Assembly (NCBI GenBank): GCA_021781955.1 | Contig: JAJXVV010000001.1 | Location: 26,688 to 90,687 of the forward strand | From: a bacterium | GTDB taxonomy: Bacteria; Patescibacteriota; Minisyncoccia; Phycocordibacterales; UBA2100 | DNA length: 64,000 nt | Direction of reading: 5' to 3' | Program-made: the position numbers and the translations under genes | In this document: piece after piece, positions 1 through 64,000 of the stretch | Position numbering within the stretch: the stretch's first letter is position 1 | Layout: each line of letters begins with the position of its first letter | The notes under the pieces: generated by a model | What the model saw: the letters and a program-made list of their open reading frames with translations, nothing else | Database searches by the model: none | Told to the model about the DNA's origin: nothing

Positions 1-26
1 TCTCTGCGGAGGTAGGCCGTGACTGC

Positions 27-446
27 TCACAGCTGACCCACTTTTTTCTCCGGATAGAGTTTTCGAGTTTCCTCGACCTCTGCGGACGTCTTCGCGTCCG
101 CGGCGGAATAGATTTTCGCCATTGCTTCGATCTTTCCATCGCGGACCGCGTCCGCAGTCGTGCGATCGTCGATAATGTCGTCAATCGCCTCGAGCTGCCG
201 GCGCTCTGCTTTACGAGCGGCGACGAGCTTGGAGTACGCATCGACGCACGGCACTCTTTTTTCCGGGGCCTGCATTGGGCAGACCTTGTCCCGCTCGGCG
301 CGCAGTGTCACGACGCCGTCGATCTTGATCTTGACGAAGTCTGCAACCTTCGGCCCGATCAGCAGCCACTGATACGGTTTTTCCGCGGCAGCGGCTCCGC
401 CTGTGAGCAATGCGACAAGTATCGCCGTTAGCAAAATACGCGTCAT
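27..446 (-). CDS. hypothetical secreted protein (N-terminal signal peptide)
   Basis: 139-aa ORF. Hydrophobic N-terminus MTRILLTAILVALLTGGAAAAE reads as a signal peptide. No recognisable family. Confidence 0.45.
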   Translation of the reverse strand: MTRILLTAILVALLTGGAAAAEKPYQWLLIGPKVADFVKIKIDGVVTLRAERDKVCPMQAPEKRVPCVDAYSKLVAARKAERRQLEAIDDIIDDRTTADAVRDGKIEAMAKIYSAADAKTSAEVEETRKLYPEKKVGQL

Positions 447-585
447 GACACACCTCTGTTTCCGCTATTACCCCGCAAAAGCGCGAGGTGAGCTAGGAAC
501 ATTATACCATGTATACCTAGTAATATGCAAATCCCCCGTGTGACTCATTTGTCCACGTTTATGCAAAAAACTGCCTTACAGGAGC

Positions 586-3078
586 GTGGAAATTGCTATT
601 ATTCCTGTAATGAAAAGGGGATCGAGTCGGGGTTTATCATTGATCGCCATCGTCGGACTTGTAGCGGTAATATCGGCTACTCAATTTTGGTCTCGATACA
701 CGGATATTCTCATTTCGACTCGGGTCACGCAGCTTGCCGCGACCGCAAGCACCGGGACGCTTACACCCCAAAACGCGGTGCTGAGCATCGACATAACCAA
801 TCTCGCTGAGGGGACAGACGCTAGCTGCCCTCAGGCAACCGCAAGCGCCGATTACCGGTCCGGTGAATCACAACAGTATTGTGCTGACTCGATGCCAACG
901 CCTTCAACACAATGCGTCACGAACTACGGGGGTACAACAGCCTCAATCGTACCAAAATCACAAGTAGCCGCTGGGGCAGCCGCCACCTGCAAAACACCAA
1001 TGCGGCAAAATCTTTGTCTCAAAACCTGTACATATCATGTGCAGCAATCGGGAGTGAACTTTACGGTCAATGGAACCTGCAGTAAACAAAATACCTGTCG
1101 AGGTTTAACGTATAAAGACAGCACAGGGACGCACAGTCTACAGAATGTTGCTTCGACCGGTGGATTGGTTGGCCGGCCAACGGCTCCCGGCGGTGCTGGG
1201 CCCCTTCCGCCCGTCCCACCTGCTAGCGGCGCTCCTGGGGATACTACCGGCGGAGCAAGTACGGGAAATACCAACCAGACAAATACCGGTACAGCATCTG
1301 GAAACGGTTCTTCTGTCTCGCCCACGAACCCCGTCCTCACACCACCAGGTGGAACGGCTGGGCTGGGAGCAGGGGGGGCTTCGCCGGCCCCGGGGAACGG
1401 CGCTGTTGCCGGCCGCACGGGCAGTGGGACAGTCGGCGGTGGCGGTACGGACGTTTTGAATTCTGGCACCTACCAGCCGGTCAATAACTTGCAAAACCCG
1501 GTCACAACGACGCCAGTACCGGCTTCGCCGGCTATCAATCCAGGTATCACGACAAAGCCGGTCACAGCCACTCCCACCGCCAGCCCGGTGGTCGCTACGA
1601 CGCCGATCTCCGGAGGGCCCATCGTGAGCGCGTCTCGCCCGGCCGCTTCATCGCCTGGCTCATACAGCGTCCCGAATACCTACGCTAACCCCTCCTCTTC
1701 GTTCTCTCCATCGTATCCATCCGGCTCTCCCAATGCGAACTCATCGATCAACTCATTCGCGGCGCCGGGCATAAATTCCAGCGGTGGAGGCGCCTTCGCA
1801 TCGTTCTTCTCGGGCGTCGTGGCAGGACTCCTCTCGACGCCGGTGCAGACCGTTTCCGACGTGGTCAACACCATCGTCTCGCCGACACCTGCCCCGTCCC
1901 GCATCATCGAGACGCCAGGCTTCAGCCAGCCGCAATCCGCGTCCCCGCAACAGCAGCAGACCCCGAGCATCTTCCTCGTCGAACCAGGACAGCAAGGCGC
2001 GCTGAGAACCATGCAGATCTCGCAGCCGATCGATATCTTCGCCGCTACACCCGCGCAGGGCGGCCCCGCAGGGAACCCGAACGCCGCTATCAATGGCATC
2101 GGTGCCGCCGACCAACAGGGCAACACGCCAAACGTCACCTCCCTCCTCGACCTCTCGTCGCAAGCGCCGCAGATACTTCCGATGTTGCCTCCGTCGGATA
2201 ATCCCGCAACGTACGCCGTCACCCAGGCAACGTCCGGCCTATCGCCTGTCCCAAGCGTCTCGCAAGAGCTCGTGCCTCAAACCGGGTCCGGCACGATGAA
2301 CACGCCGACCGCAAGTCCAATAAATCTGCTCGCCCCGAGCCTGGGTACCCTCGTCTCGGGTCTCGCCAAAGGCTGGACGGGCGGCAACACGCTGTACGAA
2401 GACGCCGCCGCGCTCGCGCAGACGCAGTCCAACCGCAACGAGATCGACGCGCAGATCCAGGCGCTCAACATGCTCGATGCGGCAGGTCTGTGCGGCCAGG
2501 ATTGCACGAATGCGCTCGCGTCGCTGCAGAGCAGTCGTTCGGTGACGCAAGCGCGTGTCGATGCGCTCACCAAGGCGGTCGCCAACGACCAGACCGGCGC
2601 GTCTTCGACCACCGCCCTTCCCTCGCCCGCTACCCAGATGGGGCAGATCGTTTCCGATATCGTGAACACGATGCAAGAGGTCGTGAGCTCGGGCAATAGC
2701 GGGACCGCCGCGCCCGGCGCTTCCAGCAGCGGCAATGCTGCCGCGCAGAGCGGCGCGATCCAGTATCCCGGCGTACCGGTCCTGCCGCTTCCGGGCAAGG
2801 TAGTGGCCATTCTCCCTGCCGAGACCGCATCGTCCTCGTACACGTACGCGTACCAGAACGAGACCTCGGTGCCGGTCGTGCAGGTGGCGAGCGATAATGG
2901 CACAGGCATGGCGGGAACCGGCAGCCAGAACCTCTTGAGCGGCGACGGCATCGGTAAACTCATCCTGAATGCGTGGAACTTCATCACGAACTTCTTCATG
3001 CCGCAGCCGCAAGCGGCTGCCGCGGCTCCGGCACCCTCGTGCTCGCTCCTCCTCTCGCTCTTCGGCGGCTGCCGTTAG
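586..3078 (+). CDS. large secreted/cell-surface protein with N-terminal signal anchor, Cys-rich module and long Pro/Thr/Gly/Ser low-complexity tracts
   Basis: 830-aa ORF downstream of an AT-rich promoter-like region (positions 480-585). N-terminal hydrophobic segment RGLSLIAIVGLVAVISA. About 12 Cys in the first 200 aa, then extended P/T/S/G-rich regions. Function unknown. Confidence 0.55.
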   Translation: MEIAIIPVMKRGSSRGLSLIAIVGLVAVISATQFWSRYTDILISTRVTQLAATASTGTLTPQNAVLSIDITNLAEGTDASCPQATASADYRSGESQQYCADSMPTPSTQCVTNYGGTTASIVPKSQVAAGAAATCKTPMRQNLCLKTCTYHVQQSGVNFTVNGTCSKQNTCRGLTYKDSTGTHSLQNVASTGGLVGRPTAPGGAGPLPPVPPASGAPGDTTGGASTGNTNQTNTGTASGNGSSVSPTNPVLTPPGGTAGLGAGGASPAPGNGAVAGRTGSGTVGGGGTDVLNSGTYQPVNNLQNPVTTTPVPASPAINPGITTKPVTATPTASPVVATTPISGGPIVSASRPAASSPGSYSVPNTYANPSSSFSPSYPSGSPNANSSINSFAAPGINSSGGGAFASFFSGVVAGLLSTPVQTVSDVVNTIVSPTPAPSRIIETPGFSQPQSASPQQQQTPSIFLVEPGQQGALRTMQISQPIDIFAATPAQGGPAGNPNAAINGIGAADQQGNTPNVTSLLDLSSQAPQILPMLPPSDNPATYAVTQATSGLSPVPSVSQELVPQTGSGTMNTPTASPINLLAPSLGTLVSGLAKGWTGGNTLYEDAAALAQTQSNRNEIDAQIQALNMLDAAGLCGQDCTNALASLQSSRSVTQARVDALTKAVANDQTGASSTTALPSPATQMGQIVSDIVNTMQEVVSSGNSGTAAPGASSSGNAAAQSGAIQYPGVPVLPLPGKVVAILPAETASSSYTYAYQNETSVPVVQVASDNGTGMAGTGSQNLLSGDGIGKLILNAWNFITNFFMPQPQAAAAAPAPSCSLLLSLFGGCR

Positions 3079-3157
3079 CCGATCTTTCGCGGCTTTTCAT
3101 TTGCATGAAAAGGCGGCCGTGTACGGCCGCCTTTGTGTCTGGTGTGCGAATGGGCGT

Positions 3158-3715
3158 TCATTTCCGGACGATCGACTGGAACAACGCAGGTGGCGAGATA
3201 CGTCGCAGCCACCATTCGTATTCGTAATCATTGCGCCGTGTGGCCTCGGCGATCATGCAGCGGGCGACGCGCGGAGACTTAACCGCTTTTGCATCGTTCA
3301 CTTCGATCGCTTTCACGACATTCGCGGCGATCATGCAGCCGAGACGATCGGCATCTCGCCGGATCTGCGCGTCATCGGTCTGCAGGAAGTAATCGAGCTG
3401 GGCAAAAACATCGTACGTGGATTCCGGGCCTTGCAATGACCAGTTCATGAACCCCTGATAGCTCGGGGTTAATCCGTTGTCCATGCAACGTACGGAGTTC
3501 ACATTGACTTCTGCGTCTGGCAGGTGAGCGACCGCGCGTATCTCGCTTCCAAACGCCTTTATCCGACCGTCGATCTGATACGCTTCCACCTCATCGGGGC
3601 TCACGAGACGCACCTGCCCGCACTCGACGGCACGCACTACGCTCGGCACTGCCGTGAGCAGCAGCATAGCGAGAAAACATATGATCCAGCGCATCTGTGC
3701 CTCCTCTTTTTGCAC
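3158..3715 (-). CDS. hypothetical secreted protein
   Basis: 185-aa ORF with an N-terminal signal-like segment (WIICFLAMLLLTAVPSVVRA). No recognisable domain. Confidence 0.45.
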   Translation of the reverse strand: MQKEEAQMRWIICFLAMLLLTAVPSVVRAVECGQVRLVSPDEVEAYQIDGRIKAFGSEIRAVAHLPDAEVNVNSVRCMDNGLTPSYQGFMNWSLQGPESTYDVFAQLDYFLQTDDAQIRRDADRLGCMIAANVVKAIEVNDAKAVKSPRVARCMIAEATRRNDYEYEWWLRRISPPALFQSIVRK

Positions 3716-3825
3716 GCTTTCTTTATTGCAAAGTGCAAAAGAACATCATTTACGAATCCTACTATCGTTAAATCCAACCCGCCTGTCAACCGCCATGACC
3801 TCAAAGCTGATCCCCCAGAGGACGG

Positions 3826-3882
3826 TCCTCTGTACAAAACTGTGGATAACACAGAGGACCGTCCTCTGGGGAAAATATCCTC
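3826..3882. repeat. inverted pair of 20/21-bp palindromic mini-elements (CCCAGAGGACSGTCCTCTGGG) separated by 17 bp
   Basis: CCCCAGAGGACGGTCCTCTG ... 17 bp ... CAGAGGACCGTCCTCTGGGG. Each arm is itself palindromic. The same 21-mer recurs inside rarA at 52567-52592. Confidence 0.8.
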
Positions 3883-3892
3883 GCAGAAACAC

Positions 3893-3917
3893 AAAACCCG
3901 CCTTGCGGCGGGTTTTG
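3893..3917 (-). terminator. rho-independent terminator (duplicate of the tuf terminator)
   Basis: Minus-strand CAAAACCCGCCGCAAGGCGGGTTTTG: GC-rich stem followed by a U-tract. Confidence 0.6.
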
Positions 3918-3940
3918 CTGCGATGCTTCGTTGGGAAGGG

Positions 3941-4147
3941 CTACGCGACGATCTTCGTCACGACGCCGGCGCCGACGGTCTTGCCACCCTCGCGGATGGC
4001 GAAACGCATCTGCTCTTCCATGGCGATCGGGCCCTGCAACTTGACCTTGAAGGTCACGGTGTCGCCCGGCATCACCATCTCCACGCCCTCCTTGAGGGTC
4101 ACCTCGCCGGTGACATCGGTGGTGCGGATGTAGAACTGCGGCTTGTA
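3941..4147 (-). pseudogene. tuf': truncated EF-Tu C-terminal fragment (tuf 3' remnant)
   Basis: Encodes the same C-terminal 68 aa as full-length EF-Tu (...[42 protein letters not shown]). Similarity stops abruptly at 4148, so no N-terminal part is present. Confidence 0.85.
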
Positions 4148-4200
4148 AGCACTAATGATTCCATGCTACAAAGAAGTCTGAGTAGGCAAAGGAGGTACGG

Positions 4201-4776
4201 ATGCGTAAGCATGCTCTTTTCCATGGTCGTTTTCAACCACCGTCAATCGCACACTTCGAAACACTTGGAACGATCCTGCAGAAGTGGGAACTGGTCACCA
4301 TCGGTGTTGTGTATGCAATTCCAAAACCAGCATGGCTGGACCCAAAATGGAACTCGTACGTAGAAGAAGTTCTGCAAACATACACCCCTGCTAGAAATCC
4401 GTTTTCCGCTCATGAACGAGTGCGCATGTGGAACGAATGCATCCGCCATTCCAACCTGACGGAACGCGTTCAATGCGTAGCGGCGCCAATTCCTTACTTT
4501 GACGAAAGCTTCAGTGAAGAATTCCCGCCTGAGGAATACGATTTCGTCAAACCAGAAGCTGAGAAACACGAGACCTTGGATTTATTGCGCGAACAAACCA
4601 CAGCGCAGATTCTAAATCGTTCGCTTTTTACGGTCCGACCGCAATGGAAGTTGCACGTGACCGAAATGCGCAATCTTGTGTCGCAAGGAGCACAGTGGCA
4701 CAAGTTCCTTGCGCCCGGAATCGGCGATGTGTTCTCGGAACTCAATGGCAACGAAAGGATGAGGGACCCTATATGA
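4201..4776 (+). CDS. cytidylyltransferase-like nucleotidyltransferase, archaeal NadM/NMNAT-like with divergent HxGH motif
   Basis: N-terminal FHGRFQPPSIAH resembles the GRFQPFHxGH signature of NadM-type NMN adenylyltransferases, though the HxGH is degenerate (SIAH). C-terminal TEMRNLV resembles the ISxTxxR motif. The gene sits in a visibly lower-GC region. Confidence 0.5.
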   Translation: MRKHALFHGRFQPPSIAHFETLGTILQKWELVTIGVVYAIPKPAWLDPKWNSYVEEVLQTYTPARNPFSAHERVRMWNECIRHSNLTERVQCVAAPIPYFDESFSEEFPPEEYDFVKPEAEKHETLDLLREQTTAQILNRSLFTVRPQWKLHVTEMRNLVSQGAQWHKFLAPGIGDVFSELNGNERMRDPI

Positions 4777-5215
4777 GGGTCCTTCTTTTTAGATCGGACA
4801 ATATGTCACGATCGCGCAAATTCTTAGGTAAATGCGAAAGAGAAAAATACCGAACTTCAGACACCTCTTTTTCGTCTGCTTTTAATTCTCCGGAAAGAGG
4901 CTTACATATAAATGGCAGACCAACAATCCACACCTCGTCCCCATTATCGTACGTATCTTTCATCGTATACACGCCAAGTAACTCATGCACCTTAACGATC
5001 AACCCGGTCTCTTCGAATACCTCTCGCTCGGCTGCTTGTTGCGGCGTCTCGTATAATTCGAGATACCCTGCGGGCAATGCCCATTGACCTTTCTTCTCGA
5101 TACGATGTATGAGCAACACTTCCTTCCTTTCGTTAAAAATAATTCCTGCCGCTGCGGTCAGAATCAAGGGCGCAGTGCCCACCTTGCTTCGTATCCACTG
5201 AATGTAATTATCCAT
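4769..5215 (-). CDS. NUDIX hydrolase
   Basis: Nudix box GYLELYETPQQAAEREVFEETGL matches GX5EX7REUXEEXGU. Convergent with, and overlapping, the nucleotidyltransferase gene. Confidence 0.8.
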   Translation of the reverse strand: MDNYIQWIRSKVGTAPLILTAAAGIIFNERKEVLLIHRIEKKGQWALPAGYLELYETPQQAAEREVFEETGLIVKVHELLGVYTMKDTYDNGDEVWIVGLPFICKPLSGELKADEKEVSEVRYFSLSHLPKNLRDRDILSDLKRRTLI

Positions 5216-5371
5216 AATATGCCGCTGTGAGAAGGATTGTCGCTATGTGTGTATTCATTTGAATCCCGCGACATTGTCTGCCTGCGAACAGACGCGGCCG
5301 ACACGCTTTGGTGGTCATGCGCGAATGTGTACACGTAAGGTACACGATGTCAACAAGTAGCATCGTAACAC

Positions 5372-5396
5372 AAAACCCGCCTTGCGGCGGGTTTTG
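5372..5396 (-). terminator. rho-independent terminator of tuf
   Basis: Hairpin CCCGCCGCAAGGCGGG plus U-tract on the minus strand immediately after the tuf stop. Confidence 0.65.
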
Positions 5397-5419
5397 CTGC
5401 GATGCTTCGTTGGGAAGGG

Positions 5420-6619
<1,200 letters not shown>

Positions 6620-6907
6620 ACGTTGCTAGTTGTTAGTAATTCGCCGCGAGTGACTAACAAGCGGCACTGCTAATGTTGTGCTGCCAACGCGTTTGAGTGC
6701 TCCGGTAATTCTTTTGCTGCTTTATGTTCGCTTTCCGCCCCTCGACAAGCTCGGGACAAGCAGTTCGCTACGCTGCACGAGAATAAGCCGGCAAAAGAAT
6801 ACGCACAGAGCGTGCGTGACCGTATAGTAGCAGATGAACACGGCGCGTCAACGCTCTCCCGCTGCGCGTTTTGAGTGGATTTCGTGTGTAACCCTGTGGA
6901 TAGAGCA

Positions 6908-9142
6908 CTAGAGCTCATTGAATGCCGGCACGACGTTGACCACCTGTGACTGTGAGGATGCCGTACCGTTGAGCAGATCTGTGCACGAGAGCGTGAAGGT
7001 CGTTTGTCCTTGGATCGGGTCCGAGAGTGTGTCGGTCGCTGAGAGTTCGGTCCAGACGACGGAGGTGGCGGTGTTGGAAACAGCGCAGGTCTTCATGTAG
7101 GAGGTGCTCCACGACACTTTGACCTGGGTGCCCTTTTTGACCAGGGTCGGCTTCACGGTGAAAGAGCCGACGATCCCTGGCGGGACCGTATTGCATGTGT
7201 CGGTGGAACCGGAGCAGCCGAACAGGCAAAAATTGGTCATGGCGCTGGTGCAGCTGTTATGCAAGTTGCCATCCGACCCGCAGATGTTCGTGGGTACACA
7301 CTGAGCAGATATGCACTGGCCGGCCTGGTTGCAGCCGGCAGCACAGACCTGCGTGAGCGTCCCGGTGCAGGCATTGTAGAGGTTGCCGTCGGCCCCGCAG
7401 GTGTCGCTGAGCGTGCAGGTGTTCGGGTTGCATTGGTTGGTCGTCGTGGAGCAGCCGTATCCGCCGCAGCTCGTTTCAGTGCCGCAAGAGTTGGCGATGT
7501 TGCCGTCGGCCTGGCAGCTCATGATTACATTGCCGCTGCTGTCGGTTTGAGGAATGCAGGTGTTGGAGGAGCTGGCAGAGGAGCAGGTGGCGGTTTGGGG
7601 AGTAGCGTTTGGTGACGAGCTCGATGCGGTCCACGTTATGTTCACCGCACCATCACCACCAGCACCACCTCCCGTTCCGATCGGCGTGTTTTGACCACCA
7701 GCACCCACCACAACAGGGATGGATGCGCCCGCCGTGAGATCACCGGCATTGTAGGCTTTTTCTACATAGCCGCCGGAGCCACCGCCGAGACAGGCGACAA
7801 GCCACCAGATGCCGCCGGAACAGCCGCCTCCGCCGCCCGGCGCCACGCCGTTCCAATTCGGGTTTGCGGTCATGTTCGGACTGTACCCGCCGATACCGCC
7901 ATTGGGTGCGCTACCGCCGACGGCGGTTATGTGGGTCGGGTCAACGCTCCAATCAGGCAAATTGCCAGGAATGTTCACGTCCCCCCCTGAGGCGGAACCG
8001 CCGGAGACGTATTGACCTCCAACACCCCCACCCCCGCCTGCGATGAGCGTGCCGTTGAACGTAGAGTTACCGCCGAAGGTGCCGTACTGATCGCCATATA
8101 GTATGGATCCGATGGCGCTGTGCTGTCCGCCACCCCACGCTTGGACGGTGAGGGTGCCGTATCCTCCTTGTGGGACGGTGAAAGAATATGAGCCGGGAGT
8201 GGTGTAGGTTTGGGAGCCTGCATTGCTGGTATTCGCGATCACACATTGCGTCCTGTTCGCGCTCAAGGTCGAGCCTGTTGGGCAGCTATACACCGTACCC
8301 GTGTAAGTGCCTGATGGCACGACCGCTGAACCGGAATTGCTAACGTCACCGATACTTTGAATGAAGAAATCGTTCGGCTGGCCGGTCGAAGACCATGAAA
8401 GCGTCTGGGTCTGACTGCTCGACGCGGCAGTGGGATTCGTAACGAGCGAACAGGACAATGATCCTGTGCTTGGTGACGAGGTCGACGCGGTCCACGTTAT
8501 GTTCACCGCACCATTACCACCATAGCCAGTCCCATAAGCGTTCGGTGTGCTTGTATCACCAGCACCCACCACAACAGGGATGGATGCGCCCGCCGTGAGA
8601 TCACCGGTATTGTAGGTTTTTTCTACATAGCCGCCGGAGCCACCGCCGAAACAGGCGACAAGCCACCAGATGCCGCCGGAACAGCCGCCTCCGCCGCCCG
8701 GCGCCACGCCGTTCCCATTCGGGTTTGCGGTCATGTTCGGACTGAACCCACCGATACCGCCATTGGGTGCGCTACCGCCTATGGCGGTTATGTTGCCATA
8801 ACCCTCGATGGGCATGTTGCCAGGAGTGTTCACGTCCCCCCCTGAGGCGGAGCCGCCGGAGATGTATTGGCCTGGAACGGTCCCTCCTCCGCCTGCGATG
8901 AGCGTGTTGTTGAACGTAGAGCCCGCGCCGGGGGTGGCGTACTGATCTCCATATAGTATGGTCCCGATGCCACCGTGCTGTCCGGCGCCCCACACTTGGA
9001 CGGTGAGGGTGCCGTAGCTCGGGACGGTGAAAGAATATGAGCCGGGAGTGGTGTAATTTTGGGAACCCGCCAGAGCGGCAAGCGGCATTGCGATCACGAG
9101 CACGGAAATCAGCGAGAGAATGGATCGTTGGTTCATGCGCAT
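6908..9142 (-). CDS. secreted glycine-rich-domain protein (tandem Gly_rich-like modules + Cys-rich EGF-like region + C-terminal beta domain); paralog of 44758-46572
   Basis: 744 aa with signal peptide. Two internal repeats of about 230 aa (SYSFTVP..GTLTVQVWGAGQHGGIG...GGGGGCSGGIWWLVAC.GGGSGGYVEK) resembling the 'glycine rich protein' domain. C-terminal Cys-rich segment and final 100-aa domain align closely with the protein at 44758-46572. Confidence 0.7.
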   Translation of the reverse strand: MRMNQRSILSLISVLVIAMPLAALAGSQNYTTPGSYSFTVPSYGTLTVQVWGAGQHGGIGTILYGDQYATPGAGSTFNNTLIAGGGGTVPGQYISGGSASGGDVNTPGNMPIEGYGNITAIGGSAPNGGIGGFSPNMTANPNGNGVAPGGGGGCSGGIWWLVACFGGGSGGYVEKTYNTGDLTAGASIPVVVGAGDTSTPNAYGTGYGGNGAVNITWTASTSSPSTGSLSCSLVTNPTAASSSQTQTLSWSSTGQPNDFFIQSIGDVSNSGSAVVPSGTYTGTVYSCPTGSTLSANRTQCVIANTSNAGSQTYTTPGSYSFTVPQGGYGTLTVQAWGGGQHSAIGSILYGDQYGTFGGNSTFNGTLIAGGGGGVGGQYVSGGSASGGDVNIPGNLPDWSVDPTHITAVGGSAPNGGIGGYSPNMTANPNWNGVAPGGGGGCSGGIWWLVACLGGGSGGYVEKAYNAGDLTAGASIPVVVGAGGQNTPIGTGGGAGGDGAVNITWTASSSSPNATPQTATCSSASSSNTCIPQTDSSGNVIMSCQADGNIANSCGTETSCGGYGCSTTTNQCNPNTCTLSDTCGADGNLYNACTGTLTQVCAAGCNQAGQCISAQCVPTNICGSDGNLHNSCTSAMTNFCLFGCSGSTDTCNTVPPGIVGSFTVKPTLVKKGTQVKVSWSTSYMKTCAVSNTATSVVWTELSATDTLSDPIQGQTTFTLSCTDLLNGTASSQSQVVNVVPAFNEL

Positions 9143-9143
9143 A

Positions 9144-9584
9144 TCATTTGACTGTTATCGTCGCGCTCTGCTGCGCACCATCGGAGAACGATGTGGTACC
9201 GGCTTGCGCGAACGTATATTGCCAGAAATCGCCCGCCTGGAGCGTGGGGGCTCCAGGGATCGAGAGCAAAAGCGGCCGAGATGAGGCGTTGAAGAAACGA
9301 ATGGTGCTCCCTGTGCTGATGGTCGCGACGGCCGGTACAAAGCCCTGATCGGTGTAGGAAACCAAGAGCGCGAACGGCTTATCTTGGAGCGCTTGCGTGC
9401 TGTGCTCCGGTGTGAAGGGTGTTTGAGGCAATGTTCTCGTTTGCTGCGCGCGGAGCGGTTGCGATACCGGTCGGTTCACCAAAAAAGCACCGACTGCGGC
9501 GACGAGCACGAACAAAACCGCGGCGACTGCGGCGACGAGCACGAGGAACGCAACGTATGTGCGGATGGAGTGGCGCGGGTGCAT
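9144..9584 (-). CDS. small membrane-anchored protein with cupredoxin-like beta-domain (no metal ligands evident); paralog of 46585-47037
   Basis: 146 aa. N-terminal TM helix, then about 100 aa ...LVSYTDQGFVPAVATISTGSTIRFFNASSRPLLLSIPGAPTLQAGDFWQYTF..ATITVK. Gene is immediately upstream of the Gly-rich protein gene. The same arrangement occurs at the second locus. Confidence 0.55.
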   Translation of the reverse strand: MHPRHSIRTYVAFLVLVAAVAAVLFVLVAAVGAFLVNRPVSQPLRAQQTRTLPQTPFTPEHSTQALQDKPFALLVSYTDQGFVPAVATISTGSTIRFFNASSRPLLLSIPGAPTLQAGDFWQYTFAQAGTTSFSDGAQQSATITVK

Positions 9585-9646
9585 GCCGTTCCATTATATG
9601 CCGTGCATGCCGACACAACGGCGGTTATCCACAACAGTCCAAGCTG

Positions 9647-11788
9647 CTATTTGCGGCTCGCAACGATCTCCTCCTGCACGTTGCGCGGCACAACCGCGTA
9701 GTGGCTGAACTCGAGGTTCGGCACGCCGCGACCCTCGGTGAGGGAACGCAGTTGCGTAGTGAAGCCGAAGAGCTCCGAGAGCGGTACCTTGGCGGTGATG
9801 ACGCGTGCCTGGCCGCGCTCGCCCATCGCCTCGATGCTTCCGCGCTTGGCGTTTATCATGCCGGTTACGTCGCCCATGAACTTCTCCGGCGTGACAACCT
9901 CGAGCTTCATGATCGGCTCGAGAATGACCGGTTTCGCTTTCTGCATCGCGTCCTGGAACGCGTTGAGCGCGGCGAGCTTGAATGCTATTTCGGACGAATC
10001 GACGTCGTGGTAGGAGCCGTCGTACAGGTCGACCGAGATGTCGACGACCGGGAAACCGGCCAGGACGCCGCGGTCCATCGCTTCCTTGAGTCCTTTCTTG
10101 ATAGCCGGAATGTACTCCTGCGGAATGACGCCTCCCTTGATATTGTTGACGAACTCGAAGTGGTCCTCGCGGTCGACGTTATTCTTGATCTTCCCGCCCT
10201 CGACGACCGGCTCGAGTGGCTTCACGCGGATCTTCACGTGGCCGTACTGGCCGCGGCCGCCCGTCTGCTTGATGTGCTTGTACTCCACGTCGGACGTGCC
10301 CTGGATGGTCTCGCGGTACGCGACCTGCGGCTTGCCGGTCGAGGCCTCGACGTTGAACTCGCGCTTCATGCGGTCGACGAGGATCTCGAGGTGCAGCTCG
10401 CCCATGCCGGAGATGATCGTCTCGCCGGTCTCCGGATCTGACTTGACGCGGAAGGTCGGGTCCTCGTCGGAGAGGCGCGAGAGCGCGATACCCATCTTCT
10501 CCTGATCGGCCTTGGTCTTCGGTTCGATGCGCATCGACACGACCGGTTCCGGAAAGACGATGCTTTCGAGCGCGATGGGATGTTCCTGATCGCAGACGGT
10601 CTGACCGATCTTGACCTCTTTCATGCCGACGAACGCGGCGATCTCGCCCGCGTAGACGGTCTTCACGTCCTCGCGCTTATCGGCCTGCAATCGCACGATG
10701 CGGCCGACGCGCTCTTTCTTGTTGTTCGCGGAATTGTACGCGGTCTGCCCCGCCTCGAAGGTGCCTGAGTAGACTCGGAAGAACGAGAGCGAACCGACGA
10801 ACGGGTCCACCTGCAGCTTGAACACGAGCGCCGCGAAAGGTTCTGCGTCGGAAGCGTGGCGCTCTTCCTGCGCGCCGGTGTCGGTATTGATGCCTTTGGC
10901 GGGCGGGAGGTCGAGCGGGCTCGGCAAATAGTCGACGACTGCGTCGAGGACGAGTTGCACGCCCTTGTTTTTGAGCGAAGAGCCCGTGAGCACCGGGAAG
11001 ATCTGGTTGGCGATGACGCCTTTGCGGAGCGTTTTCTTGAGCGTGTCGAGCGGGATCTCCTTGCCCTCGAGGTAGTCGTTCATGACCGCGTCGTCCGCCT
11101 CGACGATGCGCTCGACGAGTTCGTGGCGGTACTTCTCGGCATCGGCCTTGTACTCATCAGGGATATCGTAGGCTCTCACCTCTTTGCCCATCTCGCCCTC
11201 GAACTTGTACGCCTTCATGGTGAGGAGGTCGATAACCCCCTCGAACCGGTCCTCCGCGCCCATCGGTATCTGCAGGCGCACCGCTTTCGTGGAAAGACGG
11301 TCGAGGATGGAGGCGTACGATTTCTCAAAGGACGCGCCCGTGCGGTCGAGCTTATTGATGTAGCAGATGCGCGGCACCTCCGCCTCTTCGGCGTAGCGCC
11401 AGTTGGTCTCACTTTGCGGCTCGACGCCCGCGACGCCGTCAAAGACGACGACCGCGCCGTCGAGAACGCGCATGGAACGCTTCACCTCTGAGGTAAAGTC
11501 GATGTGCCCCGGGGTGTCGATGATGTTGAAGCGGTGCTTGAAGCTCGTGTCGGCACCCATGTACGAAGGGTTCCAGAAACACGTAATTGCGGCGGCCGTG
11601 ATGGTGATGCCGCGCTCGCGCTCCTGCTCCATCCAGTCGGTCACGGTGTCGCCCTCGTGGACCTCGCCGATCTTGTGCGACATGCCGGTGTAGTAGAGGA
11701 TGCGCTCCGAGGTGGTCGTCTTGCCGGCATCGACGTGCGCGACGATGCCGAAGTTGCGGACTTTCTCCAATGGGTAATCCCGTGACAT
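9647..11788 (-). CDS. fusA: elongation factor G
   Basis: 713 aa. [35 protein letters not shown]... full-length EF-G. Confidence 0.97.
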
Positions 11789-11888
11789 GTGATGGGTATA
11801 GGTTACTTACAAAATAATCCGCCTGCTGGCGGATAAGCCCTGCGGCGATGCGCACAATGTAACGGAAAGTGAACGGATGTGCAACCGC

Positions 11889-12608
11889 TCACGACCTCGC
11901 AGCTCGCTTGCGGCGCGCGTGCCAGAGCGCGTCGGGGAAGAGCCTCTCCTGCATTGCGTCGCCGGCGAGCCCGAGCAAAATGAGCGCCACCGAGAAAAGG
12001 CACCACACTGCGGGCCATTCTTGCGGATTCTGTGTCGTCGCGTACGCGAGCACCGGCCCTACGAGCGCGAAGAGCACGCCGCGCCATGCGCCGTAGAAGA
12101 GCGGTAACACGAAGACCGCGAGCGCGTAGTAAATGAAGAGATCGCCGGGCAAGGGCGAGTTGAAGAGCGGGACGCTCCACGCGATATGCCACGTACCGCG
12201 TACCGTGCACCACACCGGTCCGCAGAGCGTCTGTCCGATCGTGCACATGGTCCCCGGTATGAGCGGTATCGCCTTGACGAGCATGAGGAACGAGAAGACG
12301 GTCGCGGCCGCGTAGATGATGCGCTTCGTCGCCGCCCGTATCCGCGAACCGCGTGAATAAATGTAAAGCATGTTGAAAAATATCGGCTGGAACGCGATAT
12401 GCACGTAACTCAGCATCGTGATGTATTGATTGACGGGCAGATCGCACTGATCGATGTGCTGGTAGCCGAAGAATTGCAGGAACTCCATCAGCGAGAAGTA
12501 CACCAGCGGCGCAACGAGGCCTTTCGTCCCCTCTTTGCGCGCGAGGCACACGGCGGTCGCGACACCTGCGACCCCGAGCGTGACCGATGCCTCGGGCGAC
12601 CAACACAT
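11889..12608 (-). CDS. hypothetical polytopic membrane protein
   Basis: 239 aa with about 6 predicted TM segments, no recognisable family. Lies between fusA and the S53 peptidase gene inside the str-operon region. Confidence 0.45.
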   Translation of the reverse strand: MCWSPEASVTLGVAGVATAVCLARKEGTKGLVAPLVYFSLMEFLQFFGYQHIDQCDLPVNQYITMLSYVHIAFQPIFFNMLYIYSRGSRIRAATKRIIYAAATVFSFLMLVKAIPLIPGTMCTIGQTLCGPVWCTVRGTWHIAWSVPLFNSPLPGDLFIYYALAVFVLPLFYGAWRGVLFALVGPVLAYATTQNPQEWPAVWCLFSVALILLGLAGDAMQERLFPDALWHARRKRAARS

Positions 12609-12663
12609 ACGCGGTGGATTATACCGCCATTCGAAAAAGTCGGGGACGTAAGGATACTGCGGG

Positions 12664-13767
12664 TCAGAACACCGCGGTGAGCGGCGAACCCAAACCGGTT
12701 ACGTAATCATAATGTTTGCGCGCCGTGCAGAGGTAACCGCATGCACCATTTGCGCCAGAGGTAATGTCGCGAAAGTACGACGCCACACTCCCGCTGGATT
12801 TGTCCGCATAGAGCCGCGCGATCGTGACACCTCCCCCAAGCGCGGCGATTGCCGCCCATTGCGGTGAGCCCGCCGATGTGCCACCCACCTTCTTCCACGT
12901 GCCGAGCCGATAGACGGGAAAACCAGACGATGGATCGGCGTCGTACGACACGTCCGGTATGGCGCGCATGCCGCCCGCCTTCGGTATCGAGTAGTCGGAC
13001 TGGAACGATGGCTCTTGTTCATAGGCCGAAATACCGCCGCCAGAGCCGCTCCATGCGGTTTCAGACAAGAACGAGCCGCCCGACGCGAGCGACACGTGCG
13101 TGCCGCCGACGCCGATGACTTCGGGCGACGCGGCTGGCCACGACGCGCCGGTGCCGTCGTCGCCGGAGGAGGCGAAGAATACTGCGCCCGAGACGCTCTT
13201 GAAATGCGGGTCGAGCGAGGTTTCCTCCGGAAACTCCGCGCCGCCCCAGCTCATCGAGACCGAAACAACGCCTTTGCGCGAAGCGGCATAATCGACCGCC
13301 TTGAGAAGATTCGCCCCGGAAGGATTCGTCGCTTCGACGAGGAGGATCTTCGCCTGCGGCGCGATGGCGTGCGCCCACTCAACGTCGAGCGAGACTTCCA
13401 TCGCCCAACCGCCGCTCCCAGACATTTTGGAGCTCATCTTATGCTTCTCAAAGCAGCCGTTTCCGCTCGTGCACGCGGGCAGACCGAACTGCTTGCTGAA
13501 CACGGCGAGATCTCTTTCGATCGATGCGTCGTCGTACGCACCGATGATGGCTATGGTGCCCGCACCGCCGTTTCCCGGGAGATGGTACACTTTCTTTATC
13601 TCGTCCGGCGTCATTCCTTGTGGCGTTCTCGACGCCTTTCCGTACAAATGTATCGGCGGCTTCCCCTGATATTTCGAAAAATGGTACGAGGCGTCCGCTG
13701 CGAGCGGAGCGAACGTAAATGCTAAAACAGCGAACGCCGCGCATCCTTGCGCGAGACGTGACCCCAT
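12664..13767 (-). CDS. secreted sedolisin-like (S53/S8 clan) serine peptidase
   Basis: ASSGDDG and VGGTSAGSPQWAAIAAL motifs match the Asp and Ser regions of subtilase/sedolisin peptidases. Signal peptide MGSRLAQGCAAFAVLAFTFAPLAADA. The ORF is open to 13836; start chosen at the internal Met. Confidence 0.65.
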   Translation of the reverse strand: MGSRLAQGCAAFAVLAFTFAPLAADASYHFSKYQGKPPIHLYGKASRTPQGMTPDEIKKVYHLPGNGGAGTIAIIGAYDDASIERDLAVFSKQFGLPACTSGNGCFEKHKMSSKMSGSGGWAMEVSLDVEWAHAIAPQAKILLVEATNPSGANLLKAVDYAASRKGVVSVSMSWGGAEFPEETSLDPHFKSVSGAVFFASSGDDGTGASWPAASPEVIGVGGTHVSLASGGSFLSETAWSGSGGGISAYEQEPSFQSDYSIPKAGGMRAIPDVSYDADPSSGFPVYRLGTWKKVGGTSAGSPQWAAIAALGGGVTIARLYADKSSGSVASYFRDITSGANGACGYLCTARKHYDYVTGLGSPLTAVF

Positions 13768-13848
13768 ATAAAGAAGAGTATAGCAGCGCGGCGCCCGGCC
13801 TGAAGGCCGGGCGCCGCTTGTCTGTGTACTACTCAATGAGCAGCAACG

Positions 13849-14133
13849 TCATTTCTGCAGGGACGCGCCGAGCACCTTCTGTGCAAGTTCGGCGAGCGCC
13901 GGAGGCATCTTGGCCGGATCCAGCGTGCCGGTCGTGAGCTTGAGCACATCTGTCTTGCTCAAACGCCCGTCGGCGAGCATCTGCTGAATCTCACTCGCAA
14001 ACTGGGCGAGCTGGTCTTGCGTGATGCCACGCGCTTCAAGCTCCTTTTGCACCGTCTGCGGATCAATGCCGCCGAGCGCCTGCCCCGCCCCGGGCACCGC
14101 GCGCGCCTTGCTGAAGAATTTTGAGAAGTTCAT
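13849..14133 (-). CDS. hypothetical small protein
   Basis: 94-aa ORF between rpsG and the peptidase gene. No confident family assignment. Confidence 0.35.
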   Translation of the reverse strand: MNFSKFFSKARAVPGAGQALGGIDPQTVQKELEARGITQDQLAQFASEIQQMLADGRLSKTDVLKLTTGTLDPAKMPPALAELAQKVLGASLQK

Positions 14134-14162
14134 CGCGGGATTGTATCAGGTGATGCGCTGAC

Positions 14163-14190
14163 GACAAAAACCCGCCCTGCGGCGGGTAGT
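14163..14190 (-). terminator. rho-independent terminator after rpsL-rpsG
   Basis: Minus-strand CCCGCCGCAGGGCGGG followed by TTTTTG, located just downstream of the rpsG stop. Confidence 0.6.
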
Positions 14191-14211
14191 TGGTTCATGC
14201 GGGAAGCCCGA

Positions 14212-14673
14212 CTACCACGCGAAGTGCGCGAAAGCTTTGTTTGCCTCGGCCATGCGGTGGGTAGTCTCTTTCTTGGAAACGGCGGCGCCTTCGTTCTTGA
14301 TCGCGGCCTTGAGCTCGGCCAAGAGCGATTCGTTCATCGGCTTGCCCTTGGTACCCTCGGCCGCATCGACGATCCAACGCATGCCGAGCGCGAGCCGACG
14401 CTGCGGGTTGACCTCGCGCGGCACCTGGTAGTTGGCGCCGCCGACGCGGCGCGAGCGCACCTCGACGGTGGGTGACGCGTTCTCAAGCGCCTGTTCGAGG
14501 AGCGCGACCGGATCGCCGTCCTTCTTCAGATCATCCATGACCTTGTAGACGATCTTGCGAGCGGTATCCTTCTTACCGCGCTCCATCACGTAGTTGATGA
14601 GCTTCGCGACCTTGAACGAGTTGTAGATCTCGTCAGGCGAGGGTTGCTTGCGGTTTTTGACAGGGCGACGCAT
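14212..14673 (-). CDS. rpsG: 30S ribosomal protein S7
   Basis: 153 aa with S7 conserved core (…VRSRRVGGANYQVP…LAMRWIV…). Confidence 0.95.
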   Translation of the reverse strand: MRRPVKNRKQPSPDEIYNSFKVAKLINYVMERGKKDTARKIVYKVMDDLKKDGDPVALLEQALENASPTVEVRSRRVGGANYQVPREVNPQRRLALGMRWIVDAAEGTKGKPMNESLLAELKAAIKNEGAAVSKKETTHRMAEANKAFAHFAW

Positions 14674-14681
14674 AAGAGAAA

Positions 14682-15098
14682 TTATTTGCCGCTCTTCGGC
14701 TTCTTCGCGCCATAGAGTGAACGGCCGCGGCGGCGCTTCTCGATGCCGGAGGTGTCGAGCTTGCCGCGCACGATGGTGTAGCGCAGACCGATGTCCTTCA
14801 CGCGACCGCCGCGCAAGAGCACGACCGAGTGCTCCTGAAGGTTGTGGCCTTCGCCCGGGATGTAGGCGGTGACCTCCATGCCATTCGTCAGGCGGACACG
14901 GGCGATCTTACGGATAGCCGAGTTCGGTTTGCGAGGCGTTTTCGTCGTGACACGAGTGCAGACGCCGCGCTTGAAAGGCGCCGGATAAAAGGAAGGGCGA
15001 TTCTTGAGCGTGTTGAAACCGCGCCCGAGCGCGATGGTCTTGCTGCGATAGACGCGCTTGCTGCGTCCTTTGCGCGTGAGCTGATTGATGGTAGCCAT
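14682..15098 (-). CDS. rpsL: 30S ribosomal protein S12
   Basis: [12 protein letters not shown]...PNSAIRK...; start placed at internal Met 20 of the extended ORF. Short C-terminal extension. Confidence 0.93.
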
Positions 15099-15165
15099 GT
15101 GAAAAGCGCGCACTGCGCGCCCGCACAATCTACTACCTATCGGTCCGCGATGCAAGCATCCTGCC

Positions 15166-15801
15166 CTACATCCCCGTCAATACGGAAGAAAGGCCGTACA
15201 CGAAATTGCCCCAAATCCCGCCGAAGGCGTAGATGAGGAGCACGACGACGACCATGCCGATGAACGGGTTCATCTCCATGCGCGCGCGCCACGAGTCGTA
15301 AGCGTACTGGGCCGAGCGCGGCAAAAAAGCCTCGAGAACCTTCGAACCATCGAGCGGCGGGATGGGAATGAGGTTGAAGAAGCAGAGCATGATGTTGACC
15401 ACCACAATGAGGAAGAGGAGGCTCTCGCCCCCCGCGAGCAAGCCCGTGCGGATAACGAGCCCGAAGACGATCGCGATGATGAGATTGGAGAGGGGTCCAG
15501 CACCCGCGACAATCGCCTCGCTGAAACGGCCGGGACGGAGATTGTAAGGATTGTACGGCACTGGTTTCGCATAACCAAAGAATATCGGTGAACCGGAGAG
15601 CGCGAAAAAGAGCGGGAGCAGTATCGAGCCGAAGAGATCGATGTGCGGTATCGGATTGAGCGTGAGGCGGCCGGCATAGCGCGCCGTTTTGTCGCCGAGG
15701 TAGTCGGCTGCGACCCCGTGCATCACCTCATGCACGATGGCAGAAAAGATGACGACTATCACGAGGAGCGCGGTTGATACGATTTGCATATGAGTCCCCA
15801 C
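15166..15801 (-). CDS. M50 family site-2 protease-like membrane metalloprotease
   Basis: HEVMHG (HExxH) in the first TM region, several TM helices, and an LDG motif ([14 protein letters not shown]) typical of S2P/SpoIVFB-like peptidases. Confidence 0.7.
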
Positions 15802-15823
15802 AATGGTAGCATAACGCCCTCAT

Positions 15824-16069
15824 ATGGCACGTATCTGTCAAATAACCGGCAAGAAGTCGCAGGTGGGCGGCGGGTATTCCAACCGCACCCGTGCGACCAA
15901 GTTCAATCCGACCGGCAAGCGCCGCCGCCAGGTCAATTTGCAGAAGAAGACGCTCTTTGTTCCGGAGCTCGGCCGCAAGATCACCGTCAATGTCTCTGCC
16001 AAGGGTTTGAAAACGATGAAAAAGCGTGGCGCGTACGCAACGCTCAAAGCGGCAGGTATCGTCTCCTAG
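15824..16069 (+). CDS. rpmB: 50S ribosomal protein L28
   Basis: MARICQITGKKSQVGGGYSNRTRATKFNPTGKRRRQVNLQKK... matches the L28 family. Confidence 0.85.
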   Translation: MARICQITGKKSQVGGGYSNRTRATKFNPTGKRRRQVNLQKKTLFVPELGRKITVNVSAKGLKTMKKRGAYATLKAAGIVS

Positions 16070-16085
16070 GCTCGGTTCCCGCCCC

Positions 16086-16910
16086 TCAATGGCCTGAAAC
16101 GATCTTCCCGTCGGAAACGAATGACACGGTCCCGCCGCACGTATCGAGCGTCTCTGCGTTCGAAAACGCAGGCAACGTACTCGATGCTGCGCACGTACCG
16201 GAATAAACGACGTATTTCGGCGACACGTAGCCGAGCAGTATCGGGGAAAACGTTTTCGCTTGCGACGCGCTCACCGTGAGCACGTCGGCGCGAAGCGTGC
16301 TGCCATCAAGCGCCGCGAGATAATTTTGCACGCCCGTCGTCGCGTCGCAGGGAAAGAGGAAGGCTGTTTTTCCGTACACGAGCCGCGTTACGACGCATCC
16401 CTCCCCCGCTCCCGAAGCGAGCAGATTCCGATCAGGAAACAGGACCTCGAGCTGCGCTCCCGTGCCGAGATCAATGATTTGGCCGCGACGTGCGGTACGC
16501 ATGCTCGTGCCGCTCGCCGCAGCACCTTTCTCAAAAGAGTACCAAGGCACGCTCGAATCTTCGACGCTCGTTTGCAGCACCGTATCCACCCGATAGCGTT
16601 GCAGCACGTCGATGAGCCCGGACACGTCGCCTTTGTTCGCCGAGGTTGCGATGACGAGATCGAGCGAGCGATCCCACGGCGCCATCAGCGCGCCGAGCTG
16701 CCGCAACACGCTGCCGTCCGGCCCGCCGTCGATGAGCACTTGCCGGCCGGAGGGCATATCGATGAGTATCGCTTCGCCTTTTCCAACCGCCAAAAAAGAG
16801 ACGGTGAGCTTCCCGCCCCGATCTTCCCGCGCTATCGCATACCACAGAGCCGCCGCAAGGACCCCGAGTATCGCGACAGCGACGAGCTGCACGCGCACAC
16901 TCTTGCGCAT
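16086..16910 (-). CDS. membrane-anchored ComEC C-terminal-like MBL-fold domain protein with degenerate metal-binding motif
   Basis: Resembles the ComEC beta-lactamase-like domain (…AILIDMPSGRQVLIDGGPDG…), but the HxHxDH position reads TSANKGDVSG, so the metal ligands are lost. N-terminal TM anchor. Confidence 0.55.
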   Translation of the reverse strand: MRKSVRVQLVAVAILGVLAAALWYAIAREDRGGKLTVSFLAVGKGEAILIDMPSGRQVLIDGGPDGSVLRQLGALMAPWDRSLDLVIATSANKGDVSGLIDVLQRYRVDTVLQTSVEDSSVPWYSFEKGAAASGTSMRTARRGQIIDLGTGAQLEVLFPDRNLLASGAGEGCVVTRLVYGKTAFLFPCDATTGVQNYLAALDGSTLRADVLTVSASQAKTFSPILLGYVSPKYVVYSGTCAASSTLPAFSNAETLDTCGGTVSFVSDGKIVSGH

Positions 16911-17104
16911 CGCCTCATGGTATCATGCGCCGCACGCGGCGTTGCCGTTTAACGGCCGGCGTGCGAGCGCTTTGCTAGTGAGATCGATCAATTGGGGTCC
17001 TGAACAAGAGGCTCGATGCGAGATCGGGCCAAAGAAAGAACATTTCACTTCATTCTCTCCTCCGTTCGGAGCTAAAAGAATCCAAATCCTCTTCACGAAA
17101 GCCG

Positions 17105-17719
17105 GTGGTATACTCGACCCATATGCCGCACACGTATGAAGCGAAGACGTTTACCCTTCCCCCGCTCGAGGGTATATCAGATGAATCAGTGAAACAGCAC
17201 ATCGGGCTGTACGAAGGCTACGTCAAGAATTTCAATTCAATGACCGCGCTCGCGGGCGAGCTCATGAAAGAGCCCGAGAAGAACGCTTTGGCGGTCGCGG
17301 AACTTATGCGCCGCCGCTCGTTCGAGTTCGGCGGCATGCGCCTGCACGAAATCTACTTCCCGCAATTCGCGGAAGGCGCCAGAACGCTCGATGAAAACTC
17401 CGCGCTCGGTAAAGCGCTCGCCGCGCAGTATGGCAAAGCCGAGCATGCGATCGCCGAAGTGCGCGCCGTCGCCGGCTTGCGAGGTCCGGGCTGGTCGCTC
17501 CTCTACTGGGACCCTGCCGGGAAACAGTTCCTCGTCGGCTTCACCGGCGAACAGCACCAGGGTCACTTCGCGACGCTCCCCATCGTGCTCGCGCTCGACG
17601 TGTGGGAACACGCCCACCTCCTCGACTACGGCGCCGCAGGTCGTGGCAAATACGTCGACGCTTTCTTCAAAAACCTCAATTGGGGTGTGCCGGAGCAGCG
17701 ATTCGAGACGCTCGCTTGA
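17105..17719 (+). CDS. sodA: Fe/Mn superoxide dismutase family protein
   Basis: DVWEHAHLLDY matches the Fe/Mn-SOD signature D-x-W-E-H-[STA]-[FY]. GGMRLHEIYF corresponds to the His81 region. N-terminal His-rich motif is partly divergent. Confidence 0.8.
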   Translation: MVYSTHMPHTYEAKTFTLPPLEGISDESVKQHIGLYEGYVKNFNSMTALAGELMKEPEKNALAVAELMRRRSFEFGGMRLHEIYFPQFAEGARTLDENSALGKALAAQYGKAEHAIAEVRAVAGLRGPGWSLLYWDPAGKQFLVGFTGEQHQGHFATLPIVLALDVWEHAHLLDYGAAGRGKYVDAFFKNLNWGVPEQRFETLA

Positions 17720-17795
17720 TGGTGAGCCGTACCAGGTATAAGCTAGGCGAGCTTCGCCGAGAGCGAGGTACTGGTTTGGCGGCTGTCGCCAAACA

Positions 17796-18254
17796 ATGAA
17801 CGGAGGGTTTGGGATGAGAGCGTTGGTTCGCGAAATACTCGATCAGTACGCAAAACGCGCGCTTGTCACGATCGGAGCTCACGAAATGCTGTTCGTCGCG
17901 GCGCAAAGAATGTGCGACGAAAAGGTGCATTCCCTCATCGTAGAGGATCGGCCGGGCCGGCCGTTCATCGGCATTTTCACTGAGCACGATTTCGTGCGTG
18001 CCGTTGCCGAAAGGAAGGGAAACGTCGCTGCCGTGCAAGTCTTCAGCTACATGACCAAAGATCTGGCGACCTGCACGAGCGATACGCTGATCGCGGACGT
18101 GAAGCGCCTCATGATGCAGCGGCGCATCAGGCATGTGCCTGTGATCGATAGCGACAAGATCGTCGCTGTCATCTCGATTGGTGACGTGACCCACTTTCAG
18201 GCCACGCTCGCCGAAGTCCACCAGGACCTGGTCGACGAGCGCATGAGGATTTGA
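17796..18254 (+). CDS. CBS-domain pair protein
   Basis: Two CBS-like repeats (…VHSLIVED…; …IRHVPVIDSDKIVAVISIGDV…). Confidence 0.75.
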   Translation: MNGGFGMRALVREILDQYAKRALVTIGAHEMLFVAAQRMCDEKVHSLIVEDRPGRPFIGIFTEHDFVRAVAERKGNVAAVQVFSYMTKDLATCTSDTLIADVKRLMMQRRIRHVPVIDSDKIVAVISIGDVTHFQATLAEVHQDLVDERMRI

Positions 18255-18388
18255 CCGACTTCCTATCGATCTTCCATCGTGAAGGCCGCCCTTCGGGCGG
18301 CCTTTCTCTTCTGTGGAGAAAGGGGTGGCGCCGATGAGAGTTGTGCTATGCTGTCCGTATTAGGGGTAATCAATAGGAGTCATTATTT

Positions 18389-18859
18389 ATGAAAATAGAA
18401 CGAGCCATCTTAGTAGCATTCATCGGCAACTATCTCATCAACACCGTCATCACCGGTTTGGTGTCGCTCATCCCGGCCTCGGGCGGGGCGGGACTCTTCA
18501 CGCCGCAGTACATCACGTTCGTGATCGTCGCAGCCGTCACGGTACTCTTGATCGCCCTGTGGTACGATGCGCAAGGATGGAAAGACGGCCTTGCTTTCGG
18601 CGTGATCGGTTTTTTCACTGCGGTCTTGACCGCGCTCGTGAGCGGCATCGCCGGGGTCATGGCACAGACGGGTTCTCTTTCTTCCGTCATCACCATACTC
18701 CCGAATTTCGGACCATTCCTCGCGACATGGTCGACTCTCGTCCTCGCCTGCTACTGGATTATCCCGGCAACTGCGTACGGCTGGTTCCACAACTCGAGGG
18801 CGCCGATGACTGGCGGAAAGCCTCCCATGCCGCACATGGGCTCGTTCGGTGCCAACTAA
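18389..18859 (+). CDS. hypothetical membrane protein
   Basis: 156 aa with 4 predicted TM segments. No recognisable family. Confidence 0.45.
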   Translation: MKIERAILVAFIGNYLINTVITGLVSLIPASGGAGLFTPQYITFVIVAAVTVLLIALWYDAQGWKDGLAFGVIGFFTAVLTALVSGIAGVMAQTGSLSSVITILPNFGPFLATWSTLVLACYWIIPATAYGWFHNSRAPMTGGKPPMPHMGSFGAN

Positions 18860-18892
18860 GATAACCATTCGAGGTTTTTGCAAAGCGCGGCC

Positions 18893-28879: not shown

Positions 28880-28883
<4 letters not shown>
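27645..28883 (-). CDS. pilC: type IV pilus assembly platform protein PilC (GspF family)
   Basis: Two T2SS-F repeats, 3 TM segments, 412 aa. Immediately downstream of pilB. Confidence 0.85.
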
Positions 28884-30673
<1,790 letters not shown>

Positions 30674-30779
30674 CCGGACTCCTCGGGAAAGAGGTTCGAC
30701 CCCTTCCGGCTCGGCGCCTTGCGCGTGCAGCGGGAGGAGATGTAACGAGACGCGGGTCGCCCAGCATGAGCGGCCCGCG

Positions 30780-30807
30780 TTGACTTTTTGTATCGTTCAA
30801 CTATAGT
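30780..30807 (+). promoter_or_regulatory. candidate sigma70-type promoter for nusA (TTGACT-16bp-TATAGT)
   Basis: Near-consensus -35 and -10 hexamers with 16-bp spacer about 35 bp upstream of the nusA start. The same region is the divergent upstream region of pilB. Confidence 0.45.
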
Positions 30808-30842
30808 ATCGACATTGGTTCCGGCACGCGCCGGAATTTTTA

Positions 30843-32204
30843 TTGAAACATAACAAGACCCCTATGGCACTATTCGACCTTAAAACGCTCAACTCTGCCC
30901 TCGATGAGCTCCAGGCGGAGCGCGGTATCTCGCGCGACTCCGTCGTGGAAGCGCTCGCGACCGCGCTCGCCGCGGCCTACCGTCGCGAGTACGGCAAGCG
31001 CGGCCAGATTATCCGTGCAACTTTCGACCCGCAAACCGGCGACCTTGAGTTCCGCCAAGCGAAGATCGTCGTGGACAACACGCTCGTGCGCGGCGAGGAG
31101 GAAGACCCGACGAGCACCGAGGATCACCGCTCCCGATTCAACCCCGAGCAGCACATCATGCTTGAGGACGCGCGCCGCATCAAACGCGACGCGCAGCTCG
31201 ACGAGGAGGTCTCCTTCCCGCTCGAGACGCACGAGGACTTCGGCCGCATCGCTGCCCAGGCCGCCAAACAGGTCATTATGCAGAAAATCCGCGAGGCGGA
31301 GCGCGCGAGCATCATCTCCGAGTACGGCGAGCGCGAAGGCGAGATCGTGACCGGCCACGTGCAGCGCTTCGAGCGCGGCAACCTCTTCGTCGATCTCGGC
31401 CGCGCAACCGCCATCCTTCCCTATGACGAACAGATACCCGGCGAGCGCTACCGCCAGGGCGAACGCGTGCGCGCGCTCCTCTTGCGCGTCGACGAGGGCG
31501 TGCGCGGCACATTTATCCGCCTCTCCCGCTCGCACCCGCACTTCCTCACGAAACTATTCGAGGCTGAGGTGCCGGAAATGGCGAGCGGCATCGTCAAGGT
31601 AAAAGGTATTGTCCGCGAACCCGGAAGCCGCGCCAAGATCGCCGTGCAATCGACCGACGACCACGTCGATCCGGTCGGCGCGCTGGTCGGTCAGCGTGGC
31701 GTGCGCGTCGCGGTCGTCACCTCCGAGCTCGGCGGCGAGAAGATCGATGTCGTCGAATGGAGCGAAGAGCCGTCCACGTTCGTCAAAGAGGCGCTCAAAC
31801 CCGCGCAGATCCTCGAGATAGAGCTCGATGAGGAGGGCGGCCGCGCGACGGTGACCGTCGCCGAGGACCAGCAGTCGCTCGCGATCGGCCGCGGCGGCCA
31901 GAACGTGCGTCTCGCTGCACGCCTGACCGGCTGGAAGATGGATATCCGCTCGACGGGCGGCTCGCAGGTAGAAGGCACCGAGGAAGGCGGCGTCACCATC
32001 GAGACGCAGCCGACCAACGTCGAGAACCTTTCGCAAGAGGAGGATGCGTTCGAAGAAACGAAAACCGCGCTCGGCGACGATTCCGAGGACGCGGGCGAGG
32101 AGAACCTCGATCCGCAAGCGCAAGATCGCGATGTCGCCGACGAGAAGGTTGAGGCGGAACAGGAGGGCGACCCCGGCGAGGATACGGAACAGGACGTCGC
32201 GTAA
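30843..32204 (+). CDS. nusA: transcription termination/antitermination factor NusA
   Basis: N-terminal domain, S1 and two KH domains, acidic C-terminal tail. True start may be the Met at 30864 (MALFDL…). Confidence 0.9.
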   Translation: MKHNKTPMALFDLKTLNSALDELQAERGISRDSVVEALATALAAAYRREYGKRGQIIRATFDPQTGDLEFRQAKIVVDNTLVRGEEEDPTSTEDHRSRFNPEQHIMLEDARRIKRDAQLDEEVSFPLETHEDFGRIAAQAAKQVIMQKIREAERASIISEYGEREGEIVTGHVQRFERGNLFVDLGRATAILPYDEQIPGERYRQGERVRALLLRVDEGVRGTFIRLSRSHPHFLTKLFEAEVPEMASGIVKVKGIVREPGSRAKIAVQSTDDHVDPVGALVGQRGVRVAVVTSELGGEKIDVVEWSEEPSTFVKEALKPAQILEIELDEEGGRATVTVAEDQQSLAIGRGGQNVRLAARLTGWKMDIRSTGGSQVEGTEEGGVTIETQPTNVENLSQEEDAFEETKTALGDDSEDAGEENLDPQAQDRDVADEKVEAEQEGDPGEDTEQDVA

Positions 32205-32231
32205 CTCTTGCGCCCATTCACAAAAAAAATC

Positions 32232-32262
32232 GCGGCGGCGCCCCAGGGGCGCCGCCGCTTGT
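32232..32262 (+). terminator. rho-independent terminator after nusA
   Basis: GCGGCGGCGCCCC AGGG GCGCCGCCGC followed by TTGTTT. Confidence 0.6.
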
Positions 32263-32283
32263 TTCGTTCTCAGTCCGCTCGCG

Positions 32284-33312
32284 CTAAACGGGCCAAAGAA
32301 GATCATGCAGATCGCGGACCATCGCCTTCGCGGTCACGACGGGCCCGGCACCCGGACCCGTGAGCGCGTAGCCGGTATCCTCACCGTACGGGTCGTAGAT
32401 GTTGAACCCATTGTTGACCCCGTCGACCTGGCGCAGCCAGTCGAACCATGGAGTCTCGGACCCGACATCGACGAATCCGCCCTTGATGGTCCATCGACCG
32501 GCTTGCGCTTCTATCGATCCTGGCGCGAACCCGCCGAACTCATTGGCGTGAGGTATCGACGAGAAACGAAGGATGAACCGGTATCGAGCGTTCCTTCCGG
32601 TAAGATGCATGAGGTCGTCGTGGGTGATCGTAACCACGCGGAAATCGTCGGGGGTGGACGTCTCTTCAGACGCTTCCCGAAGCGCCACGTTGTAGATGAT
32701 GGCCGCCTTCATGACAACATCCTCCAACTCGCCGTTTATGATGCCGATCATGTCGTCGCTGCCGGGCTCGGCATAGCCGAGCCGCTGAGCTTCGCGTACC
32801 GCAGCTGCGATAGAACCGCCCTGCTGGATCCTGCTCCAAATGCTGTTGAGCGTGCCGTTTACGATCGCATCGACGATAACGTTCTCAGGGCGGAGCTTCC
32901 GCCGACGCAGCACCTCGAGCATATCGGTGCCGCCGCCGACAGTGGCGCGCCGCCCGACCGGTTGACCGAGCGCGAGCACATCCTTGCAGCGGAAGGCGTG
33001 CGCAGCCTTCGCGCTCGTGACTAGATGCTTGCCGTCCTTGGCGAAAGCCTGCATGTAAGCGAGCTCGTCGGCACCCTTATTCGCGTTCGGGATGGCCAGC
33101 ATGACCGCTTCCGCCGATCCGGCGTATGGCGCGACTGCATTCAGCATATCGCTCGCGGAGCCGAACGCGGGAACGACGCTCACGTGCCCAGCGCCTCCGG
33201 TCATCAGCGAGCTTCTCGCGACCTGTGCGACCACCTCGTGCCCGTGGCTGCGGAGCTGCACCCTCAACTCACCGCCGACATTGCCGGCGCCAATGATAAG
33301 CACCTTCGCCAT
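32284..33312 (-). CDS. hom: homoserine dehydrogenase-like protein
   Basis: N-terminal MAKVLIIGAGNVGGEL NAD-binding motif and LGYAEPGSDDMIGIINGELEDVVMKAAII matching the HSDH catalytic-domain signature. Confidence 0.7.
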   Translation of the reverse strand: MAKVLIIGAGNVGGELRVQLRSHGHEVVAQVARSSLMTGGAGHVSVVPAFGSASDMLNAVAPYAGSAEAVMLAIPNANKGADELAYMQAFAKDGKHLVTSAKAAHAFRCKDVLALGQPVGRRATVGGGTDMLEVLRRRKLRPENVIVDAIVNGTLNSIWSRIQQGGSIAAAVREAQRLGYAEPGSDDMIGIINGELEDVVMKAAIIYNVALREASEETSTPDDFRVVTITHDDLMHLTGRNARYRFILRFSSIPHANEFGGFAPGSIEAQAGRWTIKGGFVDVGSETPWFDWLRQVDGVNNGFNIYDPYGEDTGYALTGPGAGPVVTAKAMVRDLHDLLWPV

Positions 33313-33445
33313 TACCGCTTCCTTTCTTTGACTGAGTTCGTACGCTATGCATCCTGCGAAAAGCAGGCTGTCTGCCAACCTACTCCGCCGCCATATGCTC
33401 GTCAATGTTTTACAAACCGCTTGCGTTTGCTACACTTTTCTCACT

Positions 33446-34030
33446 ATGGCCAACATCGATCACAAACCATCGCGCTACATGCTCAACCTTCTCCACGCGT
33501 TGCCGGCTATCGCTGACGAAGAAAACAACGTCATCAACGTCATCGTCGAGGTCTCCTCCGGCTCCATCAACAAGTACGAACTCATCACCGAGTCGGGACA
33601 GCTCAAGCTCGACCGCGTCGGCTACTCCTCGATGGCCTACCCCTTCACCTACGGCGCCATCCCGCAGACCTGGGACCTCGACAACGACCCGCTCGACATC
33701 GAGATCATGGGCGTCACGGAACCGCTCATAGCCGGGTCGCTCGCGGAGGTGCGGGTCATCGGCGGCATGACGTTCACCGACGCGGGTGAAGTGGACGACA
33801 AGATCGTTGGCGTGCTCGCGAGCGACAAGCGCGTCGATCACATCATGCACATCGACGATCTCGGCCCGCATTTCAAAAAGGAGACGAAGCACTTCTGGGA
33901 AACCTACAAAGCGCTCAAGAAGCCGGGTACTGGAGTCGTCGGCGAATTTCTCGACGTCCCAGGCGCCCTCAAGATCATCCGCGAGAGCATGGAGCGGTAC
34001 GAGAAGGACTACCGTCCCAAGCTCGATTGA
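33446..34030 (+). CDS. ppa: family I inorganic pyrophosphatase
   Basis: …NVIVEVSSGSINKYE… DNDPLDIEIMG… matches soluble PPase active-site motifs. Start at internal Met. Confidence 0.88.
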   Translation: MANIDHKPSRYMLNLLHALPAIADEENNVINVIVEVSSGSINKYELITESGQLKLDRVGYSSMAYPFTYGAIPQTWDLDNDPLDIEIMGVTEPLIAGSLAEVRVIGGMTFTDAGEVDDKIVGVLASDKRVDHIMHIDDLGPHFKKETKHFWETYKALKKPGTGVVGEFLDVPGALKIIRESMERYEKDYRPKLD

Positions 34031-34070
34031 CCCCGGGCGAACCGCCGATACGGGTTCGAGTTGTCCACGC

Positions 34071-34394
34071 ATGCGACGCGGCCGCCGTATGCGGCCACTC
34101 GCTATACTGTGGGGTATGCTCATCGCGCCGACGCCTAATCCGGAAGAGGATCGCCTGCTCTTCTCCGATCTCGCGGATGAGGATCGCGAGTCGCCCGTGC
34201 AACACTCCTCAACGAGCGCGCTCATCGGCGTGTTCATCATCATCATTCTGCTCATCGTTGGCGCGCTCTACTTCTGGAAAGCCGAGATCAACGCGCAAAA
34301 AGCGCGACGCGCGCAAGCAGCCGCCATCGCGGCTCTCAACAACTCAACAACGACCCTCGTCATCTCCACAACCTCGACGACGAACGCGCGGTAA
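34071..34394 (+). CDS. hypothetical small membrane protein
   Basis: About 107 aa with one TM helix (ALIGVFIIIILLIVGALYFW). No recognisable family. Confidence 0.3.
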   Translation: MRRGRRMRPLAILWGMLIAPTPNPEEDRLLFSDLADEDRESPVQHSSTSALIGVFIIIILLIVGALYFWKAEINAQKARRAQAAAIAALNNSTTTLVISTTSTTNAR

Positions 34395-34408
34395 GGTAGA
34401 CTCGCGCG

Positions 34409-35479
34409 ATGAGCCATCAACTACAGAACGTGCGGGTGGAGCGCGATGACACTGCGTGGGAAGCGGTCGTCGACGCCGATATCCCCGCCGACGTGCTCGC
34501 GACCCACCGCGACGCGGCGCTCAAAGAAATGCAGCGCGAGGCCTCGCTCGACGGTTTCCGTCCTGGCAAAGCTCCCCTCGAGCGCATTATCCAGATCTAC
34601 GGCGAGCAGGCCGTGCTTCGCCACGCGGCACAACATGCGATCGAGCACGAACTCCCCGAGCTCTTGGCCGCCGAAAAGCAGCTCATCGTGGAAGCGCCGC
34701 GCGTCGAGACCGCCACGCCTGAGAGCGGCAAAGCGCTGCATTTCACAGCGCGCGCGGCGCTTTCGCCCGAGATCAAGCTCGGCGACTACAAGAAGCTGGC
34801 AAAAAAGGTGAACGGCAAGAAAGAAGAGGCGGTCGTTTCCGACACCGAGCACGCCGAAGCGCTCACGCATCTGAAACGCGAACGCGCCCGCATCGACAAA
34901 CTCGAGTCCGGCGTCGAGCCGCAGAAGGCCGCCGAAGAAGCTCGCGCGCTCGCCGAGGCCGACCTCCCCGCGCTCGACGACCTGTTCGTTCAGTCGCTCG
35001 GCTACGAGAGCGTCGAGAAGTTCTCCGAGGCAGTCCGCATCAACATCAAGAACGAAAAAGAGCTCCAGGCGCAAGAGAAACGACGCGCCGAGATACTCGA
35101 TGAGCTCGTACATGCTTCGACGGTACGCTACCCGCGCTCACTCCTCTCCTACGAACTCGACGAGATGGAAGGCCAGATGCGCGACGACATTTCCCGTATG
35201 AGCACCACATTCGAGAACTATCTCGCGCAGATGAAGAAGACGCGTGAGGAGGTGCGCAAGGAATGGGAGCCGGCAGCTGACAAACGTGCAAAAGTACGCC
35301 TTATCTTAGGGCAGATCGCGCGCGAAGAGAAGATCGAGCCGAGGCCGGAAGAACTCGCGCACGAGCTTGAGCACGCCAAGAAACACTACCCGCAGGTGTC
35401 CGAAGAGAATCTCCGCGCGCACCTCTCGCACGCGATGAGGAACGGCGCGACCGTGCAGTTCCTCGAGTCCATCCAATAG
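34409..35479 (+). CDS. tig: trigger factor (short form lacking PPIase domain)
   Basis: N-terminal GFRPGKAP ribosome-binding signature. 356 aa with no FKBP-like middle domain. Followed by clpP, as in the canonical tig-clpP arrangement. Confidence 0.8.
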   Translation: MSHQLQNVRVERDDTAWEAVVDADIPADVLATHRDAALKEMQREASLDGFRPGKAPLERIIQIYGEQAVLRHAAQHAIEHELPELLAAEKQLIVEAPRVETATPESGKALHFTARAALSPEIKLGDYKKLAKKVNGKKEEAVVSDTEHAEALTHLKRERARIDKLESGVEPQKAAEEARALAEADLPALDDLFVQSLGYESVEKFSEAVRINIKNEKELQAQEKRRAEILDELVHASTVRYPRSLLSYELDEMEGQMRDDISRMSTTFENYLAQMKKTREEVRKEWEPAADKRAKVRLILGQIAREEKIEPRPEELAHELEHAKKHYPQVSEENLRAHLSHAMRNGATVQFLESIQ

Positions 35480-35531
35480 AAAAAGCGGCGCCGAGGGCGC
35501 CGCTCCACAGATTCACTCGCCGTTTCCACGC

Positions 35532-35984
35532 TCAAGTCTTCTCAAAAACGTAGAACAGCGGCGCACCGGCCGTATGCGCGATGCACGAGGACGAGGCGGC
35601 CTCCTTGTAGATCAAGGAGGAATTGCGGCCCGGTTGTCGCGCGACGCGCATCGAGCCGACGAGCTTCAAGCGTGCCGACCGCAGCGCCGCATCCGCGCTC
35701 GTACGATCGGTCAGCAGACGGCCGCCCCGCGCGAGATGCCTCTCCAGATCATGGCTCACCGGAGAGTCGTGGCACACGATCAGGTCGCAAAGAATGCGGC
35801 CGGACACCACATCTTCGGCTGGATCATGCTCCATGACCAATGATCTCGAGCGAACCGCCTCCGGCACGGCGCCTTTCCGACCGCGTCCTGCGATCACAAG
35901 AACGACCTCCGGATACCCGTACTCTTTGACGTACCGCTCGATCGCGGCTTCTGGAAGATCGACGAGAACCGACATTTCACTCAT
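35532..35984 (-). CDS. hypothetical protein
   Basis: 150-aa ORF between tig and clpP on the opposite strand. No recognisable domain. Confidence 0.3.
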
Positions 35985-36162
35985 CCCATTTCGTTGCGAC
36001 TATTGCCACCCTACCAGAACGTCCCGTTCCCGCAAAGGAATCGACCGCCTCCTCGCGCGGCCGCAGCAAACGAGCACTCAGCATCTCCCACGCGACGCGC
36101 CGTATAGAGATCAAGATCGAATGATTTGCGCGCATTTGCTGATTTATGTACACTCTCGGGAT

Positions 36163-36756
36163 ATGAACACTCCCAAATCACAAATGTTGGTGCCGATGGT
36201 GGTCGAGAAAAGCTCTCTCGGAGAGCGTGCGTACGACATTTACTCGCGGTTGCTCAAGGAGCGCATCGTCTTCCTCGGCGGCCCGATCGATGGCGACGTG
36301 GCCAACCTGGTCATCGCCCAGTTCCTCTTCCTCGCCTCGGAGGACCCGAAAAAGGATATCTCCTTCTATATCAACAGCCCCGGCGGCCACGTCTCGGCCG
36401 GGCTCGCGATACTCGATACCATGAACCACATCCAGCCCCCTGTCTCCACCGTCTGCGTGGGCATGGCGGCCTCGATGGGAGCGGTGCTGCTTAGCGCGGG
36501 CGAAAAGGGCAAGCGTTATGCGCTCCCCAATGCGGAAATAATGATCCACCAGCCCTCCGGCGGCGCCGAGGGCATGGCGGCCGACATCGAGATAACGGCC
36601 AGACACATCCTGCGCCTGCGCGAGCGGCTCAACAAGATACTGGCAAAGAACACCGGCCAGAAACTCGACAAGATAGAGAAGGACGTCGATCGCGACTACT
36701 TCATGGACGCCGAAGAGGCGCTTAAGTACGGCCTCGTCGACAAAGTACTCAAGTAA
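36163..36756 (+). CDS. clpP: ATP-dependent Clp protease proteolytic subunit
   Basis: …[18 protein letters not shown]… catalytic Ser/His/Asp context. Start at the internal Met of the extended ORF. A terminator-like hairpin lies at 36762-36793. Confidence 0.95.
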
Positions 36757-36964
36757 CACGCGGGCTGCGGCACGAACGTGCCGCAGCCCGCCTCATTTTC
36801 ACTTCACCATATCGTGTGGTACAGTAGCTAGGTACCCAACAATTATGAACTTCAAACGTATGCTTTCCCGTGAGTCGCTCCAGCATGTGGGTCTAAAATC
36901 CAAGGCTAAGACGCTTGCTTTTTTGATGCGCATCTAACGCTCACGCGGAGGGCAACCTTCGCGT

Positions 36965-38494
36965 ATGTCACTCAAATTAATATTACTGCTCCTCGGCCTC
37001 TCGGGCGGTGTCGGTATCGCTATCGGCTATTTTTTGCGTATGCTCGTCCTCTTGGGCAAGCGCGGCTCGATGGAACTCCAGATCCGCAAGATGATGCTCG
37101 ACGCCGAAGAGAAGGCCAAAGCCATCACGCAAGAGGCCGAACAGAAAGCAAAGGAGCGCGGCACTGAGCTTGAGCGCGAGTTCAAGTCCCGCATCGCCGA
37201 CCTCAAGGCAACCGAGGATCGCCTTGTCCGCAAGGAGGAGATGCTCGACAAGCGCCAGGTCAACATCGACTCCGAGGTGAGTGGGATCGAGAAACGCAGC
37301 GCCGAAGTGCAGGCCACCAAAGAGAGGGCCGAATCGCTCGTCATCGAGCAGCAACAGAAACTCGAGAAGGTCGCGGGCCTCACGGCTGAGGAAGCTAAGC
37401 GCGACCTCATCGCCTCCGTCGAGAAACAGAACGAAGAATCGATCGAGAGCCGCATGCGCAAACTGGAGATTTCTGGCAATGAGCGTCTCGAGGCGCGCGC
37501 CAAGGAGATCCTCACGACAGCCGTGCACCGCCTGGGCAATTCGGTCGTCTCCGATGTTCTCGCCACCACCATTTCCCTGCCGAACGACGAGATCAAGGGC
37601 AAGATCATCGGCAAGGAAGGCCGCAATATCCGCGCCTTCGAGCGCGCGACCGGCGTCGACGTCATCGTCGACGATACGCCAGGCACCATCACCCTCTCGA
37701 GCTACGACCCGATACGCCGTCAGATCGCGCGCATCGCGCTCGAAAATCTCATAATCGACGGCCGCATCCAGCCCGCCAAGGTTGAGGAATCGGTGCAGAA
37801 GGCCGAGGCCGAGATAAACACCATCATCAAGAAGAAGGGCGCGGAAGCCGCCTACAACGCCAAGGTCCAGAACATGGACCCGAAGCTCCTCATGATCTTG
37901 GGCCGCCTCTACTTCCGCACGAGCTACGGACAGAACGTGCTCGACCACTCGGTCGAGGTCGCCAATCTCGCCGGCATGCTCGCCGAGGAACTCGGCGCTG
38001 ATACGGCCGTTGCCCGCGCCGGTGCGCTCTTCCATGACATCGGCAAAGCCGTCGACCATGAAGTTCCCGGTACACACGTGGAAATCGGTCGTCGTATCCT
38101 GCAGAAGTTCAACGTGGACGAGGCCGTCATCAAGGCCATGCAAGCGCACCATGAAGAGTACCCGTACGAAACGCCGGAGAGCATGATCGTGCAAGTGGCC
38201 GATGCCATTTCCGGCGCGCGCCCCGGCGCTCGTCGCGACTCCGTCGAGCAGTACATCAAGCGCCTGGAAGACCTAGAGGCCATCGCCAACAAGGAGCAGG
38301 GCGTGGAGAAGAGCTACGCCATCGCGGCAGGCCGCGAACTGCGCGTTATCGTCAAACCGGAGAACATCACCGACCTCGACGCCCGTAAGCTTGCCCGCGA
38401 CATCGCTGACAAGATAGAGAAAGAACTCCAGTACCCGGGCGAGATCAAGGTATCCGTCATTCGAGAAACGAGGGTCATCGAATACGCTCGCTAG
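36965..38494 (+). CDS. rny: ribonuclease Y
   Basis: N-terminal TM helix, coiled-coil, KH domain (GKIIGKEGRNIRAFE) and HD domain (…FHDIGKA…). Confidence 0.9.
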   Translation: MSLKLILLLLGLSGGVGIAIGYFLRMLVLLGKRGSMELQIRKMMLDAEEKAKAITQEAEQKAKERGTELEREFKSRIADLKATEDRLVRKEEMLDKRQVNIDSEVSGIEKRSAEVQATKERAESLVIEQQQKLEKVAGLTAEEAKRDLIASVEKQNEESIESRMRKLEISGNERLEARAKEILTTAVHRLGNSVVSDVLATTISLPNDEIKGKIIGKEGRNIRAFERATGVDVIVDDTPGTITLSSYDPIRRQIARIALENLIIDGRIQPAKVEESVQKAEAEINTIIKKKGAEAAYNAKVQNMDPKLLMILGRLYFRTSYGQNVLDHSVEVANLAGMLAEELGADTAVARAGALFHDIGKAVDHEVPGTHVEIGRRILQKFNVDEAVIKAMQAHHEEYPYETPESMIVQVADAISGARPGARRDSVEQYIKRLEDLEAIANKEQGVEKSYAIAAGRELRVIVKPENITDLDARKLARDIADKIEKELQYPGEIKVSVIRETRVIEYAR

Positions 38495-38652
38495 AACTCA
38501 GCCATAAAACACCTGTGGATATCAGGATATTGTCAATTGACAGCCGGAAAATACGGCTCAAAATGGTCATGTAGTGGCTTGCCTGCCGCTTAAGGCAATG
38601 GTCGGGGCCAGCATAGTACGTGTGCGCATTATTTATCGTAACTATCAATATC

Positions 38653-38928
38653 ATGGCAAATAAAATGGATCTGGTGGAGAAGGTGGCGGCAACCGTCGGC
38701 TCGACCAAGGCCGACGCGGAGCGCGCGGTCGAGGCGATCATCGACACCATCACCGATTGTCTCAAGAAAGGCGAGGAGGTCTCGATCGCGGGCTTGGGCA
38801 TCTTCCAGGCGAAGACCCGCGCCGGCCGCATGGGCAGGAACCCCCGCACGGGCGCGACCATTCAGATCAAGGCGATGAAAGTGCCGAAGTTCCGCGCTTC
38901 CAAGACCTTGAAGGACGCGATTAAGTAG
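38653..38928 (+). CDS. hup: DNA-binding protein HU
   Basis: MANKMDLVEKVAA… GFGIFQ…R.GRNP.TG signature. Confidence 0.9.
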   Translation: MANKMDLVEKVAATVGSTKADAERAVEAIIDTITDCLKKGEEVSIAGLGIFQAKTRAGRMGRNPRTGATIQIKAMKVPKFRASKTLKDAIK

Positions 38929-38940
38929 TTTTCTTGCAAA

Positions 38941-38975
38941 ACCGCCCCCAAAGAGTGGGGGCGGTTTTGTTTTGT
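38941..38975 (+). terminator. rho-independent terminator after hup
   Basis: CCGCCCCCA AAGAG TGGGGGCGG followed by TTTTGTTTTG. Confidence 0.7.
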
Positions 38976-39040
38976 CTGGTAGAGTCCATTAGCTATACCG
39001 CGCCCCGCGAGCGATGCGTTATCCATCGCTCGGACCTCGT

Positions 39041-39111
39041 TGCGGGATGCGGGAATCGAACCCGCGACCTCAGTTTGGAAAACTGATGTTTTACCATTAA
39101 ACTAATCCCGC
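39041..39111 (-). tRNA. tRNA-Gly (anticodon TCC)
   Basis: Hand-folded GCGGGAT..GTTTAATGGTAAAAC..TCAGT-TTTCCAA-ACTGA..GCGGGTTCGATTCCCGC-ATCCCGC-A. All four stems pair. Confidence 0.85.
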
Positions 39112-39178
39112 TTTTTGGGCAACTCCGAAAGAATACTCCGTTTTTTGCGAAAGAGGAATAGACGCGTATAGTTTCTCG

Positions 39179-40375
39179 ATGACCAAGCAGCAGCGAGTCT
39201 TCCTGCTCGTTTTCATTGCACTTGTGGCGTTGGGCGCCGCCGTTTCGTACGACCTGCCATCCTCCTCGCAGCCTGCGGTCCCAGCGCCGATCGCCGCAAC
39301 TCCCGCCACGCAGATCGCCGCCGCCGCCGAACCATCTCCGCCATCGCTCGCGACCTTAGCGACATCAAGCGCAGTCGCTTCGTCGCCCATTTCCGCGAAG
39401 CGGTCCGATAGAAAGGAAAAGGCCAATATCCGACCTGGAACGACCGCTCGGGCTGCCGCATCGGCCGGCATCGCGTCATCGTCTTCGCAAGTCGCCCGCC
39501 TTGAGAGCCCCTATTCCGCGCCCCGCGCCTCCATAAGCGACCTCAATACCGATGCCCGCGCCGCGCTCGTCAACATCCTCTGCATGCCGCGCGGCGGCGG
39601 TTCGTTCTCCCCCATTTCCGGTTCCGGCGTCATCATTGATCCGCGCGGCATCGTCCTCACAAACGCGCACGTCGCGCAATATGTCCTCCTCTCGCAAAGC
39701 CCGAAAGTGGACCTCCAGTGCGCCATCCGTGCCGGCGCACCGGCGCACGCCCTCTGGAGCGCCGAGGTACTCTATATACCACCCGTGTGGGTACAAACGC
39801 ACGTAGGCGAGATAAACGCGCAGCACCCGCAAGGCACCGGAGAGCACGACTACGGACTGCTCTATATCACGGGTTCGCTTTCGGGCGGATCGCTCCCTGC
39901 GCCATTCCCCTTCCTGCAACCCGACACGCGTGAAGGCATTGCGTTCCAGGGAGACCAGGTACTGGTGGCGAGCTACCCGGCCGAATTCCTTGGCGGCATG
40001 GCGGCAGAGAACGATCTCTACCCCGCATCTTCAGTGACCACGATAGGAAGACTGCTCACATTCTCTTCAAGCTCGATCGATGTTCTCTCGTTGGGCGGCA
40101 TCATCGAGGCACAGAGCGGTTCTTCGGGCGGCGCGGTCGTCAACGCATGGGACCGGCTCGTGGGACTCATCGTGACGACAAGCGAAGGTGCCACGACTGC
40201 AGCCCGCGACCTCCACGCGCTCTCGCTTTCGTACATTAGTCGTGATCTCGCTGCGCAGAGCGGCTACGATCTCCCCGAATGGCTTCAAACTGACCCTGCT
40301 TCTACCGCAAAGAATTTCAACGCGATGGTCGCACCAGGCCTTTTGAAGCTCTACATCGCGCAGCTTTCCTACTAA
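39179..40375 (+). CDS. secreted trypsin-like (S1 family) serine protease
   Basis: Signal/TM N-terminus, Ala/Ser-rich linker, then VLTNAHV (His) … GSSGGAVV (Ser) motifs of chymotrypsin-fold proteases. Confidence 0.75.
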   Translation: MTKQQRVFLLVFIALVALGAAVSYDLPSSSQPAVPAPIAATPATQIAAAAEPSPPSLATLATSSAVASSPISAKRSDRKEKANIRPGTTARAAASAGIASSSSQVARLESPYSAPRASISDLNTDARAALVNILCMPRGGGSFSPISGSGVIIDPRGIVLTNAHVAQYVLLSQSPKVDLQCAIRAGAPAHALWSAEVLYIPPVWVQTHVGEINAQHPQGTGEHDYGLLYITGSLSGGSLPAPFPFLQPDTREGIAFQGDQVLVASYPAEFLGGMAAENDLYPASSVTTIGRLLTFSSSSIDVLSLGGIIEAQSGSSGGAVVNAWDRLVGLIVTTSEGATTAARDLHALSLSYISRDLAAQSGYDLPEWLQTDPASTAKNFNAMVAPGLLKLYIAQLSY

Positions 40376-40391
40376 CCTCTTACGATCCCCA

Positions 40392-40462
40392 TCGGGCCGC
40401 CCAGAATCGAACTGGGACTACGTGCTCCCAAAGCACGCGTACTACCACTATACGACGGCCCG
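40392..40462 (-). tRNA. tRNA-Pro (anticodon TGG)
   Basis: Hand-folded CGGGCCG..GTAT-AGTGGTA-GTAC..CGTGC-TTTGGGA-GCACG..CCCAGTTCGATTCTGGG-CGGCCCG-A. Confidence 0.85.
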
Positions 40463-40672
40463 TAAGCACTAATCTAGCACACGAGCGCGCGCCCGGCTTT
40501 CGCGGGGCGCGCCAAAGAACAAACGGATCGACTTTCGGAATAATCATCAAAATAGCCATGTGTCGTCGAATCCGGCACATAAAAATCCTACCGCATTGTT
40601 TATAGCCGATATGTAATTATAACAATGCTATATGTGTCGGATTAGCCGACACTTCCTAAATAACGTGGTAAT

Positions 40673-41419
40673 ATGGCCACCGTGAGCCGACCGCACCCAT
40701 TCCACGTCCTGCGAGACATCGGGCTTTCCGAGAAGGAAGCGACGATCTACATCACGCTTCTTGGCCAGCAGCGGATGACCATTGCATATCTCGCGCGATC
40801 ATCGGGGATCAAGCGCGCGACCTGCTACGAACATCTCGACCAGCTTTTAGCACGCGGCTTCATACGAAGAATACCGGTCGGTAAGCGCATGATGTATACC
40901 GCCACAGAGCCTAAGCGCATCCTTTCTGATTTCAAGAGAAAGACTGCGCTGCTCGAACAGAGCGTGTATGAGATGACCGATATGCACGAGACAGCCATGA
41001 ATAAACCGAAGATCAGCTACTTCGAGGGGAAGCACGAGATCAGGACTATTTATGAAGATCTTTTCAAAACATCTGGTGATGTCTACTCAATCTTCCCTGC
41101 CGCAGCTTTCCTCGAGAATTTCACCGAGGGTGATTACGAGGAATTCGACAAACGGATCAACCAACGCGGCCTCAAAAGCCGTGACTTACTCGTGAACGAC
41201 AAATTCTATAAGAAGATCGAGGAAATACGGGCTAAAAATGAAGGGAATAAGTCCCATAAAAGGCTCCCTCCGTGGTTCACGTGTAACGTTGATGTGCTTG
41301 TATTTGCGGATAAAATAGCTCTCATAGGACTAAGGGACCTATCGGGGATCGTCATTGAGAACAGGGATATAGCTTTACTTTTCAAGAACCTGCACGATTT
41401 TCTTTGGGAATACGCTTGA
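40673..41419 (+). CDS. TrmB-family HTH transcriptional regulator
   Basis: N-terminal wHTH (DIGLSEKEATIYITLLGQQRMTIAYLARSSGIKRATCYEHLDQLLARGFI) plus C-terminal TrmB-like domain. Lies in a lower-GC region. Confidence 0.7.
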   Translation: MATVSRPHPFHVLRDIGLSEKEATIYITLLGQQRMTIAYLARSSGIKRATCYEHLDQLLARGFIRRIPVGKRMMYTATEPKRILSDFKRKTALLEQSVYEMTDMHETAMNKPKISYFEGKHEIRTIYEDLFKTSGDVYSIFPAAAFLENFTEGDYEEFDKRINQRGLKSRDLLVNDKFYKKIEEIRAKNEGNKSHKRLPPWFTCNVDVLVFADKIALIGLRDLSGIVIENRDIALLFKNLHDFLWEYA

Positions 41420-41454
41420 ATCTAAAGGACATTTAATGTCCTTTATCATGTCCC

Positions 41455-41877
41455 TTACAAAATCTGCTCAAAAAGCCGGCAATGGGCAACTCTTTTGGTC
41501 GTGTCGAGATATACGCCGACCGCATCTATTTGGAATTCCCTGCTGTCCTCATTCTGAGCCATGTATGATTGAGCAGTCCTCGCTATCTTTCTCAATTTTG
41601 CCTGATGTATCTGCTCTTCCGGTCGGTATCCCGACGTCTCACGTGAACCATTGTATCCTGGCGGCAGGCCAGACAATGTCTTCACCTCAATGAATCGGAC
41701 AACCCCGGCTTTTTCTGCAATTATGTCGATCTCACCCCACGGTTTACGGTAATTCCTCTCAATGATGACAAATCCTTTTCTCTCAATGAATCGCGCTGCC
41801 GCACTTTCACCAATCCTCCCAATCTCCTTCCGCTTTGAATTCTCCATCTGTGAATTATACAGACTTACTTGGCGCAT
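41455..41877 (-). CDS. yraN: YraN-family (UPF0102) endonuclease-like protein
   Basis: …IGESAAARFIERKGFVIIERNYRKPWGEIDIIAEKAGVVRFIEVKT… matches the YraN/restriction-endonuclease-like fold signature. Confidence 0.75.
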   Translation of the reverse strand: MRQVSLYNSQMENSKRKEIGRIGESAAARFIERKGFVIIERNYRKPWGEIDIIAEKAGVVRFIEVKTLSGLPPGYNGSRETSGYRPEEQIHQAKLRKIARTAQSYMAQNEDSREFQIDAVGVYLDTTKRVAHCRLFEQIL

Positions 41878-41884
41878 TTCACGT

Positions 41885-41911
41885 GAACCATGTTTCTAAG
41901 AAACATGGTTC
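41885..41911. promoter_or_regulatory. perfect 13-bp inverted repeat with 1-nt spacer (GAACCATGTTTCT A AGAAACATGGTTC)
   Basis: Read directly in the AT-rich intergenic region upstream of yraN. Nearby copies of TCACGTGAACCA occur at about 41640 and 41878. Could be an operator or a bidirectional terminator. Confidence 0.6.
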
Positions 41912-42231
41912 TTGTACTTCATTGGTGGGAATGATGATCTCAATCATTTGATGAGCCGTAATATCCGCATATGGACACGTATTACATGCGTCCTTTTAAA
42001 CATGTCCTTTATCCACAGTATCCACAGACTTTTCCACACATCGTTTGCGGTCATTTGTATCGAGCACGGCGAATTTGGGATGAAGAGCAGGGCTCTTTGT
42101 CTCTTGAATTATCGACTTTGAGAGTTTGTTTCTGCCAACATTCTGCGGACCTATCGGCTCAGAATCGTCATGCTTTACAACACGAAACGCGCCTTGACGT
42201 ATAGGCAGGCCACATACTACGGTGGCCATGT

Positions 42232-43212
42232 ATGGAACATGAAAGGGTTTCTTATTACAAGTCGCTCCTTTCCGCGTGCGCGGGCTTGGCTCTTTTTGCG
42301 TTCTTCATGCTCCCGACGAGTGCGTTCGCTCTACAAGTGCAAAGCCAGACAGCACAGCTCTTACCTCCAGGAGGGAGTAGCTGCGCACCGATCACTATTA
42401 CCAGCGTGACACCGTACGTGTACAGCGACGGTCTCAACTCTTTTGAATTCACGGTCTCTGATCCTTCCTACGTTGCGGTGTTGGCTTCGGTAGGGAAGGT
42501 GACCGAACCGCTCAACTTCATTACTCGCTATGCGGACCCCTCTGGCGGCGTGCGCGTCCATGTGGATATTAATTCGACGCCAGTTGGTCAGACAGTACCG
42601 ACCGTGGTCACGTTGCTTTCGGCACGCCCCGGCGCGCCGGTCTGCGCTGCGGTCGTCGCCATCGACTTCAGCGCCGGTGCCTCGAACGTCGTGCCGGCTG
42701 TCAGCCAGAGCGCCGCTCCGGCCTACCCGACGGCAACAACTGACCGCCAGCGCCCAGCGGCCGCGTCGCCGACAGGCCACATCGGGGCGACCCCGACGAC
42801 CGGAGCCTCGCAGGCGAGCGCGGCAATAGGTGTCGCTGCCGGCATTGCCACGCCGCTCACCATCAAGCCGCTGTGCTCGTCTGATGCGGTCGCGTATCGG
42901 ACGTGGCTCATGCTGCTTGTGCTGTACGCGGTCTTGGTCGGCGGTCTCCTCTGGCTCGAGTTTCCACTCAGCTGGACGTGGGCGAGGACGCCTGAGCGCC
43001 TCGCGACCATTATTCTTGCGGCACTCGTCCTCCTGCTCGGTTTCTGGTACTTCTCGATCTCATGCCGCGCAGCACTGTGGATGCCGCTCCTTGCGTTCCT
43101 TATCTCGATCCTTGGATTGCTTGCGGCCTTCTGGAACCACCCGAAGGTGACGCAGCTCCTCTTACTCGAGGAAAAGACGGCGATCATCACGCCCCCGTCG
43201 GTGAGAAAGTAG
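42232..43212 (+). CDS. hypothetical secreted/membrane protein (signal peptide, Ala/Pro/Thr-rich linker, C-terminal TM helices)
   Basis: 326 aa with no recognisable catalytic motifs. Confidence 0.5.
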   Translation: MEHERVSYYKSLLSACAGLALFAFFMLPTSAFALQVQSQTAQLLPPGGSSCAPITITSVTPYVYSDGLNSFEFTVSDPSYVAVLASVGKVTEPLNFITRYADPSGGVRVHVDINSTPVGQTVPTVVTLLSARPGAPVCAAVVAIDFSAGASNVVPAVSQSAAPAYPTATTDRQRPAAASPTGHIGATPTTGASQASAAIGVAAGIATPLTIKPLCSSDAVAYRTWLMLLVLYAVLVGGLLWLEFPLSWTWARTPERLATIILAALVLLLGFWYFSISCRAALWMPLLAFLISILGLLAAFWNHPKVTQLLLLEEKTAIITPPSVRK

Positions 43213-43268
43213 TTCAGCGATTGCCGCTGCGCGCAGCTCCGGGTATAATCCCTCGGTACGTGCAGCAC

Positions 43269-43339
43269 GCGGGCATGGTTTAATGGTAGAACGCTACCTT
43301 GCCAAGGTAGAGATCGGAGTTCGATTCTCCGTACCCGCA
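43269..43339 (+). tRNA. tRNA-Gly (anticodon GCC)
   Basis: GCGGGCA..GTTTAATGGTAGAAC..CTACC-TTGCCAA-GGTAG..CGGAGTTCGATTCTCCG-TACCCGC-A. One C-A mismatch in the acceptor stem. Confidence 0.72.
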
Positions 43340-43467
43340 CAAACGTCAGCAGCCAGAATATCCAACCGTGAAGCCCCGAAATCAGTCGAGATCGGTTCGA
43401 TACCGCGATGCGTTGCTGGTCGAGAACCTGCAGGGATGGTTCGTGAAAAGGAGGTTGTGCGACCGCC
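43337..43467. repeat. 131-bp imperfect direct repeat, copy 1 (copy 2 at 44557-44688, about 85% identical)
   Basis: GCAC(A/G)…GTCAGCAGCCA(G/C)AATATC…GAAATCAGTCGAG…GATACCGCGATGCGTTGCTG…GGTTCGTGAAAAGG(A/G)G(G/A)TTGTGCGAC is shared by both copies. Copy 1 starts within the last 3 nt of tRNA-Gly(GCC). Confidence 0.8.
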
Positions 43468-43476
43468 TCCCTGGAC

Positions 43477-44226
43477 GTGTACAATCCGAGCATGTCTCCG
43501 CTCGCAAGCCGCGCCCACATCGTCTTCACCACCCTCTTTCTATACCACTTCGCCCGCCGCCCCGCCCGAGGCATCCGCAAGACGCCGTTCGGGAAGTATG
43601 ATCGGCTGCTGTTTCGCAATGCTGGCGAGTCGCCGCTCGCCCTGTTGCTGAAAGAACAGCTCATTGCAGAGCCGAGTGCTGTGGAGGTCCTGGTGAAGAA
43701 AGGGGCGGATCAGCATATCGACGACACTGATCTGGAGTCGGTCATCATAGCGGTCCGCGAAGAGCCGAATACGCTGTTCATTCTCGTGTACGAAGGCGAA
43801 GTCCCCTCAGACGACTACCTCCGCCTCTTCCGCGCCTTCGCGCGGCACCAGATCGTCATCCTGCCGCTGGGAGAAAAGGATCTCGCCAGCTTGGAGAGAT
43901 GGGTCGGGAATGGCAATTGCAACGCTTGCCTCGTGTACCTCACCCTGCTCGCCGACAAGGTGACGTCCGAAGACGAGCGCCTGCCCGAGCGGTATGCATA
44001 CCGGATGCAGCGGCAGCAGGAAGCAAATCGCGCCCGTCTCGAGCGCATGGGGAAGCTGGAGGGACCGCAGCTGCGGACGCTCGTGAAGCTGCTCTCCTTC
44101 CTCCTCTCGTTCGAGAGGGCGGGAAGCGAGGTGTCGGAAGCCTGTCGCGCCTCCAGGATCTCCCGCAAGACCTTCTACCTCTGGCGCGACAAAAACCCAA
44201 TCTTCCGAACGCTGCTCGATGCATGA
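43477..44226 (+). CDS. hypothetical protein with C-terminal helix-turn-helix (transposase/terminase-small-like HTH); N-terminal alpha/beta domain with weak TIR-like features
   Basis: C-terminus SEACRASRISRKTFYLWRDKNPIF is a typical HTH_23/28-type motif. N-terminal KYDRLLFRN…LFILVYEGEVPSDDYLRLFRAFARH faintly resembles the TIR betaA and betaD-alphaD segments, but the domain is too short for a canonical TIR. Confidence 0.45.
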   Translation: MYNPSMSPLASRAHIVFTTLFLYHFARRPARGIRKTPFGKYDRLLFRNAGESPLALLLKEQLIAEPSAVEVLVKKGADQHIDDTDLESVIIAVREEPNTLFILVYEGEVPSDDYLRLFRAFARHQIVILPLGEKDLASLERWVGNGNCNACLVYLTLLADKVTSEDERLPERYAYRMQRQQEANRARLERMGKLEGPQLRTLVKLLSFLLSFERAGSEVSEACRASRISRKTFYLWRDKNPIFRTLLDA

Positions 44227-44556
44227 GTCAGCCTGAGACTGCGGGAAACTACACATCTAGGACGCCCTGCCGTGTCTCATTCCGTGTAATTGTCTAGCTG
44301 CCAAAACTCCAAAATTTTGGCATTGTTTGGCTTTTCGGTTCGCAACCGCGTTGCATCGACGGAAACGGCCTCGGATTCCCGAAATGTCCTTACGGGGCTT
44401 GCTGGAATCCTCAAAAGCACTCTAAAACCGAACAATCCAAACCTCGTCGATTTCCCAACATCCACCACCGACCGCGAGGCATTGGCGATGTACGATTGAG
44501 GGCCCCCAGAAAATCCTTGTGTTGCCTCACTGGTGGGGGTGCGGTACCGTGAGGGG

Positions 44557-44688
44557 GCACACGAGTCAGCAGCCACAATATCAAGCCGTGAGGCCTCGAA
44601 ATCAGTCGAGGTCGGCCGATACCGCGATGCGTTGCTGAGTGGAAACCTGCAGAGGTGGTTCGTGAAAAGGGAGTTGTGCGACGTCGCC
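44557..44688. repeat. 131-bp imperfect direct repeat, copy 2
   Basis: See copy 1. No ORF follows this copy. Confidence 0.8.
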
Positions 44689-44757
44689 GGTGGATCGCGG
44701 GTGGACTGCCCGATTAATTTCGCGAGGGTAACGCGGTGGATGTCGCGCGGACGCGGC

Positions 44758-46572
44758 TCAATTCTCTTTGAACACGGGTACGATATTGACCGTCTGACTC
44801 TGCGAAAGGGCCGGATTGATCGGATCGGTGCATGAGAGTGTGAACACCGTCTGTCTTTCGATGGGGTTCGATACTTGGCTCGTTCCCACGAGTCCGGTCC
44901 ACTGAAGCGCGTCGGCGCTGTTTGTAACGATGCAGGTCCTCATGCTCGCCACGTTCCACGACACCTTGACCTGCGTGCCTTTGGTGACCAAAGTCGGCGC
45001 GACGCTGAAACGAAGTATCTGCCCGGGGAGCTTCGTATTGCAGAGATTGGTCGTGGCGGAGCAGCCGTACTGGCAGCTCTGCTCGATTGCACCGGTACAG
45101 CTGTCGTGGATGTTGCCGTCCGACTCGCAGAGGCCGGTTGACACGCACCCGGTCTGGATGCACTTGCCGCTCTGAGTGCAACCGGCGACACAGGTCATAT
45201 CGAGCGCGCCCGTGCAGGCGTTGTAGAGGCTGCCATCGGTTTTGCAGAGGTCGGGGAGCTGGCAGCTCGCATTGCACTGGTTGGTGGCGGTGGAGCAGCC
45301 GTTGCCGCCACAGCTCGTTTCGGTGCCGCAGGAGTTGGCGAGATTGCCGTCGGCTTGGCAGATGAGGATGGAATTGCCCGAGGAGTCGACCTGCGGGGTG
45401 CAGGAGTTTGAACCGTTTCCGCCGACGGTGGCGGAACACATCGCGGTTTGAGGAGCAGTCAGATCGCCGCCCCAACTGATGACGACCGATCCGTCGATAT
45501 TCGACGGGGACCCTCCGCCCGTCGTCGTGGTGCAGCTCGATACGCCAGTGCCGTTACAGTAGCCCGAACCGCCGCCGCCGCCGCCGCCCGCAACGACCGA
45601 ATCCGCCGAGCACCATGCGCCGCCGCCGCCGCCCGCGCCGCCGTACAGGCCTCCGCCGCCGCCCGCGCCGCCCGCAAATCCGAGGAATCCGCCGTACCCG
45701 GCGCCGCCGTGCAACATAGTGCCGTTGGCACCGGCAAGCATTTCAGCATAGGCAATACCGCCGCTCGTCTGCGAGGCTCCTCCGCCCGGACTGCAGGACG
45801 AGAGCGCGTCGCCACCGGAAAGCCCCCCTCCAAAACCGCCGGTTCCGCTACCCGCTCCGCCCCCTCCGCCGCCAGCCGTCATTACATCGGCACCACCAAC
45901 GACGATCGCGCTGCGACCGCCGCCGCCATATCCGGTCGATAATAACTTGCTTGCTCCGTTTGCCCCTCCTCCGTATCCGCCGCCCACACCGCTGCCCGCT
46001 TTTCCTGCGATCACTGTCAACACCTGCCCGGGAGTAACCGCCAAAATCCCTTGCGTGTAGCCGCCATTGCCGCCGCCGCCCGAAACATACCTGATTCCGG
46101 TGATAGAATCCGCTACCACTTGCCCCTGGGCCCCGGCGCCTCCGGCACCCGTTAGCTCCACCCTCACGGAAGTAATCCCTTGTGGCACGGTAAACGTCTG
46201 ATCCGCGCCGGTCGCACTGAAGGTCTGGCTTTGCGTGCCGCCGCTCGAGGAAGTGCATGTCGAGCGATCCGCCGCCAACGCGTACCCGCTCGGACACGCG
46301 TAGACGGTGCCGGTGTAAACGACCGTGGTTTGCGATAACGGCACGGTCGTTGAGCCCGCGGTCGGAAAATCGCCAAGATACGGAATCGCCGGATCGGTCG
46401 AATCAATCGTGAAATCGATCGGATTGCCGGTCGACGACCACGTAAGCGTCGCGCTTTGGCTGGATGCGCCCGACATCGGAGCCGCGCTCAAGGTGCAGGC
46501 GAGATTCGCGAACGCGATGAGTGGAGTCGCCAAGCAAACGAACGGAAGCGCAAGTAACGAACGCCGGATCAT
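44758..46572 (-). CDS. secreted glycine-rich-domain protein (Gly_rich-like module + Cys-rich EGF-like region + C-terminal beta domain); paralog of 6908-9142
   Basis: 604 aa with signal peptide. QTFTVPQGITSVRVELTGAGGAGAQG…GGGGNGGYTQG…VTPGQVLTVIAGKAGSG matches the Gly-rich-protein domain pattern. The C-terminal 250 aa align residue-by-residue with the paralog (CQADGNLANSCGTETSCGG.GCST.TNQCN…KGTQVKVSW…). Confidence 0.7.
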   Translation of the reverse strand: MIRRSLLALPFVCLATPLIAFANLACTLSAAPMSGASSQSATLTWSSTGNPIDFTIDSTDPAIPYLGDFPTAGSTTVPLSQTTVVYTGTVYACPSGYALAADRSTCTSSSGGTQSQTFSATGADQTFTVPQGITSVRVELTGAGGAGAQGQVVADSITGIRYVSGGGGNGGYTQGILAVTPGQVLTVIAGKAGSGVGGGYGGGANGASKLLSTGYGGGGRSAIVVGGADVMTAGGGGGGAGSGTGGFGGGLSGGDALSSCSPGGGASQTSGGIAYAEMLAGANGTMLHGGAGYGGFLGFAGGAGGGGGLYGGAGGGGGAWCSADSVVAGGGGGGGSGYCNGTGVSSCTTTTGGGSPSNIDGSVVISWGGDLTAPQTAMCSATVGGNGSNSCTPQVDSSGNSILICQADGNLANSCGTETSCGGNGCSTATNQCNASCQLPDLCKTDGSLYNACTGALDMTCVAGCTQSGKCIQTGCVSTGLCESDGNIHDSCTGAIEQSCQYGCSATTNLCNTKLPGQILRFSVAPTLVTKGTQVKVSWNVASMRTCIVTNSADALQWTGLVGTSQVSNPIERQTVFTLSCTDPINPALSQSQTVNIVPVFKEN

Positions 46573-46584
46573 AGACCGCGATGT

Positions 46585-47037
46585 TTATTTGATCGTTATC
46601 GTACCACGCGAGCCGCTCGAGCCGTTGGAGAACGAGACGGTTCCAATCTGCGCGAAATCGGTTTGCCAGTACTCGCCTGGCTGGAGCGTCGGCGCTCCTT
46701 GAAGAGAAAGCGCGAGCGGCGTTGTGGAATTGTTGATAAAACGAACAGTGTCACCTGCCTTGATGGTCGCCGTTTGCGGCAAAAAACCTTGTCCAGCGTA
46801 CGAGACAATCAGCGCCAGCGATGTTCCTTTGAGCGCAGCCGTCCCGTGTTCCGCCACGAATGGTCCGGGGGACAAGCCATTGGCAACCTGTCGCGCATCC
46901 GTTGCGGGCGCAGGCTCGCGGCCGATGAAGCGCGTCCCGGCGGCAACGACCGCGTAGAATATCGCCGCAATAGCGACAACGAGGAGAAGAAGCGCGACGT
47001 ATGTGCGTATCGAGTGCCTTGGAATCACGGCGTTCAT
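46585..47037 (-). CDS. small membrane-anchored cupredoxin-like beta-domain protein; paralog of 9144-9584
   Basis: 150 aa. Shares PRHSIRTYVA-LLLVVA… TM anchor and …LIVSYAGQGFLPQTATIKAGDTVRFINNSTTPLALSLQGAPTLQPGEYWQTDFAQIGT…TITIK with the paralog. Confidence 0.55.
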   Translation of the reverse strand: MNAVIPRHSIRTYVALLLLVVAIAAIFYAVVAAGTRFIGREPAPATDARQVANGLSPGPFVAEHGTAALKGTSLALIVSYAGQGFLPQTATIKAGDTVRFINNSTTPLALSLQGAPTLQPGEYWQTDFAQIGTVSFSNGSSGSRGTITIK

Positions 47038-47210
47038 TGTACCAACCCGCGCACGCCGCCGCGCGGTTATTCACACGTATCCAACGACTACAATACCGTT
47101 CAAAATGCCTAGAAAGTAAGCCGGAAAATATCCGCAGGTGAATTAGCCATGTTTTCTCTGTACCTGATGTTCGAGGCACCATGGACGCATGAGCGGGCCG
47201 CTGACTGCTG

Positions 47211-47282
47211 TGCTCCCGCCAGGATTCGAACCTGGAACGACAGTTCCGAAGACTGTTGTGATATCCATTTCACCACGGGAGC
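47211..47282 (-). tRNA. tRNA-Arg (anticodon TCG)
   Basis: GCTCCCG..GTGA-AATGGATA-TCAC..ACAGT-CTTCGGA-ACTGT..CCAGGTTCGAATCCTGG-CGGGAGC-A. Confidence 0.8.
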
Positions 47283-47303
47283 AGGCAACAATCATACGCT
47301 ACA

Positions 47304-48779
47304 ATGACCCCAATGAAAACGCCGCTTCCAGTACCGGGCGAGATACTCGCGATTTGCCGCACTCTCTATGAGGCCAGTTTCCAAGCGTATCTCGTGGGCG
47401 GCTGCGTGCGCGATCTTATGCTCGGCCGCGCGCCCAAAGACTGGGACATCACGACAAACGCGTCCCCGGAGCAGATACAGGGCCTCTTCGAGAACACGTT
47501 CTACGAGAATGAGTACGGTACGGTCGGCGTCGTGACCGGATCCGACGATCCGCGCATAAAGGTGGTGGAGGTAACGCCATATCGCATCGAAGGGAAGTAC
47601 TCGAATGCGCGCCACCCCGATTCCGTGACATTCGGCGAGAGTCTCTCGGAGGATCTCAAGCGCCGCGACTTCACCATCAACGCGATCGCGTACGACCCGC
47701 TCACCGGCATGCTCATCGACGAGCATGGCGGCAAGGAAGACATCGCCGCGCGCCGCATCCGCGCCGTCGGCTATGCACAAGAACGTTTCCAGGAGGATGC
47801 GCTACGCATGCTACGCGCCATCCGACTCTCTGCGGAACTCGATTTCGTGCTCGACGGCGATACGATGGCCGGTATCGTCGCGCAGGCGAGCCAGCTGGAG
47901 AAAATATCGCGCGAGCGCGTGCGCGATGAACTCGTCCGCATCCTCATGAGCGACCGTCCGATGCAAGCGCTCTATATCGCGCACAAATTGGGCGTTCTCG
48001 CATACATCATCCCCGAACTCCAGGAGGGGATAGGCTGCGCACAGAACCAAGCACACTCGTTCGACGTTTTCGAACATCTCATGCGCAGCCTCCAGCATGC
48101 GGCCGACAAAGGCTGGTCGCTCGACGTGCGCCTCGCGGCACTCTTACACGACGTCGGCAAGCCGCGTACGAGGCTCTGGTCGGACGAGAAAGAGGACTGG
48201 ACCTTCCACGGCCACGACGTCATCTCGGCAAAGATGGCGAAAAAAATACTGAGCGACCTTAAATTCCCGAAGGAGACGATCGAGCGCGTCTCGACGCTCG
48301 TCCGCACGCACATGTTCTTCTCCGATCCGGACGTGGTGACACTCTCGGCAGTGCGCCGCGTCATCGCACGAGTGGGGAAGGACCGCATCAACGACCTCCT
48401 CAACCTACGAGTATGCGATCGCATCGGCACCGGCCGGCCAAAAGAGCATCCTTTCCGCCTACGCAAATACATGTCGATGGTGGACGAGGCGATGCGTGAC
48501 CCGATCTCGGTCGGTATGCTCAAGATTGACGGGAAGAAGCTGATGGAGCTCGGGGAGCGGCCGGGACCCCGCATCGGCTGGATACTACACGCGCTTTTGG
48601 AGGAAGTGTTGGACGACCCTGCCAGAAATACGGCTGAATACCTCGCAAAAAGGACACAAGAGCTCATGAGCGGTTCGGAAGAAGACCTTCGCAAGCTTGG
48701 CGAGGCCGGCAAGGAGCGCAAAGGGGAGGAGGACAACGCAGCCGTGCAAAAACTGCGCAAGAAACACCACGTGAACTGA
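47304..48779 (+). CDS. cca: CCA-adding tRNA nucleotidyltransferase with HD domain
   Basis: GGCVRDLMLGRAPKDWDITT… polymerase-beta-like head, then an HD phosphohydrolase motif (…LLHDVGKP…). 491 aa. Confidence 0.85.
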   Translation: MTPMKTPLPVPGEILAICRTLYEASFQAYLVGGCVRDLMLGRAPKDWDITTNASPEQIQGLFENTFYENEYGTVGVVTGSDDPRIKVVEVTPYRIEGKYSNARHPDSVTFGESLSEDLKRRDFTINAIAYDPLTGMLIDEHGGKEDIAARRIRAVGYAQERFQEDALRMLRAIRLSAELDFVLDGDTMAGIVAQASQLEKISRERVRDELVRILMSDRPMQALYIAHKLGVLAYIIPELQEGIGCAQNQAHSFDVFEHLMRSLQHAADKGWSLDVRLAALLHDVGKPRTRLWSDEKEDWTFHGHDVISAKMAKKILSDLKFPKETIERVSTLVRTHMFFSDPDVVTLSAVRRVIARVGKDRINDLLNLRVCDRIGTGRPKEHPFRLRKYMSMVDEAMRDPISVGMLKIDGKKLMELGERPGPRIGWILHALLEEVLDDPARNTAEYLAKRTQELMSGSEEDLRKLGEAGKERKGEEDNAAVQKLRKKHHVN

Positions 48780-48810
48780 TTGCAAACCATCAGATTAATC
48801 AAAAGAAAAA

Positions 48811-48885
48811 TCGCCTGACGGGGTGGCCTGAGTCTACGTTTTTCTCTTTCGTAGATTTGGGCCGCCTGCGTCAGGCGACTTTTTG
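48811..48885 (+). terminator. long imperfect hairpin plus U-tract downstream of cca
   Basis: TCGCCTGACG-GGGTGGCC…GGCCGCC-TGCGTCAGGCGA followed by CTTTTTGG. Confidence 0.55.
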
Positions 48886-49143
48886 GTGAGGCTCGTTCAT
48901 CCCGAAAGAACACGAGTTCAGTGACAATGACTTCTTGTTTCAATCGGGTCGCAGAGGCGCCCGTGACAAAAACATGTGGTGAAAGTCCATTGCCGGTATG
49001 ATCTCGTTGATGGGAATCAACGATGTCTCTCAATGTACAAGGGTTGCCGCGACCCTTACAAAGAGGATACACCGCTATTGGACACTGTAAAGGACGTCCC
49101 TGTTGATAACTTGTCCTTTATAGGGAGAATGTACAAAATGTGG

Positions 49144-49941
49144 CTATAGATCAATATCTAATGAGATCGGACAGTGATCGGAACCCCCGAAATCAGCATG
49201 GATGCGAGCTGCCTTCACTCTGCTCCTGAGCGCCCTGCTCACGAAAAAGTAATCTATGCGCCATCCGATATTGCGCGCCCGGGCGTTGGCGAAATGACTC
49301 CACCATGTGTAGTGTCCGTTTCCTTTCGTGAACAAGCGAAATGAGTCGACGAAACCAGCGTCAATGATCGCGACTATTCCTTCGCGCTCTTCTTTCGTGT
49401 AGCCATGCTCCCCCTCATTTGCCTTCGGGTTCGCGAGGTCGTCAGGCGTGTGCGCCACGTTGAGATCGCCGCAGAAGACGACCGGCTTTGTCTGCTCGAG
49501 CAGTTTGCAAAATTCGAGGAATGCCGGATCCCAATGCTTATACCGCAGCGACAAGCGGCTTAAGTCTCCTTTCGAGTTGGGCGTGTAAACGGTGACGAGA
49601 AAGAAATGCTCGTATTCTGCCGCAATGACTCGGCCCTCTTCGTTGGGGTCGCCGTAACCGTCTTTCAGGTGGAACTTCTTCAGGATTTCGTCGGGGAAGC
49701 CGAATATAAGGCTCAAAGGCTGGACTTTTGAGAATATGGCCGTGCCAGCATACCCCTTGCGTCCTTTCGATGAGTTCCAGTATTCCTCGTATTCAGGAAA
49801 GTCGACCTCGGATTGGTGCTCCTGCGCCTTTGTCTCCTGCAGACAGAGGACATCCGGTTTCATCGTGCGCACGAGCTCCGCGAGCGTGCCTTTCTTGTGG
49901 ATGCTCCGTATGCCATTCACATTCCACGACACGAGTTTCAT
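49144..49941 (-). CDS. xth: exodeoxyribonuclease III
   Basis: MKLVSWNVNGIRS… and C-terminal …GGSDHCPISL… motifs of the ExoIII/APE1 family. Confidence 0.9.
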   Translation of the reverse strand: MKLVSWNVNGIRSIHKKGTLAELVRTMKPDVLCLQETKAQEHQSEVDFPEYEEYWNSSKGRKGYAGTAIFSKVQPLSLIFGFPDEILKKFHLKDGYGDPNEEGRVIAAEYEHFFLVTVYTPNSKGDLSRLSLRYKHWDPAFLEFCKLLEQTKPVVFCGDLNVAHTPDDLANPKANEGEHGYTKEEREGIVAIIDAGFVDSFRLFTKGNGHYTWWSHFANARARNIGWRIDYFFVSRALRSRVKAARIHADFGGSDHCPISLDIDL

Positions 49942-50076
49942 GACAGAACGATAGCACATGGCTTCGCTGAAAGATCCTCATGCGAGGATGATACTGCTCA
50001 TGCGGGCGAGCGCATGTCACCATGCGCATCGGGCAGCCCTTTCGTTCCACGCCGGCAAAGCTTACGAACGTTATAT

Positions 50077-50988
50077 TTACTGCCGCCGCTTTCCGTGGAA
50101 CGCCCTGTGCACCTCGCGCAGGTGTTTGTCGGTAACATGCGTGTACACCTGCGTGGTCGCGATATTGGCATGGCCGAGGAGCGCCTGCACTGAGCGCAGG
50201 TCGGCGCCGTTTTCGAGGAGATCGGTCGCGAAACTGTGTCGAATGACGTGCGGGGTCACCTTGCGAGTGATGCCTGCCTTGATCGCGTAACGCTTCACGA
50301 GCCGCTCTACCGAGCGCGGCGTAATGCGCGAAAGATCCTTACCTTTCGGCCCGCCGAGACCGTACGATACGAAGAGAGCCTCGCTCATGTCGCCGCGCGC
50401 CTTGAGATATGCGCTGATGGAAGCTTTCGCTGAAGGGGAGATGAAGACGACGCGCACCTTATCGCCCTTGCCGCGCACGGAAAATTCGTCGCGCGAGAGA
50501 TCGAGGTCCGCATTGAGCGAGCAAAGCTCTGAGACGCGCAGGCCGGTCGAGAAAAGGAGCTCGAGCATCGCTTTGTCGCGAAGCGATATCAGATCATCGC
50601 CTTTCGGCATGGCCATGAGGCGCTCAAGTTCGTTGGCAGTGATGAGATCGAGGTCGCGTCCGCCCACCTTGGCAAGCTCGATGCGCTCCGGAGAGAGCGA
50701 CTCGATGCCTTGTTTGCGCAGATATTTGAGGAACGCGCGCAATGCAATGAGGTAGTAGTTCTGTGTCTTTCTCTTCATGCCGCCCGCAGTGCCGGGCTGC
50801 CGATTGAGCCACAGGCGGAACTCGCGCACCATTGGCTCGGTGAGTTTTTGCGGCGAGGTGACCTTGGAGCGGGCGAGGAATCGCGTGAGATAACGGTCGT
50901 AGTTCTCGACAGTCTTGACGCTGCGGCCTTTTTCTATCTCAAGATACTCGAGGAACTGCGTTTTCAACGCTTTGAGGTCGGCCGCCAT
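50077..50988 (-). CDS. xerC: tyrosine site-specific recombinase XerC/XerD
   Basis: N-terminal SAM-like domain. C-terminal R…HxxR…Y with HVIRHSFATDLLENGADLRSVQALLGHANIATTQVYTHV. Confidence 0.9.
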   Translation of the reverse strand: MAADLKALKTQFLEYLEIEKGRSVKTVENYDRYLTRFLARSKVTSPQKLTEPMVREFRLWLNRQPGTAGGMKRKTQNYYLIALRAFLKYLRKQGIESLSPERIELAKVGGRDLDLITANELERLMAMPKGDDLISLRDKAMLELLFSTGLRVSELCSLNADLDLSRDEFSVRGKGDKVRVVFISPSAKASISAYLKARGDMSEALFVSYGLGGPKGKDLSRITPRSVERLVKRYAIKAGITRKVTPHVIRHSFATDLLENGADLRSVQALLGHANIATTQVYTHVTDKHLREVHRAFHGKRRQ

Positions 50989-51028
50989 GGGTTAATTGTA
51001 CCGCACGATATTGTGCGACGTATCAGAT

Positions 51029-51667
51029 TCAGAATTCGCGCGCCTCCCCGTCCTTGAGCTCCACGAACGTTGTCTCCGGTACGAACATCGAGAGCATCCG
51101 GTACATAAGACCGCGCGATGGCGGCATGATCATGCCGTCGTGTACGCCGAACGCGGTACGCGCCTTCACGATCTTCGCGAAATCAATCGCCATCGACACT
51201 TTCATCCACGGCCCGGCAATCGGGAGCGCGAGGATATCGACGGACTTGCGCGGATGGTGGAAATTATCGCCGGGGAAGTAGAACGTGCCCGCCACAAGAT
51301 AGCCGGTGTTCTCGACGAGGCCGAACTCCTCATAGATGGGTGCGTGGTCCTTTCCAAACCCTTCAATTGAGACGCCCTTCACGGCGATCGACTGCCCGTC
51401 GCCCACGATGGTCGTCTTGACGCCTTTCTCGGCAAGGATCTTCGCGACGCTCGCATTGGAAATGACCTCCGCGCCGGGATTGTCCTTGAGCAGCCGCTCG
51501 ACCGACTCGACATGGAGGTGGTCCGCATGCTCATGGGTAATGAGTATCGCGTCGAGATCGGTCAATCCGGCCTGCTCTTTTACGGTGTACGTGCCTGGGT
51601 CAGTAAGCAGCTTGACGCCATCTAATTCCACAACCAGCGCGCAATGTCCGAGCTTGGTTATCTTCAT
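51029..51667 (-). CDS. MBL-fold metallo-hydrolase
   Basis: ILITHEHADHLH (HxHxDH) motif intact. 212 aa. Confidence 0.8.
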   Translation of the reverse strand: MKITKLGHCALVVELDGVKLLTDPGTYTVKEQAGLTDLDAILITHEHADHLHVESVERLLKDNPGAEVISNASVAKILAEKGVKTTIVGDGQSIAVKGVSIEGFGKDHAPIYEEFGLVENTGYLVAGTFYFPGDNFHHPRKSVDILALPIAGPWMKVSMAIDFAKIVKARTAFGVHDGMIMPPSRGLMYRMLSMFVPETTFVELKDGEAREF

Positions 51668-51686
51668 CGGAGCAGTATAGCAAAAT

Positions 51687-52853
51687 CTATTTCAAATATT
51701 TTTTCTTCTTGAGCTTGTCCGGCAAATACGACTCTTTGTCGTACAGCTCATAACCTTTGTGATATCCGAGCTCCTTCATGAGCTTCGTGGGTGCGTTGCG
51801 GACTTTCATCGGGATGGGGAGGTTGCCGTGCTTCAGCGCGTCGGCGAGCGCCTCAAAATAGGCGTCGTAGCTCTCGCGGCTCTTCTTGCAGGTAGCGAGG
51901 TAAGCCGCGCCGTGCGCGAGGTTGATCTGCGCTTCGGGGTAGCCGACCGTCTCGCACGCGCGGAAGACCGCGTTGGCAACGACGAGCGCGGTCGGCTGCG
52001 CCAGGCCGATATCCTCGCTCGCGAATATAACCATGCGCCGAGCGATAAAGAGCGGATCTTCACCCGCGCCTACCATGCGCGCCAAATAATAGAGCGCCGC
52101 ATCAGGCTGGCTTGCCCGCAAGCTTTTGATGAACGCAGATATCGTGTTGTGGTGCTCTTCGCCTTTCTTGTCATAGCGAAGGTACCTCGATTGCACCGCC
52201 TCTTTGAGCGTGCCAAGCGTGGCCTTGCCGTAGAGTTTGTTTGCGGTCTCGAGCACGGTGATGGCTTGACGCGCATCGCCGACTGCCATGCGCACGAGCC
52301 AGCTACGCGCGTCTTTCGGCACCTTGATCTTCGTGCGGGCGATGATCTTCGCCATGTCGTCGTCGGTGTGTCCATTGAGCACGAAAACGCGGCAGCGTGA
52401 CAGGAGGGGAGCGATGATTTCGAACGAAGGGTTTTCGGTGGTCGCGCCGATGAGCGTGAGGCCGCCGCGCTCGACGAAGGGGAGCAGAAAATCCTGCTGC
52501 GCCTTGTTGAAGCGGTGGATCTCGTCTACGAAGAGAACCTTCGGCTTCTCGAATCCGAGCGTGGGGGACCCAGAGGACCGTCCTCTGGGTTCTGCAGGAC
52601 TTCCGATGATTTTCTTGATATCCTCTTTGCTCGCGTCAACTGCCGAGAGTTCGTGGGACTCCGCGCCGAGCGCAGAGGCGTAGATACGCGCGAGCGTCGT
52701 CTTGCCGCTCCCCGGCGGACCCCATAAGATGAGTGAGAGCAACTCCTTCTTCTCTACCGCCACTCGCAATGGCTTGCCCGCCCCGATGAGATGTTCTTGC
52801 CCTACGAACTCATCGAGCGAACGCGGACGGATGGCCGATGCAAGTGGTTCCAT
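51687..52853 (-). CDS. rarA: replication-associated recombination protein A (AAA+ ATPase RarA/MgsA)
   Basis: Walker A GPPGSGKTTLARIYA, Walker B VLFVDEIHRFNKAQQD, sensor and C-terminal MgsA domains. Contains an approximately 8-aa in-frame insertion encoded by the palindromic element at 52567-52592. Confidence 0.85.
   Translation of the reverse strand: MEPLASAIRPRSLDEFVGQEHLIGAGKPLRVAVEKKELLSLILWGPPGSGKTTLARIYASALGAESHELSAVDASKEDIKKIIGSPAEPRGRSSGSPTLGFEKPKVLFVDEIHRFNKAQQDFLLPFVERGGLTLIGATTENPSFEIIAPLLSRCRVFVLNGHTDDDMAKIIARTKIKVPKDARSWLVRMAVGDARQAITVLETANKLYGKATLGTLKEAVQSRYLRYDKKGEEHHNTISAFIKSLRASQPDAALYYLARMVGAGEDPLFIARRMVIFASEDIGLAQPTALVVANAVFRACETVGYPEAQINLAHGAAYLATCKKSRESYDAYFEALADALKHGNLPIPMKVRNAPTKLMKELGYHKGYELYDKESYLPDKLKKKKYLK
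52567..52592. repeat. single copy of palindromic mini-element CCCAGAGGACCGTCCTCTGGG inserted in-frame within rarA
   Basis: Identical 21-mer to the arms at 3826-3882. Encodes the extra …EPRGRSSG… loop between the Walker A-proximal helix and Walker B, absent from canonical RarA. Confidence 0.75.
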
Positions 52854-52962
52854 ACCATGGATTGTATTCCTCAACGTGCCTTGTGCCCAATCGGCTCGCC
52901 TGCCCGGATACACTTACGCGTTATGCACAGGGTGCGGCTTTGCGCCCGAGGCGGGCGAGAGT

Positions 52963-53520
52963 ATGATGGGACGTATGAATACGAAAATAATCGTAGGTCT
53001 TATCATTGCTGTTATTATAGTGCTTGCGGGTGGTTATTTTGTCGCGAAATCCATGGGTGGCAGCACGCCAGCTCCGCAATCGCAGCAACAGCAGGCGCAA
53101 GCGCCCAGTACCGCTTCGACCACGCCGCAAGTGCAGGGACAAGACGTGAAAGTAGGTACCGGCGCCCAGGCGCAGCCGGGCGACACGATATCCGTCCTCT
53201 ACGTCGGCAAGCTGCCTGATGGTACGGTGTTCGACTCCTCTGCGGCACACAACAACCAGCCGCTCACGTTCGTCCTTGGCTCGCAGGGCCTCATTCCTGG
53301 CTTTCAGATCGGCGTCAACGGCATGAAAGTCGGCGGCGAACGTCTCCTTGCGATCCCGCCTGAGCTCGGCTACGGCTCTCAGGACGTGAAGGACTCGACC
53401 GGCAAGGTCATCATCCCAGCCAATTCGACCCTCGTTTTCGACGTGCAGCTCGTAAAAGTGACCGCCGGAACTTCGACCCCGTCGACCGCGACTCCCTCGA
53501 CCGGTACGACCGCGAAATAA
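52963..53520 (+). CDS. membrane-anchored FKBP-type peptidyl-prolyl cis-trans isomerase
   Basis: N-terminal TM helix and Gln-rich linker, then GDTISVLYVGKLPDGTVFDSS…LIPGFQIGVNGMKVGGERLLAIPPELGYG…LVFDVQLVKV FKBP signature. A terminator-like hairpin lies at 53547-53575. Confidence 0.85.
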   Translation: MMGRMNTKIIVGLIIAVIIVLAGGYFVAKSMGGSTPAPQSQQQQAQAPSTASTTPQVQGQDVKVGTGAQAQPGDTISVLYVGKLPDGTVFDSSAAHNNQPLTFVLGSQGLIPGFQIGVNGMKVGGERLLAIPPELGYGSQDVKDSTGKVIIPANSTLVFDVQLVKVTAGTSTPSTATPSTGTTAK

Positions 53521-53608
53521 CGATTAGACGCGACTCGCTCTCTTGACCCGGCCGTTCCTAGCGGCCGGGTTCTTGCGCTTTCCTAAGTAATGTGATATCA
53601 TCGCGCTC

Positions 53609-53875
53609 ATGCTTACCAAGCGAAAGAAAGCGAACGCCATCGCCATGGCCAGCCGCCACGATGCCGACACCGGATCGCCTGAGGCGCAGGTCGCGATACT
53701 CACGCGCCGCATTGAAGAGCTTTCGGCCCATTTGGACAAGAACCGCAAGGATAAACATAGCCGCCGCGGTCTCCTGGGCCTCGTCGCCGATCGCCGCAAG
53801 CATCTCAAGTACCTCGAGTCGACCAATAAGCGCCAGTACGCAACGCTCATCAAGAAGCTCGGCCTCAAGAAGTAG
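53609..53875 (+). CDS. rpsO: 30S ribosomal protein S15
   Basis: 88 aa. …GSPEAQVAILTRRIEELSAHLDKNRKDKHSRRGLLGLVADRRKHLKYL… matches S15. Confidence 0.95.
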   Translation: MLTKRKKANAIAMASRHDADTGSPEAQVAILTRRIEELSAHLDKNRKDKHSRRGLLGLVADRRKHLKYLESTNKRQYATLIKKLGLKK

Positions 53876-53965
53876 GAGCGGCATCGTTTTGTAAGCTATA
53901 ATCCCGATTAGCGGGATTTAATAAATTCACGAACGGCTAATCCGTCGTGGCTAAGTTCCATTTTT

Positions 53966-54574
53966 ATGTCTATTATCAAACACTCTGAACAGCGGGTCGG
54001 CGTCTTCATCGACACACAGAACCTCTATCACAGCGCGAAGAACATCTATCACGCTCGGGTCAATTTCGGCAACGTGCTCAAGGACGCCGTCGCCGGACGC
54101 CGCCTCGTGCGTGCGCTCGCGTACGCCGTCACCACCGAAAGCGGCGAGGAGAAAGGCTTTTTCGACGCGCTCGCCAAAGTCGGCGTTGAAATGCGCCTTA
54201 AGGAGCTCCAGATCTTCTCGGGCGGCGCCAAAAAAGCCGACTGGGACGTTGGGCTCGCGGTCGACGCCATTACCGCCTCGCCTCGGCTCGACACGGTCAT
54301 CCTCCTCACGGGGGACGGCGATTTCGTGCCGCTCGTGCGCTACCTCCAGAACCATGGCGGCTGCCAGGTGGAGGTGGTCTCGTTCGGCCGCTCCTCCTCG
54401 CTCAAGCTCAAAGAGGCGGCCGATGACTTCCTCGACCTCGATCAAGACCCGCGCCGCTACCTCATGAACTATCGCGGGGGCGGCCGCGCTTCGCGCGGCC
54501 GCAGCCCGTCCTCATCCCCCCGCGACGTCGCGGTCTCCGCGCCGAAAGATTCGATCGTGGAGGATGATGAGTAG
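53966..54574 (+). CDS. NYN-domain (LabA/YacP-like) protein
   Basis: VGVFIDTQNLYHSAKN… and …LLTGDGDFVPLV… are conserved NYN acidic-residue motifs. Located between rpsO and pnp. Confidence 0.75.
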   Translation: MSIIKHSEQRVGVFIDTQNLYHSAKNIYHARVNFGNVLKDAVAGRRLVRALAYAVTTESGEEKGFFDALAKVGVEMRLKELQIFSGGAKKADWDVGLAVDAITASPRLDTVILLTGDGDFVPLVRYLQNHGGCQVEVVSFGRSSSLKLKEAADDFLDLDQDPRRYLMNYRGGGRASRGRSPSSSPRDVAVSAPKDSIVEDDE

Positions 54575-54588
54575 TTCGCTACGCTACG

Positions 54589-54623
54589 AGCGCCGCGCGG
54601 CTTTGCCGCGCGGCGCTTTTCTG
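54589..54623 (+). terminator. rho-independent terminator
   Basis: GCGCCGCGCGG CTTTG CCGCGCGGCGC followed by TTTTCT. Confidence 0.65.
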
Positions 54624-54725
54624 TTACAGTTCGTGCATACAAGATAACCGTGGCGATCGGATAGGCAGCTTGCCCCGAGGAAATCGAGGGGTGGGGCTGA
54701 AATCCGGGCGTCACCCAACAGTAGA

Positions 54726-56912
54726 ATGCAGAAAAAAGAATACTCGCTTGAGCTCGCGGGCAAAACGATGACTGCGGAGTTCAATGACTGGGCCGACCAG
54801 ACCAACGGCTCGGTCCTCTTGCGCTACGGCAACAGCGCGGTCTTCGCGACCGTCGTCATGGGCAGCAAGGATTCCGATAAAGATTATTTCCCGCTCTCGG
54901 TCGAGTACGAGGAGAAATTCTATGCGGTGGGCGCCATCTTGGGCTCGCGCTTCATGCGTCGTGAAGGGCGTCCGTCCGATGAGGCCGTGCTTTCCGGCCG
55001 CATCGTCGATCGCACCATCCGTCCACTCTTCCCAAAGGGCTTGAAGCGCGACGTACAGGTCATCATCACCGTGCTCTCGATCGAGGACTACGACACCGAC
55101 ATCCTCGCGGTCAACGCCGCGTCGCTCGCGATCGCAACTTCCAACATCCCGTGGAACGGCCCCGTCTCGGCGATACGCATCGGGCTCGAGGACGGCAGCG
55201 ACGAGCTCATCGTCAACCCGACCTACGGCCAGCGCCAGGACGAGCTGCCGCCGAAGGCGCGCATGGACCTCACGGTCTCCGGCAAGGACGGCATGGTCAA
55301 TATGATCGAGGTCAACGCGCGCGAGGTGGGCGAGGACACACTCAACAAAGCGCTCGCGAAGGCGAGCGAGGAGATCGAGAAGATCCAGGCATGGCAGAAG
55401 ATGATCGTGAAAGAGCGCGGCGTCGAAAAAGCGGCTTTCATTGCCCCGACCGACACGTCGGAGCTGCCGCCCGCCTTCGACGAACTCATCGTGCCGAGAC
55501 TGCGAGCGACCGGCGGCCGCATCGACAAAAAAGAGATGGGCGCTCTCAAGAACGAATGGCTCGCAGAAACGACGCTCAAGTTCCCCGAACTGAAGCCGCA
55601 GATCACCGACGGCTACTTCGAGTTCCGCATGGATGCGTATGTGCACGACCTCGCCATTCATGAGGGCAAGCGCGTGGATGGCCGCGCGCTCGACGAGATA
55701 CGTCCGCTCTACGCACAGGCCGGCGGCATATCGCCAATCATCCACGGCACTGGTCTCTTCTACCGAGGAGAGACGCACGTATTGGCAGCGCTCACCTTGG
55801 GCGGCCCGGGCGACGCGCAGCTCCTCGACACCATTGAATTCCAGGACAAAAAGAAGACTTTCATGCTCCACTATAACTTCCCGCCTTTCTCGGTAGGGGA
55901 AACGGGACGCGTCGGCGGCATGAACCGCCGCATGATCGGCCATGGCGCGCTCGCGGAAAAATCCCTACGCGCCGTGCTGCCAGCGAAAGAGGCGTTCCCT
56001 TACACCATCCGCATCGTCGCCGATTGCCTCGCCTCGAACGGCTCGACCTCGATGGCGAGCGTGTGCGCGGGGACGCTCGCGCTCATGGACGCTGGCGTCC
56101 CCATCACGAAACCGGTCGCAGGCATCGCGATGGGCATGATGTCCGACTCGAAAGCTGGCGTCTACAAGGTCCTCACCGACATCCAGGGGCCCGAAGACCA
56201 CCACGGCGACATGGACTTCAAGGTCGCCGGGACCAAAGACGGCGTGACCGGCGTGCAGATGGACGTGAAAGTGGATGGCGTCCCGCTCAAAGTGCTCGCC
56301 GAAGCGTTCGCCCAAGCGAAGAAAGCGCGCCTCCAGATACTTGAGGTCATTATGGACGCGCTCCCGGCACCCCGCGCCGACATCTCACCGCGCGCGCCGA
56401 AAATCCTCAGCACGAAGGTGAAAGTCGACCAGATCGGCCTCGTTATCGGCCCCGGCGGTAAGACGATCAACGGTATCCGCGAAAAGACCGGTGCCGAGGA
56501 CATCACCATCGAAGAGGATGGCACGATATTCATCACCGGCAAGATGGGCGCTGCCGAAGCGGCGCTCAAGGAAATCACCGACCTCACGCGCGAGTACGAG
56601 GTGGGCGATCGTTTCGAAGGTCCCGTCGTCCGCATGATGGACTTCGGCGCCTTCGTGAAGATCGGCCCCAACCAGGACGGCCTCGTCCACGTCTCCGAGG
56701 TCGCGCCGTTCCGTATCGGCAACATTTCCGATGCGCTGCACGTCGGCGACGTCGTGCCGGTCGTTCTGAAGGAGATCGATGAAAAAGGACGCTATAATCT
56801 CTCTATCAAAGCCGCCGATCCGCATTGGGCAGAACAGCATGGCCTGACGCCGGATCAGGGTGGTGGAGAATCACATGGCAGACGAGAAAGAGGTCCGCGC
56901 AGACACATCTAG
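54726..56912 (+). CDS. pnp: polyribonucleotide nucleotidyltransferase (PNPase)
   Basis: Two RNase PH domains, KH and S1 domains. 728 aa. Confidence 0.95.
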   Translation: MQKKEYSLELAGKTMTAEFNDWADQTNGSVLLRYGNSAVFATVVMGSKDSDKDYFPLSVEYEEKFYAVGAILGSRFMRREGRPSDEAVLSGRIVDRTIRPLFPKGLKRDVQVIITVLSIEDYDTDILAVNAASLAIATSNIPWNGPVSAIRIGLEDGSDELIVNPTYGQRQDELPPKARMDLTVSGKDGMVNMIEVNAREVGEDTLNKALAKASEEIEKIQAWQKMIVKERGVEKAAFIAPTDTSELPPAFDELIVPRLRATGGRIDKKEMGALKNEWLAETTLKFPELKPQITDGYFEFRMDAYVHDLAIHEGKRVDGRALDEIRPLYAQAGGISPIIHGTGLFYRGETHVLAALTLGGPGDAQLLDTIEFQDKKKTFMLHYNFPPFSVGETGRVGGMNRRMIGHGALAEKSLRAVLPAKEAFPYTIRIVADCLASNGSTSMASVCAGTLALMDAGVPITKPVAGIAMGMMSDSKAGVYKVLTDIQGPEDHHGDMDFKVAGTKDGVTGVQMDVKVDGVPLKVLAEAFAQAKKARLQILEVIMDALPAPRADISPRAPKILSTKVKVDQIGLVIGPGGKTINGIREKTGAEDITIEEDGTIFITGKMGAAEAALKEITDLTREYEVGDRFEGPVVRMMDFGAFVKIGPNQDGLVHVSEVAPFRIGNISDALHVGDVVPVVLKEIDEKGRYNLSIKAADPHWAEQHGLTPDQGGGESHGRRERGPRRHI

Positions 56913-58170
56913 CAAGCCGCCTGTTCCCGTGGGCATTTCCGACACGCCGGCAACGATTCCGGCCAATGATGCTTCAGCGCTGCCGGAGCGCGAGAACTTC
57001 GCGCCCCTGCGCTCGTTCGCGGTTCCGCCTCCGCCTTCCGAGCACGGACTGAGCGGCGACATCGCCCAGATCCTCGAGGAGGTGAAGCTGCCCGAACGCC
57101 GCACGCCGTCCGCAGGGAAGCCGATCGAGAACAAAGCAACCATATTCGATACGCTTTCGGGAGCGCCGCGCGCGACGACCGAGCCGACCGATGCGGCCAA
57201 TGCGAGTCCCGCGATACCGGTGATGTCGCGCGATGCGCAGTCTTCCGCCGGGGCCGCCGTGCAGACGGAGGACGACTCGCTCTCGCCCGTCGCGTCGGTG
57301 CACACGCTTAAGGACGACCTGCAGGCGGTGGTACGAGAGCAAAAGATGTCGCTCGTGCGTGCCGTATCACTTGAGGAGGAGCGCCGCGCGAGGGAAAAAC
57401 AGCAGACCGAAAATGCCGACATGCCGGTTCACGCCGAAGGTCACTACGCGCGTACGATCCTGCTTTCGGCTGCGTTGCTCGCGTTCGTCGGCGCGGGCGC
57501 GCTCTTTTTCGTATACGATTCGATACTGGGCCGCGCGGCAGCGCCGCCCGTTGTACAGAATGGCTCGCTGCTTTTCGCGGAGAACTCCGTTTCATTCTCT
57601 ATCGATGGCCAGACGCCGACATCGCTGAAACAGTCGCTCGCGACGGCCCTGGAGACTTCCCAGGGCGCGCTCGGATCCATCACGCAACTCATTCCAACGA
57701 CGAGCACGACGACTCCGGGCGGCACGACACGAACGCGCCCCGCGACGTTCGCCGAATTCATGCAGGCGATCGGCGCGCACCCGCCAGACGAACTCGTGCG
57801 CGCACTTTCCAATACGTTCTTCTTCGGCGTGCACTCGGTCGACACGAACGTTCCGGTGCTCGTCATTCCCGTCACTTCGTACGATCACGCCTTCGCGGGC
57901 ATGCTCGCGTGGGAACCGACCATGAACGCGGACCTGGCGCCCATCTACGCGGCAGTGCCTGCGACCAGGCTCAATCAGAACGGCCTGCCGACCAGCCGCA
58001 CATTCCAGGACCTCACCATCCGCAACTACGATGTGCGCGCCCTCGAGGACGACCACGGCACCGTCAAGCTCTACTACTCGTTCCCGTCGCAACAGATCCT
58101 CATCATCGCGCAGAGCCCATACAGCTTCTCGGAAGTCTTGAGTCGCCTTCAGGCCGCGCGGGAACTTTAA
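56875..58170 (+). CDS. hypothetical membrane-anchored protein (acidic, Pro-rich N-terminal region; one TM; C-terminal globular domain)
   Basis: About 431 aa. TM helix ARTILLSAALLAFVGAGALFFVY. No recognisable family. Start overlaps the pnp 3' end. Confidence 0.45.
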   Translation: MADEKEVRADTSSKPPVPVGISDTPATIPANDASALPERENFAPLRSFAVPPPPSEHGLSGDIAQILEEVKLPERRTPSAGKPIENKATIFDTLSGAPRATTEPTDAANASPAIPVMSRDAQSSAGAAVQTEDDSLSPVASVHTLKDDLQAVVREQKMSLVRAVSLEEERRAREKQQTENADMPVHAEGHYARTILLSAALLAFVGAGALFFVYDSILGRAAAPPVVQNGSLLFAENSVSFSIDGQTPTSLKQSLATALETSQGALGSITQLIPTTSTTTPGGTTRTRPATFAEFMQAIGAHPPDELVRALSNTFFFGVHSVDTNVPVLVIPVTSYDHAFAGMLAWEPTMNADLAPIYAAVPATRLNQNGLPTSRTFQDLTIRNYDVRALEDDHGTVKLYYSFPSQQILIIAQSPYSFSEVLSRLQAAREL

Positions 58171-58217
58171 CGCGGTACCGGTTGTCGACAATAAAGTGCG
58201 CGGGGTATACTGACGGC

Positions 58218-58595
58218 ATGGGAAAGAAAGCGGCGGCGGAAGGGGTGCTCACTGAAGCTGAACTCGACGAGCTGCGCGGCGCGCTCGAGGCGGAAAAAGA
58301 CGCTCTCGACGAGGAGCTCGCGACGCACGGCAAGCAGGCTAACGGTAACTGGCAAGGCTCGTCTGAGAGCGAAGGGGAGGAGGCGGATTTTACGGACGCG
58401 GCGGGCAATATCGAAGAGCTCGGCGTGAACGTGCCATTCGTCGCGGAGCTCAACGAGCGCCGCAAGGAGATCGAAGCGGCGCTTGAGCGCATGAAGCACG
58501 GGATGTACGGCATCTGTGAACTCTGCAGCGAACCGATACCGTTCGATCGTCTCGAAGCCAATCCCGCCGCCAAAGCATGCGTTGAGCACTCGTAG
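58218..58595 (+). CDS. DksA/TraR-family C4-type zinc-finger protein
   Basis: C-terminal CELCSEPIPFDRLEANPAAKACVEH (CxxC…CxxH/C) with a preceding coiled-coil, typical of the DksA/TraR family. Confidence 0.8.
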   Translation: MGKKAAAEGVLTEAELDELRGALEAEKDALDEELATHGKQANGNWQGSSESEGEEADFTDAAGNIEELGVNVPFVAELNERRKEIEAALERMKHGMYGICELCSEPIPFDRLEANPAAKACVEHS

Positions 58596-58663
58596 GCGAT
58601 TTGCACAGCCGCGACGCGATGCGGCCGTCCTTGGGCCGGCCGTTCTGCTACAATGATCGCACT

Positions 58664-60244
58664 ATGGGGTCACGCCAGGCCATCGAGTCGGGCTTCGCGC
58701 GCGTCTTTGGCGCGCAGCCGATGCTGCCGAAAGCAACGATCGTGTCGGTCGAGTGCGACATCGTGAAAGGGCTGCACGCCTTTACCATCGTCGGCCTTCC
58801 GGACAAATCGGTCGAGGAAGCGAAGGATCGTCTCGCGGCGGCGATAAAGAACACCGAACCGCCGGGCGAGAGCACGGCCTATGAATACGAATCTCCCAAA
58901 CGCTCCAACAAAAAGATCGTGCTGTCGCTCGCGCCCGCCGCGCTCAAGAAAGAGGGCGCGGTGTTCGACCTGCCGCTTTCGCTCTCATTCTTGCTCGCAT
59001 CGGAGCAGGTCGCGTTCGATCCGGCAGGAAAGCTTTTTGCAGGCGAGCTCGCGCTCGACGGCGCGGTGCGCCCAATTCTCGGGACGCTCGCCATCGTGCG
59101 CGCAGCGCGCGAGGAGGGATTCAGCGACATGTACGTGCCGGCCGAAAATGCCGACGAGGCGTCGCTCATATCGGGGATTGCGGTGCATTCGGTCGTTTCC
59201 CTGCAAGATGTCATCCGCCAGCTTGAGACCAATGACGCGCCTGTGCATGCGCGCTCACTGCCGCGACAGGCATACGCCGAGGACGACAGCGCGCTCGACG
59301 ATATTCGCGGCCAGGAGAGCGCCAAGCGCGGCCTCGTCATCGCCGCAGCAGGCGGCCACAACATCGCCCTCTACGGCCCGCCCGGCACCGGAAAAACGCT
59401 CCTGGCACGCGCCGCCACATCCATTCTCCCCGATCTTTCTGAAGATGAGATGATAGAGGTTACGACCATCCACTCGCTCTCGGGCGTGTTACACACCGGC
59501 GCGGTCGTGCGACCGCCCTTCCGCTCGCCGCACCACACCTCGAGCTACGCTGCGCTCATCGGCGGCGGCTCTGCGGGTATCCGCCCAGGCGAGGCGACGC
59601 TCGCGCACCGCGGCGTCCTCTTCGCGGATGAATTTCCCGAGTTCCATCGCGACGTCATCAATGCGCTGCGCGAGCCGCTCGAAGAGCACGTCGTCTCGAT
59701 CGCGCGCGCGCGAGGTTCGATCGTGTATCCTGCGAATTTTATGTTCATCGCCGCACTCAATCCCTGCCCATGCGGCTTTTGGGGGACGAAGCGCTGCCAA
59801 TGCATGCCGCACGCCGTTGAGAAGTATCGCCGCAAGCTCTCGGGGCCGATTGCCGATCGCATCGATCTCTGGGTACACGTGGGCGAGATGCCGCCGGAGA
59901 GCTTGGCGCAGAGGGCGAAAGGCAAGGGCGGCGCGACGCTTTGGGCGCGCGAGCAGGTGAAAACGGCGCGCGAGCGGCAGCGAGCGCGCTTTGCGGCACA
60001 TACGATAACGCTCAATTCGCACATGCGCGCCAAGCACATCGAATCCGCCCTGCCAAACCTCTCCGATGAAGCCGAGGCAACGCTCCAACAAGCCGCCCGC
60101 TCGATGAATCTCTCGCCTCGCGGCTACCACCGCACGATCAAGCTCGCCCGCACCATCGCCGACCTCGCAGAGAGCGACGCCATAGAGCCCGCGCACATGC
60201 TCGAAGCGCTGCAGTACCGCGCACGGGAAGTCTGGCCGACGTGA
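58664..60244 (+). CDS. comM: YifB/ComM-family Mg-chelatase-like AAA+ ATPase
   Basis: N-terminal Lon-like domain (…GLHAFTIVGLPDKSVEEAKDRL…), Walker A GPPGTGKT, C-terminal Mg_chelatase_C region. Start ambiguous (58664 or 58721). Confidence 0.85.
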   Translation: MGSRQAIESGFARVFGAQPMLPKATIVSVECDIVKGLHAFTIVGLPDKSVEEAKDRLAAAIKNTEPPGESTAYEYESPKRSNKKIVLSLAPAALKKEGAVFDLPLSLSFLLASEQVAFDPAGKLFAGELALDGAVRPILGTLAIVRAAREEGFSDMYVPAENADEASLISGIAVHSVVSLQDVIRQLETNDAPVHARSLPRQAYAEDDSALDDIRGQESAKRGLVIAAAGGHNIALYGPPGTGKTLLARAATSILPDLSEDEMIEVTTIHSLSGVLHTGAVVRPPFRSPHHTSSYAALIGGGSAGIRPGEATLAHRGVLFADEFPEFHRDVINALREPLEEHVVSIARARGSIVYPANFMFIAALNPCPCGFWGTKRCQCMPHAVEKYRRKLSGPIADRIDLWVHVGEMPPESLAQRAKGKGGATLWAREQVKTARERQRARFAAHTITLNSHMRAKHIESALPNLSDEAEATLQQAARSMNLSPRGYHRTIKLARTIADLAESDAIEPAHMLEALQYRAREVWPT

Positions 60245-60249
60245 TCGGC

Positions 60250-61329
60250 TCAGATCATCTCCTTCGATTCCGAGAAAAACATATTCTCTCGTTTGATGCC
60301 GAACGAGGCGAGGCGATCGCGGACGAACGAGACGAAGGCTTGCTCGGCGGGAAAGTCGACGACCTTGCCATCATCGATGACCGCCCATTGGCCCGCTCGC
60401 CGCAACACGTCGAGCTTGTTGAGGACGAGGTGCGTGACACCGTTCATGCGCACGGCTTGCTCAAGCGTCCGCAGATGCATCCAATTGATCTTGCGGCGGC
60501 GACCCGTGGTCGCGCCAAACTCCTCGCCAAGATCGCCGATCCGGTCGAATATCGCGCCCTCCGGCTGGAACGGCTTGGCGCCCACGTACGTTTCGTACAC
60601 TTTCGCAACGCCCCACACGTCGCGCAGCGACTGCGGCGGCAAACCATTGAGGAGCGCGCCTGCCGAGGTGACATGCGATGATGTGACGAACGGGTAGTCG
60701 CCCCAATCAATGTCGAGGCCAAAGCCTTGCGCGCCTTCCGCAAGGATGGAAATATCGCCGCTCGAGGTGAACCATTCGTCATAAAGGTCGATGAGGTATG
60801 GCGCGAGATCGGGCACGTCCTGCGCGCGCACTCCCGTCCGACCGTACTTGTCGCGGTACGCCGGGCCGTTACCACAGCCGGTCGTGCCGATCGCGCCGCC
60901 CTTTTGCCTGTCTTCTTCTTTGTGCGCCTGCGTGATGACGTGCGCGTTCTTCGCGACGAACACCTTTCCCTTCGGGTCAATGCCGCCTGCTTCCAGCATC
61001 GCGAGCTCGGCAAAGAATTGTTCGGGATCGAGCACGCAACCTGAACCGATAATGCTCGCGATGCCGAAAAAGACTCCCGCCGGTATCTGGTGGGTAACGA
61101 ATTTCCTCCCCTCGTGGAAGATGGTGTGGCCCGCGTTGGCGCCACCGTTGTAACGCAACACGTGCGTGTACGCGTTGGTGCGGGCGAGATGGTGGGCGAC
61201 CTTGCCTTTGCCGCAATCTCCGTACTGGAGATCGACGATGACGTCCAGCGTTATCTTTGGCACGCGCCCCAGTCTACCACGATGAACGAAGGCGGCCCTG
61301 CTAGAACAAACGCGGGTAGCGCCGGACAA
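60250..61329 (-). CDS. purA: adenylosuccinate synthetase
   Basis: …DLQYGDCGKGKV… (P-loop), GANAGHTI, and C-terminal motifs. True start probably the GTG near 61263 (VPKITLDVIVDLQYGD…). Confidence 0.88.
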   Translation of the reverse strand: MSGATRVCSSRAAFVHRGRLGRVPKITLDVIVDLQYGDCGKGKVAHHLARTNAYTHVLRYNGGANAGHTIFHEGRKFVTHQIPAGVFFGIASIIGSGCVLDPEQFFAELAMLEAGGIDPKGKVFVAKNAHVITQAHKEEDRQKGGAIGTTGCGNGPAYRDKYGRTGVRAQDVPDLAPYLIDLYDEWFTSSGDISILAEGAQGFGLDIDWGDYPFVTSSHVTSAGALLNGLPPQSLRDVWGVAKVYETYVGAKPFQPEGAIFDRIGDLGEEFGATTGRRRKINWMHLRTLEQAVRMNGVTHLVLNKLDVLRRAGQWAVIDDGKVVDFPAEQAFVSFVRDRLASFGIKRENMFFSESKEMI

Positions 61330-61385
61330 GGCGGGCGAGCACGAGGGTCCGCGACATAAGCTCGCCGAGCATGCGCGGAGGGTGA

Positions 61386-62618
61386 TTAGAATGGGTTACG
61401 GATGCCGTTACGAATTTCAAAGTGGACATGCGGGCCGGTCGCTTCGCCCGTTTCGCCGACATACCCGATGACCTGCCCCTGCACGACGCGCGCGCCGTCG
61501 TAGGTCGCGACCTTCGACATGTGCGCGTAGAGCGTTTGCGACCCGTTGTCATGGCTGATGACGACGTAGTTGCCGTACCCGCCGTTCCAGCCGCCTTCCT
61601 TGGCGACGACGACATCGCCGGATGCCGATGCGACGATGGGCGTGCCGATCGGGGCGGCGAGGTCGACCGCGTTGTAGCCGTGGATGCCCTGCGTGCGCAC
61701 GTAGTGCGCCAAGGGCGGAATGTAATACGAGGTCTGCGCGAGCGTGCCAGGAGCGCCGACATTGTGCGCGGGTTCGCGCGGGTTATTAGCGAAGATCGTC
61801 GACGGGCCGGTCAGCCCCCTTGATCTGCCTCCGGACACGAGATGCGACCTGGATGTCGTCCGTGACGGGCTCTCGGTCGGTATCGGCGCGGACGCTTCCG
61901 CGTTCGGAACAATAATGACCGTACCTGGGACAAGGGTCGTGTCCACGAGGTCGTTGTACGCGGTTATCTCGGCCGCATCGCCGCCGAGCTTCTTGGCAAT
62001 GCTTTCGACCGTGTCGCCTTTCTGTACCGTGTAATCGATCCCTGTGACGGGAAGGATGATGAGTTTCTGCCCGATCTGGAGCGTGCCCTGAGGCGTGAGG
62101 TCATTCGCCGAGAGGATCGTTCCTTTCGAGACGCCGAAGAGCTGCGCGATCGACAAGACCGTGTCGCCCGAGCGCACGATATACGTGCTCACCGTGGCGA
62201 CCTTCGGCTTCTCGATATCGGCTATGGTACCCGATGGCCCCTCCTCGGGGACGAGAGCGGAATTATCCGCGATCGTGATGCCCCCGCCTCCGGTCGCCGG
62301 TGCCGGGTTCAAGTTCATGGCCGGCTCAAGAATATTCATCGTCTGCAAATTACCGGTCGCCGACGCATCAATCGTGAAGCTGCCCGCATCGATCGCCCTT
62401 TGTATCGAACTGAAGAACGTATCGAGGACGGAGGCGCGAGCAGTGGAGGGGAGCAGGACGCCAAGCACGAGGAAAAGCGATATCAGCGTAACTGCTCGCG
62501 CAGCAGCATATACGCGGCCCGCATGCGCGGACCGAGCTGATCTATATTTCCTGTGGCGCGAACGCTCGCCCGCGTGAGGTTGATGAGGTGAATCTAAAAT
62601 AAGCCTAAAGTAAGCCAC
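61386..62618 (-). CDS. secreted LysM-repeat / M23-family metallopeptidase
   Basis: Signal anchor, two LysM repeats (…YTVQKGDTVESIAKKLG…), and a C-terminal M23 domain with H..D and HxH motifs (HGYNAVDL…GPHVHFEI). Confidence 0.85.
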   Translation of the reverse strand: MAYFRLILDSPHQPHAGERSRHRKYRSARSAHAGRVYAAARAVTLISLFLVLGVLLPSTARASVLDTFFSSIQRAIDAGSFTIDASATGNLQTMNILEPAMNLNPAPATGGGGITIADNSALVPEEGPSGTIADIEKPKVATVSTYIVRSGDTVLSIAQLFGVSKGTILSANDLTPQGTLQIGQKLIILPVTGIDYTVQKGDTVESIAKKLGGDAAEITAYNDLVDTTLVPGTVIIVPNAEASAPIPTESPSRTTSRSHLVSGGRSRGLTGPSTIFANNPREPAHNVGAPGTLAQTSYYIPPLAHYVRTQGIHGYNAVDLAAPIGTPIVASASGDVVVAKEGGWNGGYGNYVVISHDNGSQTLYAHMSKVATYDGARVVQGQVIGYVGETGEATGPHVHFEIRNGIRNPF

Positions 62619-62779
62619 GGTACGGCCGAGTGCCTGAAATATGGCTCTAATGCTTGCTTTTTTGCAAGAGCCGGAAGGATATAGGTACCGCTTGGCTCAC
62701 TTTACCTTTATGGGGATAAACGAGTCAACGGCCTTTAGATGGGACGGGTGAATAGCCGGTGTGTCAAGCTTCTTTGCCA

Positions 62780-64000
62780 ATGTGCTATCATACGCCGGTG
62801 CAACACTTAGAGGGCTTAAATAAGCCACAAAAAGAGGCTGTCCTTCATACTGAGGGGCCGCTCCTCATCGTCGCTGGTGCGGGTGCAGGCAAGACTAAGA
62901 CCATAACTCACCGCATTGCGCAACTTGTTGAGTCCGGCGTGTCAGCCCATCACATTCTCGCGCTCACTTTTACCAATAAGGCAGCGGGCGAGATGCGAGA
63001 GCGGGTGCGTAAGCTCCTCACGGGCCGCGGCAGCATGCCCCTTCTCACGACCTTCCATTCGCTCGGCGTGCGGATACTGCGTGAATTCCACCAAGAGGCA
63101 GGCATTCCGCGCGCGTTCAGTATCTGGGACCGCGATGACAGCATACGGGCGATCAAGGGTATCCTCGCAACGCTCGGCTCCGACCAGGCGCCCAAGGGCA
63201 TCTTGGCCGCCATCTCTCGGCAAAAAGGGGACGGCGTCTCGGGAGCCGAGTACGCGGCACGGGCTCAAAGCTACCGACAGCAGCTCGTCGCCCGCACCTG
63301 GGACCTTTACGAACAGGAGCTCCGCAAGCAGGGCGCGCTCGATTTCGACGACCTCTTGCTGCGCACGCTCCGCCTCTTGGAGGAGAAATCCGCCGTGCGC
63401 TCGCTCTTGCAGGATCGGTGGCGGTACTTGACCATCGACGAATATCAGGACACCAATCGCTCGCAGTACGAGATCGCCCGGCTCTTGGCAGGGGAACGGC
63501 GCAATCTCTGCGTCGTCGGCGACACCGATCAGAACATTTATAGCTGGCGCGGCGCCGACATCGAGCACCTGCTCGGCTTCGAGGTCGCGTTCCCGGGCAC
63601 CAAGGTAGTCGTGCTCGAACAGAATTACCGCTCGACGCGCACCATCCTCTCGGCGGCTAATTCGGTCATCGCAAAGAACGTGCGCCGCAAAGAAAAACAC
63701 CTTTTCACTGAGAACGAGACCGGCGACCCTATCGTCGTGTATGGCGCGCAGAACGAACTCGATGAGGCGTGGTTCGTCGCGCACAGCATCATGCGGCTCA
63801 TCGAGGAAGGCACCACGCCCGGCGAGATCGCGGTCCTCTACCGCGAGAACTTCCAATCGCGCGTGCTCGAGGAAGCCTGTTTGCACCTCGGCGTGCCGTA
63901 TCGCGTGCTCGGCGTCCGCTTCTTCGAGCGCAAAGAGGTGAAGGACGTGCTCTCGTACCTGCGCGCTGCTCTCAACCCGAAAAGTAACGCCGATCTCGCC
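62780..64000 (+). CDS. pcrA: UvrD/PcrA-family ATP-dependent DNA helicase (5' part; continues beyond window)
   Basis: Reading the frame by hand gives …LNKPQKEAVLHTEGPLLIVAGAGAGKTKTITHRIAQLV… (motifs Q, I, Ia, II DEYQDTN, III). Start ambiguous (ATG 62780 or GTG 62798). No stop before the window end. Confidence 0.85.
   Translation, partial: MCYHTPVQHLEGLNKPQKEAVLHTEGPLLIVAGAGAGKTKTITHRIAQLVESGVSAHHILALTFTNKAAGEMRERVRKLLTGRGSMPLLTTFHSLGVRILREFHQEAGIPRAFSIWDRDDSIRAIKGILATLGSDQAPKGILAAISRQKGDGVSGAEYAARAQSYRQQLVARTWDLYEQELRKQGALDFDDLLLRTLRLLEEKSAVRSLLQDRWRYLTIDEYQDTNRSQYEIARLLAGERRNLCVVGDTDQNIYSWRGADIEHLLGFEVAFPGTKVVVLEQNYRSTRTILSAANSVIAKNVRRKEKHLFTENETGDPIVVYGAQNELDEAWFVAHSIMRLIEEGTTPGEIAVLYRENFQSRVLEEACLHLGVPYRVLGVRFFERKEVKDVLSYLRAALNPKSNADLA

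What the first reader, a model, noticed from the sequence alone, without database searches (positions are those of the whole stretch)
3826..3882. 21-bp palindromic mini-element (CCCAGAGGACSGTCCTCTGGG) occurs as an inverted pair here and as an in-frame insertion within rarA (52567-52592)
The same perfectly palindromic 21-mer appears three times. Two copies form an inverted pair with a 17-bp spacer in the intergenic region beside the tuf-fragment junction. One copy sits inside the rarA coding sequence, where it adds about 7-8 residues (…EPRGRSSG…) to a loop that is shorter in canonical RarA/MgsA. The reading frame and all ATPase motifs are preserved. In-frame proliferation of short palindromic elements into conserved genes is known for Rickettsia RPEs and for Neisseria Correia elements. 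Finding it here suggests an active or recently active REP/MITE-like element family in this lineage.
Basis: seen in the sequence. Interest (0 to 1): 0.55.

Follow-up and report, generated by a model that had tools for sequence, protein, structure and literature searches.

The report
REP-like palindromes, one inside rarA
A short DNA palindrome occurs as a hairpin-forming pair between genes and as an exact seven-codon insertion in the replication gene rarA of a Kaiserbacteria (CPR) genome, and it belongs to a palindrome family that flanks REP-type tyrosine transposase genes in other CPR bacteria.

Summary
Three copies share a perfect 17-nt core, CAGAGGAC-S-GTCCTCTG. Two form a 59-nt hairpin-forming doublet at 3813-3871. 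One is a perfect 21-mer at 52569-52589, exactly seven codons (PRGRSSG) of rarA. Shuffled sequence gives none.

The organism is a Candidatus Kaiserbacteria (CPR). None of 119 RarA homologues (77-82% identity) carries this peptide. A syntenic relative is shorter by exactly seven codons at that point. The inserted residues model as a disordered loop between Walker A and Walker B.

The same 17-mer is multi-copy in Vogelbacteria and Saccharibacteria genomes. In those two and a Nomurabacteria genome it flanks a Y1_Tnp transposase-like gene whose closest curated family is REP-associated tyrosine transposase (RAYT).

Caveats: no RAYT gene lies in about 82 kb of this genome, only three copies were seen there, and the canonical GTAG tag is absent.

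Extra finding: the same rarA loop carries other hairpin repeats (20-24-nt arms) in at least five other Kaiserbacteria lineages.

Intragenic REPs in replication and repair genes are already documented, so this is a new variant of a known kind. Interest is moderate.

The parts
3813..3833 (.). REP unit 1 (CCCCAGAGGACGGTCCTCTGT). The 17-nt perfect core is 3816-3832, with central G on the + strand.
3834..3850 (.). 17-nt spacer (ACAAAACTGTGGATAAC) between the two inverted units. It forms the loop of the long hairpin.
3851..3871 (.). REP unit 2 (ACAGAGGACCGTCCTCTGGGG). It is the exact reverse complement of unit 1, with central C on the + strand.
3813..3871 (.). REPIN-like doublet of 59 nt. It folds as one long hairpin: ssDNA -27.7 kcal/mol (z -10.5), RNA -46 to -48 kcal/mol. 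On the - strand it lies between the terminator of the tuf 3' fragment (3893-3916) and a promoter-like site (3789->3761) of the next gene (3158-3694).
   Evidence: no Rfam family reaches its gathering score
52569..52589 (-). REP singlet: a perfect 21-mer (23-nt palindrome 52568-52590) that makes up exactly 7 in-frame codons, PRGRSSG, residues 89-95 of RarA.
   Evidence: The 21-mer has no stop codon in any of its six frames.
51687..52853 (-). rarA (replication-associated recombination protein A, 388 aa, identical to database protein P0001). It is the host gene of the in-frame REP.
3888..4148 (-). Context only. This is a duplicated tuf 3' end plus terminator, identical to 5375-5635. Its left boundary is 17 nt from the REP doublet.
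   Evidence: confirmed in assembly L063

Best explanation
The 17-21-nt odd palindrome is a REP-type element, meaning the ssDNA hairpin recognised by an IS200/IS605-related HUH tyrosine transposase of the RAYT kind. It belongs to a family found across CPR/Patescibacteria.

The intergenic pair at 3813-3871 is a REPIN-like doublet: two units in inverted orientation that fold into one long hairpin. It sits in the classical REP position, downstream of one gene's terminator and upstream of the next promoter. The rarA copy is a single unit.

Why the rarA copy survived is inferred. The unit is 21 nt (3 x 7) and free of stop codons in all frames, and it landed in a disordered surface loop between Walker A and Walker B. 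RarA therefore stays intact and gains seven residues.

What is shown: the anatomy, the dispersal to two loci 48 kb apart, the absence of the insert from relatives, and the association of the identical core with RAYT-like genes in three other CPR genomes.

What is inferred: that a RAYT-like enzyme moved these copies by ssDNA cut-and-paste or copy at the replication fork, either from elsewhere in this genome or in an ancestor, and that the insert is neutral for RarA.
For: 1. Non-chance repeat: 3 copies against 0 expected, with 21/21 complementary arms.

2. The genome-contig scan for the 17-mer returned 49 loci. Singletons in unrelated phyla fit my chance estimate of roughly 35-70 sites. The clusters do not: 8 copies in Vogelbacteria JACPIA01, 5 in Saccharibacteria CAZGAF01, and 2 each in two further bins. 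I estimate about 1e-4 expected per 1-Mb genome.

3. REPtron anatomy in three other genomes.
- L025 5176-5856(-) has palindromes at 5182-5198 and 5872-5888.
- L030 has a gene with palindromes at 3990-4006 and 4642-4658.
- L022 5841-6572 has three variant units upstream and the 17-mer at its 3' end.

4. The L025 and L030 proteins hit Pfam Y1_Tnp above the cutoff (29.8 and 36.1 bits against 23). The best NCBIfam family is REP-associated tyrosine transposase, at 42.8 and 55.6 bits, below its cutoff of 80. A profile of the family hits E. coli TnpA_REP (4ER8) first. That alignment pairs the HUH motif (PNHFH with PEHMH) and the tyrosine motif (YIhlNPiK with YIYINPVK).

5. The family has at least 7,893 members at E<=1e-10, named 'transposase' in Patescibacteria records.

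6. Insertion status. The loop is disordered in the model. The unit is stop-free in six frames.

7. In-frame copies of the same family occur in other genes. There is a doublet inside the L030 RAYT CDS and a unit inside the L022 RAYT CDS.

8. Literature: REP dimers, REPtrons and intragenic REPs concentrated in replication and repair genes are documented (PMC3733652). REPINs are described in PMC3116915.
Against: - No Y1_Tnp/RAYT gene was found in the 64-kb window by tblastn, nor in the roughly 8.5 kb and 10 kb fetched beyond each end.
- Only 3 copies at 2 loci were seen in about 82 kb. The source genome is not in the searched genome collection, so genome-wide copy number is unknown.
- The canonical GTAG (or terminal CGTC) tag of described REP superfamilies is absent from the flanks.
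- The RAYT-like proteins fall below NCBIfam's equivalog cutoff, and the PDB match is weak (E 0.14).
- The CCC...GGG-flanked variant is almost absent from JGI metagenomes (4 hits, none informative).
- Transposition itself was not observed.
Confidence: 0.7

Rival explanations
1. The palindrome is the dyad-symmetric operator of a dimeric DNA-binding regulator conserved in CPR. On this view the copies form a regulon, not a mobile family.
For: - The site has 10-1-10 dyad symmetry.
- The pair lies about 24 nt upstream of a promoter-like TTGACA-17-GATAGT on the - strand.
- Three Vogelbacteria copies sit shortly upstream of a TATAAT.
- Two copies sit just upstream of uvrA in L010.
- The core is conserved across CPR classes, which is unusual for REPs.
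Against: - One copy lies inside a coding sequence as a clean 7-codon insertion that relatives lack.
- The motif brackets transposase-like genes on both sides in three genomes.
- The contexts are heterogeneous. L031 is 3 nt after a stop codon, L018 lies between convergent genes, and some copies lie inside CDSs.
- No regulator gene is consistently adjacent.
Confidence: 0.1
2. The rarA hairpin was generated locally, for example by replication template-switching that turns a native quasi-palindrome into a palindrome. The intergenic copies would be related by gene conversion rather than transposition.
For: - The short-loop homologue P0026/L069 has a native CCAAG-N9-CTTGG at the site.
- Five other lineages carry different hairpins at the same loop, and their arms were not found elsewhere in the 4-21 kb fetched around each gene.
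- In P0011/L066 the left arm may encode the native RGTL motif.
Against: - The window's 17-mer is identical at a second locus 48 kb away.
- The same 17-mer sits next to RAYT-like genes in other classes.
- L068's rarA unit shares the AAGGACCGTCCTT core with the REPs that flank the Nomurabacteria RAYT.
- L067's insert is two odd palindromes in inverted orientation, the same REPIN layout as the intergenic pair.
Confidence: 0.1
3. The elements act mainly as RNA structures, such as a 3'-end stabiliser, terminator or translational pause. They would be kept by selection whatever their origin. This does not exclude a REP origin.
For: - The hairpins are very stable as RNA: -46 to -48 kcal/mol for the pair and -17.5 kcal/mol in rarA mRNA.
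- The pair lies just downstream of a gene fragment's terminator.
- 22-24-nt arms stay perfect inside rarA of other lineages, which hints at maintenance.
Against: - No U-tract follows the pair on either strand, and the terminator scan picks up only a trivial 5-bp stem in the spacer.
- No Rfam family reaches its gathering score.
- The gene upstream of the pair is a truncated tuf duplicate.
- Most RarA homologues lack any hairpin.
Confidence: 0.07

Closest known systems
REP / REPIN-RAYT systems (E. coli, Pseudomonas, Stenotrophomonas; PMC3116915, PMC3337134, PMC3479197, PMC3733652)
   Same: - Short G+C-rich palindromes, found as singlets and as inverted doublets that fold into one long hairpin.
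- Located between unidirectional genes.
- In other CPR genomes the identical core flanks single genes of the Y1_Tnp/RAYT type ('REPtrons').
- No target-site duplication.
   Different: - No GTAG (or terminal CGTC) tag.
- The unit is a near-perfect odd palindrome with at most a 3-nt loop.
- Copy number is very low here (3 in ~82 kb) rather than tens to hundreds per genome.
- The proteins are ~215-245 aa and score below the curated RAYT equivalog cutoff.
- The core is conserved across CPR classes whose RAYT-like proteins are only 33-50% identical.
- The host is a ~1-Mb CPR genome.
Intragenic REPs in replication and repair genes (Di Nocera et al. 2013, PMC3733652)
   Same: [quoted passage not shown]
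- Different REPs sit at about the same site of recB in two Xanthomonas species.
   Different: - The host gene here is rarA, which did not appear in the passages I read.
- The lineage is CPR.
- The same loop carries distinct hairpins in at least six Kaiserbacteria lineages, a more pronounced hot spot.
Rickettsia palindromic elements (RPE)
   Same: Palindromic repeats inserted in-frame into conserved protein genes without destroying them.
   Different: - RPEs are ~100-150 bp and add 30-50 residues.
- There is no sequence relationship.
- No dedicated transposase is known for RPEs (from my own knowledge and PMC3733652).
IS200/IS605 insertion sequences and their palindrome-associated miniature derivatives; Correia/MITE elements
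   Same: - Y1 HUH transposase that recognises subterminal ssDNA hairpins.
- L030 has direct 39-nt repeats containing the hairpin at both gene ends, like IS200 LE/RE ends.
- Non-autonomous short copies.
   Different: - The tyrosine motif is the RAYT-type YIHxNP. A classical IS200-type TnpA was seen separately in L056.
- Correia elements and other MITEs have terminal inverted repeats plus target duplications and are >100 bp. Neither applies here.

Membership tests
REP/REPIN-RAYT | Short (about 20-40 nt) palindrome able to form a stem-loop in ssDNA or RNA | tested here: met
   The unit has a 10-bp stem. ssDNA energy is -10.6 to -12.2 kcal/mol, z about -3.4.
REP/REPIN-RAYT | Doublets of two units in inverted orientation separated by a short spacer (REPIN) | tested here: met
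   3813-3833 and 3851-3871 are 100% complementary with a 17-nt spacer. The long hairpin has z -10.5.
REP/REPIN-RAYT | Dispersed, multi-copy within the genome (tens to hundreds) | tested here: inconclusive
   Three copies at 2 loci 48 kb apart in ~82 kb examined. The source genome is absent from genome contigs. Other CPR genomes hold 5-8 exact copies.
REP/REPIN-RAYT | Conserved GTAG (or CGTC) tetranucleotide at one foot of the hairpin | tested here: not met
   The flanks are CCC/GGG here, ACCA/TGGT in Vogelbacteria, CATG/CAT in Saccharibacteria and CGTA/TACG in bin E14. CGTC occurs only at the apex, on one strand.
REP/REPIN-RAYT | A RAYT gene flanked by the same REPs (REPtron) in the same genome | not testable with these tools
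   None was found in the window or in the flanks fetched beyond it. The rest of the genome could not be retrieved.
REP/REPIN-RAYT | Association of the same palindrome with RAYT-type genes in any genome | tested here: met
   L025, L030 and L022: Y1_Tnp-type genes bracketed by the 17-mer or its AAGGACSGTCCTT variant.
RAYT (TnpA_REP) protein family, for the CPR proteins linked to the motif | HUH motif and catalytic Tyr in a Y1_Tnp fold, of the RAYT-type rather than the IS200-type | tested here: inconclusive
   Pfam Y1_Tnp is above cutoff. NCBIfam REP_Tyr_transpos is the best hit but scores 42.8/55.6 bits against a cutoff of 80. The best PDB hit is 4ER8 TnpA_REP at E 0.14, with PNHFH and YIHLNP aligned.
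Intragenic REP (sensu Di Nocera 2013) | The REP lies wholly inside a real conserved ORF, in frame, and is absent from homologues | tested here: met
MITE / Correia element | Terminal inverted repeats plus a target-site duplication, length >100 bp | tested here: not met
   No direct repeat flanks either locus. The elements are 21 and 59 nt.
Rickettsia palindromic element | About 100-150-bp element homologous to the RPE families | tested here: not met
   The length is 21 nt. Sequence similarity to RPE families was not tested.
Known structured RNA (Rfam) | Match at or above a family's gathering score | tested here: not met
   Only sub-threshold generic hairpin hits to miRNA precursors.

The most novel reading that the evidence does not exclude
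The loop of RarA between helix 76-83 and the Walker B strand would be a recurrent landing or amplification site for REPIN-type hairpins across Kaiserbacteria. These hairpins are kept with perfect 20-24-nt arms inside a replication-fork gene. That would imply one of two things. Either a RAYT-like enzyme targets ssDNA at this locus, or the hairpin is selected for a function such as control of rarA expression or a fork-associated signal. The REP core would also be unusually conserved across CPR classes because it coevolves with a very large CPR-specific RAYT-like family.
Probability: 0.2. Interest if true: 0.7.

Novelty: new variant of a known kind. Interest (0 to 1): 0.5.

Why it matters
REP/REPIN-RAYT systems have been characterised mostly in Proteobacteria. 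I found no paper in the held library describing them in CPR/Patescibacteria.

This work ties a concrete palindrome to a very large CPR family of Y1 transposase-like proteins, with at least 7,893 relatives. It also shows these palindromes entering coding sequence in-frame in tiny, streamlined genomes. For annotators, extra residues in CPR proteins can therefore be repeat-derived.

The recurrent hairpins at one loop of rarA give a tractable natural system. It can be used to ask whether intragenic REPs in replication and repair genes (PMC3733652) reflect targeting, tolerance or function.

Tried and rejected
- Exact-protein look-ups of the 408-aa rarA ORF and of tuf found nothing. The true 388-aa RarA did work.
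- The JGI metagenome scan for the 19-mer CCCAGAGGACSGTCCTCTG gave only 4 loci. Two are unrelated terminator hairpins and two lie in G+C-rich contigs that I did not examine further. None shows a cluster of copies, so the scan was uninformative for this lineage.
- The viral-contig scan gave one unrelated hit.
- tblastn of the CPR RAYT-like proteins against the window found no homologue.
- phmmer of one RAYT-like protein against PDB found nothing meaningful. The family profile gave only a weak 4ER8 hit.
- REP-core peptides were sought in 120 RAYT-like proteins. Only the three query proteins have them, so most family members probably use other or extragenic REPs.
- The NJ tree of RarA is star-like and cannot separate one ancient insertion with many losses from many insertions.
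- A DNA-uptake-sequence reading was considered and rejected, because copy number is orders of magnitude too low.
- An intrinsic-terminator reading was rejected because there is no U-tract.
- The hit inside Saccharibacteria Tgt (LPEDRPL) looks like native conserved sequence, not an insertion.
- I could walk only 10 kb beyond each window end, because look-ups are restricted to window-encoded proteins.

Full report
**Observation.**
The motif search finds three sites and none in 100 shuffles. They are 3814-3834 and 3850-3870 in an intergenic region, and 52569-52589.

The repeat finder defines the intergenic structure. The arms 3813-3833 (CCCCAGAGGACGGTCCTCTGT) and 3851-3871 (ACAGAGGACCGTCCTCTGGGG) are 21 nt and 100% complementary, separated by 17 nt.

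Only the rarA copy is the perfect 21-mer. The element shared perfectly by all three is the 17-nt core CAGAGGAC-S-GTCCTCTG. Because the palindrome has odd length, the central G or C gives each unit a polarity, and the two intergenic units are inverted.

No degenerate relics exist in the window. Both loci are reproduced in independent assemblies from other samples.

**Organism and host gene.**
RarA homologues identify a Candidatus Kaiserbacteria (Paceibacterota, CPR) genome. The real rarA is 51687-52853 on the - strand. It encodes 388 aa and is identical to database protein P0001, which is alone in its 90%-identity cluster.

On the coding strand the palindrome reads CCC AGA GGA CGG TCC TCT GGG = PRGRSSG, residues 89-95. 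It lies between Walker A (G45-T52) and Walker B (D110 E111), and every invariant residue of the family is intact.

**Is it an insertion?**
- Among the 120 RarA sequences (the window's own plus 119 homologues at 77-82% identity), 68 have a short loop here. None of the 119 homologues has the REP peptide.
- The syntenic homologue P0004/L057 reads GDRRGEK-TLGFEKPK. The window reads GSPAE[PRGRSSG]SP-TLGFEKPK. The difference is exactly seven codons.
- An AlphaFold2 model built on 80 homologues has pLDDT around 90 over most of the N-terminal ATPase domain. Residues 87-100 fall below 50 and form a coil between helix 76-83 and the Walker B strand 105-110.
- The 21-mer has no stop codon in any of its six frames. 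It can therefore sit in any ORF without truncating it.

**What the palindrome is.**
A scan of 185,579 species genomes for the 17-mer returned 49 loci. The source genome is not in that collection.

Singletons in unrelated phyla number about what I estimate by chance (roughly 35-70 sites). Many are terminator stems or conserved coding sequence.

Four CPR assemblies stand out:
- Vogelbacteria JACPIA01, 8 copies.
- Saccharibacteria CAZGAF01, 5 copies.
- Saccharibacteria CAYHEP01, 2 copies.
- Bin E14, 2 copies.

I expect about 1e-4 copies per 1-Mb genome by chance.

In three genomes the palindrome brackets a transposase-like gene:
- L025 (Vogelbacteria): a 226-aa gene at 5176-5856(-), with palindromes at 5182-5198 and 5872-5888.
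- L030 (Saccharibacteria): a gene of about 204 aa, with palindromes at 3990-4006 and 4642-4658. It also has an in-frame doublet inside its own CDS.
- L022 (Nomurabacteria): a 243-aa homologue with three tandem variant units (GCAAAGGACSGTCCTTTGC) upstream, one unit in-frame inside the CDS, and the 17-mer at its 3' end.

The L025 and L030 proteins hit Pfam Y1_Tnp above the cutoff. Their best NCBIfam model is REP-associated tyrosine transposase, below its equivalog cutoff.

A family profile finds E. coli TnpA_REP (4ER8) as its best, though weak, solved relative. The HUH and YIxxNP motifs align.

The family has at least 7,893 relatives, labelled 'transposase' in Patescibacteria records.

A gene of this type flanked by the palindrome is the 'REPtron' hallmark (PMC3733652). 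An inverted doublet that folds into one hairpin is the REPIN architecture (PMC3116915, PMC3337134).

**Position and structure of the pair.**
As ssDNA the pair folds at -27.7 kcal/mol (z -10.5). On the - strand it sits between the terminator of a truncated tuf duplicate and a promoter-like TTGACA-17-GATAGT. This is the usual REP position between unidirectional genes. No Rfam family reaches its gathering score.

**Limits.**
- No RAYT-like gene lies in the window or in the roughly 8.5 and 10 kb fetched beyond its ends, and no further copies occur there.
- Neither a GTAG nor a terminal CGTC tag is present.
- The CCC/GGG-flanked variant is nearly absent from JGI metagenomes.
- Activity in this lineage is therefore inferred. 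The inference rests only on the perfection of the three copies and the absence of decayed ones.

**Unexpected extension.**
I fetched rarA DNA for seven other Kaiserbacteria lineages.

The two short-loop genes are unstructured at this site (z -0.7 and +0.9). All five long-loop genes carry hairpin-forming inverted repeats at the same site:
- L067: two 17-nt odd palindromes, CAAAGGTCGGACCTTTG and CAAAGGTCCGACCTTTG, in inverted orientation. The arms are 22 nt and perfect (z -8.1). This is the same layout as the window's intergenic doublet.
- L066: 24-nt perfect arms (z -9.2).
- L065: 20-nt arms (z -8.1).
- L068 and L056: degenerate doublets (z -2.6 and -1.8). The L068 unit AAGGACCGTCCTT is identical in core to the REPs upstream of the Nomurabacteria RAYT.

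Insert-bearing RarAs are scattered in an admittedly weak NJ tree. Their arms were not found elsewhere in the 4-21 kb available around each gene.

This loop is thus a hot spot for REPIN-like hairpins. Whether that reflects recurrent insertion, one old insertion with loss, or local palindrome growth from the native CCAAG-N9-CTTGG cannot be settled here.

**Comparison with the known.**
Di Nocera et al. (PMC3733652) already reported intragenic REPs. [quoted passage not shown]

The present case is therefore a variant of a known phenomenon in a new lineage. It differs in having an untagged palindrome, a divergent RAYT-like family, an unusually conserved core, and a pronounced rarA hot spot. Rickettsia RPEs and Correia elements are behavioural analogies only.

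**Verdict.**
- Best explanation: a REP/REPIN-type element linked to CPR RAYT-like transposases (confidence 0.7).
- That the rarA copy is a lineage-specific insertion is better supported, at about 0.85.
- Interest is moderate (0.5).

Noticed in passing
window 3888-4148 and 5375-5635: The 3' end of tuf plus its terminator is duplicated exactly (~260 bp). The two copies bracket a 1.2-kb insert that carries a cytidylyltransferase-like gene (4201-4776) and a NUDIX gene (4769-5215). The REP doublet lies 17 nt from the left repeat boundary. Several assemblies break inside this repeat.
   Followed up: partly
window 1-5400, plus L062: tuf and the S10 (rpsJ) ribosomal operon, usually adjacent, are separated here by ~12 kb. 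This stretch holds lineage-specific genes for secreted or low-complexity proteins and a HATPase_c protein. The REP doublet sits in this variable stretch.
   Followed up: no
L030 4120-4161 and L022 6038-6060: The RAYT-like genes themselves carry in-frame copies of their own palindrome. Saccharibacteria L030 has a doublet, GCAGAGGACGGTCCTCT-acgg-AGAGGACCGTCCTCTGC. Nomurabacteria L022 has a single unit. Both lie in the same N-terminal region of the protein.
   Followed up: partly
L040 6515-6531 and L041 3458-3474 (Saccharibacteria CAYHEP01): Perfect 17-mers lie inside a Tgt gene, at the conserved LPEDRPL motif, and inside a FemAB-like gene (QPQRTVL), with no length change. Two such hits in one genome are unlikely by chance. 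They suggest conversion of REP-compatible native codons, or selection for the motif.
   Followed up: no
L010 37-79: Two tandem, same-orientation copies of the 17-mer lie about 20 nt upstream of a uvrA start codon. The contig is 2.9 kb and labelled Acidobacteria, which may be a mis-binning.
   Followed up: no
L002, L013, L016 (Vogelbacteria): In three copies the palindrome is followed by the same ~40-nt sequence (tggtaaataacctttatttatcaacaacgaggctaagcct). The repeated unit there is therefore longer than the palindrome. Other copies precede a TATAAT box by 12-14 nt.
   Followed up: no
L056 5756-6290: A classical IS200-type TnpA (151 aa, YVQNQ tyrosine motif) lies 4 kb from rarA in another Kaiserbacteria genome. 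It has its own flanking hairpins, CTCCGCAGCTCTGCTGCGGGG and CCTCGCAGCTCTGCTGCGAGG, which are unrelated to that genome's rarA hairpin.
   Followed up: partly
window 50077-50988 and syntenic loci L054-L057, L065, L067: An XerC/D-type tyrosine recombinase gene lies downstream of rarA, directly or one or two small genes away, in the Kaiserbacteria loci examined. This is probably housekeeping dif recombination, not a mobile-element integrase.
   Followed up: no
L028 3433 and 3700 (Oscillospiraceae MAG): Two copies of the core lie 267 nt apart in a non-CPR genome: ACAGAGGACGGTCCTCTGTGT and ACAAAGGACGGTCCTCTGTGT. The family may therefore not be restricted to CPR.
   Followed up: no

What the first reader, a model, noticed from the sequence alone, without database searches (positions are those of the whole stretch)
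6908..9584. Two diverged paralogous cassettes: Gly-rich-domain Cys-rich secreted protein plus small membrane-anchored beta-domain protein (second copy 44758-47037)
The same two-gene module occurs twice: a small TM-anchored cupredoxin-like protein followed by a large secreted protein with Gly_rich-like modules, an EGF-like Cys-rich stretch and a C-terminal beta domain. Protein identity in the shared C-terminal about 250 aa is high, and DNA identity is around 80% in places. Copy 1 has two Gly-rich modules and copy 2 has one, so the cassette has diversified after duplication. Copy 1 is wedged between fusA and tuf inside the str-operon region. Copy 2 lies next to tRNA-Arg and close to the repeat-flanked locus at 43.3-44.7 kb. 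Gly-rich-domain proteins of this type also occur in phage tail fibres. A duplicated, diversifying surface-protein pair in a small genome suggests a cell-surface recognition, adhesion or host-interaction role; the membrane-anchored partner may be a chaperone or anchor.
Basis: partly seen in the sequence, partly recalled or inferred. Interest (0 to 1): 0.65.

Follow-up and report, generated by a model that had tools for sequence, protein, structure and literature searches.

The report
Surface-protein and copper-less cupredoxin gene pair
A tiny uncultured bacterium carries two diverged copies of a gene pair, a secreted modular protein and a small membrane-anchored partner that looks like a copper protein without its copper site, and related species keep this pair next to their core translation genes, which suggests an undescribed way of displaying proteins on the cell surface.

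Summary
B1 (9144-9584) with A1 (6908-9142), and B2 (46585-47037) with A2 (44758-46572), are paralogous pairs on the minus strand. B1 and B2 are 52% identical. The last ~255 aa of A1 and A2 are 57% identical. Both pairs recur in independent assemblies, so they are not an artefact.

B has an N-terminal membrane helix, a linker and a cupredoxin fold (profile hit to plastocyanin E 7e-9; Foldseek E ~2e-6). It has no copper ligands.

A has a signal peptide and variable glycine-rich modules. A1 has two recently duplicated Gly_rich_2-like modules. A2 has one ALK/LTK-GRD-like module. Neither passes Pfam thresholds directly; the family links rest on relatives.

A ends in a conserved module with no Pfam, NCBIfam or PDB sequence match. 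It has Cys-knot repeats, an Ig-like sandwich and an exposed tail P-x-[FYW]-x-E-x at the very C-terminus.

In related Kaiserbacteria-like genomes, close B homologs sit directly beside proteins with this C-terminal module. The pairs usually lie between fusA and tuf or just after rpsJ. B and the C-terminal module co-diverge (Mantel r 0.56-0.60).

Best reading, inferred: A is displayed on the cell surface by docking its C-terminal module onto membrane-anchored B. No prophage evidence was found. Interest is moderate.

The parts
9144..9584 (-). B1: membrane-anchored, copper-less cupredoxin-like protein (146 aa). Short basic N-terminus, TM helix at residues 7-35, linker, beta-sandwich at residues 73-145.
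   Evidence: ORF. AF2 model with mean pLDDT 89. Foldseek hits to plastocyanin, Cupredoxin_1 and CupA at E ~2e-6. Family profile against PDB plastocyanin, E 7e-9. No Cys and no internal Met in the sequence.
6908..9142 (-). A1: secreted modular protein (744 aa). Its ATG lies one base after the B1 stop.
   Evidence: The exact protein is found in several assemblies.
9068..9142 (-). A1 signal peptide, residues 1-25 (...MPLAALA|GSQ).
   Evidence: Read from the sequence. The cleavage site is inferred; no predictor was run.
8492..9067 (-). A1 glycine-rich module 1, type 1 (residues 26-217).
   Evidence: 80% identical to module 2. Homologous modules match PF21722 Gly_rich_2 in 13 of 19 cases and phrog_863 in 9 of 19. 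The module itself has no Pfam hit.
8219..8491 (-). A1 middle region (residues 218-308), read from its sequence pattern as an Ig-like segment followed by a short Cys hairpin. It is equivalent to the A2 N-terminal region.
   Evidence: Alignment of A1 228-743 with A2 23-603. Weak cEGF hit in the equivalent part of A2 (E 0.0047, below cut-off). This region was not modelled, so 'Ig-like' here is a reading of the sequence.
7631..8218 (-). A1 glycine-rich module 2, type 1 (residues 309-504).
   Evidence: 86.5% nt identity to module 1 over 614 nt.
7190..7561 (-). A1 Cys-rich region (residues 528-651): three tandem knots of about 35 aa, roughly six Cys each.
   Evidence: Cys positions. AF2 pLDDT about 65-80, small beta hairpins. 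No Pfam family.
6932..7162 (-). A1 C-terminal Ig-like beta-sandwich (residues ~661-737).
   Evidence: AF2 pLDDT above 90. Only generic Ig, PKD and FN3 matches in the PDB. Conserved W, C, L and C columns.
6911..6931 (-). A1 C-terminal tail VPAFNEL: the family motif P-x-[FYW]-x-E-x, ending the protein.
   Evidence: P and E are invariant in 17 sequences; in the larger set P is invariant and E nearly so. The motif is present in the adjacent CTD proteins of the other loci, one of which has two residues after the Glu. The tail lies beyond the last strand in the model.
46585..47037 (-). B2: paralog of B1 (150 aa as listed; an in-frame GTG at 47028 would give a start matching B1).
   Evidence: 52% identity to B1. 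Weak plastocyanin hits: TIGR02656 at E 3.7e-4 and phrog_515 at E 6e-4. Sequence.
44758..46572 (-). A2: paralog of A1 (604 aa).
45472..46233 (-). A2 glycine-rich module, type 2 (residues ~114-367), ALK/LTK-GRD-like.
   Evidence: 42% identity and 181 bits to P0009 residues 330-605, against shuffles at 65 +/- 6 bits. That P0009 module matches PF12810 at 2.9e-11. The A2 module alone gives only E 0.15 and 12.5 bits.
45037..45405 (-). A2 Cys-rich knots (residues 390-512).
44761..45009 (-). A2 C-terminal Ig-like domain and tail VPVFKEN (residues 522-604).

Best explanation
Each cassette encodes two proteins that work together outside the cytoplasmic membrane.

A is exported by the Sec pathway. It has a cleavable signal peptide and an even number of Cys (28) in A1, 29 in A2, one of them inside its signal peptide. 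It is modular. The N-terminal part is a variable 'passenger' made of glycine-rich domains related to Gly_rich_2 and the ALK/LTK glycine-rich domain. The C-terminal part is conserved: small disulfide knots, an Ig-like sandwich, and an exposed seven-residue tail ending P-x-aromatic-x-E-x-COOH.

B is a type-II membrane protein: basic N-terminus inside, one TM helix, and a linker of about 35 residues. Its external domain keeps the cupredoxin fold but has lost every copper ligand, so it acts as a binding module and not as a redox protein.

My proposal (inferred): the C-terminal module of A, through its tail, docks onto the cupredoxin domain of B. B thereby tethers A to the cell and points the glycine-rich modules outward, where they bind something on a partner cell or surface. 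One B can serve several A-type proteins.

The pair was duplicated as a unit in this lineage and both partners then diverged equally.

Shown here: the domain anatomy, the folds of B and of the C-terminal domain, the loss of copper ligands, the adjacency and co-divergence, and the recurrent location at junctions of the str and S10 operons.

Inferred: export and cleavage, physical binding of the C-terminal module to B, the direction of the relationship (anchor rather than chaperone), and the ligand-binding role of the Gly modules.
For: Anatomy.

B fold and missing ligands:
- A profile of 40 B homologs hits plastocyanin 1bxu at E 7e-9.
- 17 of 40 homologs match PF13473.
- The B1 model has pLDDT 89, with the TM helix at residues 7-35.
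- Foldseek gives E ~2e-6 and TM-score 0.64-0.70 to plastocyanin and to Cupredoxin_1 4hci. It also matches the membrane-anchored CupA (4f2e, E 1.3e-5, TM-score 0.61).
- Only F82, P84 and R96 are invariant across the family. No His, Cys or Met column is conserved.

C-terminal module:
- The alignments show an invariant P and an invariant or nearly invariant E at fixed distance from the C-terminus.
- The Ig-like part of the model has pLDDT above 90 and the tail lies outside the last strand.
- There is no Pfam, NCBIfam or PDB sequence match.

Coupling of B and A:
- In 24 genome loci with a close B homolog, 16 have a protein with the C-terminal module or a type-1 Gly module directly adjacent on the same strand. 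Most of the rest are cut by the end of the stored block.
- Starting from the large protein, B is present in L004, L005, L125 and L127 but not in L128.
- The same C-terminal module carries a different passenger (DUF5648 plus PKD) directly after a B gene.
- Gene order varies (B-A, A-B, A-B-A) and the genomic site varies, yet adjacency is kept.
- Distances between B domains and between adjacent C-terminal domains correlate: Mantel r 0.60 over 20 pairs and 0.56 over 18 non-redundant pairs, permutation p 2e-4.
- The window's two pairs are each other's nearest relatives for both proteins, 57% and 57%.

Rapid evolution typical of exposed proteins: B and the C-terminal module are 27-41% identical between genomes whose EF-Tu is 90-94% identical.
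Against: - No direct test of binding was possible. The structure tool takes single chains only.
- All loci with the adjacency come from one clade (EF-Tu at least 90% identical). Shared ancestry therefore inflates both the adjacency count and the Mantel correlation.
- L128 carries a protein with the C-terminal module and no B within 10 kb.
- Some proteins with the C-terminal module have their own N-terminal hydrophobic segment (P0178, P0179, P0181, P0184, P0191, and the 499-aa gene of L125). If that segment is not cleaved, they would not need B as an anchor.
- More distant B-like proteins sit beside unrelated genes such as recG and typA. The fold alone therefore does not imply this partnership.
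- The Gly-module fold was not modelled, and A1 and A2 do not pass Pfam thresholds themselves.
Confidence: 0.45

Rival explanations
1. B is not an anchor. It is a membrane-tethered assembly or export helper. It transiently binds the C-terminal module to fold, hold or polymerise A, which is then released, attached to the wall by other means, or assembled into a fibre or layer through its own C-terminal tail.
For: The adjacency and co-divergence evidence is the same as for the main explanation. One B gene often accompanies two to four genes with the C-terminal module. Some proteins with the module have their own N-terminal hydrophobic segment. A conserved exposed C-terminal tail would also suit strand-exchange polymerisation.
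Against: B has no catalytic or thiol motif that would help the folding of Cys-rich proteins; it has no Cys at all. Nothing in the model shows an incomplete sandwich in either partner.
Confidence: 0.25
2. The two genes are neighbours only by inherited gene order in one clade and have no direct functional link. B is a general small envelope protein of Patescibacteria, and A is an independent, rapidly evolving surface or secreted protein.
For: All positive loci belong to one clade with EF-Tu at least 90% identical. The wider B family has 510 cluster representatives, and many members lie beside unrelated genes such as recG and typA. L128 has A without B.
Against: Adjacency survives changes of order, of copy number and of genomic site: between fusA and tuf, after rpsJ, beside tRNA-Arg, and at non-ribosomal loci. 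The pair was duplicated as a unit in the window and both partners diverged equally. The passenger part of A can be swapped while the C-terminal module stays next to B.
Confidence: 0.17
3. The cassettes are remnants of a prophage or tail-fibre module. The glycine-rich proteins are phage receptor-binding proteins and the small gene is a tail-fibre assembly factor.
For: Relatives of the type-1 Gly module match phrog_863 'tail fiber assembly' (9 of 19, best E 1.3e-8) and minor tail protein families. Copy 2 lies between a tRNA-Arg gene and a tRNA-Gly-linked direct repeat.
Against: A1, A2 and B1 have no PHROG hit, and B2 hits only a plastocyanin family. tblastn against 50,697 phage genomes finds nothing. 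IMG/VR contigs hold no close relative. The neighbours of copy 1 are fusA and tuf, and none of the neighbouring genes listed with Pfam hits in the loci examined is a recognisable phage gene. The position in the ribosomal operons is stable across species.
Confidence: 0.03
4. B is a working copper protein, either an electron carrier or a copper chaperone like CupA, and A is its redox or metal-handling partner.
For: B has the cupredoxin fold and the same TM-plus-cupredoxin layout as S. pneumoniae CupA.
Against: B1 and B2 contain no Cys and no Met apart from the initiator. No His, Cys or Met column is conserved among 40 homologs. In the printed alignments with plastocyanin, the stretch where plastocyanin carries its C-terminal ligand loop (Y-C-E-P-H, by my knowledge of plastocyanin) reads F-S-D-G in the B profile. 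No copper-transport gene is nearby.
Confidence: 0.03

Closest known systems
Cupredoxins (plastocyanin, amicyanin; Pfam PF00127 and PF13473 Cupredoxin_1) and the membrane-anchored copper chaperone CupA of Streptococcus pneumoniae (PDB 4f2e)
   Same: B has the same Greek-key beta-sandwich fold (Foldseek E ~2e-6, TM-score 0.64-0.70; profile E 7e-9). Like CupA, it has a single N-terminal TM helix followed by the cupredoxin domain.
   Different: All metal ligands are absent. B1 and B2 themselves do not reach Pfam thresholds. B is genetically tied to a secreted Ig-tailed protein, not to a copper pump.
Glycine-rich domains: Pfam PF21722 Gly_rich_2 and PF12810 ALK_LTK_GRD. From my own knowledge, the ligand-binding TNF-like / polyglycine-II domain of the receptor kinases ALK and LTK belongs to PF12810.
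   Same: The A1 modules are 42-55% identical to modules that match PF21722. The A2 module is 42% identical to a module that matches PF12810 at 2.9e-11, and it aligns to nearly the full profile. Both types share the opening motif SQT[FY]..G...FTVP and the closing G.V.I.W strand.
   Different: A1 gives no direct hit and A2 only 12.5 bits. The fold was not modelled here. The setting is a bacterial secreted protein with a novel C-terminal module.
C-terminal sorting or anchoring domains of surface proteins: the T9SS C-terminal domain (TIGR04183), LPXTG/sortase, and PEP-CTERM or PGF-CTERM with exosortase or archaeosortase
   Same: A conserved module sits at the extreme C-terminus of otherwise variable secreted proteins. 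As with the T9SS C-terminal domain, it is an Ig-like sandwich. It is genetically linked to a dedicated membrane protein.
   Different: No NCBIfam model matches. No TM helix or basic tail follows the motif, because the protein ends one residue after the Glu. No sortase-like enzyme was noticed in the neighbourhoods I examined, though I did not search for one. The partner is a non-enzymatic cupredoxin-like domain.
Phage tail-fibre related glycine-rich proteins (phrog_863 'tail fiber assembly', phrog_416 and phrog_356 minor tail proteins)
   Same: Relatives of the type-1 Gly module match these families.
   Different: A1 and A2 do not match them. There are no phage neighbours and no tblastn or IMG/VR relatives.

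Membership tests
Pfam PF12810 ALK_LTK_GRD / PF21722 Gly_rich_2 (glycine-rich domain) | Score at or above the Pfam gathering threshold for the protein itself | tested here: not met
   A1: no family at E<=1. A2 whole protein: none. A2 module alone: PF12810 at E 0.15 and 12.5 bits, against a cut-off of 24.5. A1 module alone: no family.
Pfam PF12810 ALK_LTK_GRD / PF21722 Gly_rich_2 (glycine-rich domain) | Significant homology to sequences that are members (transitive membership) | tested here: met
   A2 module against P0009 residues 330-605: 42% identity and 181 bits, with shuffles at 65 +/- 6 bits. The P0009 module scores 44.3 bits, E 2.9e-11, on PF12810. The A1 modules are 42-55% identical to 17 related modules. 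Of all 19 modules scanned, 13 match PF21722, best E 3.2e-6.
Pfam PF12810 ALK_LTK_GRD / PF21722 Gly_rich_2 (glycine-rich domain) | TNF-like beta-sandwich with a lattice of polyglycine-II helices (known from ALK/LTK structures; my own knowledge) | not tested
Cupredoxin fold (plastocyanin/azurin superfamily) | Greek-key beta-sandwich superimposable on cupredoxins | tested here: met
   B1 model with pLDDT 89. Foldseek against the PDB: 105 matches at E<=1e-3. The top ones are plastocyanins, B. anthracis Cupredoxin_1 and amicyanin, with TM-scores of 0.6-0.7. Profile against PDB: E 7e-9.
Blue copper proteins / CupA-type copper chaperones | Metal ligands: His-Cys-His-Met for type-1 copper; Cys and Met for CupA | tested here: not met
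   B1 and B2 have no Cys and no internal Met. No ligand column is conserved among 40 homologs.
Known C-terminal sorting signals (T9SS CTD TIGR04183, LPXTG, PEP-CTERM, PGF-CTERM, GlyGly-CTERM) | Match to the family model, or a motif followed by a TM helix and a basic tail | tested here: not met
   No NCBIfam or Pfam hit in the C-terminal 250 aa. The proteins end one residue after the conserved Glu.
Prophage or phage tail-fibre module | Homology to phage structural proteins together with neighbouring phage genes | tested here: not met
   PHROGs: no tail or structural family hit for A1, A2, B1 or B2. tblastn against phage genomes: none. IMG/VR: none. The neighbours are fusA, tuf and a tRNA. Only relatives of the Gly module hit phrog_863.
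S-layer proteins with SLH or other known anchoring domains | SLH or an equivalent Pfam anchoring domain | tested here: not met
   No such Pfam family in A1, A2 or eight homologs. Foldseek resemblance to Ig/PKD domains of S-layer proteins (1l0q, 8cka) is generic, E >= 1.7e-3.

The most novel reading that the evidence does not exclude
The C-terminal module (disulfide knot, Ig-like sandwich, P-x-aromatic-x-E-x-COOH tail) and the copper-less cupredoxin B form a previously unrecognised, enzyme-free sorting and anchoring system of Kaiserbacteria-like Patescibacteria. It would be a functional analogue of LPXTG/sortase or of the T9SS C-terminal domain. It would be kept at junctions of the str and S10 operons because it displays the cell's major surface layer or host-attachment proteins. 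The swappable glycine-rich (ALK-GRD-like) heads would be the part that recognises the host cell.
Probability: 0.25. Interest if true: 0.75.

Novelty: new variant of a known kind. Interest (0 to 1): 0.55.

Why it matters
Patescibacteria (CPR) are thought to live attached to other cells, and the few cultivated members do. Outside type IV pili, very little is known about the proteins on their surface.

This work defines a concrete two-component module: a membrane-anchored cupredoxin-like protein without copper, and a family of secreted proteins that share an undescribed C-terminal domain and tail. It shows that the two components travel, duplicate and diverge together.

It also shows that in one clade the module occupies junctions inside one of the most conserved gene orders in bacteria (rpsL-rpsG-fusA-tuf-rpsJ).

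If the docking model is right, the C-terminal tail becomes a sequence tag for listing the surface proteome of these organisms from genomes alone. The variable glycine-rich heads become candidates for host-recognition determinants.

The work also adds a clear case of a cupredoxin fold reused as a non-metal binding module.

Tried and rejected
- Direct Pfam, NCBIfam and PHROG scans of A1 and A2 gave nothing above threshold.
- A profile of the type-1 Gly module against PDB sequences found no hit.
- A profile of the type-2 module against PDB sequences hit only engineered poly-Gly linkers in mini-G proteins, which is spurious.
- A profile of the C-terminal module against PDB sequences found nothing significant.
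- The word-indexed homolog search with B2 found only B2 itself. The full HMMER search was needed to see the family.
I replaced it with a hand-built degenerate DNA pattern for the B domain. That pattern fixes Y77, G81, F82, P84, G92, R96, F97 and N99, so conservation of those residues in the fetched loci means nothing.
- I first read the recurrence as spanning Saccharibacteria and Paceibacteria, from the record titles. I rejected this after finding that EF-Tu in all these loci is 90-94% identical to the window's, whatever the title says.
- The afdb50 fold library was unavailable.
- Promoter and terminator scans were not above shuffle expectation, so I make no claim about co-transcription with fusA or tuf.
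- Prophage and copper-protein readings are rejected for the reasons given under the rival explanations.
- Three literature searches, plus a term search inside the Cell 2023 Patescibacteria genetics paper (PMC10633639), found no description of this pair.


Full report
**1. The observation**

All four genes lie on the minus strand at the stated coordinates.

| Gene | Coordinates | Length |
|---|---|---|
| B1 | 9144-9584 | 146 aa |
| A1 | 6908-9142 | 744 aa |
| B2 | 46585-47037 | 150 aa |
| A2 | 44758-46572 | 604 aa |

- The A1 ATG starts one base after the B1 stop. B2 and A2 are 12 nt apart.
- B1 and B2 are 52% identical (E 8e-49).
- The last ~255 aa of A1 and A2 are 57% identical (E 1e-85). Without composition correction, all of A2 aligns to A1 residues 228-743 at 42%.
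- DNA identity between the copies is 66-69%. It reaches 85.6% only in the best 90-nt window.
- Copy 1 lies between fusA (9647-11788) and tuf (5420-6619).
- Copy 2 lies 172 nt downstream of tRNA-Arg(tcg) at 47210-47282. It is about 75 nt from the second arm of a direct repeat (43337-43463 and 44557-44682, 85% identical) that starts at the 3' end of tRNA-Gly(gcc).
- The window comes from MAG GCA_027447065.1, contig DAIDRG010000002.1. The exact A1 and A2 proteins are also called in GCA_027428535.1 and in a Logan assembly, on 10 and 15 contigs. With about 67% DNA identity and independent recovery, an assembly artefact is excluded.

**2. The small protein B**

- The N-terminus is basic (MHPRHSIRTY) and is followed by a hydrophobic helix.
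- The AF2 model of B1 has mean pLDDT 89. It gives a TM helix at residues 7-35, a linker, and a beta-sandwich at residues 73-145.
- A full HMMER search with the B1+B2 profile found 510 cluster representatives at E<=1e-3. Most are 140-170 aa and share this layout.
- A profile of 40 of them hits plastocyanin 1bxu at E 7e-9. Seventeen of the 40 match PF13473 Cupredoxin_1.
- Foldseek places the B1 model with plastocyanins and B. anthracis Cupredoxin_1 (4hci) at E ~2e-6, TM-score 0.64-0.70. Amicyanin and the membrane-anchored copper chaperone CupA (4f2e, E 1.3e-5) match slightly less well.
- B1 and B2 contain no Cys and no Met beyond the initiator. Across the 40 homologs only F82, P84 and R96 are invariant.
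- B is therefore a cupredoxin fold that has lost its metal site. It is tethered to the membrane with the domain outside; that topology is inferred from the positive-inside rule.

**3. The large protein A**

Both proteins start with a typical signal peptide (A1 ...PLAALA|GSQ; A2 ...PLIAFA|NL). They are rich in Gly (18-20%), Ser and Thr, and have 28 and 29 Cys.

*A1 layout:*
- signal peptide, residues 1-25
- Gly module, residues 26-217
- middle region read as Ig-like plus a Cys hairpin, residues 218-308
- second Gly module, residues 309-504
- three Cys knots of about 35 aa, residues 528-651
- Ig-like domain, residues ~661-737
- tail VPAFNEL, residues 738-744

*A1 Gly modules.* The two modules are 80% identical in protein and 86.5% in DNA over 614 nt, so this is a recent internal duplication.

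*A2 layout.* A2 lacks the first module. Its single Gly module (residues ~114-367) is a different subtype. It scores about 64 bits against the A1 modules. Shuffles run for a comparable query pair (the A2 module against the P0009 module) averaged 65 +/- 6 bits. A profile-profile comparison links the two subtypes only through the first 47 columns, the shared SQT[FY]..G...FTVP..L.V...G.GG opening.

*Family assignment.*
- Directly, A1 matches nothing in Pfam. The A2 module reaches only 12.5 bits on PF12810, against a cut-off of 24.5, although the alignment spans profile positions 11-203 of 243.
- Indirectly, the links are solid. Thirteen of 19 type-1 modules, taken from relatives and from A1, match PF21722 Gly_rich_2.
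- The A2 module is 42% identical (181 bits, about 20 SD above shuffles) to the second module of P0009. That module matches PF12810 ALK_LTK_GRD at 2.9e-11.
- P0009 itself combines an A1-type first half with an A2-type second module, so modules are shuffled between relatives.
- Nine of the 19 type-1 modules also match phrog_863 'tail fiber assembly'.

**4. The conserved C-terminal module**

- Aligning the last ~130 aa of 17 relatives, and then 26 sequences after a profile search, shows conserved columns. These are the Cys of the last knot, then P, W, C, V, W, L and C of the sandwich. The proteins end in P-x-[F/Y/W]-x-E-x, normally with exactly one residue after the Glu.
- The AF2 model of A1 residues 490-744 has pLDDT 78 overall and above 90 for the sandwich. 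The last strand ends at V737, so the seven-residue tail is exposed.
- Foldseek finds only generic Ig, PKD and FN3 domains, best E 1.7e-3.
- There is no Pfam, NCBIfam or PDB sequence match.
- The module is not tied to Gly-rich passengers. In L005 a 493-aa protein with DUF5648 and a PKD-like domain carries the same module and tail. Several proteins of ~226-229 aa consist of little more than a hydrophobic N-terminus, one knot and the module.

**5. Are B and A linked?**

*Starting from the large protein:*

| Locus | Finding |
|---|---|
| L004 | B homolog just downstream of the A homolog |
| L005/L006 | B homolog directly upstream of another gene with the C-terminal module |
| L125 | fusA-B-A-...-B-A'-tuf |
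| L127 | fusA-B-A-B'-tuf |
| L128 | no B within 10 kb |

*Starting from B.* A degenerate DNA pattern for the B domain retrieved 118 genome stretches of up to 8 kb. Of these, 106 held a B-like ORF. Local HMM searches then gave the following:
- 24 loci carry a close B homolog (E<1e-28).
- In 16 of them a protein with the C-terminal module or a type-1 Gly module lies directly adjacent on the same strand.
- Most of the remainder are cut off by the end of the stored block. Several of these show a truncated Gly-rich ORF.
- Gene order varies (B-A, A-B, A-B-A), as does copy number.

*Co-divergence.*
- Over 20 adjacent pairs, B-domain distances and C-terminal-domain distances correlate: Mantel r 0.60, and 0.56 after removing two redundant pairs, permutation p 2e-4.
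- The window's two cassettes are each other's nearest relatives for both proteins (57% and 57%). The pair was therefore duplicated as a unit in this lineage and both partners diverged equally.

*Other B-like proteins.* More distant B-like proteins (82 loci) sit in unrelated contexts, for example upstream of recG. One close B homolog (L105) sits next to typA.

**6. Ribosomal-operon context and an important caveat**

- Fourteen of the 24 close-B loci carry fusA, tuf, rpsJ, rpsG or rpsL on the same strand within the same block. Only 1 of the 82 distant-B loci does.
- Arrangements include fusA-B-A (L041), fusA-A-B (L040), B-A-tuf (L028, L067, L068) and fusA-A-B-tuf...rpsJ-B' (L061).
- In L023 the order is rpsL-rpsG-fusA-tuf-rpsJ-B. 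In L005 and L006 it is rpsJ-A-...-B-A'-rplC.
- The window's 'wedged' copy 1 is therefore the normal state for this group. The module sits at one of two junctions, fusA|tuf or rpsJ|rplC.
- Many of these MAGs are titled 'Candidatus Saccharibacteria'. Even so, EF-Tu in every such locus is 90-94% identical to the window's and EF-G is 84-88% identical, the same as for MAGs titled Kaiserbacteria.
- I therefore claim the arrangement only for one Kaiserbacteria-like clade. That clade covers at least 14 genome loci, drawn from a collection that holds one genome per species. I do not claim it across CPR classes.
- Within the clade, B and the C-terminal module are only 27-41% identical between genomes. 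They evolve far faster than the flanking translation genes.

**7. Transcription**

- Nothing is established. A TATAAT box lies 8 nt upstream of the B1 ATG.
- A TACAAT box lies 7 nt upstream of an in-frame GTG in B2. Starting there would give MIPRHSIRTY, which matches the B1 N-terminus. This may indicate the pair's own promoter and a near-leaderless message.
- After the A1 stop there is a promoter-like site (6851-6824) and a hairpin with a T-run (6817-6801) before tuf. The counts are not above shuffle expectation.

**8. Mechanism**

- *Shown:* the domain anatomy, the two folds, the loss of copper ligands, the exposed conserved tail, and the adjacency, unit duplication and co-divergence.
- *Inferred:* A is exported. 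Its C-terminal module docks by the tail onto the cupredoxin domain of B. B holds A on the cell with the Gly-rich heads outward as binding surfaces.
- I put this at 0.45.
- The nearest rival, at 0.25, is that B is a tethered assembly helper rather than the final anchor.
- Mere inherited synteny gets 0.17.
- Prophage origin and a copper function get about 0.03 each. The reasons are no PHROG, tblastn or IMG/VR support and no metal ligands.

**9. Comparison with known systems and novelty**

- B works like a cupredoxin-fold adaptor, but it fails the metal-ligand test for blue copper proteins and for CupA.
- The Gly modules belong to the Gly_rich_2 / ALK_LTK_GRD family by transitive homology only.
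- The C-terminal module resembles known sorting domains in logic. The closest is the Ig-like T9SS C-terminal domain. It matches no model, however, and it has no TM segment after the motif.
- Three literature searches, and a term search inside the Patescibacteria genetics paper PMC10633639, found no description of the pair.
- I classify it as a new variant of a known kind: a cell-surface display module built from undescribed parts.
- Interest is 0.55. The finding is solid and gives a testable handle on CPR surface biology, but its function is inferred and it is so far confined to one clade.

Noticed in passing
window 11889-14133 (minus strand), between rpsG (14212-14673) and fusA (9647-11788): Three more non-ribosomal ORFs interrupt the str operon. 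They are a 94-aa protein (13849-14133), a 316-aa protein with a GTSAGSP motif reminiscent of subtilase or sedolisin serine peptidases (12664-13614, no Pfam on record), and a 239-aa DUF5765 membrane protein (11889-12608). In L125 a UDG gene and a 72-aa Gly-rich ORF occupy the same junction.
   Followed up: partly
window 43337-43463 and 44557-44682: A direct repeat of about 127 nt (85-86% identical, 1220 nt apart) begins at the 3' end of tRNA-Gly(gcc) at 43269-43340. It encloses a 249-aa ORF (43477-44226). This could be a small integrated element or a duplicated tRNA-flanking RNA. No Rfam family matches.
   Followed up: partly
window 9585-9646 and 47028-47060: A -10-like box lies 7-8 nt upstream of the likely start of both B genes: TATAAT before the B1 ATG, and TACAAT before an in-frame GTG in B2 that would make the two N-termini align. 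This suggests near-leaderless transcripts and a mis-called B2 start.
   Followed up: no
L005 1776-2135 and 4535-4894: Two nearly identical rpsJ (S10) genes lie in tandem, each followed by an A-type gene of about 700 aa. The unit [rpsJ + A] appears to have been duplicated inside the S10 operon of that organism.
   Followed up: no
L028, L059, L061, L067, L075, L009/L108 (record titles): MAGs titled 'uncultured Candidatus Saccharibacteria bacterium' have EF-Tu 90-91% identical to the window's, the same as MAGs titled Kaiserbacteria. The titles look like coarse or wrong taxonomic labels and should not be used to infer spread across phyla.
   Followed up: yes
L051, L054, L063, L091, L095, L114, L124 and others: A more distant subfamily of TM-plus-cupredoxin-like proteins sits just upstream of a 720-900 aa gene ending ...HFE. 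In L051 that gene reads as the helicase RecG, which I named from its sequence without running a search. This is a second conserved neighbourhood for the fold, of unknown meaning.
   Followed up: partly
P0178, P0179, P0181, P0184, P0191; L125 18648-20147: 'Minimal' proteins have a hydrophobic N-terminus, a conserved F-T-D-x-S..GL.IVPASCPS stretch, one Cys knot and the C-terminal module. The conserved stretch after the helix may be a processing site.
   Followed up: no
L004 763-1998, 2006-3589 and 3603-4850: Neighbouring proteins have an N-terminal TM helix, a conserved W-T-x-P-T-x-x-P-x-G-N...Q-V-K-A-G-G-L motif and a stalk. Two of them (763-1998 and 3603-4850) end in a type-1 Gly module. The same Gly head is therefore also mounted on N-terminally anchored fibres.
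   Followed up: no
window 4637-5173 (minus strand), just downstream of tuf: A 178-aa ORF with a signal peptide and several Cys, and no Pfam match, follows tuf where rpsJ would be expected. No S10 gene was called in the 4.5 kb after tuf that L002 covers.
   Followed up: no

What the first reader, a model, noticed from the sequence alone, without database searches (positions are those of the whole stretch)
43337..44688. About 131-bp imperfect direct repeats flank an HTH-containing ORF immediately downstream of tRNA-Gly(GCC)
Two copies of a 131-bp non-coding sequence (about 85% identical) sit 1.1 kb apart. The first begins inside the last nucleotides of tRNA-Gly(GCC) and ends in a strong RBS (AAAAGGAGG) feeding the ORF at 43477. 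The ORF encodes a 249-aa protein with a C-terminal transposase/terminase-small-like HTH. Its N-terminal domain has faint TIR-like betaA and betaD-alphaD features (KYDRLLF…, …LVYEGEVPSDDYLRLFRAFARH), but it is too short to be a canonical TIR. The second copy is followed by a lower-GC non-coding stretch at 44230-44550. This layout could be degraded attL/attR ends of a small tRNA-targeting integrated element. Alternatively, the repeat could be a structured 5'-leader or sRNA present in two copies: both copies conserve a CAGCAGCC…GCGTTGCTG pairing and the RBS-proximal GTGAAAAGG(A/G)G.
Basis: partly seen in the sequence, partly recalled or inferred. Interest (0 to 1): 0.58.

Follow-up and report, generated by a model that had tools for sequence, protein, structure and literature searches.

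The report
Junction repeats in a tRNA-flanked islet
The two roughly 127-base repeats are real and have a third, truncated inverted copy; they sit at the joints of a 3.9-kb variable insert wedged between two tRNA genes of a candidate-phyla bacterium, and the gene they bracket encodes a rare nuclease-like DNA-binding protein, not a TIR protein.

Summary
Copy c1 (43337-43463) and copy c2 (44557-44682) are 86% identical. They are the only full copies in the 64-kb window.

New findings:
- A third, partial copy (c3, minus strand 47213->47164) abuts tRNA-Arg.
- All three copies start in register with a terminal GCA: of tRNA-Gly, of a conserved non-coding element, and of tRNA-Arg.
- A syntenic relative (L073) has only 128 nt between the two tRNAs, so window 43341-47209 is a variable islet.
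- A closer relative (L004) has c1 (split by a truncated serine-recombinase gene), the ORF and the downstream element. It lacks c2, the 604-aa gene and the 150-aa gene.
- The ORF belongs to a very small Parcubacteria family. In every complete locus recovered it is followed by a conserved 150-500-nt non-coding element, and homologues outside the window/L004 clade show no c upstream where sequence is available.
- AAAAGGAGG is not its RBS.

Most likely c is a discrete hairpin-bearing "head" unit copied to GCAC-ended RNA-gene ends as the islet grew, and kept as a trailer or insulator. It is not a classical attL/attR pair and not a leader of the ORF. The mechanism is inferred, with moderate confidence.

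The parts
43269..43340 (+). tRNA-Gly(GCC); left border of the islet. Promoter-like TTGCCG-17-TATAAT at 43221-43249.
   Evidence: ARAGORN; Rfam 67.9 bits; promoter scan.
43337..43463 (+). Repeat copy c1 (127 nt). Starts on the tRNA's terminal GCA. Long imperfect hairpin at repeat positions 11-82 (43347-43418). Invariant blocks AACCTGCAG and GTTGTGCGAC near the 3' end.
   Evidence: It is 86.6% identical to the orthologous copy in L004, whereas the ORF plus downstream element is 77-79% identical.
43492..44226 (+). N-terminal restriction-endonuclease-like domain (residues ~1-160), helical linker, C-terminal HTH (~190-244). A -10-like TACAAT at 43480-43485 suggests a leaderless mRNA.
44244..44562 (+). 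Conserved non-coding element that follows the gene of this family in every complete locus recovered. Block A is at 44244-44291 (GAAACTACACA...GTGTCTCATTCCGTGTAA) and block E at 44510-44562 (CCTTGTG...GGTACCGTGAGGGGGCAC). The element ends in GGGGCAC.
   Evidence: Alignment of 7 loci; nhmmer hits only downstream of family genes, E 1e-8 to 1e-16. In L069 an IS1595 splits it between blocks A and E. No Rfam match.
44335..44354 (+). Degenerate partial copy of the repeat (positions ~56-75) inside the non-coding element. It is clearer in L004 (3647-3674, 93% over 28 nt) and L010.
44557..44682 (+). Repeat copy c2 (126 nt). It starts on the GCAC that ends the conserved non-coding element. No ORF follows it on this strand.
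   Evidence: Similarity to the c1 flank stops sharply at the repeat's 3' end. Absent from L004.
44698..44712 (+). Terminator-like hairpin CGGGTGGACTGCCCG followed by ATTAATTT, 16 nt after c2, facing the end of the convergent 604-aa gene.
   Evidence: Consensus scan; not tested further.
44758..47037 (-). Cargo of the second half of the islet: the 150-aa gene (46585-47037) and the 604-aa Gly/Cys-rich secreted-protein gene (44758-46572). They are paralogues of the 146-aa/744-aa operon at 6908-9584.
   Evidence: ORF list; BLASTP 52% and 41-61% identity. Absent from L004 and L073.
47164..47213 (-). Repeat copy c3: partial (positions 1-50, ~64% identical), inverted. It starts on the terminal GCA of tRNA-Arg and precedes the 150/604-aa operon in the same direction.
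   Evidence: Positions 51-127 are not significantly similar.
47210..47282 (-). tRNA-Arg(TCG); right border of the islet.
   Evidence: ARAGORN and Rfam. It has the same convergent partner in L073 and L004.

Best explanation
The repeats are copies of one discrete, about 127-nt, hairpin-bearing non-coding unit, here called c. The unit sits at every joint of a 3.9-kb variable islet lodged between the convergent tRNA-Gly(GCC) and tRNA-Arg(TCG) genes of a Kaiserbacteria-like (Parcubacteria, CPR) genome.

Each copy begins exactly on the terminal GCA of an RNA gene or RNA-like end and heads a different cargo:
- c1 follows tRNA-Gly and heads the nuclease-like/HTH gene plus its conserved non-coding element.
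- c2 follows that element's GGGGCA end and heads nothing.
- c3 follows tRNA-Arg, is inverted and truncated, and heads a paralogous 150/604-aa secreted-protein operon.

Shown: the anatomy, the empty site in a relative, the unit's sharp borders, its in-register starts, and its higher conservation than the flanking DNA.

Inferred: the islet grew by successive events that joined DNA at a short GCAC(A) core. These events were either site-specific recombination or microhomology-guided copying. The unit has since been kept by selection as a hairpin trailer that ends or processes the upstream RNA transcript and separates it from the cargo, whose gene appears to have its own leaderless promoter.

The unit is neither a classical attL/attR pair nor the ORF's leader or RBS.
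For: - Repeats verified, and only two full copies in 64 kb.
- Third copy at tRNA-Arg: the c2 18-mer with up to 3 mismatches hits only c1, c2 and c3, against 0.08 expected. A local alignment of positions 1-50 gives p about 0.007-0.018, and a global alignment beats 1000 of 1000 shuffles.
- All three copies start on GCA|CA. Homologues of the non-coding element that lack c2 also end in GGGGCAC(A), so the junction is shared sequence.
- Empty site: L073 keeps the same gene order (RNase Y, HU, protease, YraN, 326-aa homologue, CCA enzyme, Xer-like, MgsA) with only 128 nt between the tRNAs and no c.
- L004 has tRNA-Gly, c1, ORF and element, then 16 nt, then tRNA-Arg. It lacks exactly c2 through c3.
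- c is a discrete unit. Similarity between the c1 and c2 flanks ends at position 127.
- A recombinase gene fragment is inserted inside c at position 91/92 in L004.
- c is 86.6% identical between the window and L004, about the same as the tRNA. ORF plus element is 77-79% identical.
- The hairpin shape is kept, with an A-U to G-C change and a slipped compensation.
- c1 and c3 share the same layout: tRNA, then c, then co-oriented genes.
- The two other tRNAs in the window and the L073 spacer also carry trailer hairpins starting about 10 nt after the tRNA end.
Against: - Only three sequences of c exist (window c1 and c2, L004), so the structure cannot be tested by covariation.
- Fold energies of c are no better than dinucleotide shuffles (z +0.9 and +0.65 on the plus strand, -0.3 and -1.1 on the minus strand).
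- No canonical U-tract terminator follows the hairpin.
- Sequence conservation also covers segments predicted to be unpaired, which fits protein binding as well as RNA.
- No recombinase that could act on a GCAC core is present in the islet.
- c3 is short and 64% identical, and part of its match (GCA) is imposed by the tRNA end.
- The rest of the genome could not be searched. The pattern scans of public genome and metagenome collections returned only chance hits, so a dispersed family elsewhere in this genome is not excluded.
- The L004 difference could be a deletion rather than the absence of an insertion.
Confidence: 0.45

Rival explanations
1. Degraded attL/attR of a small element that integrated into tRNA-Gly through an integrase.
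For: - Inserted DNA sits at a tRNA 3' end, with an empty site in L073.
- Direct repeats bracket the ORF.
- A serine-recombinase gene remnant lies inside the repeat in L004.
- The ORF family sits in variable, mobile-looking neighbourhoods.
Against: - The repeat starts at the last 3-4 nt of the tRNA and runs downstream. It does not duplicate the tRNA 3' part.
- Identity is 86%, with no long identical core beyond 21 nt.
- No integrase lies between the copies. The nearest Phage_integrase gene is syntenic in the island-less L073 and is therefore probably Xer.
- L004 has the ORF module but no right-hand copy.
- A third, inverted copy lies at tRNA-Arg.
- Serine recombinases do not create long direct repeats.
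- c is conserved above the level of its flanks, which is unexpected for dead att scars.
Confidence: 0.15
2. A functional RNA made from the repeat itself: a tRNA 3'-trailer-derived small RNA or cis element, released by cleavage after the discriminator base and present in two to three gene copies.
For: - Every copy starts in register with the 3' end of an RNA gene.
- Conservation equals that of the tRNA.
- A conserved hairpin shows a few compensatory changes.
- All copies are co-oriented with the upstream RNA gene.
Against: - No Rfam family matches, even at E<=10.
- Fold z-scores are not significant.
- Some stems pair better on the minus strand (c1 apical stem).
- c3 keeps only the 5' 50 nt.
- It is not a leader of the ORF. 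Homologue loci with upstream sequence outside the window/L004 clade lack it, and the ORF has a -10 box 6-9 nt before its ATG.
- The idea does not by itself explain how new copies land in register.
Confidence: 0.2
3. A miniature non-autonomous transposable element (MITE, ERIC or REP-like palindromic unit) with copies that happen to cluster here.
For: - The size (127 nt), imperfect palindrome, short terminal inverted repeat GCACA(A)...(T)TGTGC and sharp borders fit this class.
- A fragment of it also lies inside the neighbouring non-coding element in three genomes.
Against: - No target-site duplication was seen.
- The terminal repeat is only 5-6 bp.
- All copies lie within one 3.9-kb islet, and none elsewhere in 64 kb.
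- None was found in the other fetched CPR loci, and exact-pattern scans of viral, genome and metagenome collections found none.
- The junction is always at GCA, which is not typical of MITEs.
Confidence: 0.1
4. A neutral leftover of a tandem duplication of [c-ORF-element], formed at a GCACA microhomology, with the second unit later truncated. The repeat would have no function.
For: - The c2 junction lies on a 5-nt sequence shared by the tRNA/c1 junction and the native end of the non-coding element. This is a typical microhomology signature.
Against: - No trace of a second ORF copy follows c2.
- c2 has diverged no faster than the L004 orthologue, at roughly 10% per branch.
- c is better conserved than coding DNA.
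- A second, inverted event at tRNA-Arg is also needed.
Confidence: 0.1

Closest known systems
Genomic islets at tRNA genes bounded by att-type direct repeats (tyrosine-integrase islands; SCC-like composite arrays built by large serine recombinases of the Ccr/XisF type)
   Same: Variable DNA is lodged at tRNA 3' ends, with an empty site in a relative. Repeats sit at each module joint, modules have unrelated cargo, and a XisF/CcrB-like recombinase remnant lies in the repeat of a relative.
   Different: The repeat lies downstream of the tRNA end rather than duplicating it. It is long (127 nt), only 86% identical and hairpin-shaped. One copy is inverted, and no functional recombinase is in the islet.
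Palindromic intergenic repeat units (ERIC/IRU 127 bp, Correia, RUP; MITE-like)
   Same: Similar length, an imperfect palindrome, location in transcribed intergenic DNA next to gene ends, and sharp borders.
   Different: Only 2-3 clustered copies are known, always starting on a GCA RNA-gene end. There is no target duplication and no dispersed family was detected.
tRNA 3' external transcribed spacers with their own function (my recollection of the E. coli 3'ETS-leuZ example; not checked here)
   Same: The sequence starts exactly after the tRNA discriminator, is co-transcribable from a strong tRNA promoter, and is conserved like the tRNA.
   Different: No transcript data and no target are known. 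One copy follows a non-tRNA element and one is truncated.
Restriction-endonuclease-like (PD-(D/E)xK fold) proteins fused to HTH domains, such as FokI/BspD6I cleavage domains and TnsA of Tn7 (TnsA comparison from memory)

Membership tests
attL/attR of a tRNA-integrating element | Direct repeats consist of the 3' part of the target tRNA gene (the core shared by attB and attP). | tested here: not met
   Only GCA(CA) is shared with the tRNA. No significant similarity of c or its flanks to tRNA-Gly or tRNA-Arg.
attL/attR of a tRNA-integrating element | An integrase or recombinase gene lies inside the bounded segment. | tested here: not met
   Between c1 and c2 there is only the 244-aa nuclease-like/HTH gene. 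The Phage_integrase gene about 3 kb away is syntenic in the island-less L073. L004 carries only a truncated serine recombinase.
attL/attR of a tRNA-integrating element | An uninterrupted (empty) site exists in relatives. | tested here: met
   L073 and L074 have tRNA-Gly, 128 nt, then tRNA-Arg.
Integron cassette attC site | R''/R' (RYYYAAC / GTTRRRY) and L''/L' boxes at symmetric spacing, forming a bulged hairpin, with IntI nearby. | tested here: not met
   The ends GCACAAAC and GTTGTGC match 6 of 7 each. However, the inner arm lies 2 nt from the 5' box and 35 nt from the 3' box, and no intI is present.
MITE / palindromic repeat unit | Terminal inverted repeats, target-site duplication, and many dispersed copies. 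| tested here: inconclusive
   A 5-6-bp terminal repeat only, and no duplication. There are 2 full plus 1 partial copies, all in one islet. The rest of the genome was not available.
Known structured RNA family (Rfam 15) | Covariance-model match. | tested here: not met
   Only tRNAs were found at the gathering threshold and at E<=10 for window 43200-44800, and at E<=1 in nine related loci.
TIR-domain protein (for the ORF) | Flavodoxin-like TIR fold with a catalytic Glu. | tested here: not met
PD-(D/E)xK restriction-endonuclease-like superfamily (for the ORF N-domain) | An alpha-beta-beta-beta-alpha-beta core fold. | tested here: met
PD-(D/E)xK restriction-endonuclease-like superfamily (for the ORF N-domain) | Catalytic D...(D/E)xK motif in strands 2-3. 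| tested here: inconclusive
   The invariant residues are E65, K69 (ExxxK on one strand) and D78, D80, E82 at a helix start. No conserved Asp lies on the preceding strand.
Terminase small subunit / transposase-type HTH (for the ORF C-domain) | Profile match above the curated threshold. | tested here: inconclusive
   PHROG 4102 E 4.4e-5; Pfam HTH_23, HTH_29 and HTH_Tnp_1 all below their cut-offs; IS481 and IS3 E 0.01-0.1. About 250 HTH-only relatives at E<=1e-3.
Diversity-generating retroelement TR/VR pair | Mismatches confined to adenines of one copy, with a reverse transcriptase nearby. | tested here: not met
   Mismatches are of all kinds. A YxDD motif scan found no reverse-transcriptase candidate in the window. 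Avd plus RT do lie next to homologues in L071 and L072, and an RT lies 2 kb away in L001. The family is not the CH1 or MSL accessory gene (PMC5758913).

The most novel reading that the evidence does not exclude
c, the nuclease-like/HTH gene and its conserved non-coding tail together form a previously undescribed small mobile module of CPR bacteria. In this reading the module inserts precisely after the terminal GCA of tRNA or tRNA-like ends. It uses the restriction-endonuclease-like/HTH protein in a homing-nuclease or TnsA-like role. Its own tail ends in a tRNA-acceptor-like GGGGCA that recreates a target, which would explain tandem and inverted accretion (c2, c3).
Probability: 0.1. Interest if true: 0.8.

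Novelty: new variant of a known kind. Interest (0 to 1): 0.42.

Why it matters
CPR bacteria have tiny genomes, and how they gain and shuffle genes is poorly understood. Here a precisely delimited islet between two tRNA genes can be compared across three states: empty, half-filled and filled. It carries a repeat unit that always joins at an RNA-gene end. It also carries a rare nuclease-like DNA-binding gene that is followed by its own conserved non-coding partner in every complete locus recovered. If the unit is a recombination or processing signal, it offers a handle on islet assembly in these organisms. If it is only a duplicated trailer, the locus is an ordinary example of tRNA-linked variability.

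Tried and rejected
1. Exact-pattern scans for the repeat found nothing related. The scan of species-representative genomes gave 52 hits and the JGI metagenome scan gave 2. All were chance matches in unrelated high-GC genomes with no extended similarity. Viral contigs gave none.
2. Phage or viral origin of the ORF: no relatives in IMG/VR, using either the single protein or the profile, and none in GenBank phages.
3. Repeat as coding sequence: copy 2 is open in one frame but copy 1 is frameshifted. Substitutions show no third-position bias (read).
4. Repeat or its flank as a tRNA-Arg or tRNA-Gly remnant: not significant.
5. Duplication extending past the repeat into a second ORF copy: no similarity.
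6. Integron attC layout: asymmetric arms, rejected.
7. DGR TR/VR pair: rejected.
8. Known DGR accessory genes CH1 and MSL: sizes and properties differ.
9. Secondary structure of the conserved downstream element. The block A hairpin has no covariation support. RNAalifold on blocks D-E gives only -2 kcal/mol. Block E folds alike in 4 of 9 sequences, with a few compensatory pairs by eye. This remains unresolved.
10. Neighbouring 617-aa genes in L065 and L067 are unrelated to the 604-aa gene.
11. The last contig look-up (P0007) returned no DNA.
12. The afdb50 fold library was unavailable.
Full report
**1. The observation**

The region was read and the repeats recovered independently by the repeat finder, blastn self-comparison and MAFFT.
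- Copy c1 is 43337-43463 (127 nt) and copy c2 is 44557-44682 (126 nt).
- They share 110 identical positions in 128 columns (86%), with one single-base indel. The blastn E-value within the window is 4.5e-36.
- An HMM and a covariance model run with filters off find no other full-length copy in the 64 kb.
- tRNA-Gly(GCC) is at 43269-43340, so c1 overlaps its last 3-4 bases.

The core observation is therefore correct. Four details are not:
- The unit is 126-127 nt, not 131.
- The lower-GC non-coding stretch (44227-44556, GC 0.54) precedes copy 2 rather than following it.
- AAAAGGAGG lies 22 nt from GTG 43477 and 37 nt from ATG 43492, too far for a Shine-Dalgarno site.
- All 23 aligned homologues begin at the ATG.

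**2. A third copy, and the register of all copies**

On the minus strand, immediately after the 3' end of tRNA-Arg(TCG) (47210-47282), the sequence GCACAGCAGTCAGCGGCC... matches the first 18 nt of the repeat.
- The first 18 nt of c2, allowing up to three mismatches, hit exactly three places in the window (c1, c2 and this site). Chance expectation is 0.08.
- The similarity extends to about position 50 (64% identity). The local alignment gives p about 0.007-0.018, and the global alignment beats all 1000 shuffles.
- Positions 51-127 are not significantly similar.

I call this copy c3 (47213->47164, minus strand).

All three copies begin in register with a terminal GCA:
- c1 begins on that of tRNA-Gly.
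- c3 begins on that of tRNA-Arg.
- c2 begins on the GGGGCA that ends a conserved non-coding element.

The two other tRNAs of the window have different trailers, though these are also hairpin-containing.

**3. The locus is a variable islet between two convergent tRNA genes**

The organism is a Parcubacteria (CPR) bacterium. Named homologues of the neighbouring 326-aa protein come from Candidatus Kaiserbacteria, and one homologue of the ORF is from Candidatus Yanofskybacteria. Several public contigs are 100% identical to the window.

Three states of the locus were recovered:
- L073/L074, a syntenic relative, keeps the same gene order on both sides: RNase Y, HU, trypsin-like protease, YraN and the 326-aa homologue on one side; CCA-adding enzyme, Exo_endo_phos, Xer-like integrase, metallo-beta-lactamase-fold protein and MgsA on the other. 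It has only 128 nt between tRNA-Gly and tRNA-Arg, and no c.
- L004, about 77% DNA identity, has tRNA-Gly, c1, the ORF and its non-coding element, then 16 nt, then tRNA-Arg. It lacks exactly the window segment 44557-47209, which holds c2, the 604-aa gene, the 150-aa gene and c3.
- The window itself carries a 3.9-kb insert at 43341-47209.

The islet has two halves. The second half carries paralogues (52% and 41-61% amino-acid identity) of the 146-aa/744-aa operon at 6908-9584 in the same window.

In L004 the repeat itself is split at position 91/92 by 634 bp. This insert carries a gene fragment equivalent to residues about 228-353 of an XisF/CcrB-type large serine recombinase.

**4. The repeat unit**

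c has sharp borders. Beyond position 127 the flanks of c1 and c2 are unrelated.

It contains a long imperfect hairpin (positions 11-82: CAGCAGCC...GCGTTGCTG, with inner stems) and a 5-6-bp terminal inverted repeat (GCACAA/TTGTGC).

Evidence on the hairpin across c1, c2 and the L004 copy is mixed:
- The overall shape is kept.
- There is one A-U to G-C double change and one slipped compensation.
- There are also several broken pairs.
- Some stems pair better on the minus strand.

Minimum free energies are not better than those of dinucleotide shuffles (z +0.9, +0.65, -0.3, -1.1). No Rfam family matches, even at E<=10. With three sequences no covariation test is possible.

c1 is 86.6% identical between the window and L004. 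By my count, the tRNA itself is about 87% identical. The ORF plus downstream element is 77-79% identical. The unit therefore appears to be under constraint. The conserved blocks include segments predicted to be unpaired (CCGCGA, AACCTGCAG, GTTGTGCGAC).

A fragment of c (positions about 56-91) also occurs inside the neighbouring non-coding element in L004 and L010. It is degenerate in the window. A 12-nt motif, GGTNCGNNACCG, occurs three times in this 1.2 kb, against about one expected in 64 kb.

**5. The ORF**

The family is very small. A word-indexed search of 5.8 billion proteins found 27 relatives. An exhaustive profile search of 1.84 billion representatives found about a dozen full-length matches and only 23 proteins at E<=1e-10. 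Most of the other matches (280 at E<=1e-3 in all) align only to the C-terminal HTH.

No Pfam, NCBIfam, PADLOC or PDB-sequence match passes threshold. There are only weak HTH matches, including PHROG 4102 'terminase small subunit' at E 4.4e-5.

An AlphaFold2 model built on the family alignment has mean pLDDT 83.6.
- Foldseek against the PDB gives nothing significant.
- No TIR structure appears in either list, so the TIR suggestion is refuted.
- The invariant residues (E65, K69, D78, D80, E82) do not form a canonical PD...(D/E)xK motif, so nuclease activity is undecided.

A -10-like hexamer (TACAAT, TATCAT or TATACT) lies 6-9 nt before the ATG in the window, L004, L005 and L010. This suggests a leaderless mRNA with its own promoter, which would place c1 outside the ORF's transcript.

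**6. The ORF's real conserved partner is downstream**

In every complete locus recovered, the family gene is followed by 150-500 nt of non-coding DNA with shared blocks. Block A is GAAACTACACA..GAGACAC..GTGTCTCATTCCGTGTAA. Block E is CCCTTGTG...GGTACCGTGAGGGGGCAC. This holds even in low-GC genomes with about 55% protein identity.
- nhmmer finds these blocks only there, once per locus.
- In L069 an IS1595 has inserted between them.
- No Rfam family matches.
- The block A hairpin has no covariation support.
- Block E folds similarly in four of nine sequences, with a few compensatory pairs by eye.

Whether this element is an RNA or an array of protein-binding sites is unresolved.

The repeat c, in contrast, was not detected upstream of the homologues in L010, L001, L065, L067, L068 and L071. 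By eye the first 62 nt of L005 resemble the 3' end of c, although the searches did not report this. c is therefore not a family-wide leader.

The neighbourhoods of the family differ from genome to genome:
- Pif1 helicase plus an AEP-SNF2 helicase.
- Avd plus reverse transcriptase of a DGR.
- A tail-fibre-like gene.
- Blocks of ORFans.

No relatives occur in viral collections. The protein is not one of the described DGR accessory genes (PMC5758913).

**7. Interpretation**

What is shown:
- A discrete unit is present at all three joints of a tRNA-flanked islet.
- Each copy is joined at GCA|CA.
- Each copy heads unrelated cargo.
- The unit is better conserved than its surroundings.
- A recombinase gene remnant lies inside it in a relative.

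What I infer: the islet was assembled by successive joins at a short GCAC(A) sequence. Homologues of the downstream element that lack c2 natively end in GGGGCAC(A). The c2 junction is therefore sequence shared by both partners. That is the signature both of a short recombination core and of microhomology-guided copying.

I also infer that the unit persists because its hairpin serves as a trailer that ends or processes the upstream RNA and insulates the cargo. This layout is shared by c1 and c3 (tRNA, then c, then co-oriented genes). It is echoed by the hairpin trailers of the other tRNAs.

I give this combined reading 0.45. The rivals are:
- a functional trailer-derived RNA (0.2);
- classical degraded att sites (0.15);
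- a MITE-like element (0.1);
- a neutral duplication remnant (0.1).

**8. Comparison with known systems**

The locus works like a small tRNA-linked genomic islet with junction repeats. The closest parallels are composite SCC-type arrays and tRNA islands. It fails the defining tests for att sites: the repeat is not the tRNA 3' part and there is no integrase. It also fails for integron attC (asymmetric arms, no IntI), for DGR repeats and for any Rfam family. The MITE test is inconclusive, because the rest of the genome could not be searched.

The ORF is a member of the restriction-endonuclease-like fold class by structure only.

**9. Verdict**

It is a lineage-restricted variant of a familiar theme, tRNA-adjacent variable DNA with junction repeats. 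A modest chance remains that the repeat, the nuclease-like/HTH gene and its conserved non-coding tail form a new kind of small mobile module. Interest 0.42.

Noticed in passing
window 44244-44562; L004 3556-3874; L010 905-1222; L005 817-1175; L001 4906-5139; L065 5990-6226; L067 5757-5997; L068 1611-1759; L071 3328-3471: In every complete locus recovered, the gene of the 244-aa family is followed by a conserved non-coding element with fixed first and last blocks, ending in GGGGCAC. It has no Rfam match. Whether it is RNA or protein-binding DNA is undecided. This gene-plus-element pairing looks undescribed.
   Followed up: partly
L004 2092-2725 (gene fragment 2121-2720, minus strand): A 5'-truncated large serine recombinase gene (XisF/CcrB-like residues ~228-353) is inserted inside the repeat at position 91/92. 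Its terminator hairpin (GACGAAAACACCGGAGAATTCTCCGGTGTTTTCGTC) uses 9 nt of the repeat.
   Followed up: partly
L071 443-2202 and L072 1792-3551; L001 6745-7791: DGR components lie directly upstream of two homologues of the ORF: bAvd plus a 357-aa reverse transcriptase, with an Lcl_C target candidate in L072. An RT gene lies 2 kb from a third homologue. The association may be functional or may just reflect shared residence in variable regions.
   Followed up: partly
L069/L070 1777-2691: An IS1595-family transposase gene is inserted in the conserved non-coding element, between its first and last blocks.
   Followed up: yes
L001 5140-5290: Right after the conserved element lies a tRNA-like 3' end (…CTCGTGGGTTCGACTCCCCCGAGCGCA) followed by a clean intrinsic terminator. 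Neither ARAGORN nor Rfam calls it.
   Followed up: no
window 3888-4147 and 5367-5626: A 260-bp, 100% identical direct repeat contains the 3' end of the EF-Tu gene (5420-6619, minus strand). It brackets a cytidylyltransferase-like gene and a NUDIX gene in a lower-GC stretch. It is either an att-like duplication at the tuf 3' end or an assembly artefact.
   Followed up: partly
window 6908-9584 vs 44758-47037; internal repeat 7609-8221 / 8470-9070: There are two paralogous operons for a ~150-aa protein plus a large Gly/Cys-rich secreted protein with no Pfam domains. The 744-aa gene also contains a 614-bp internal repeat at 86% identity.
   Followed up: partly
window 40673-41419 (low-GC region 41000-42000): A TrmB-family regulator gene lies next to tRNA-Pro(TGG). 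It is absent from the otherwise syntenic L073, so this is a second tRNA-adjacent indel in the same 8 kb.
   Followed up: no
window 43394, 44337, 44538 (all plus strand): The motif GGTNCGNNACCG occurs three times within 1.2 kb: in c1, mid-element and at the element end. About one occurrence is expected in the whole window. These are candidate binding sites for the HTH protein.
   Followed up: partly
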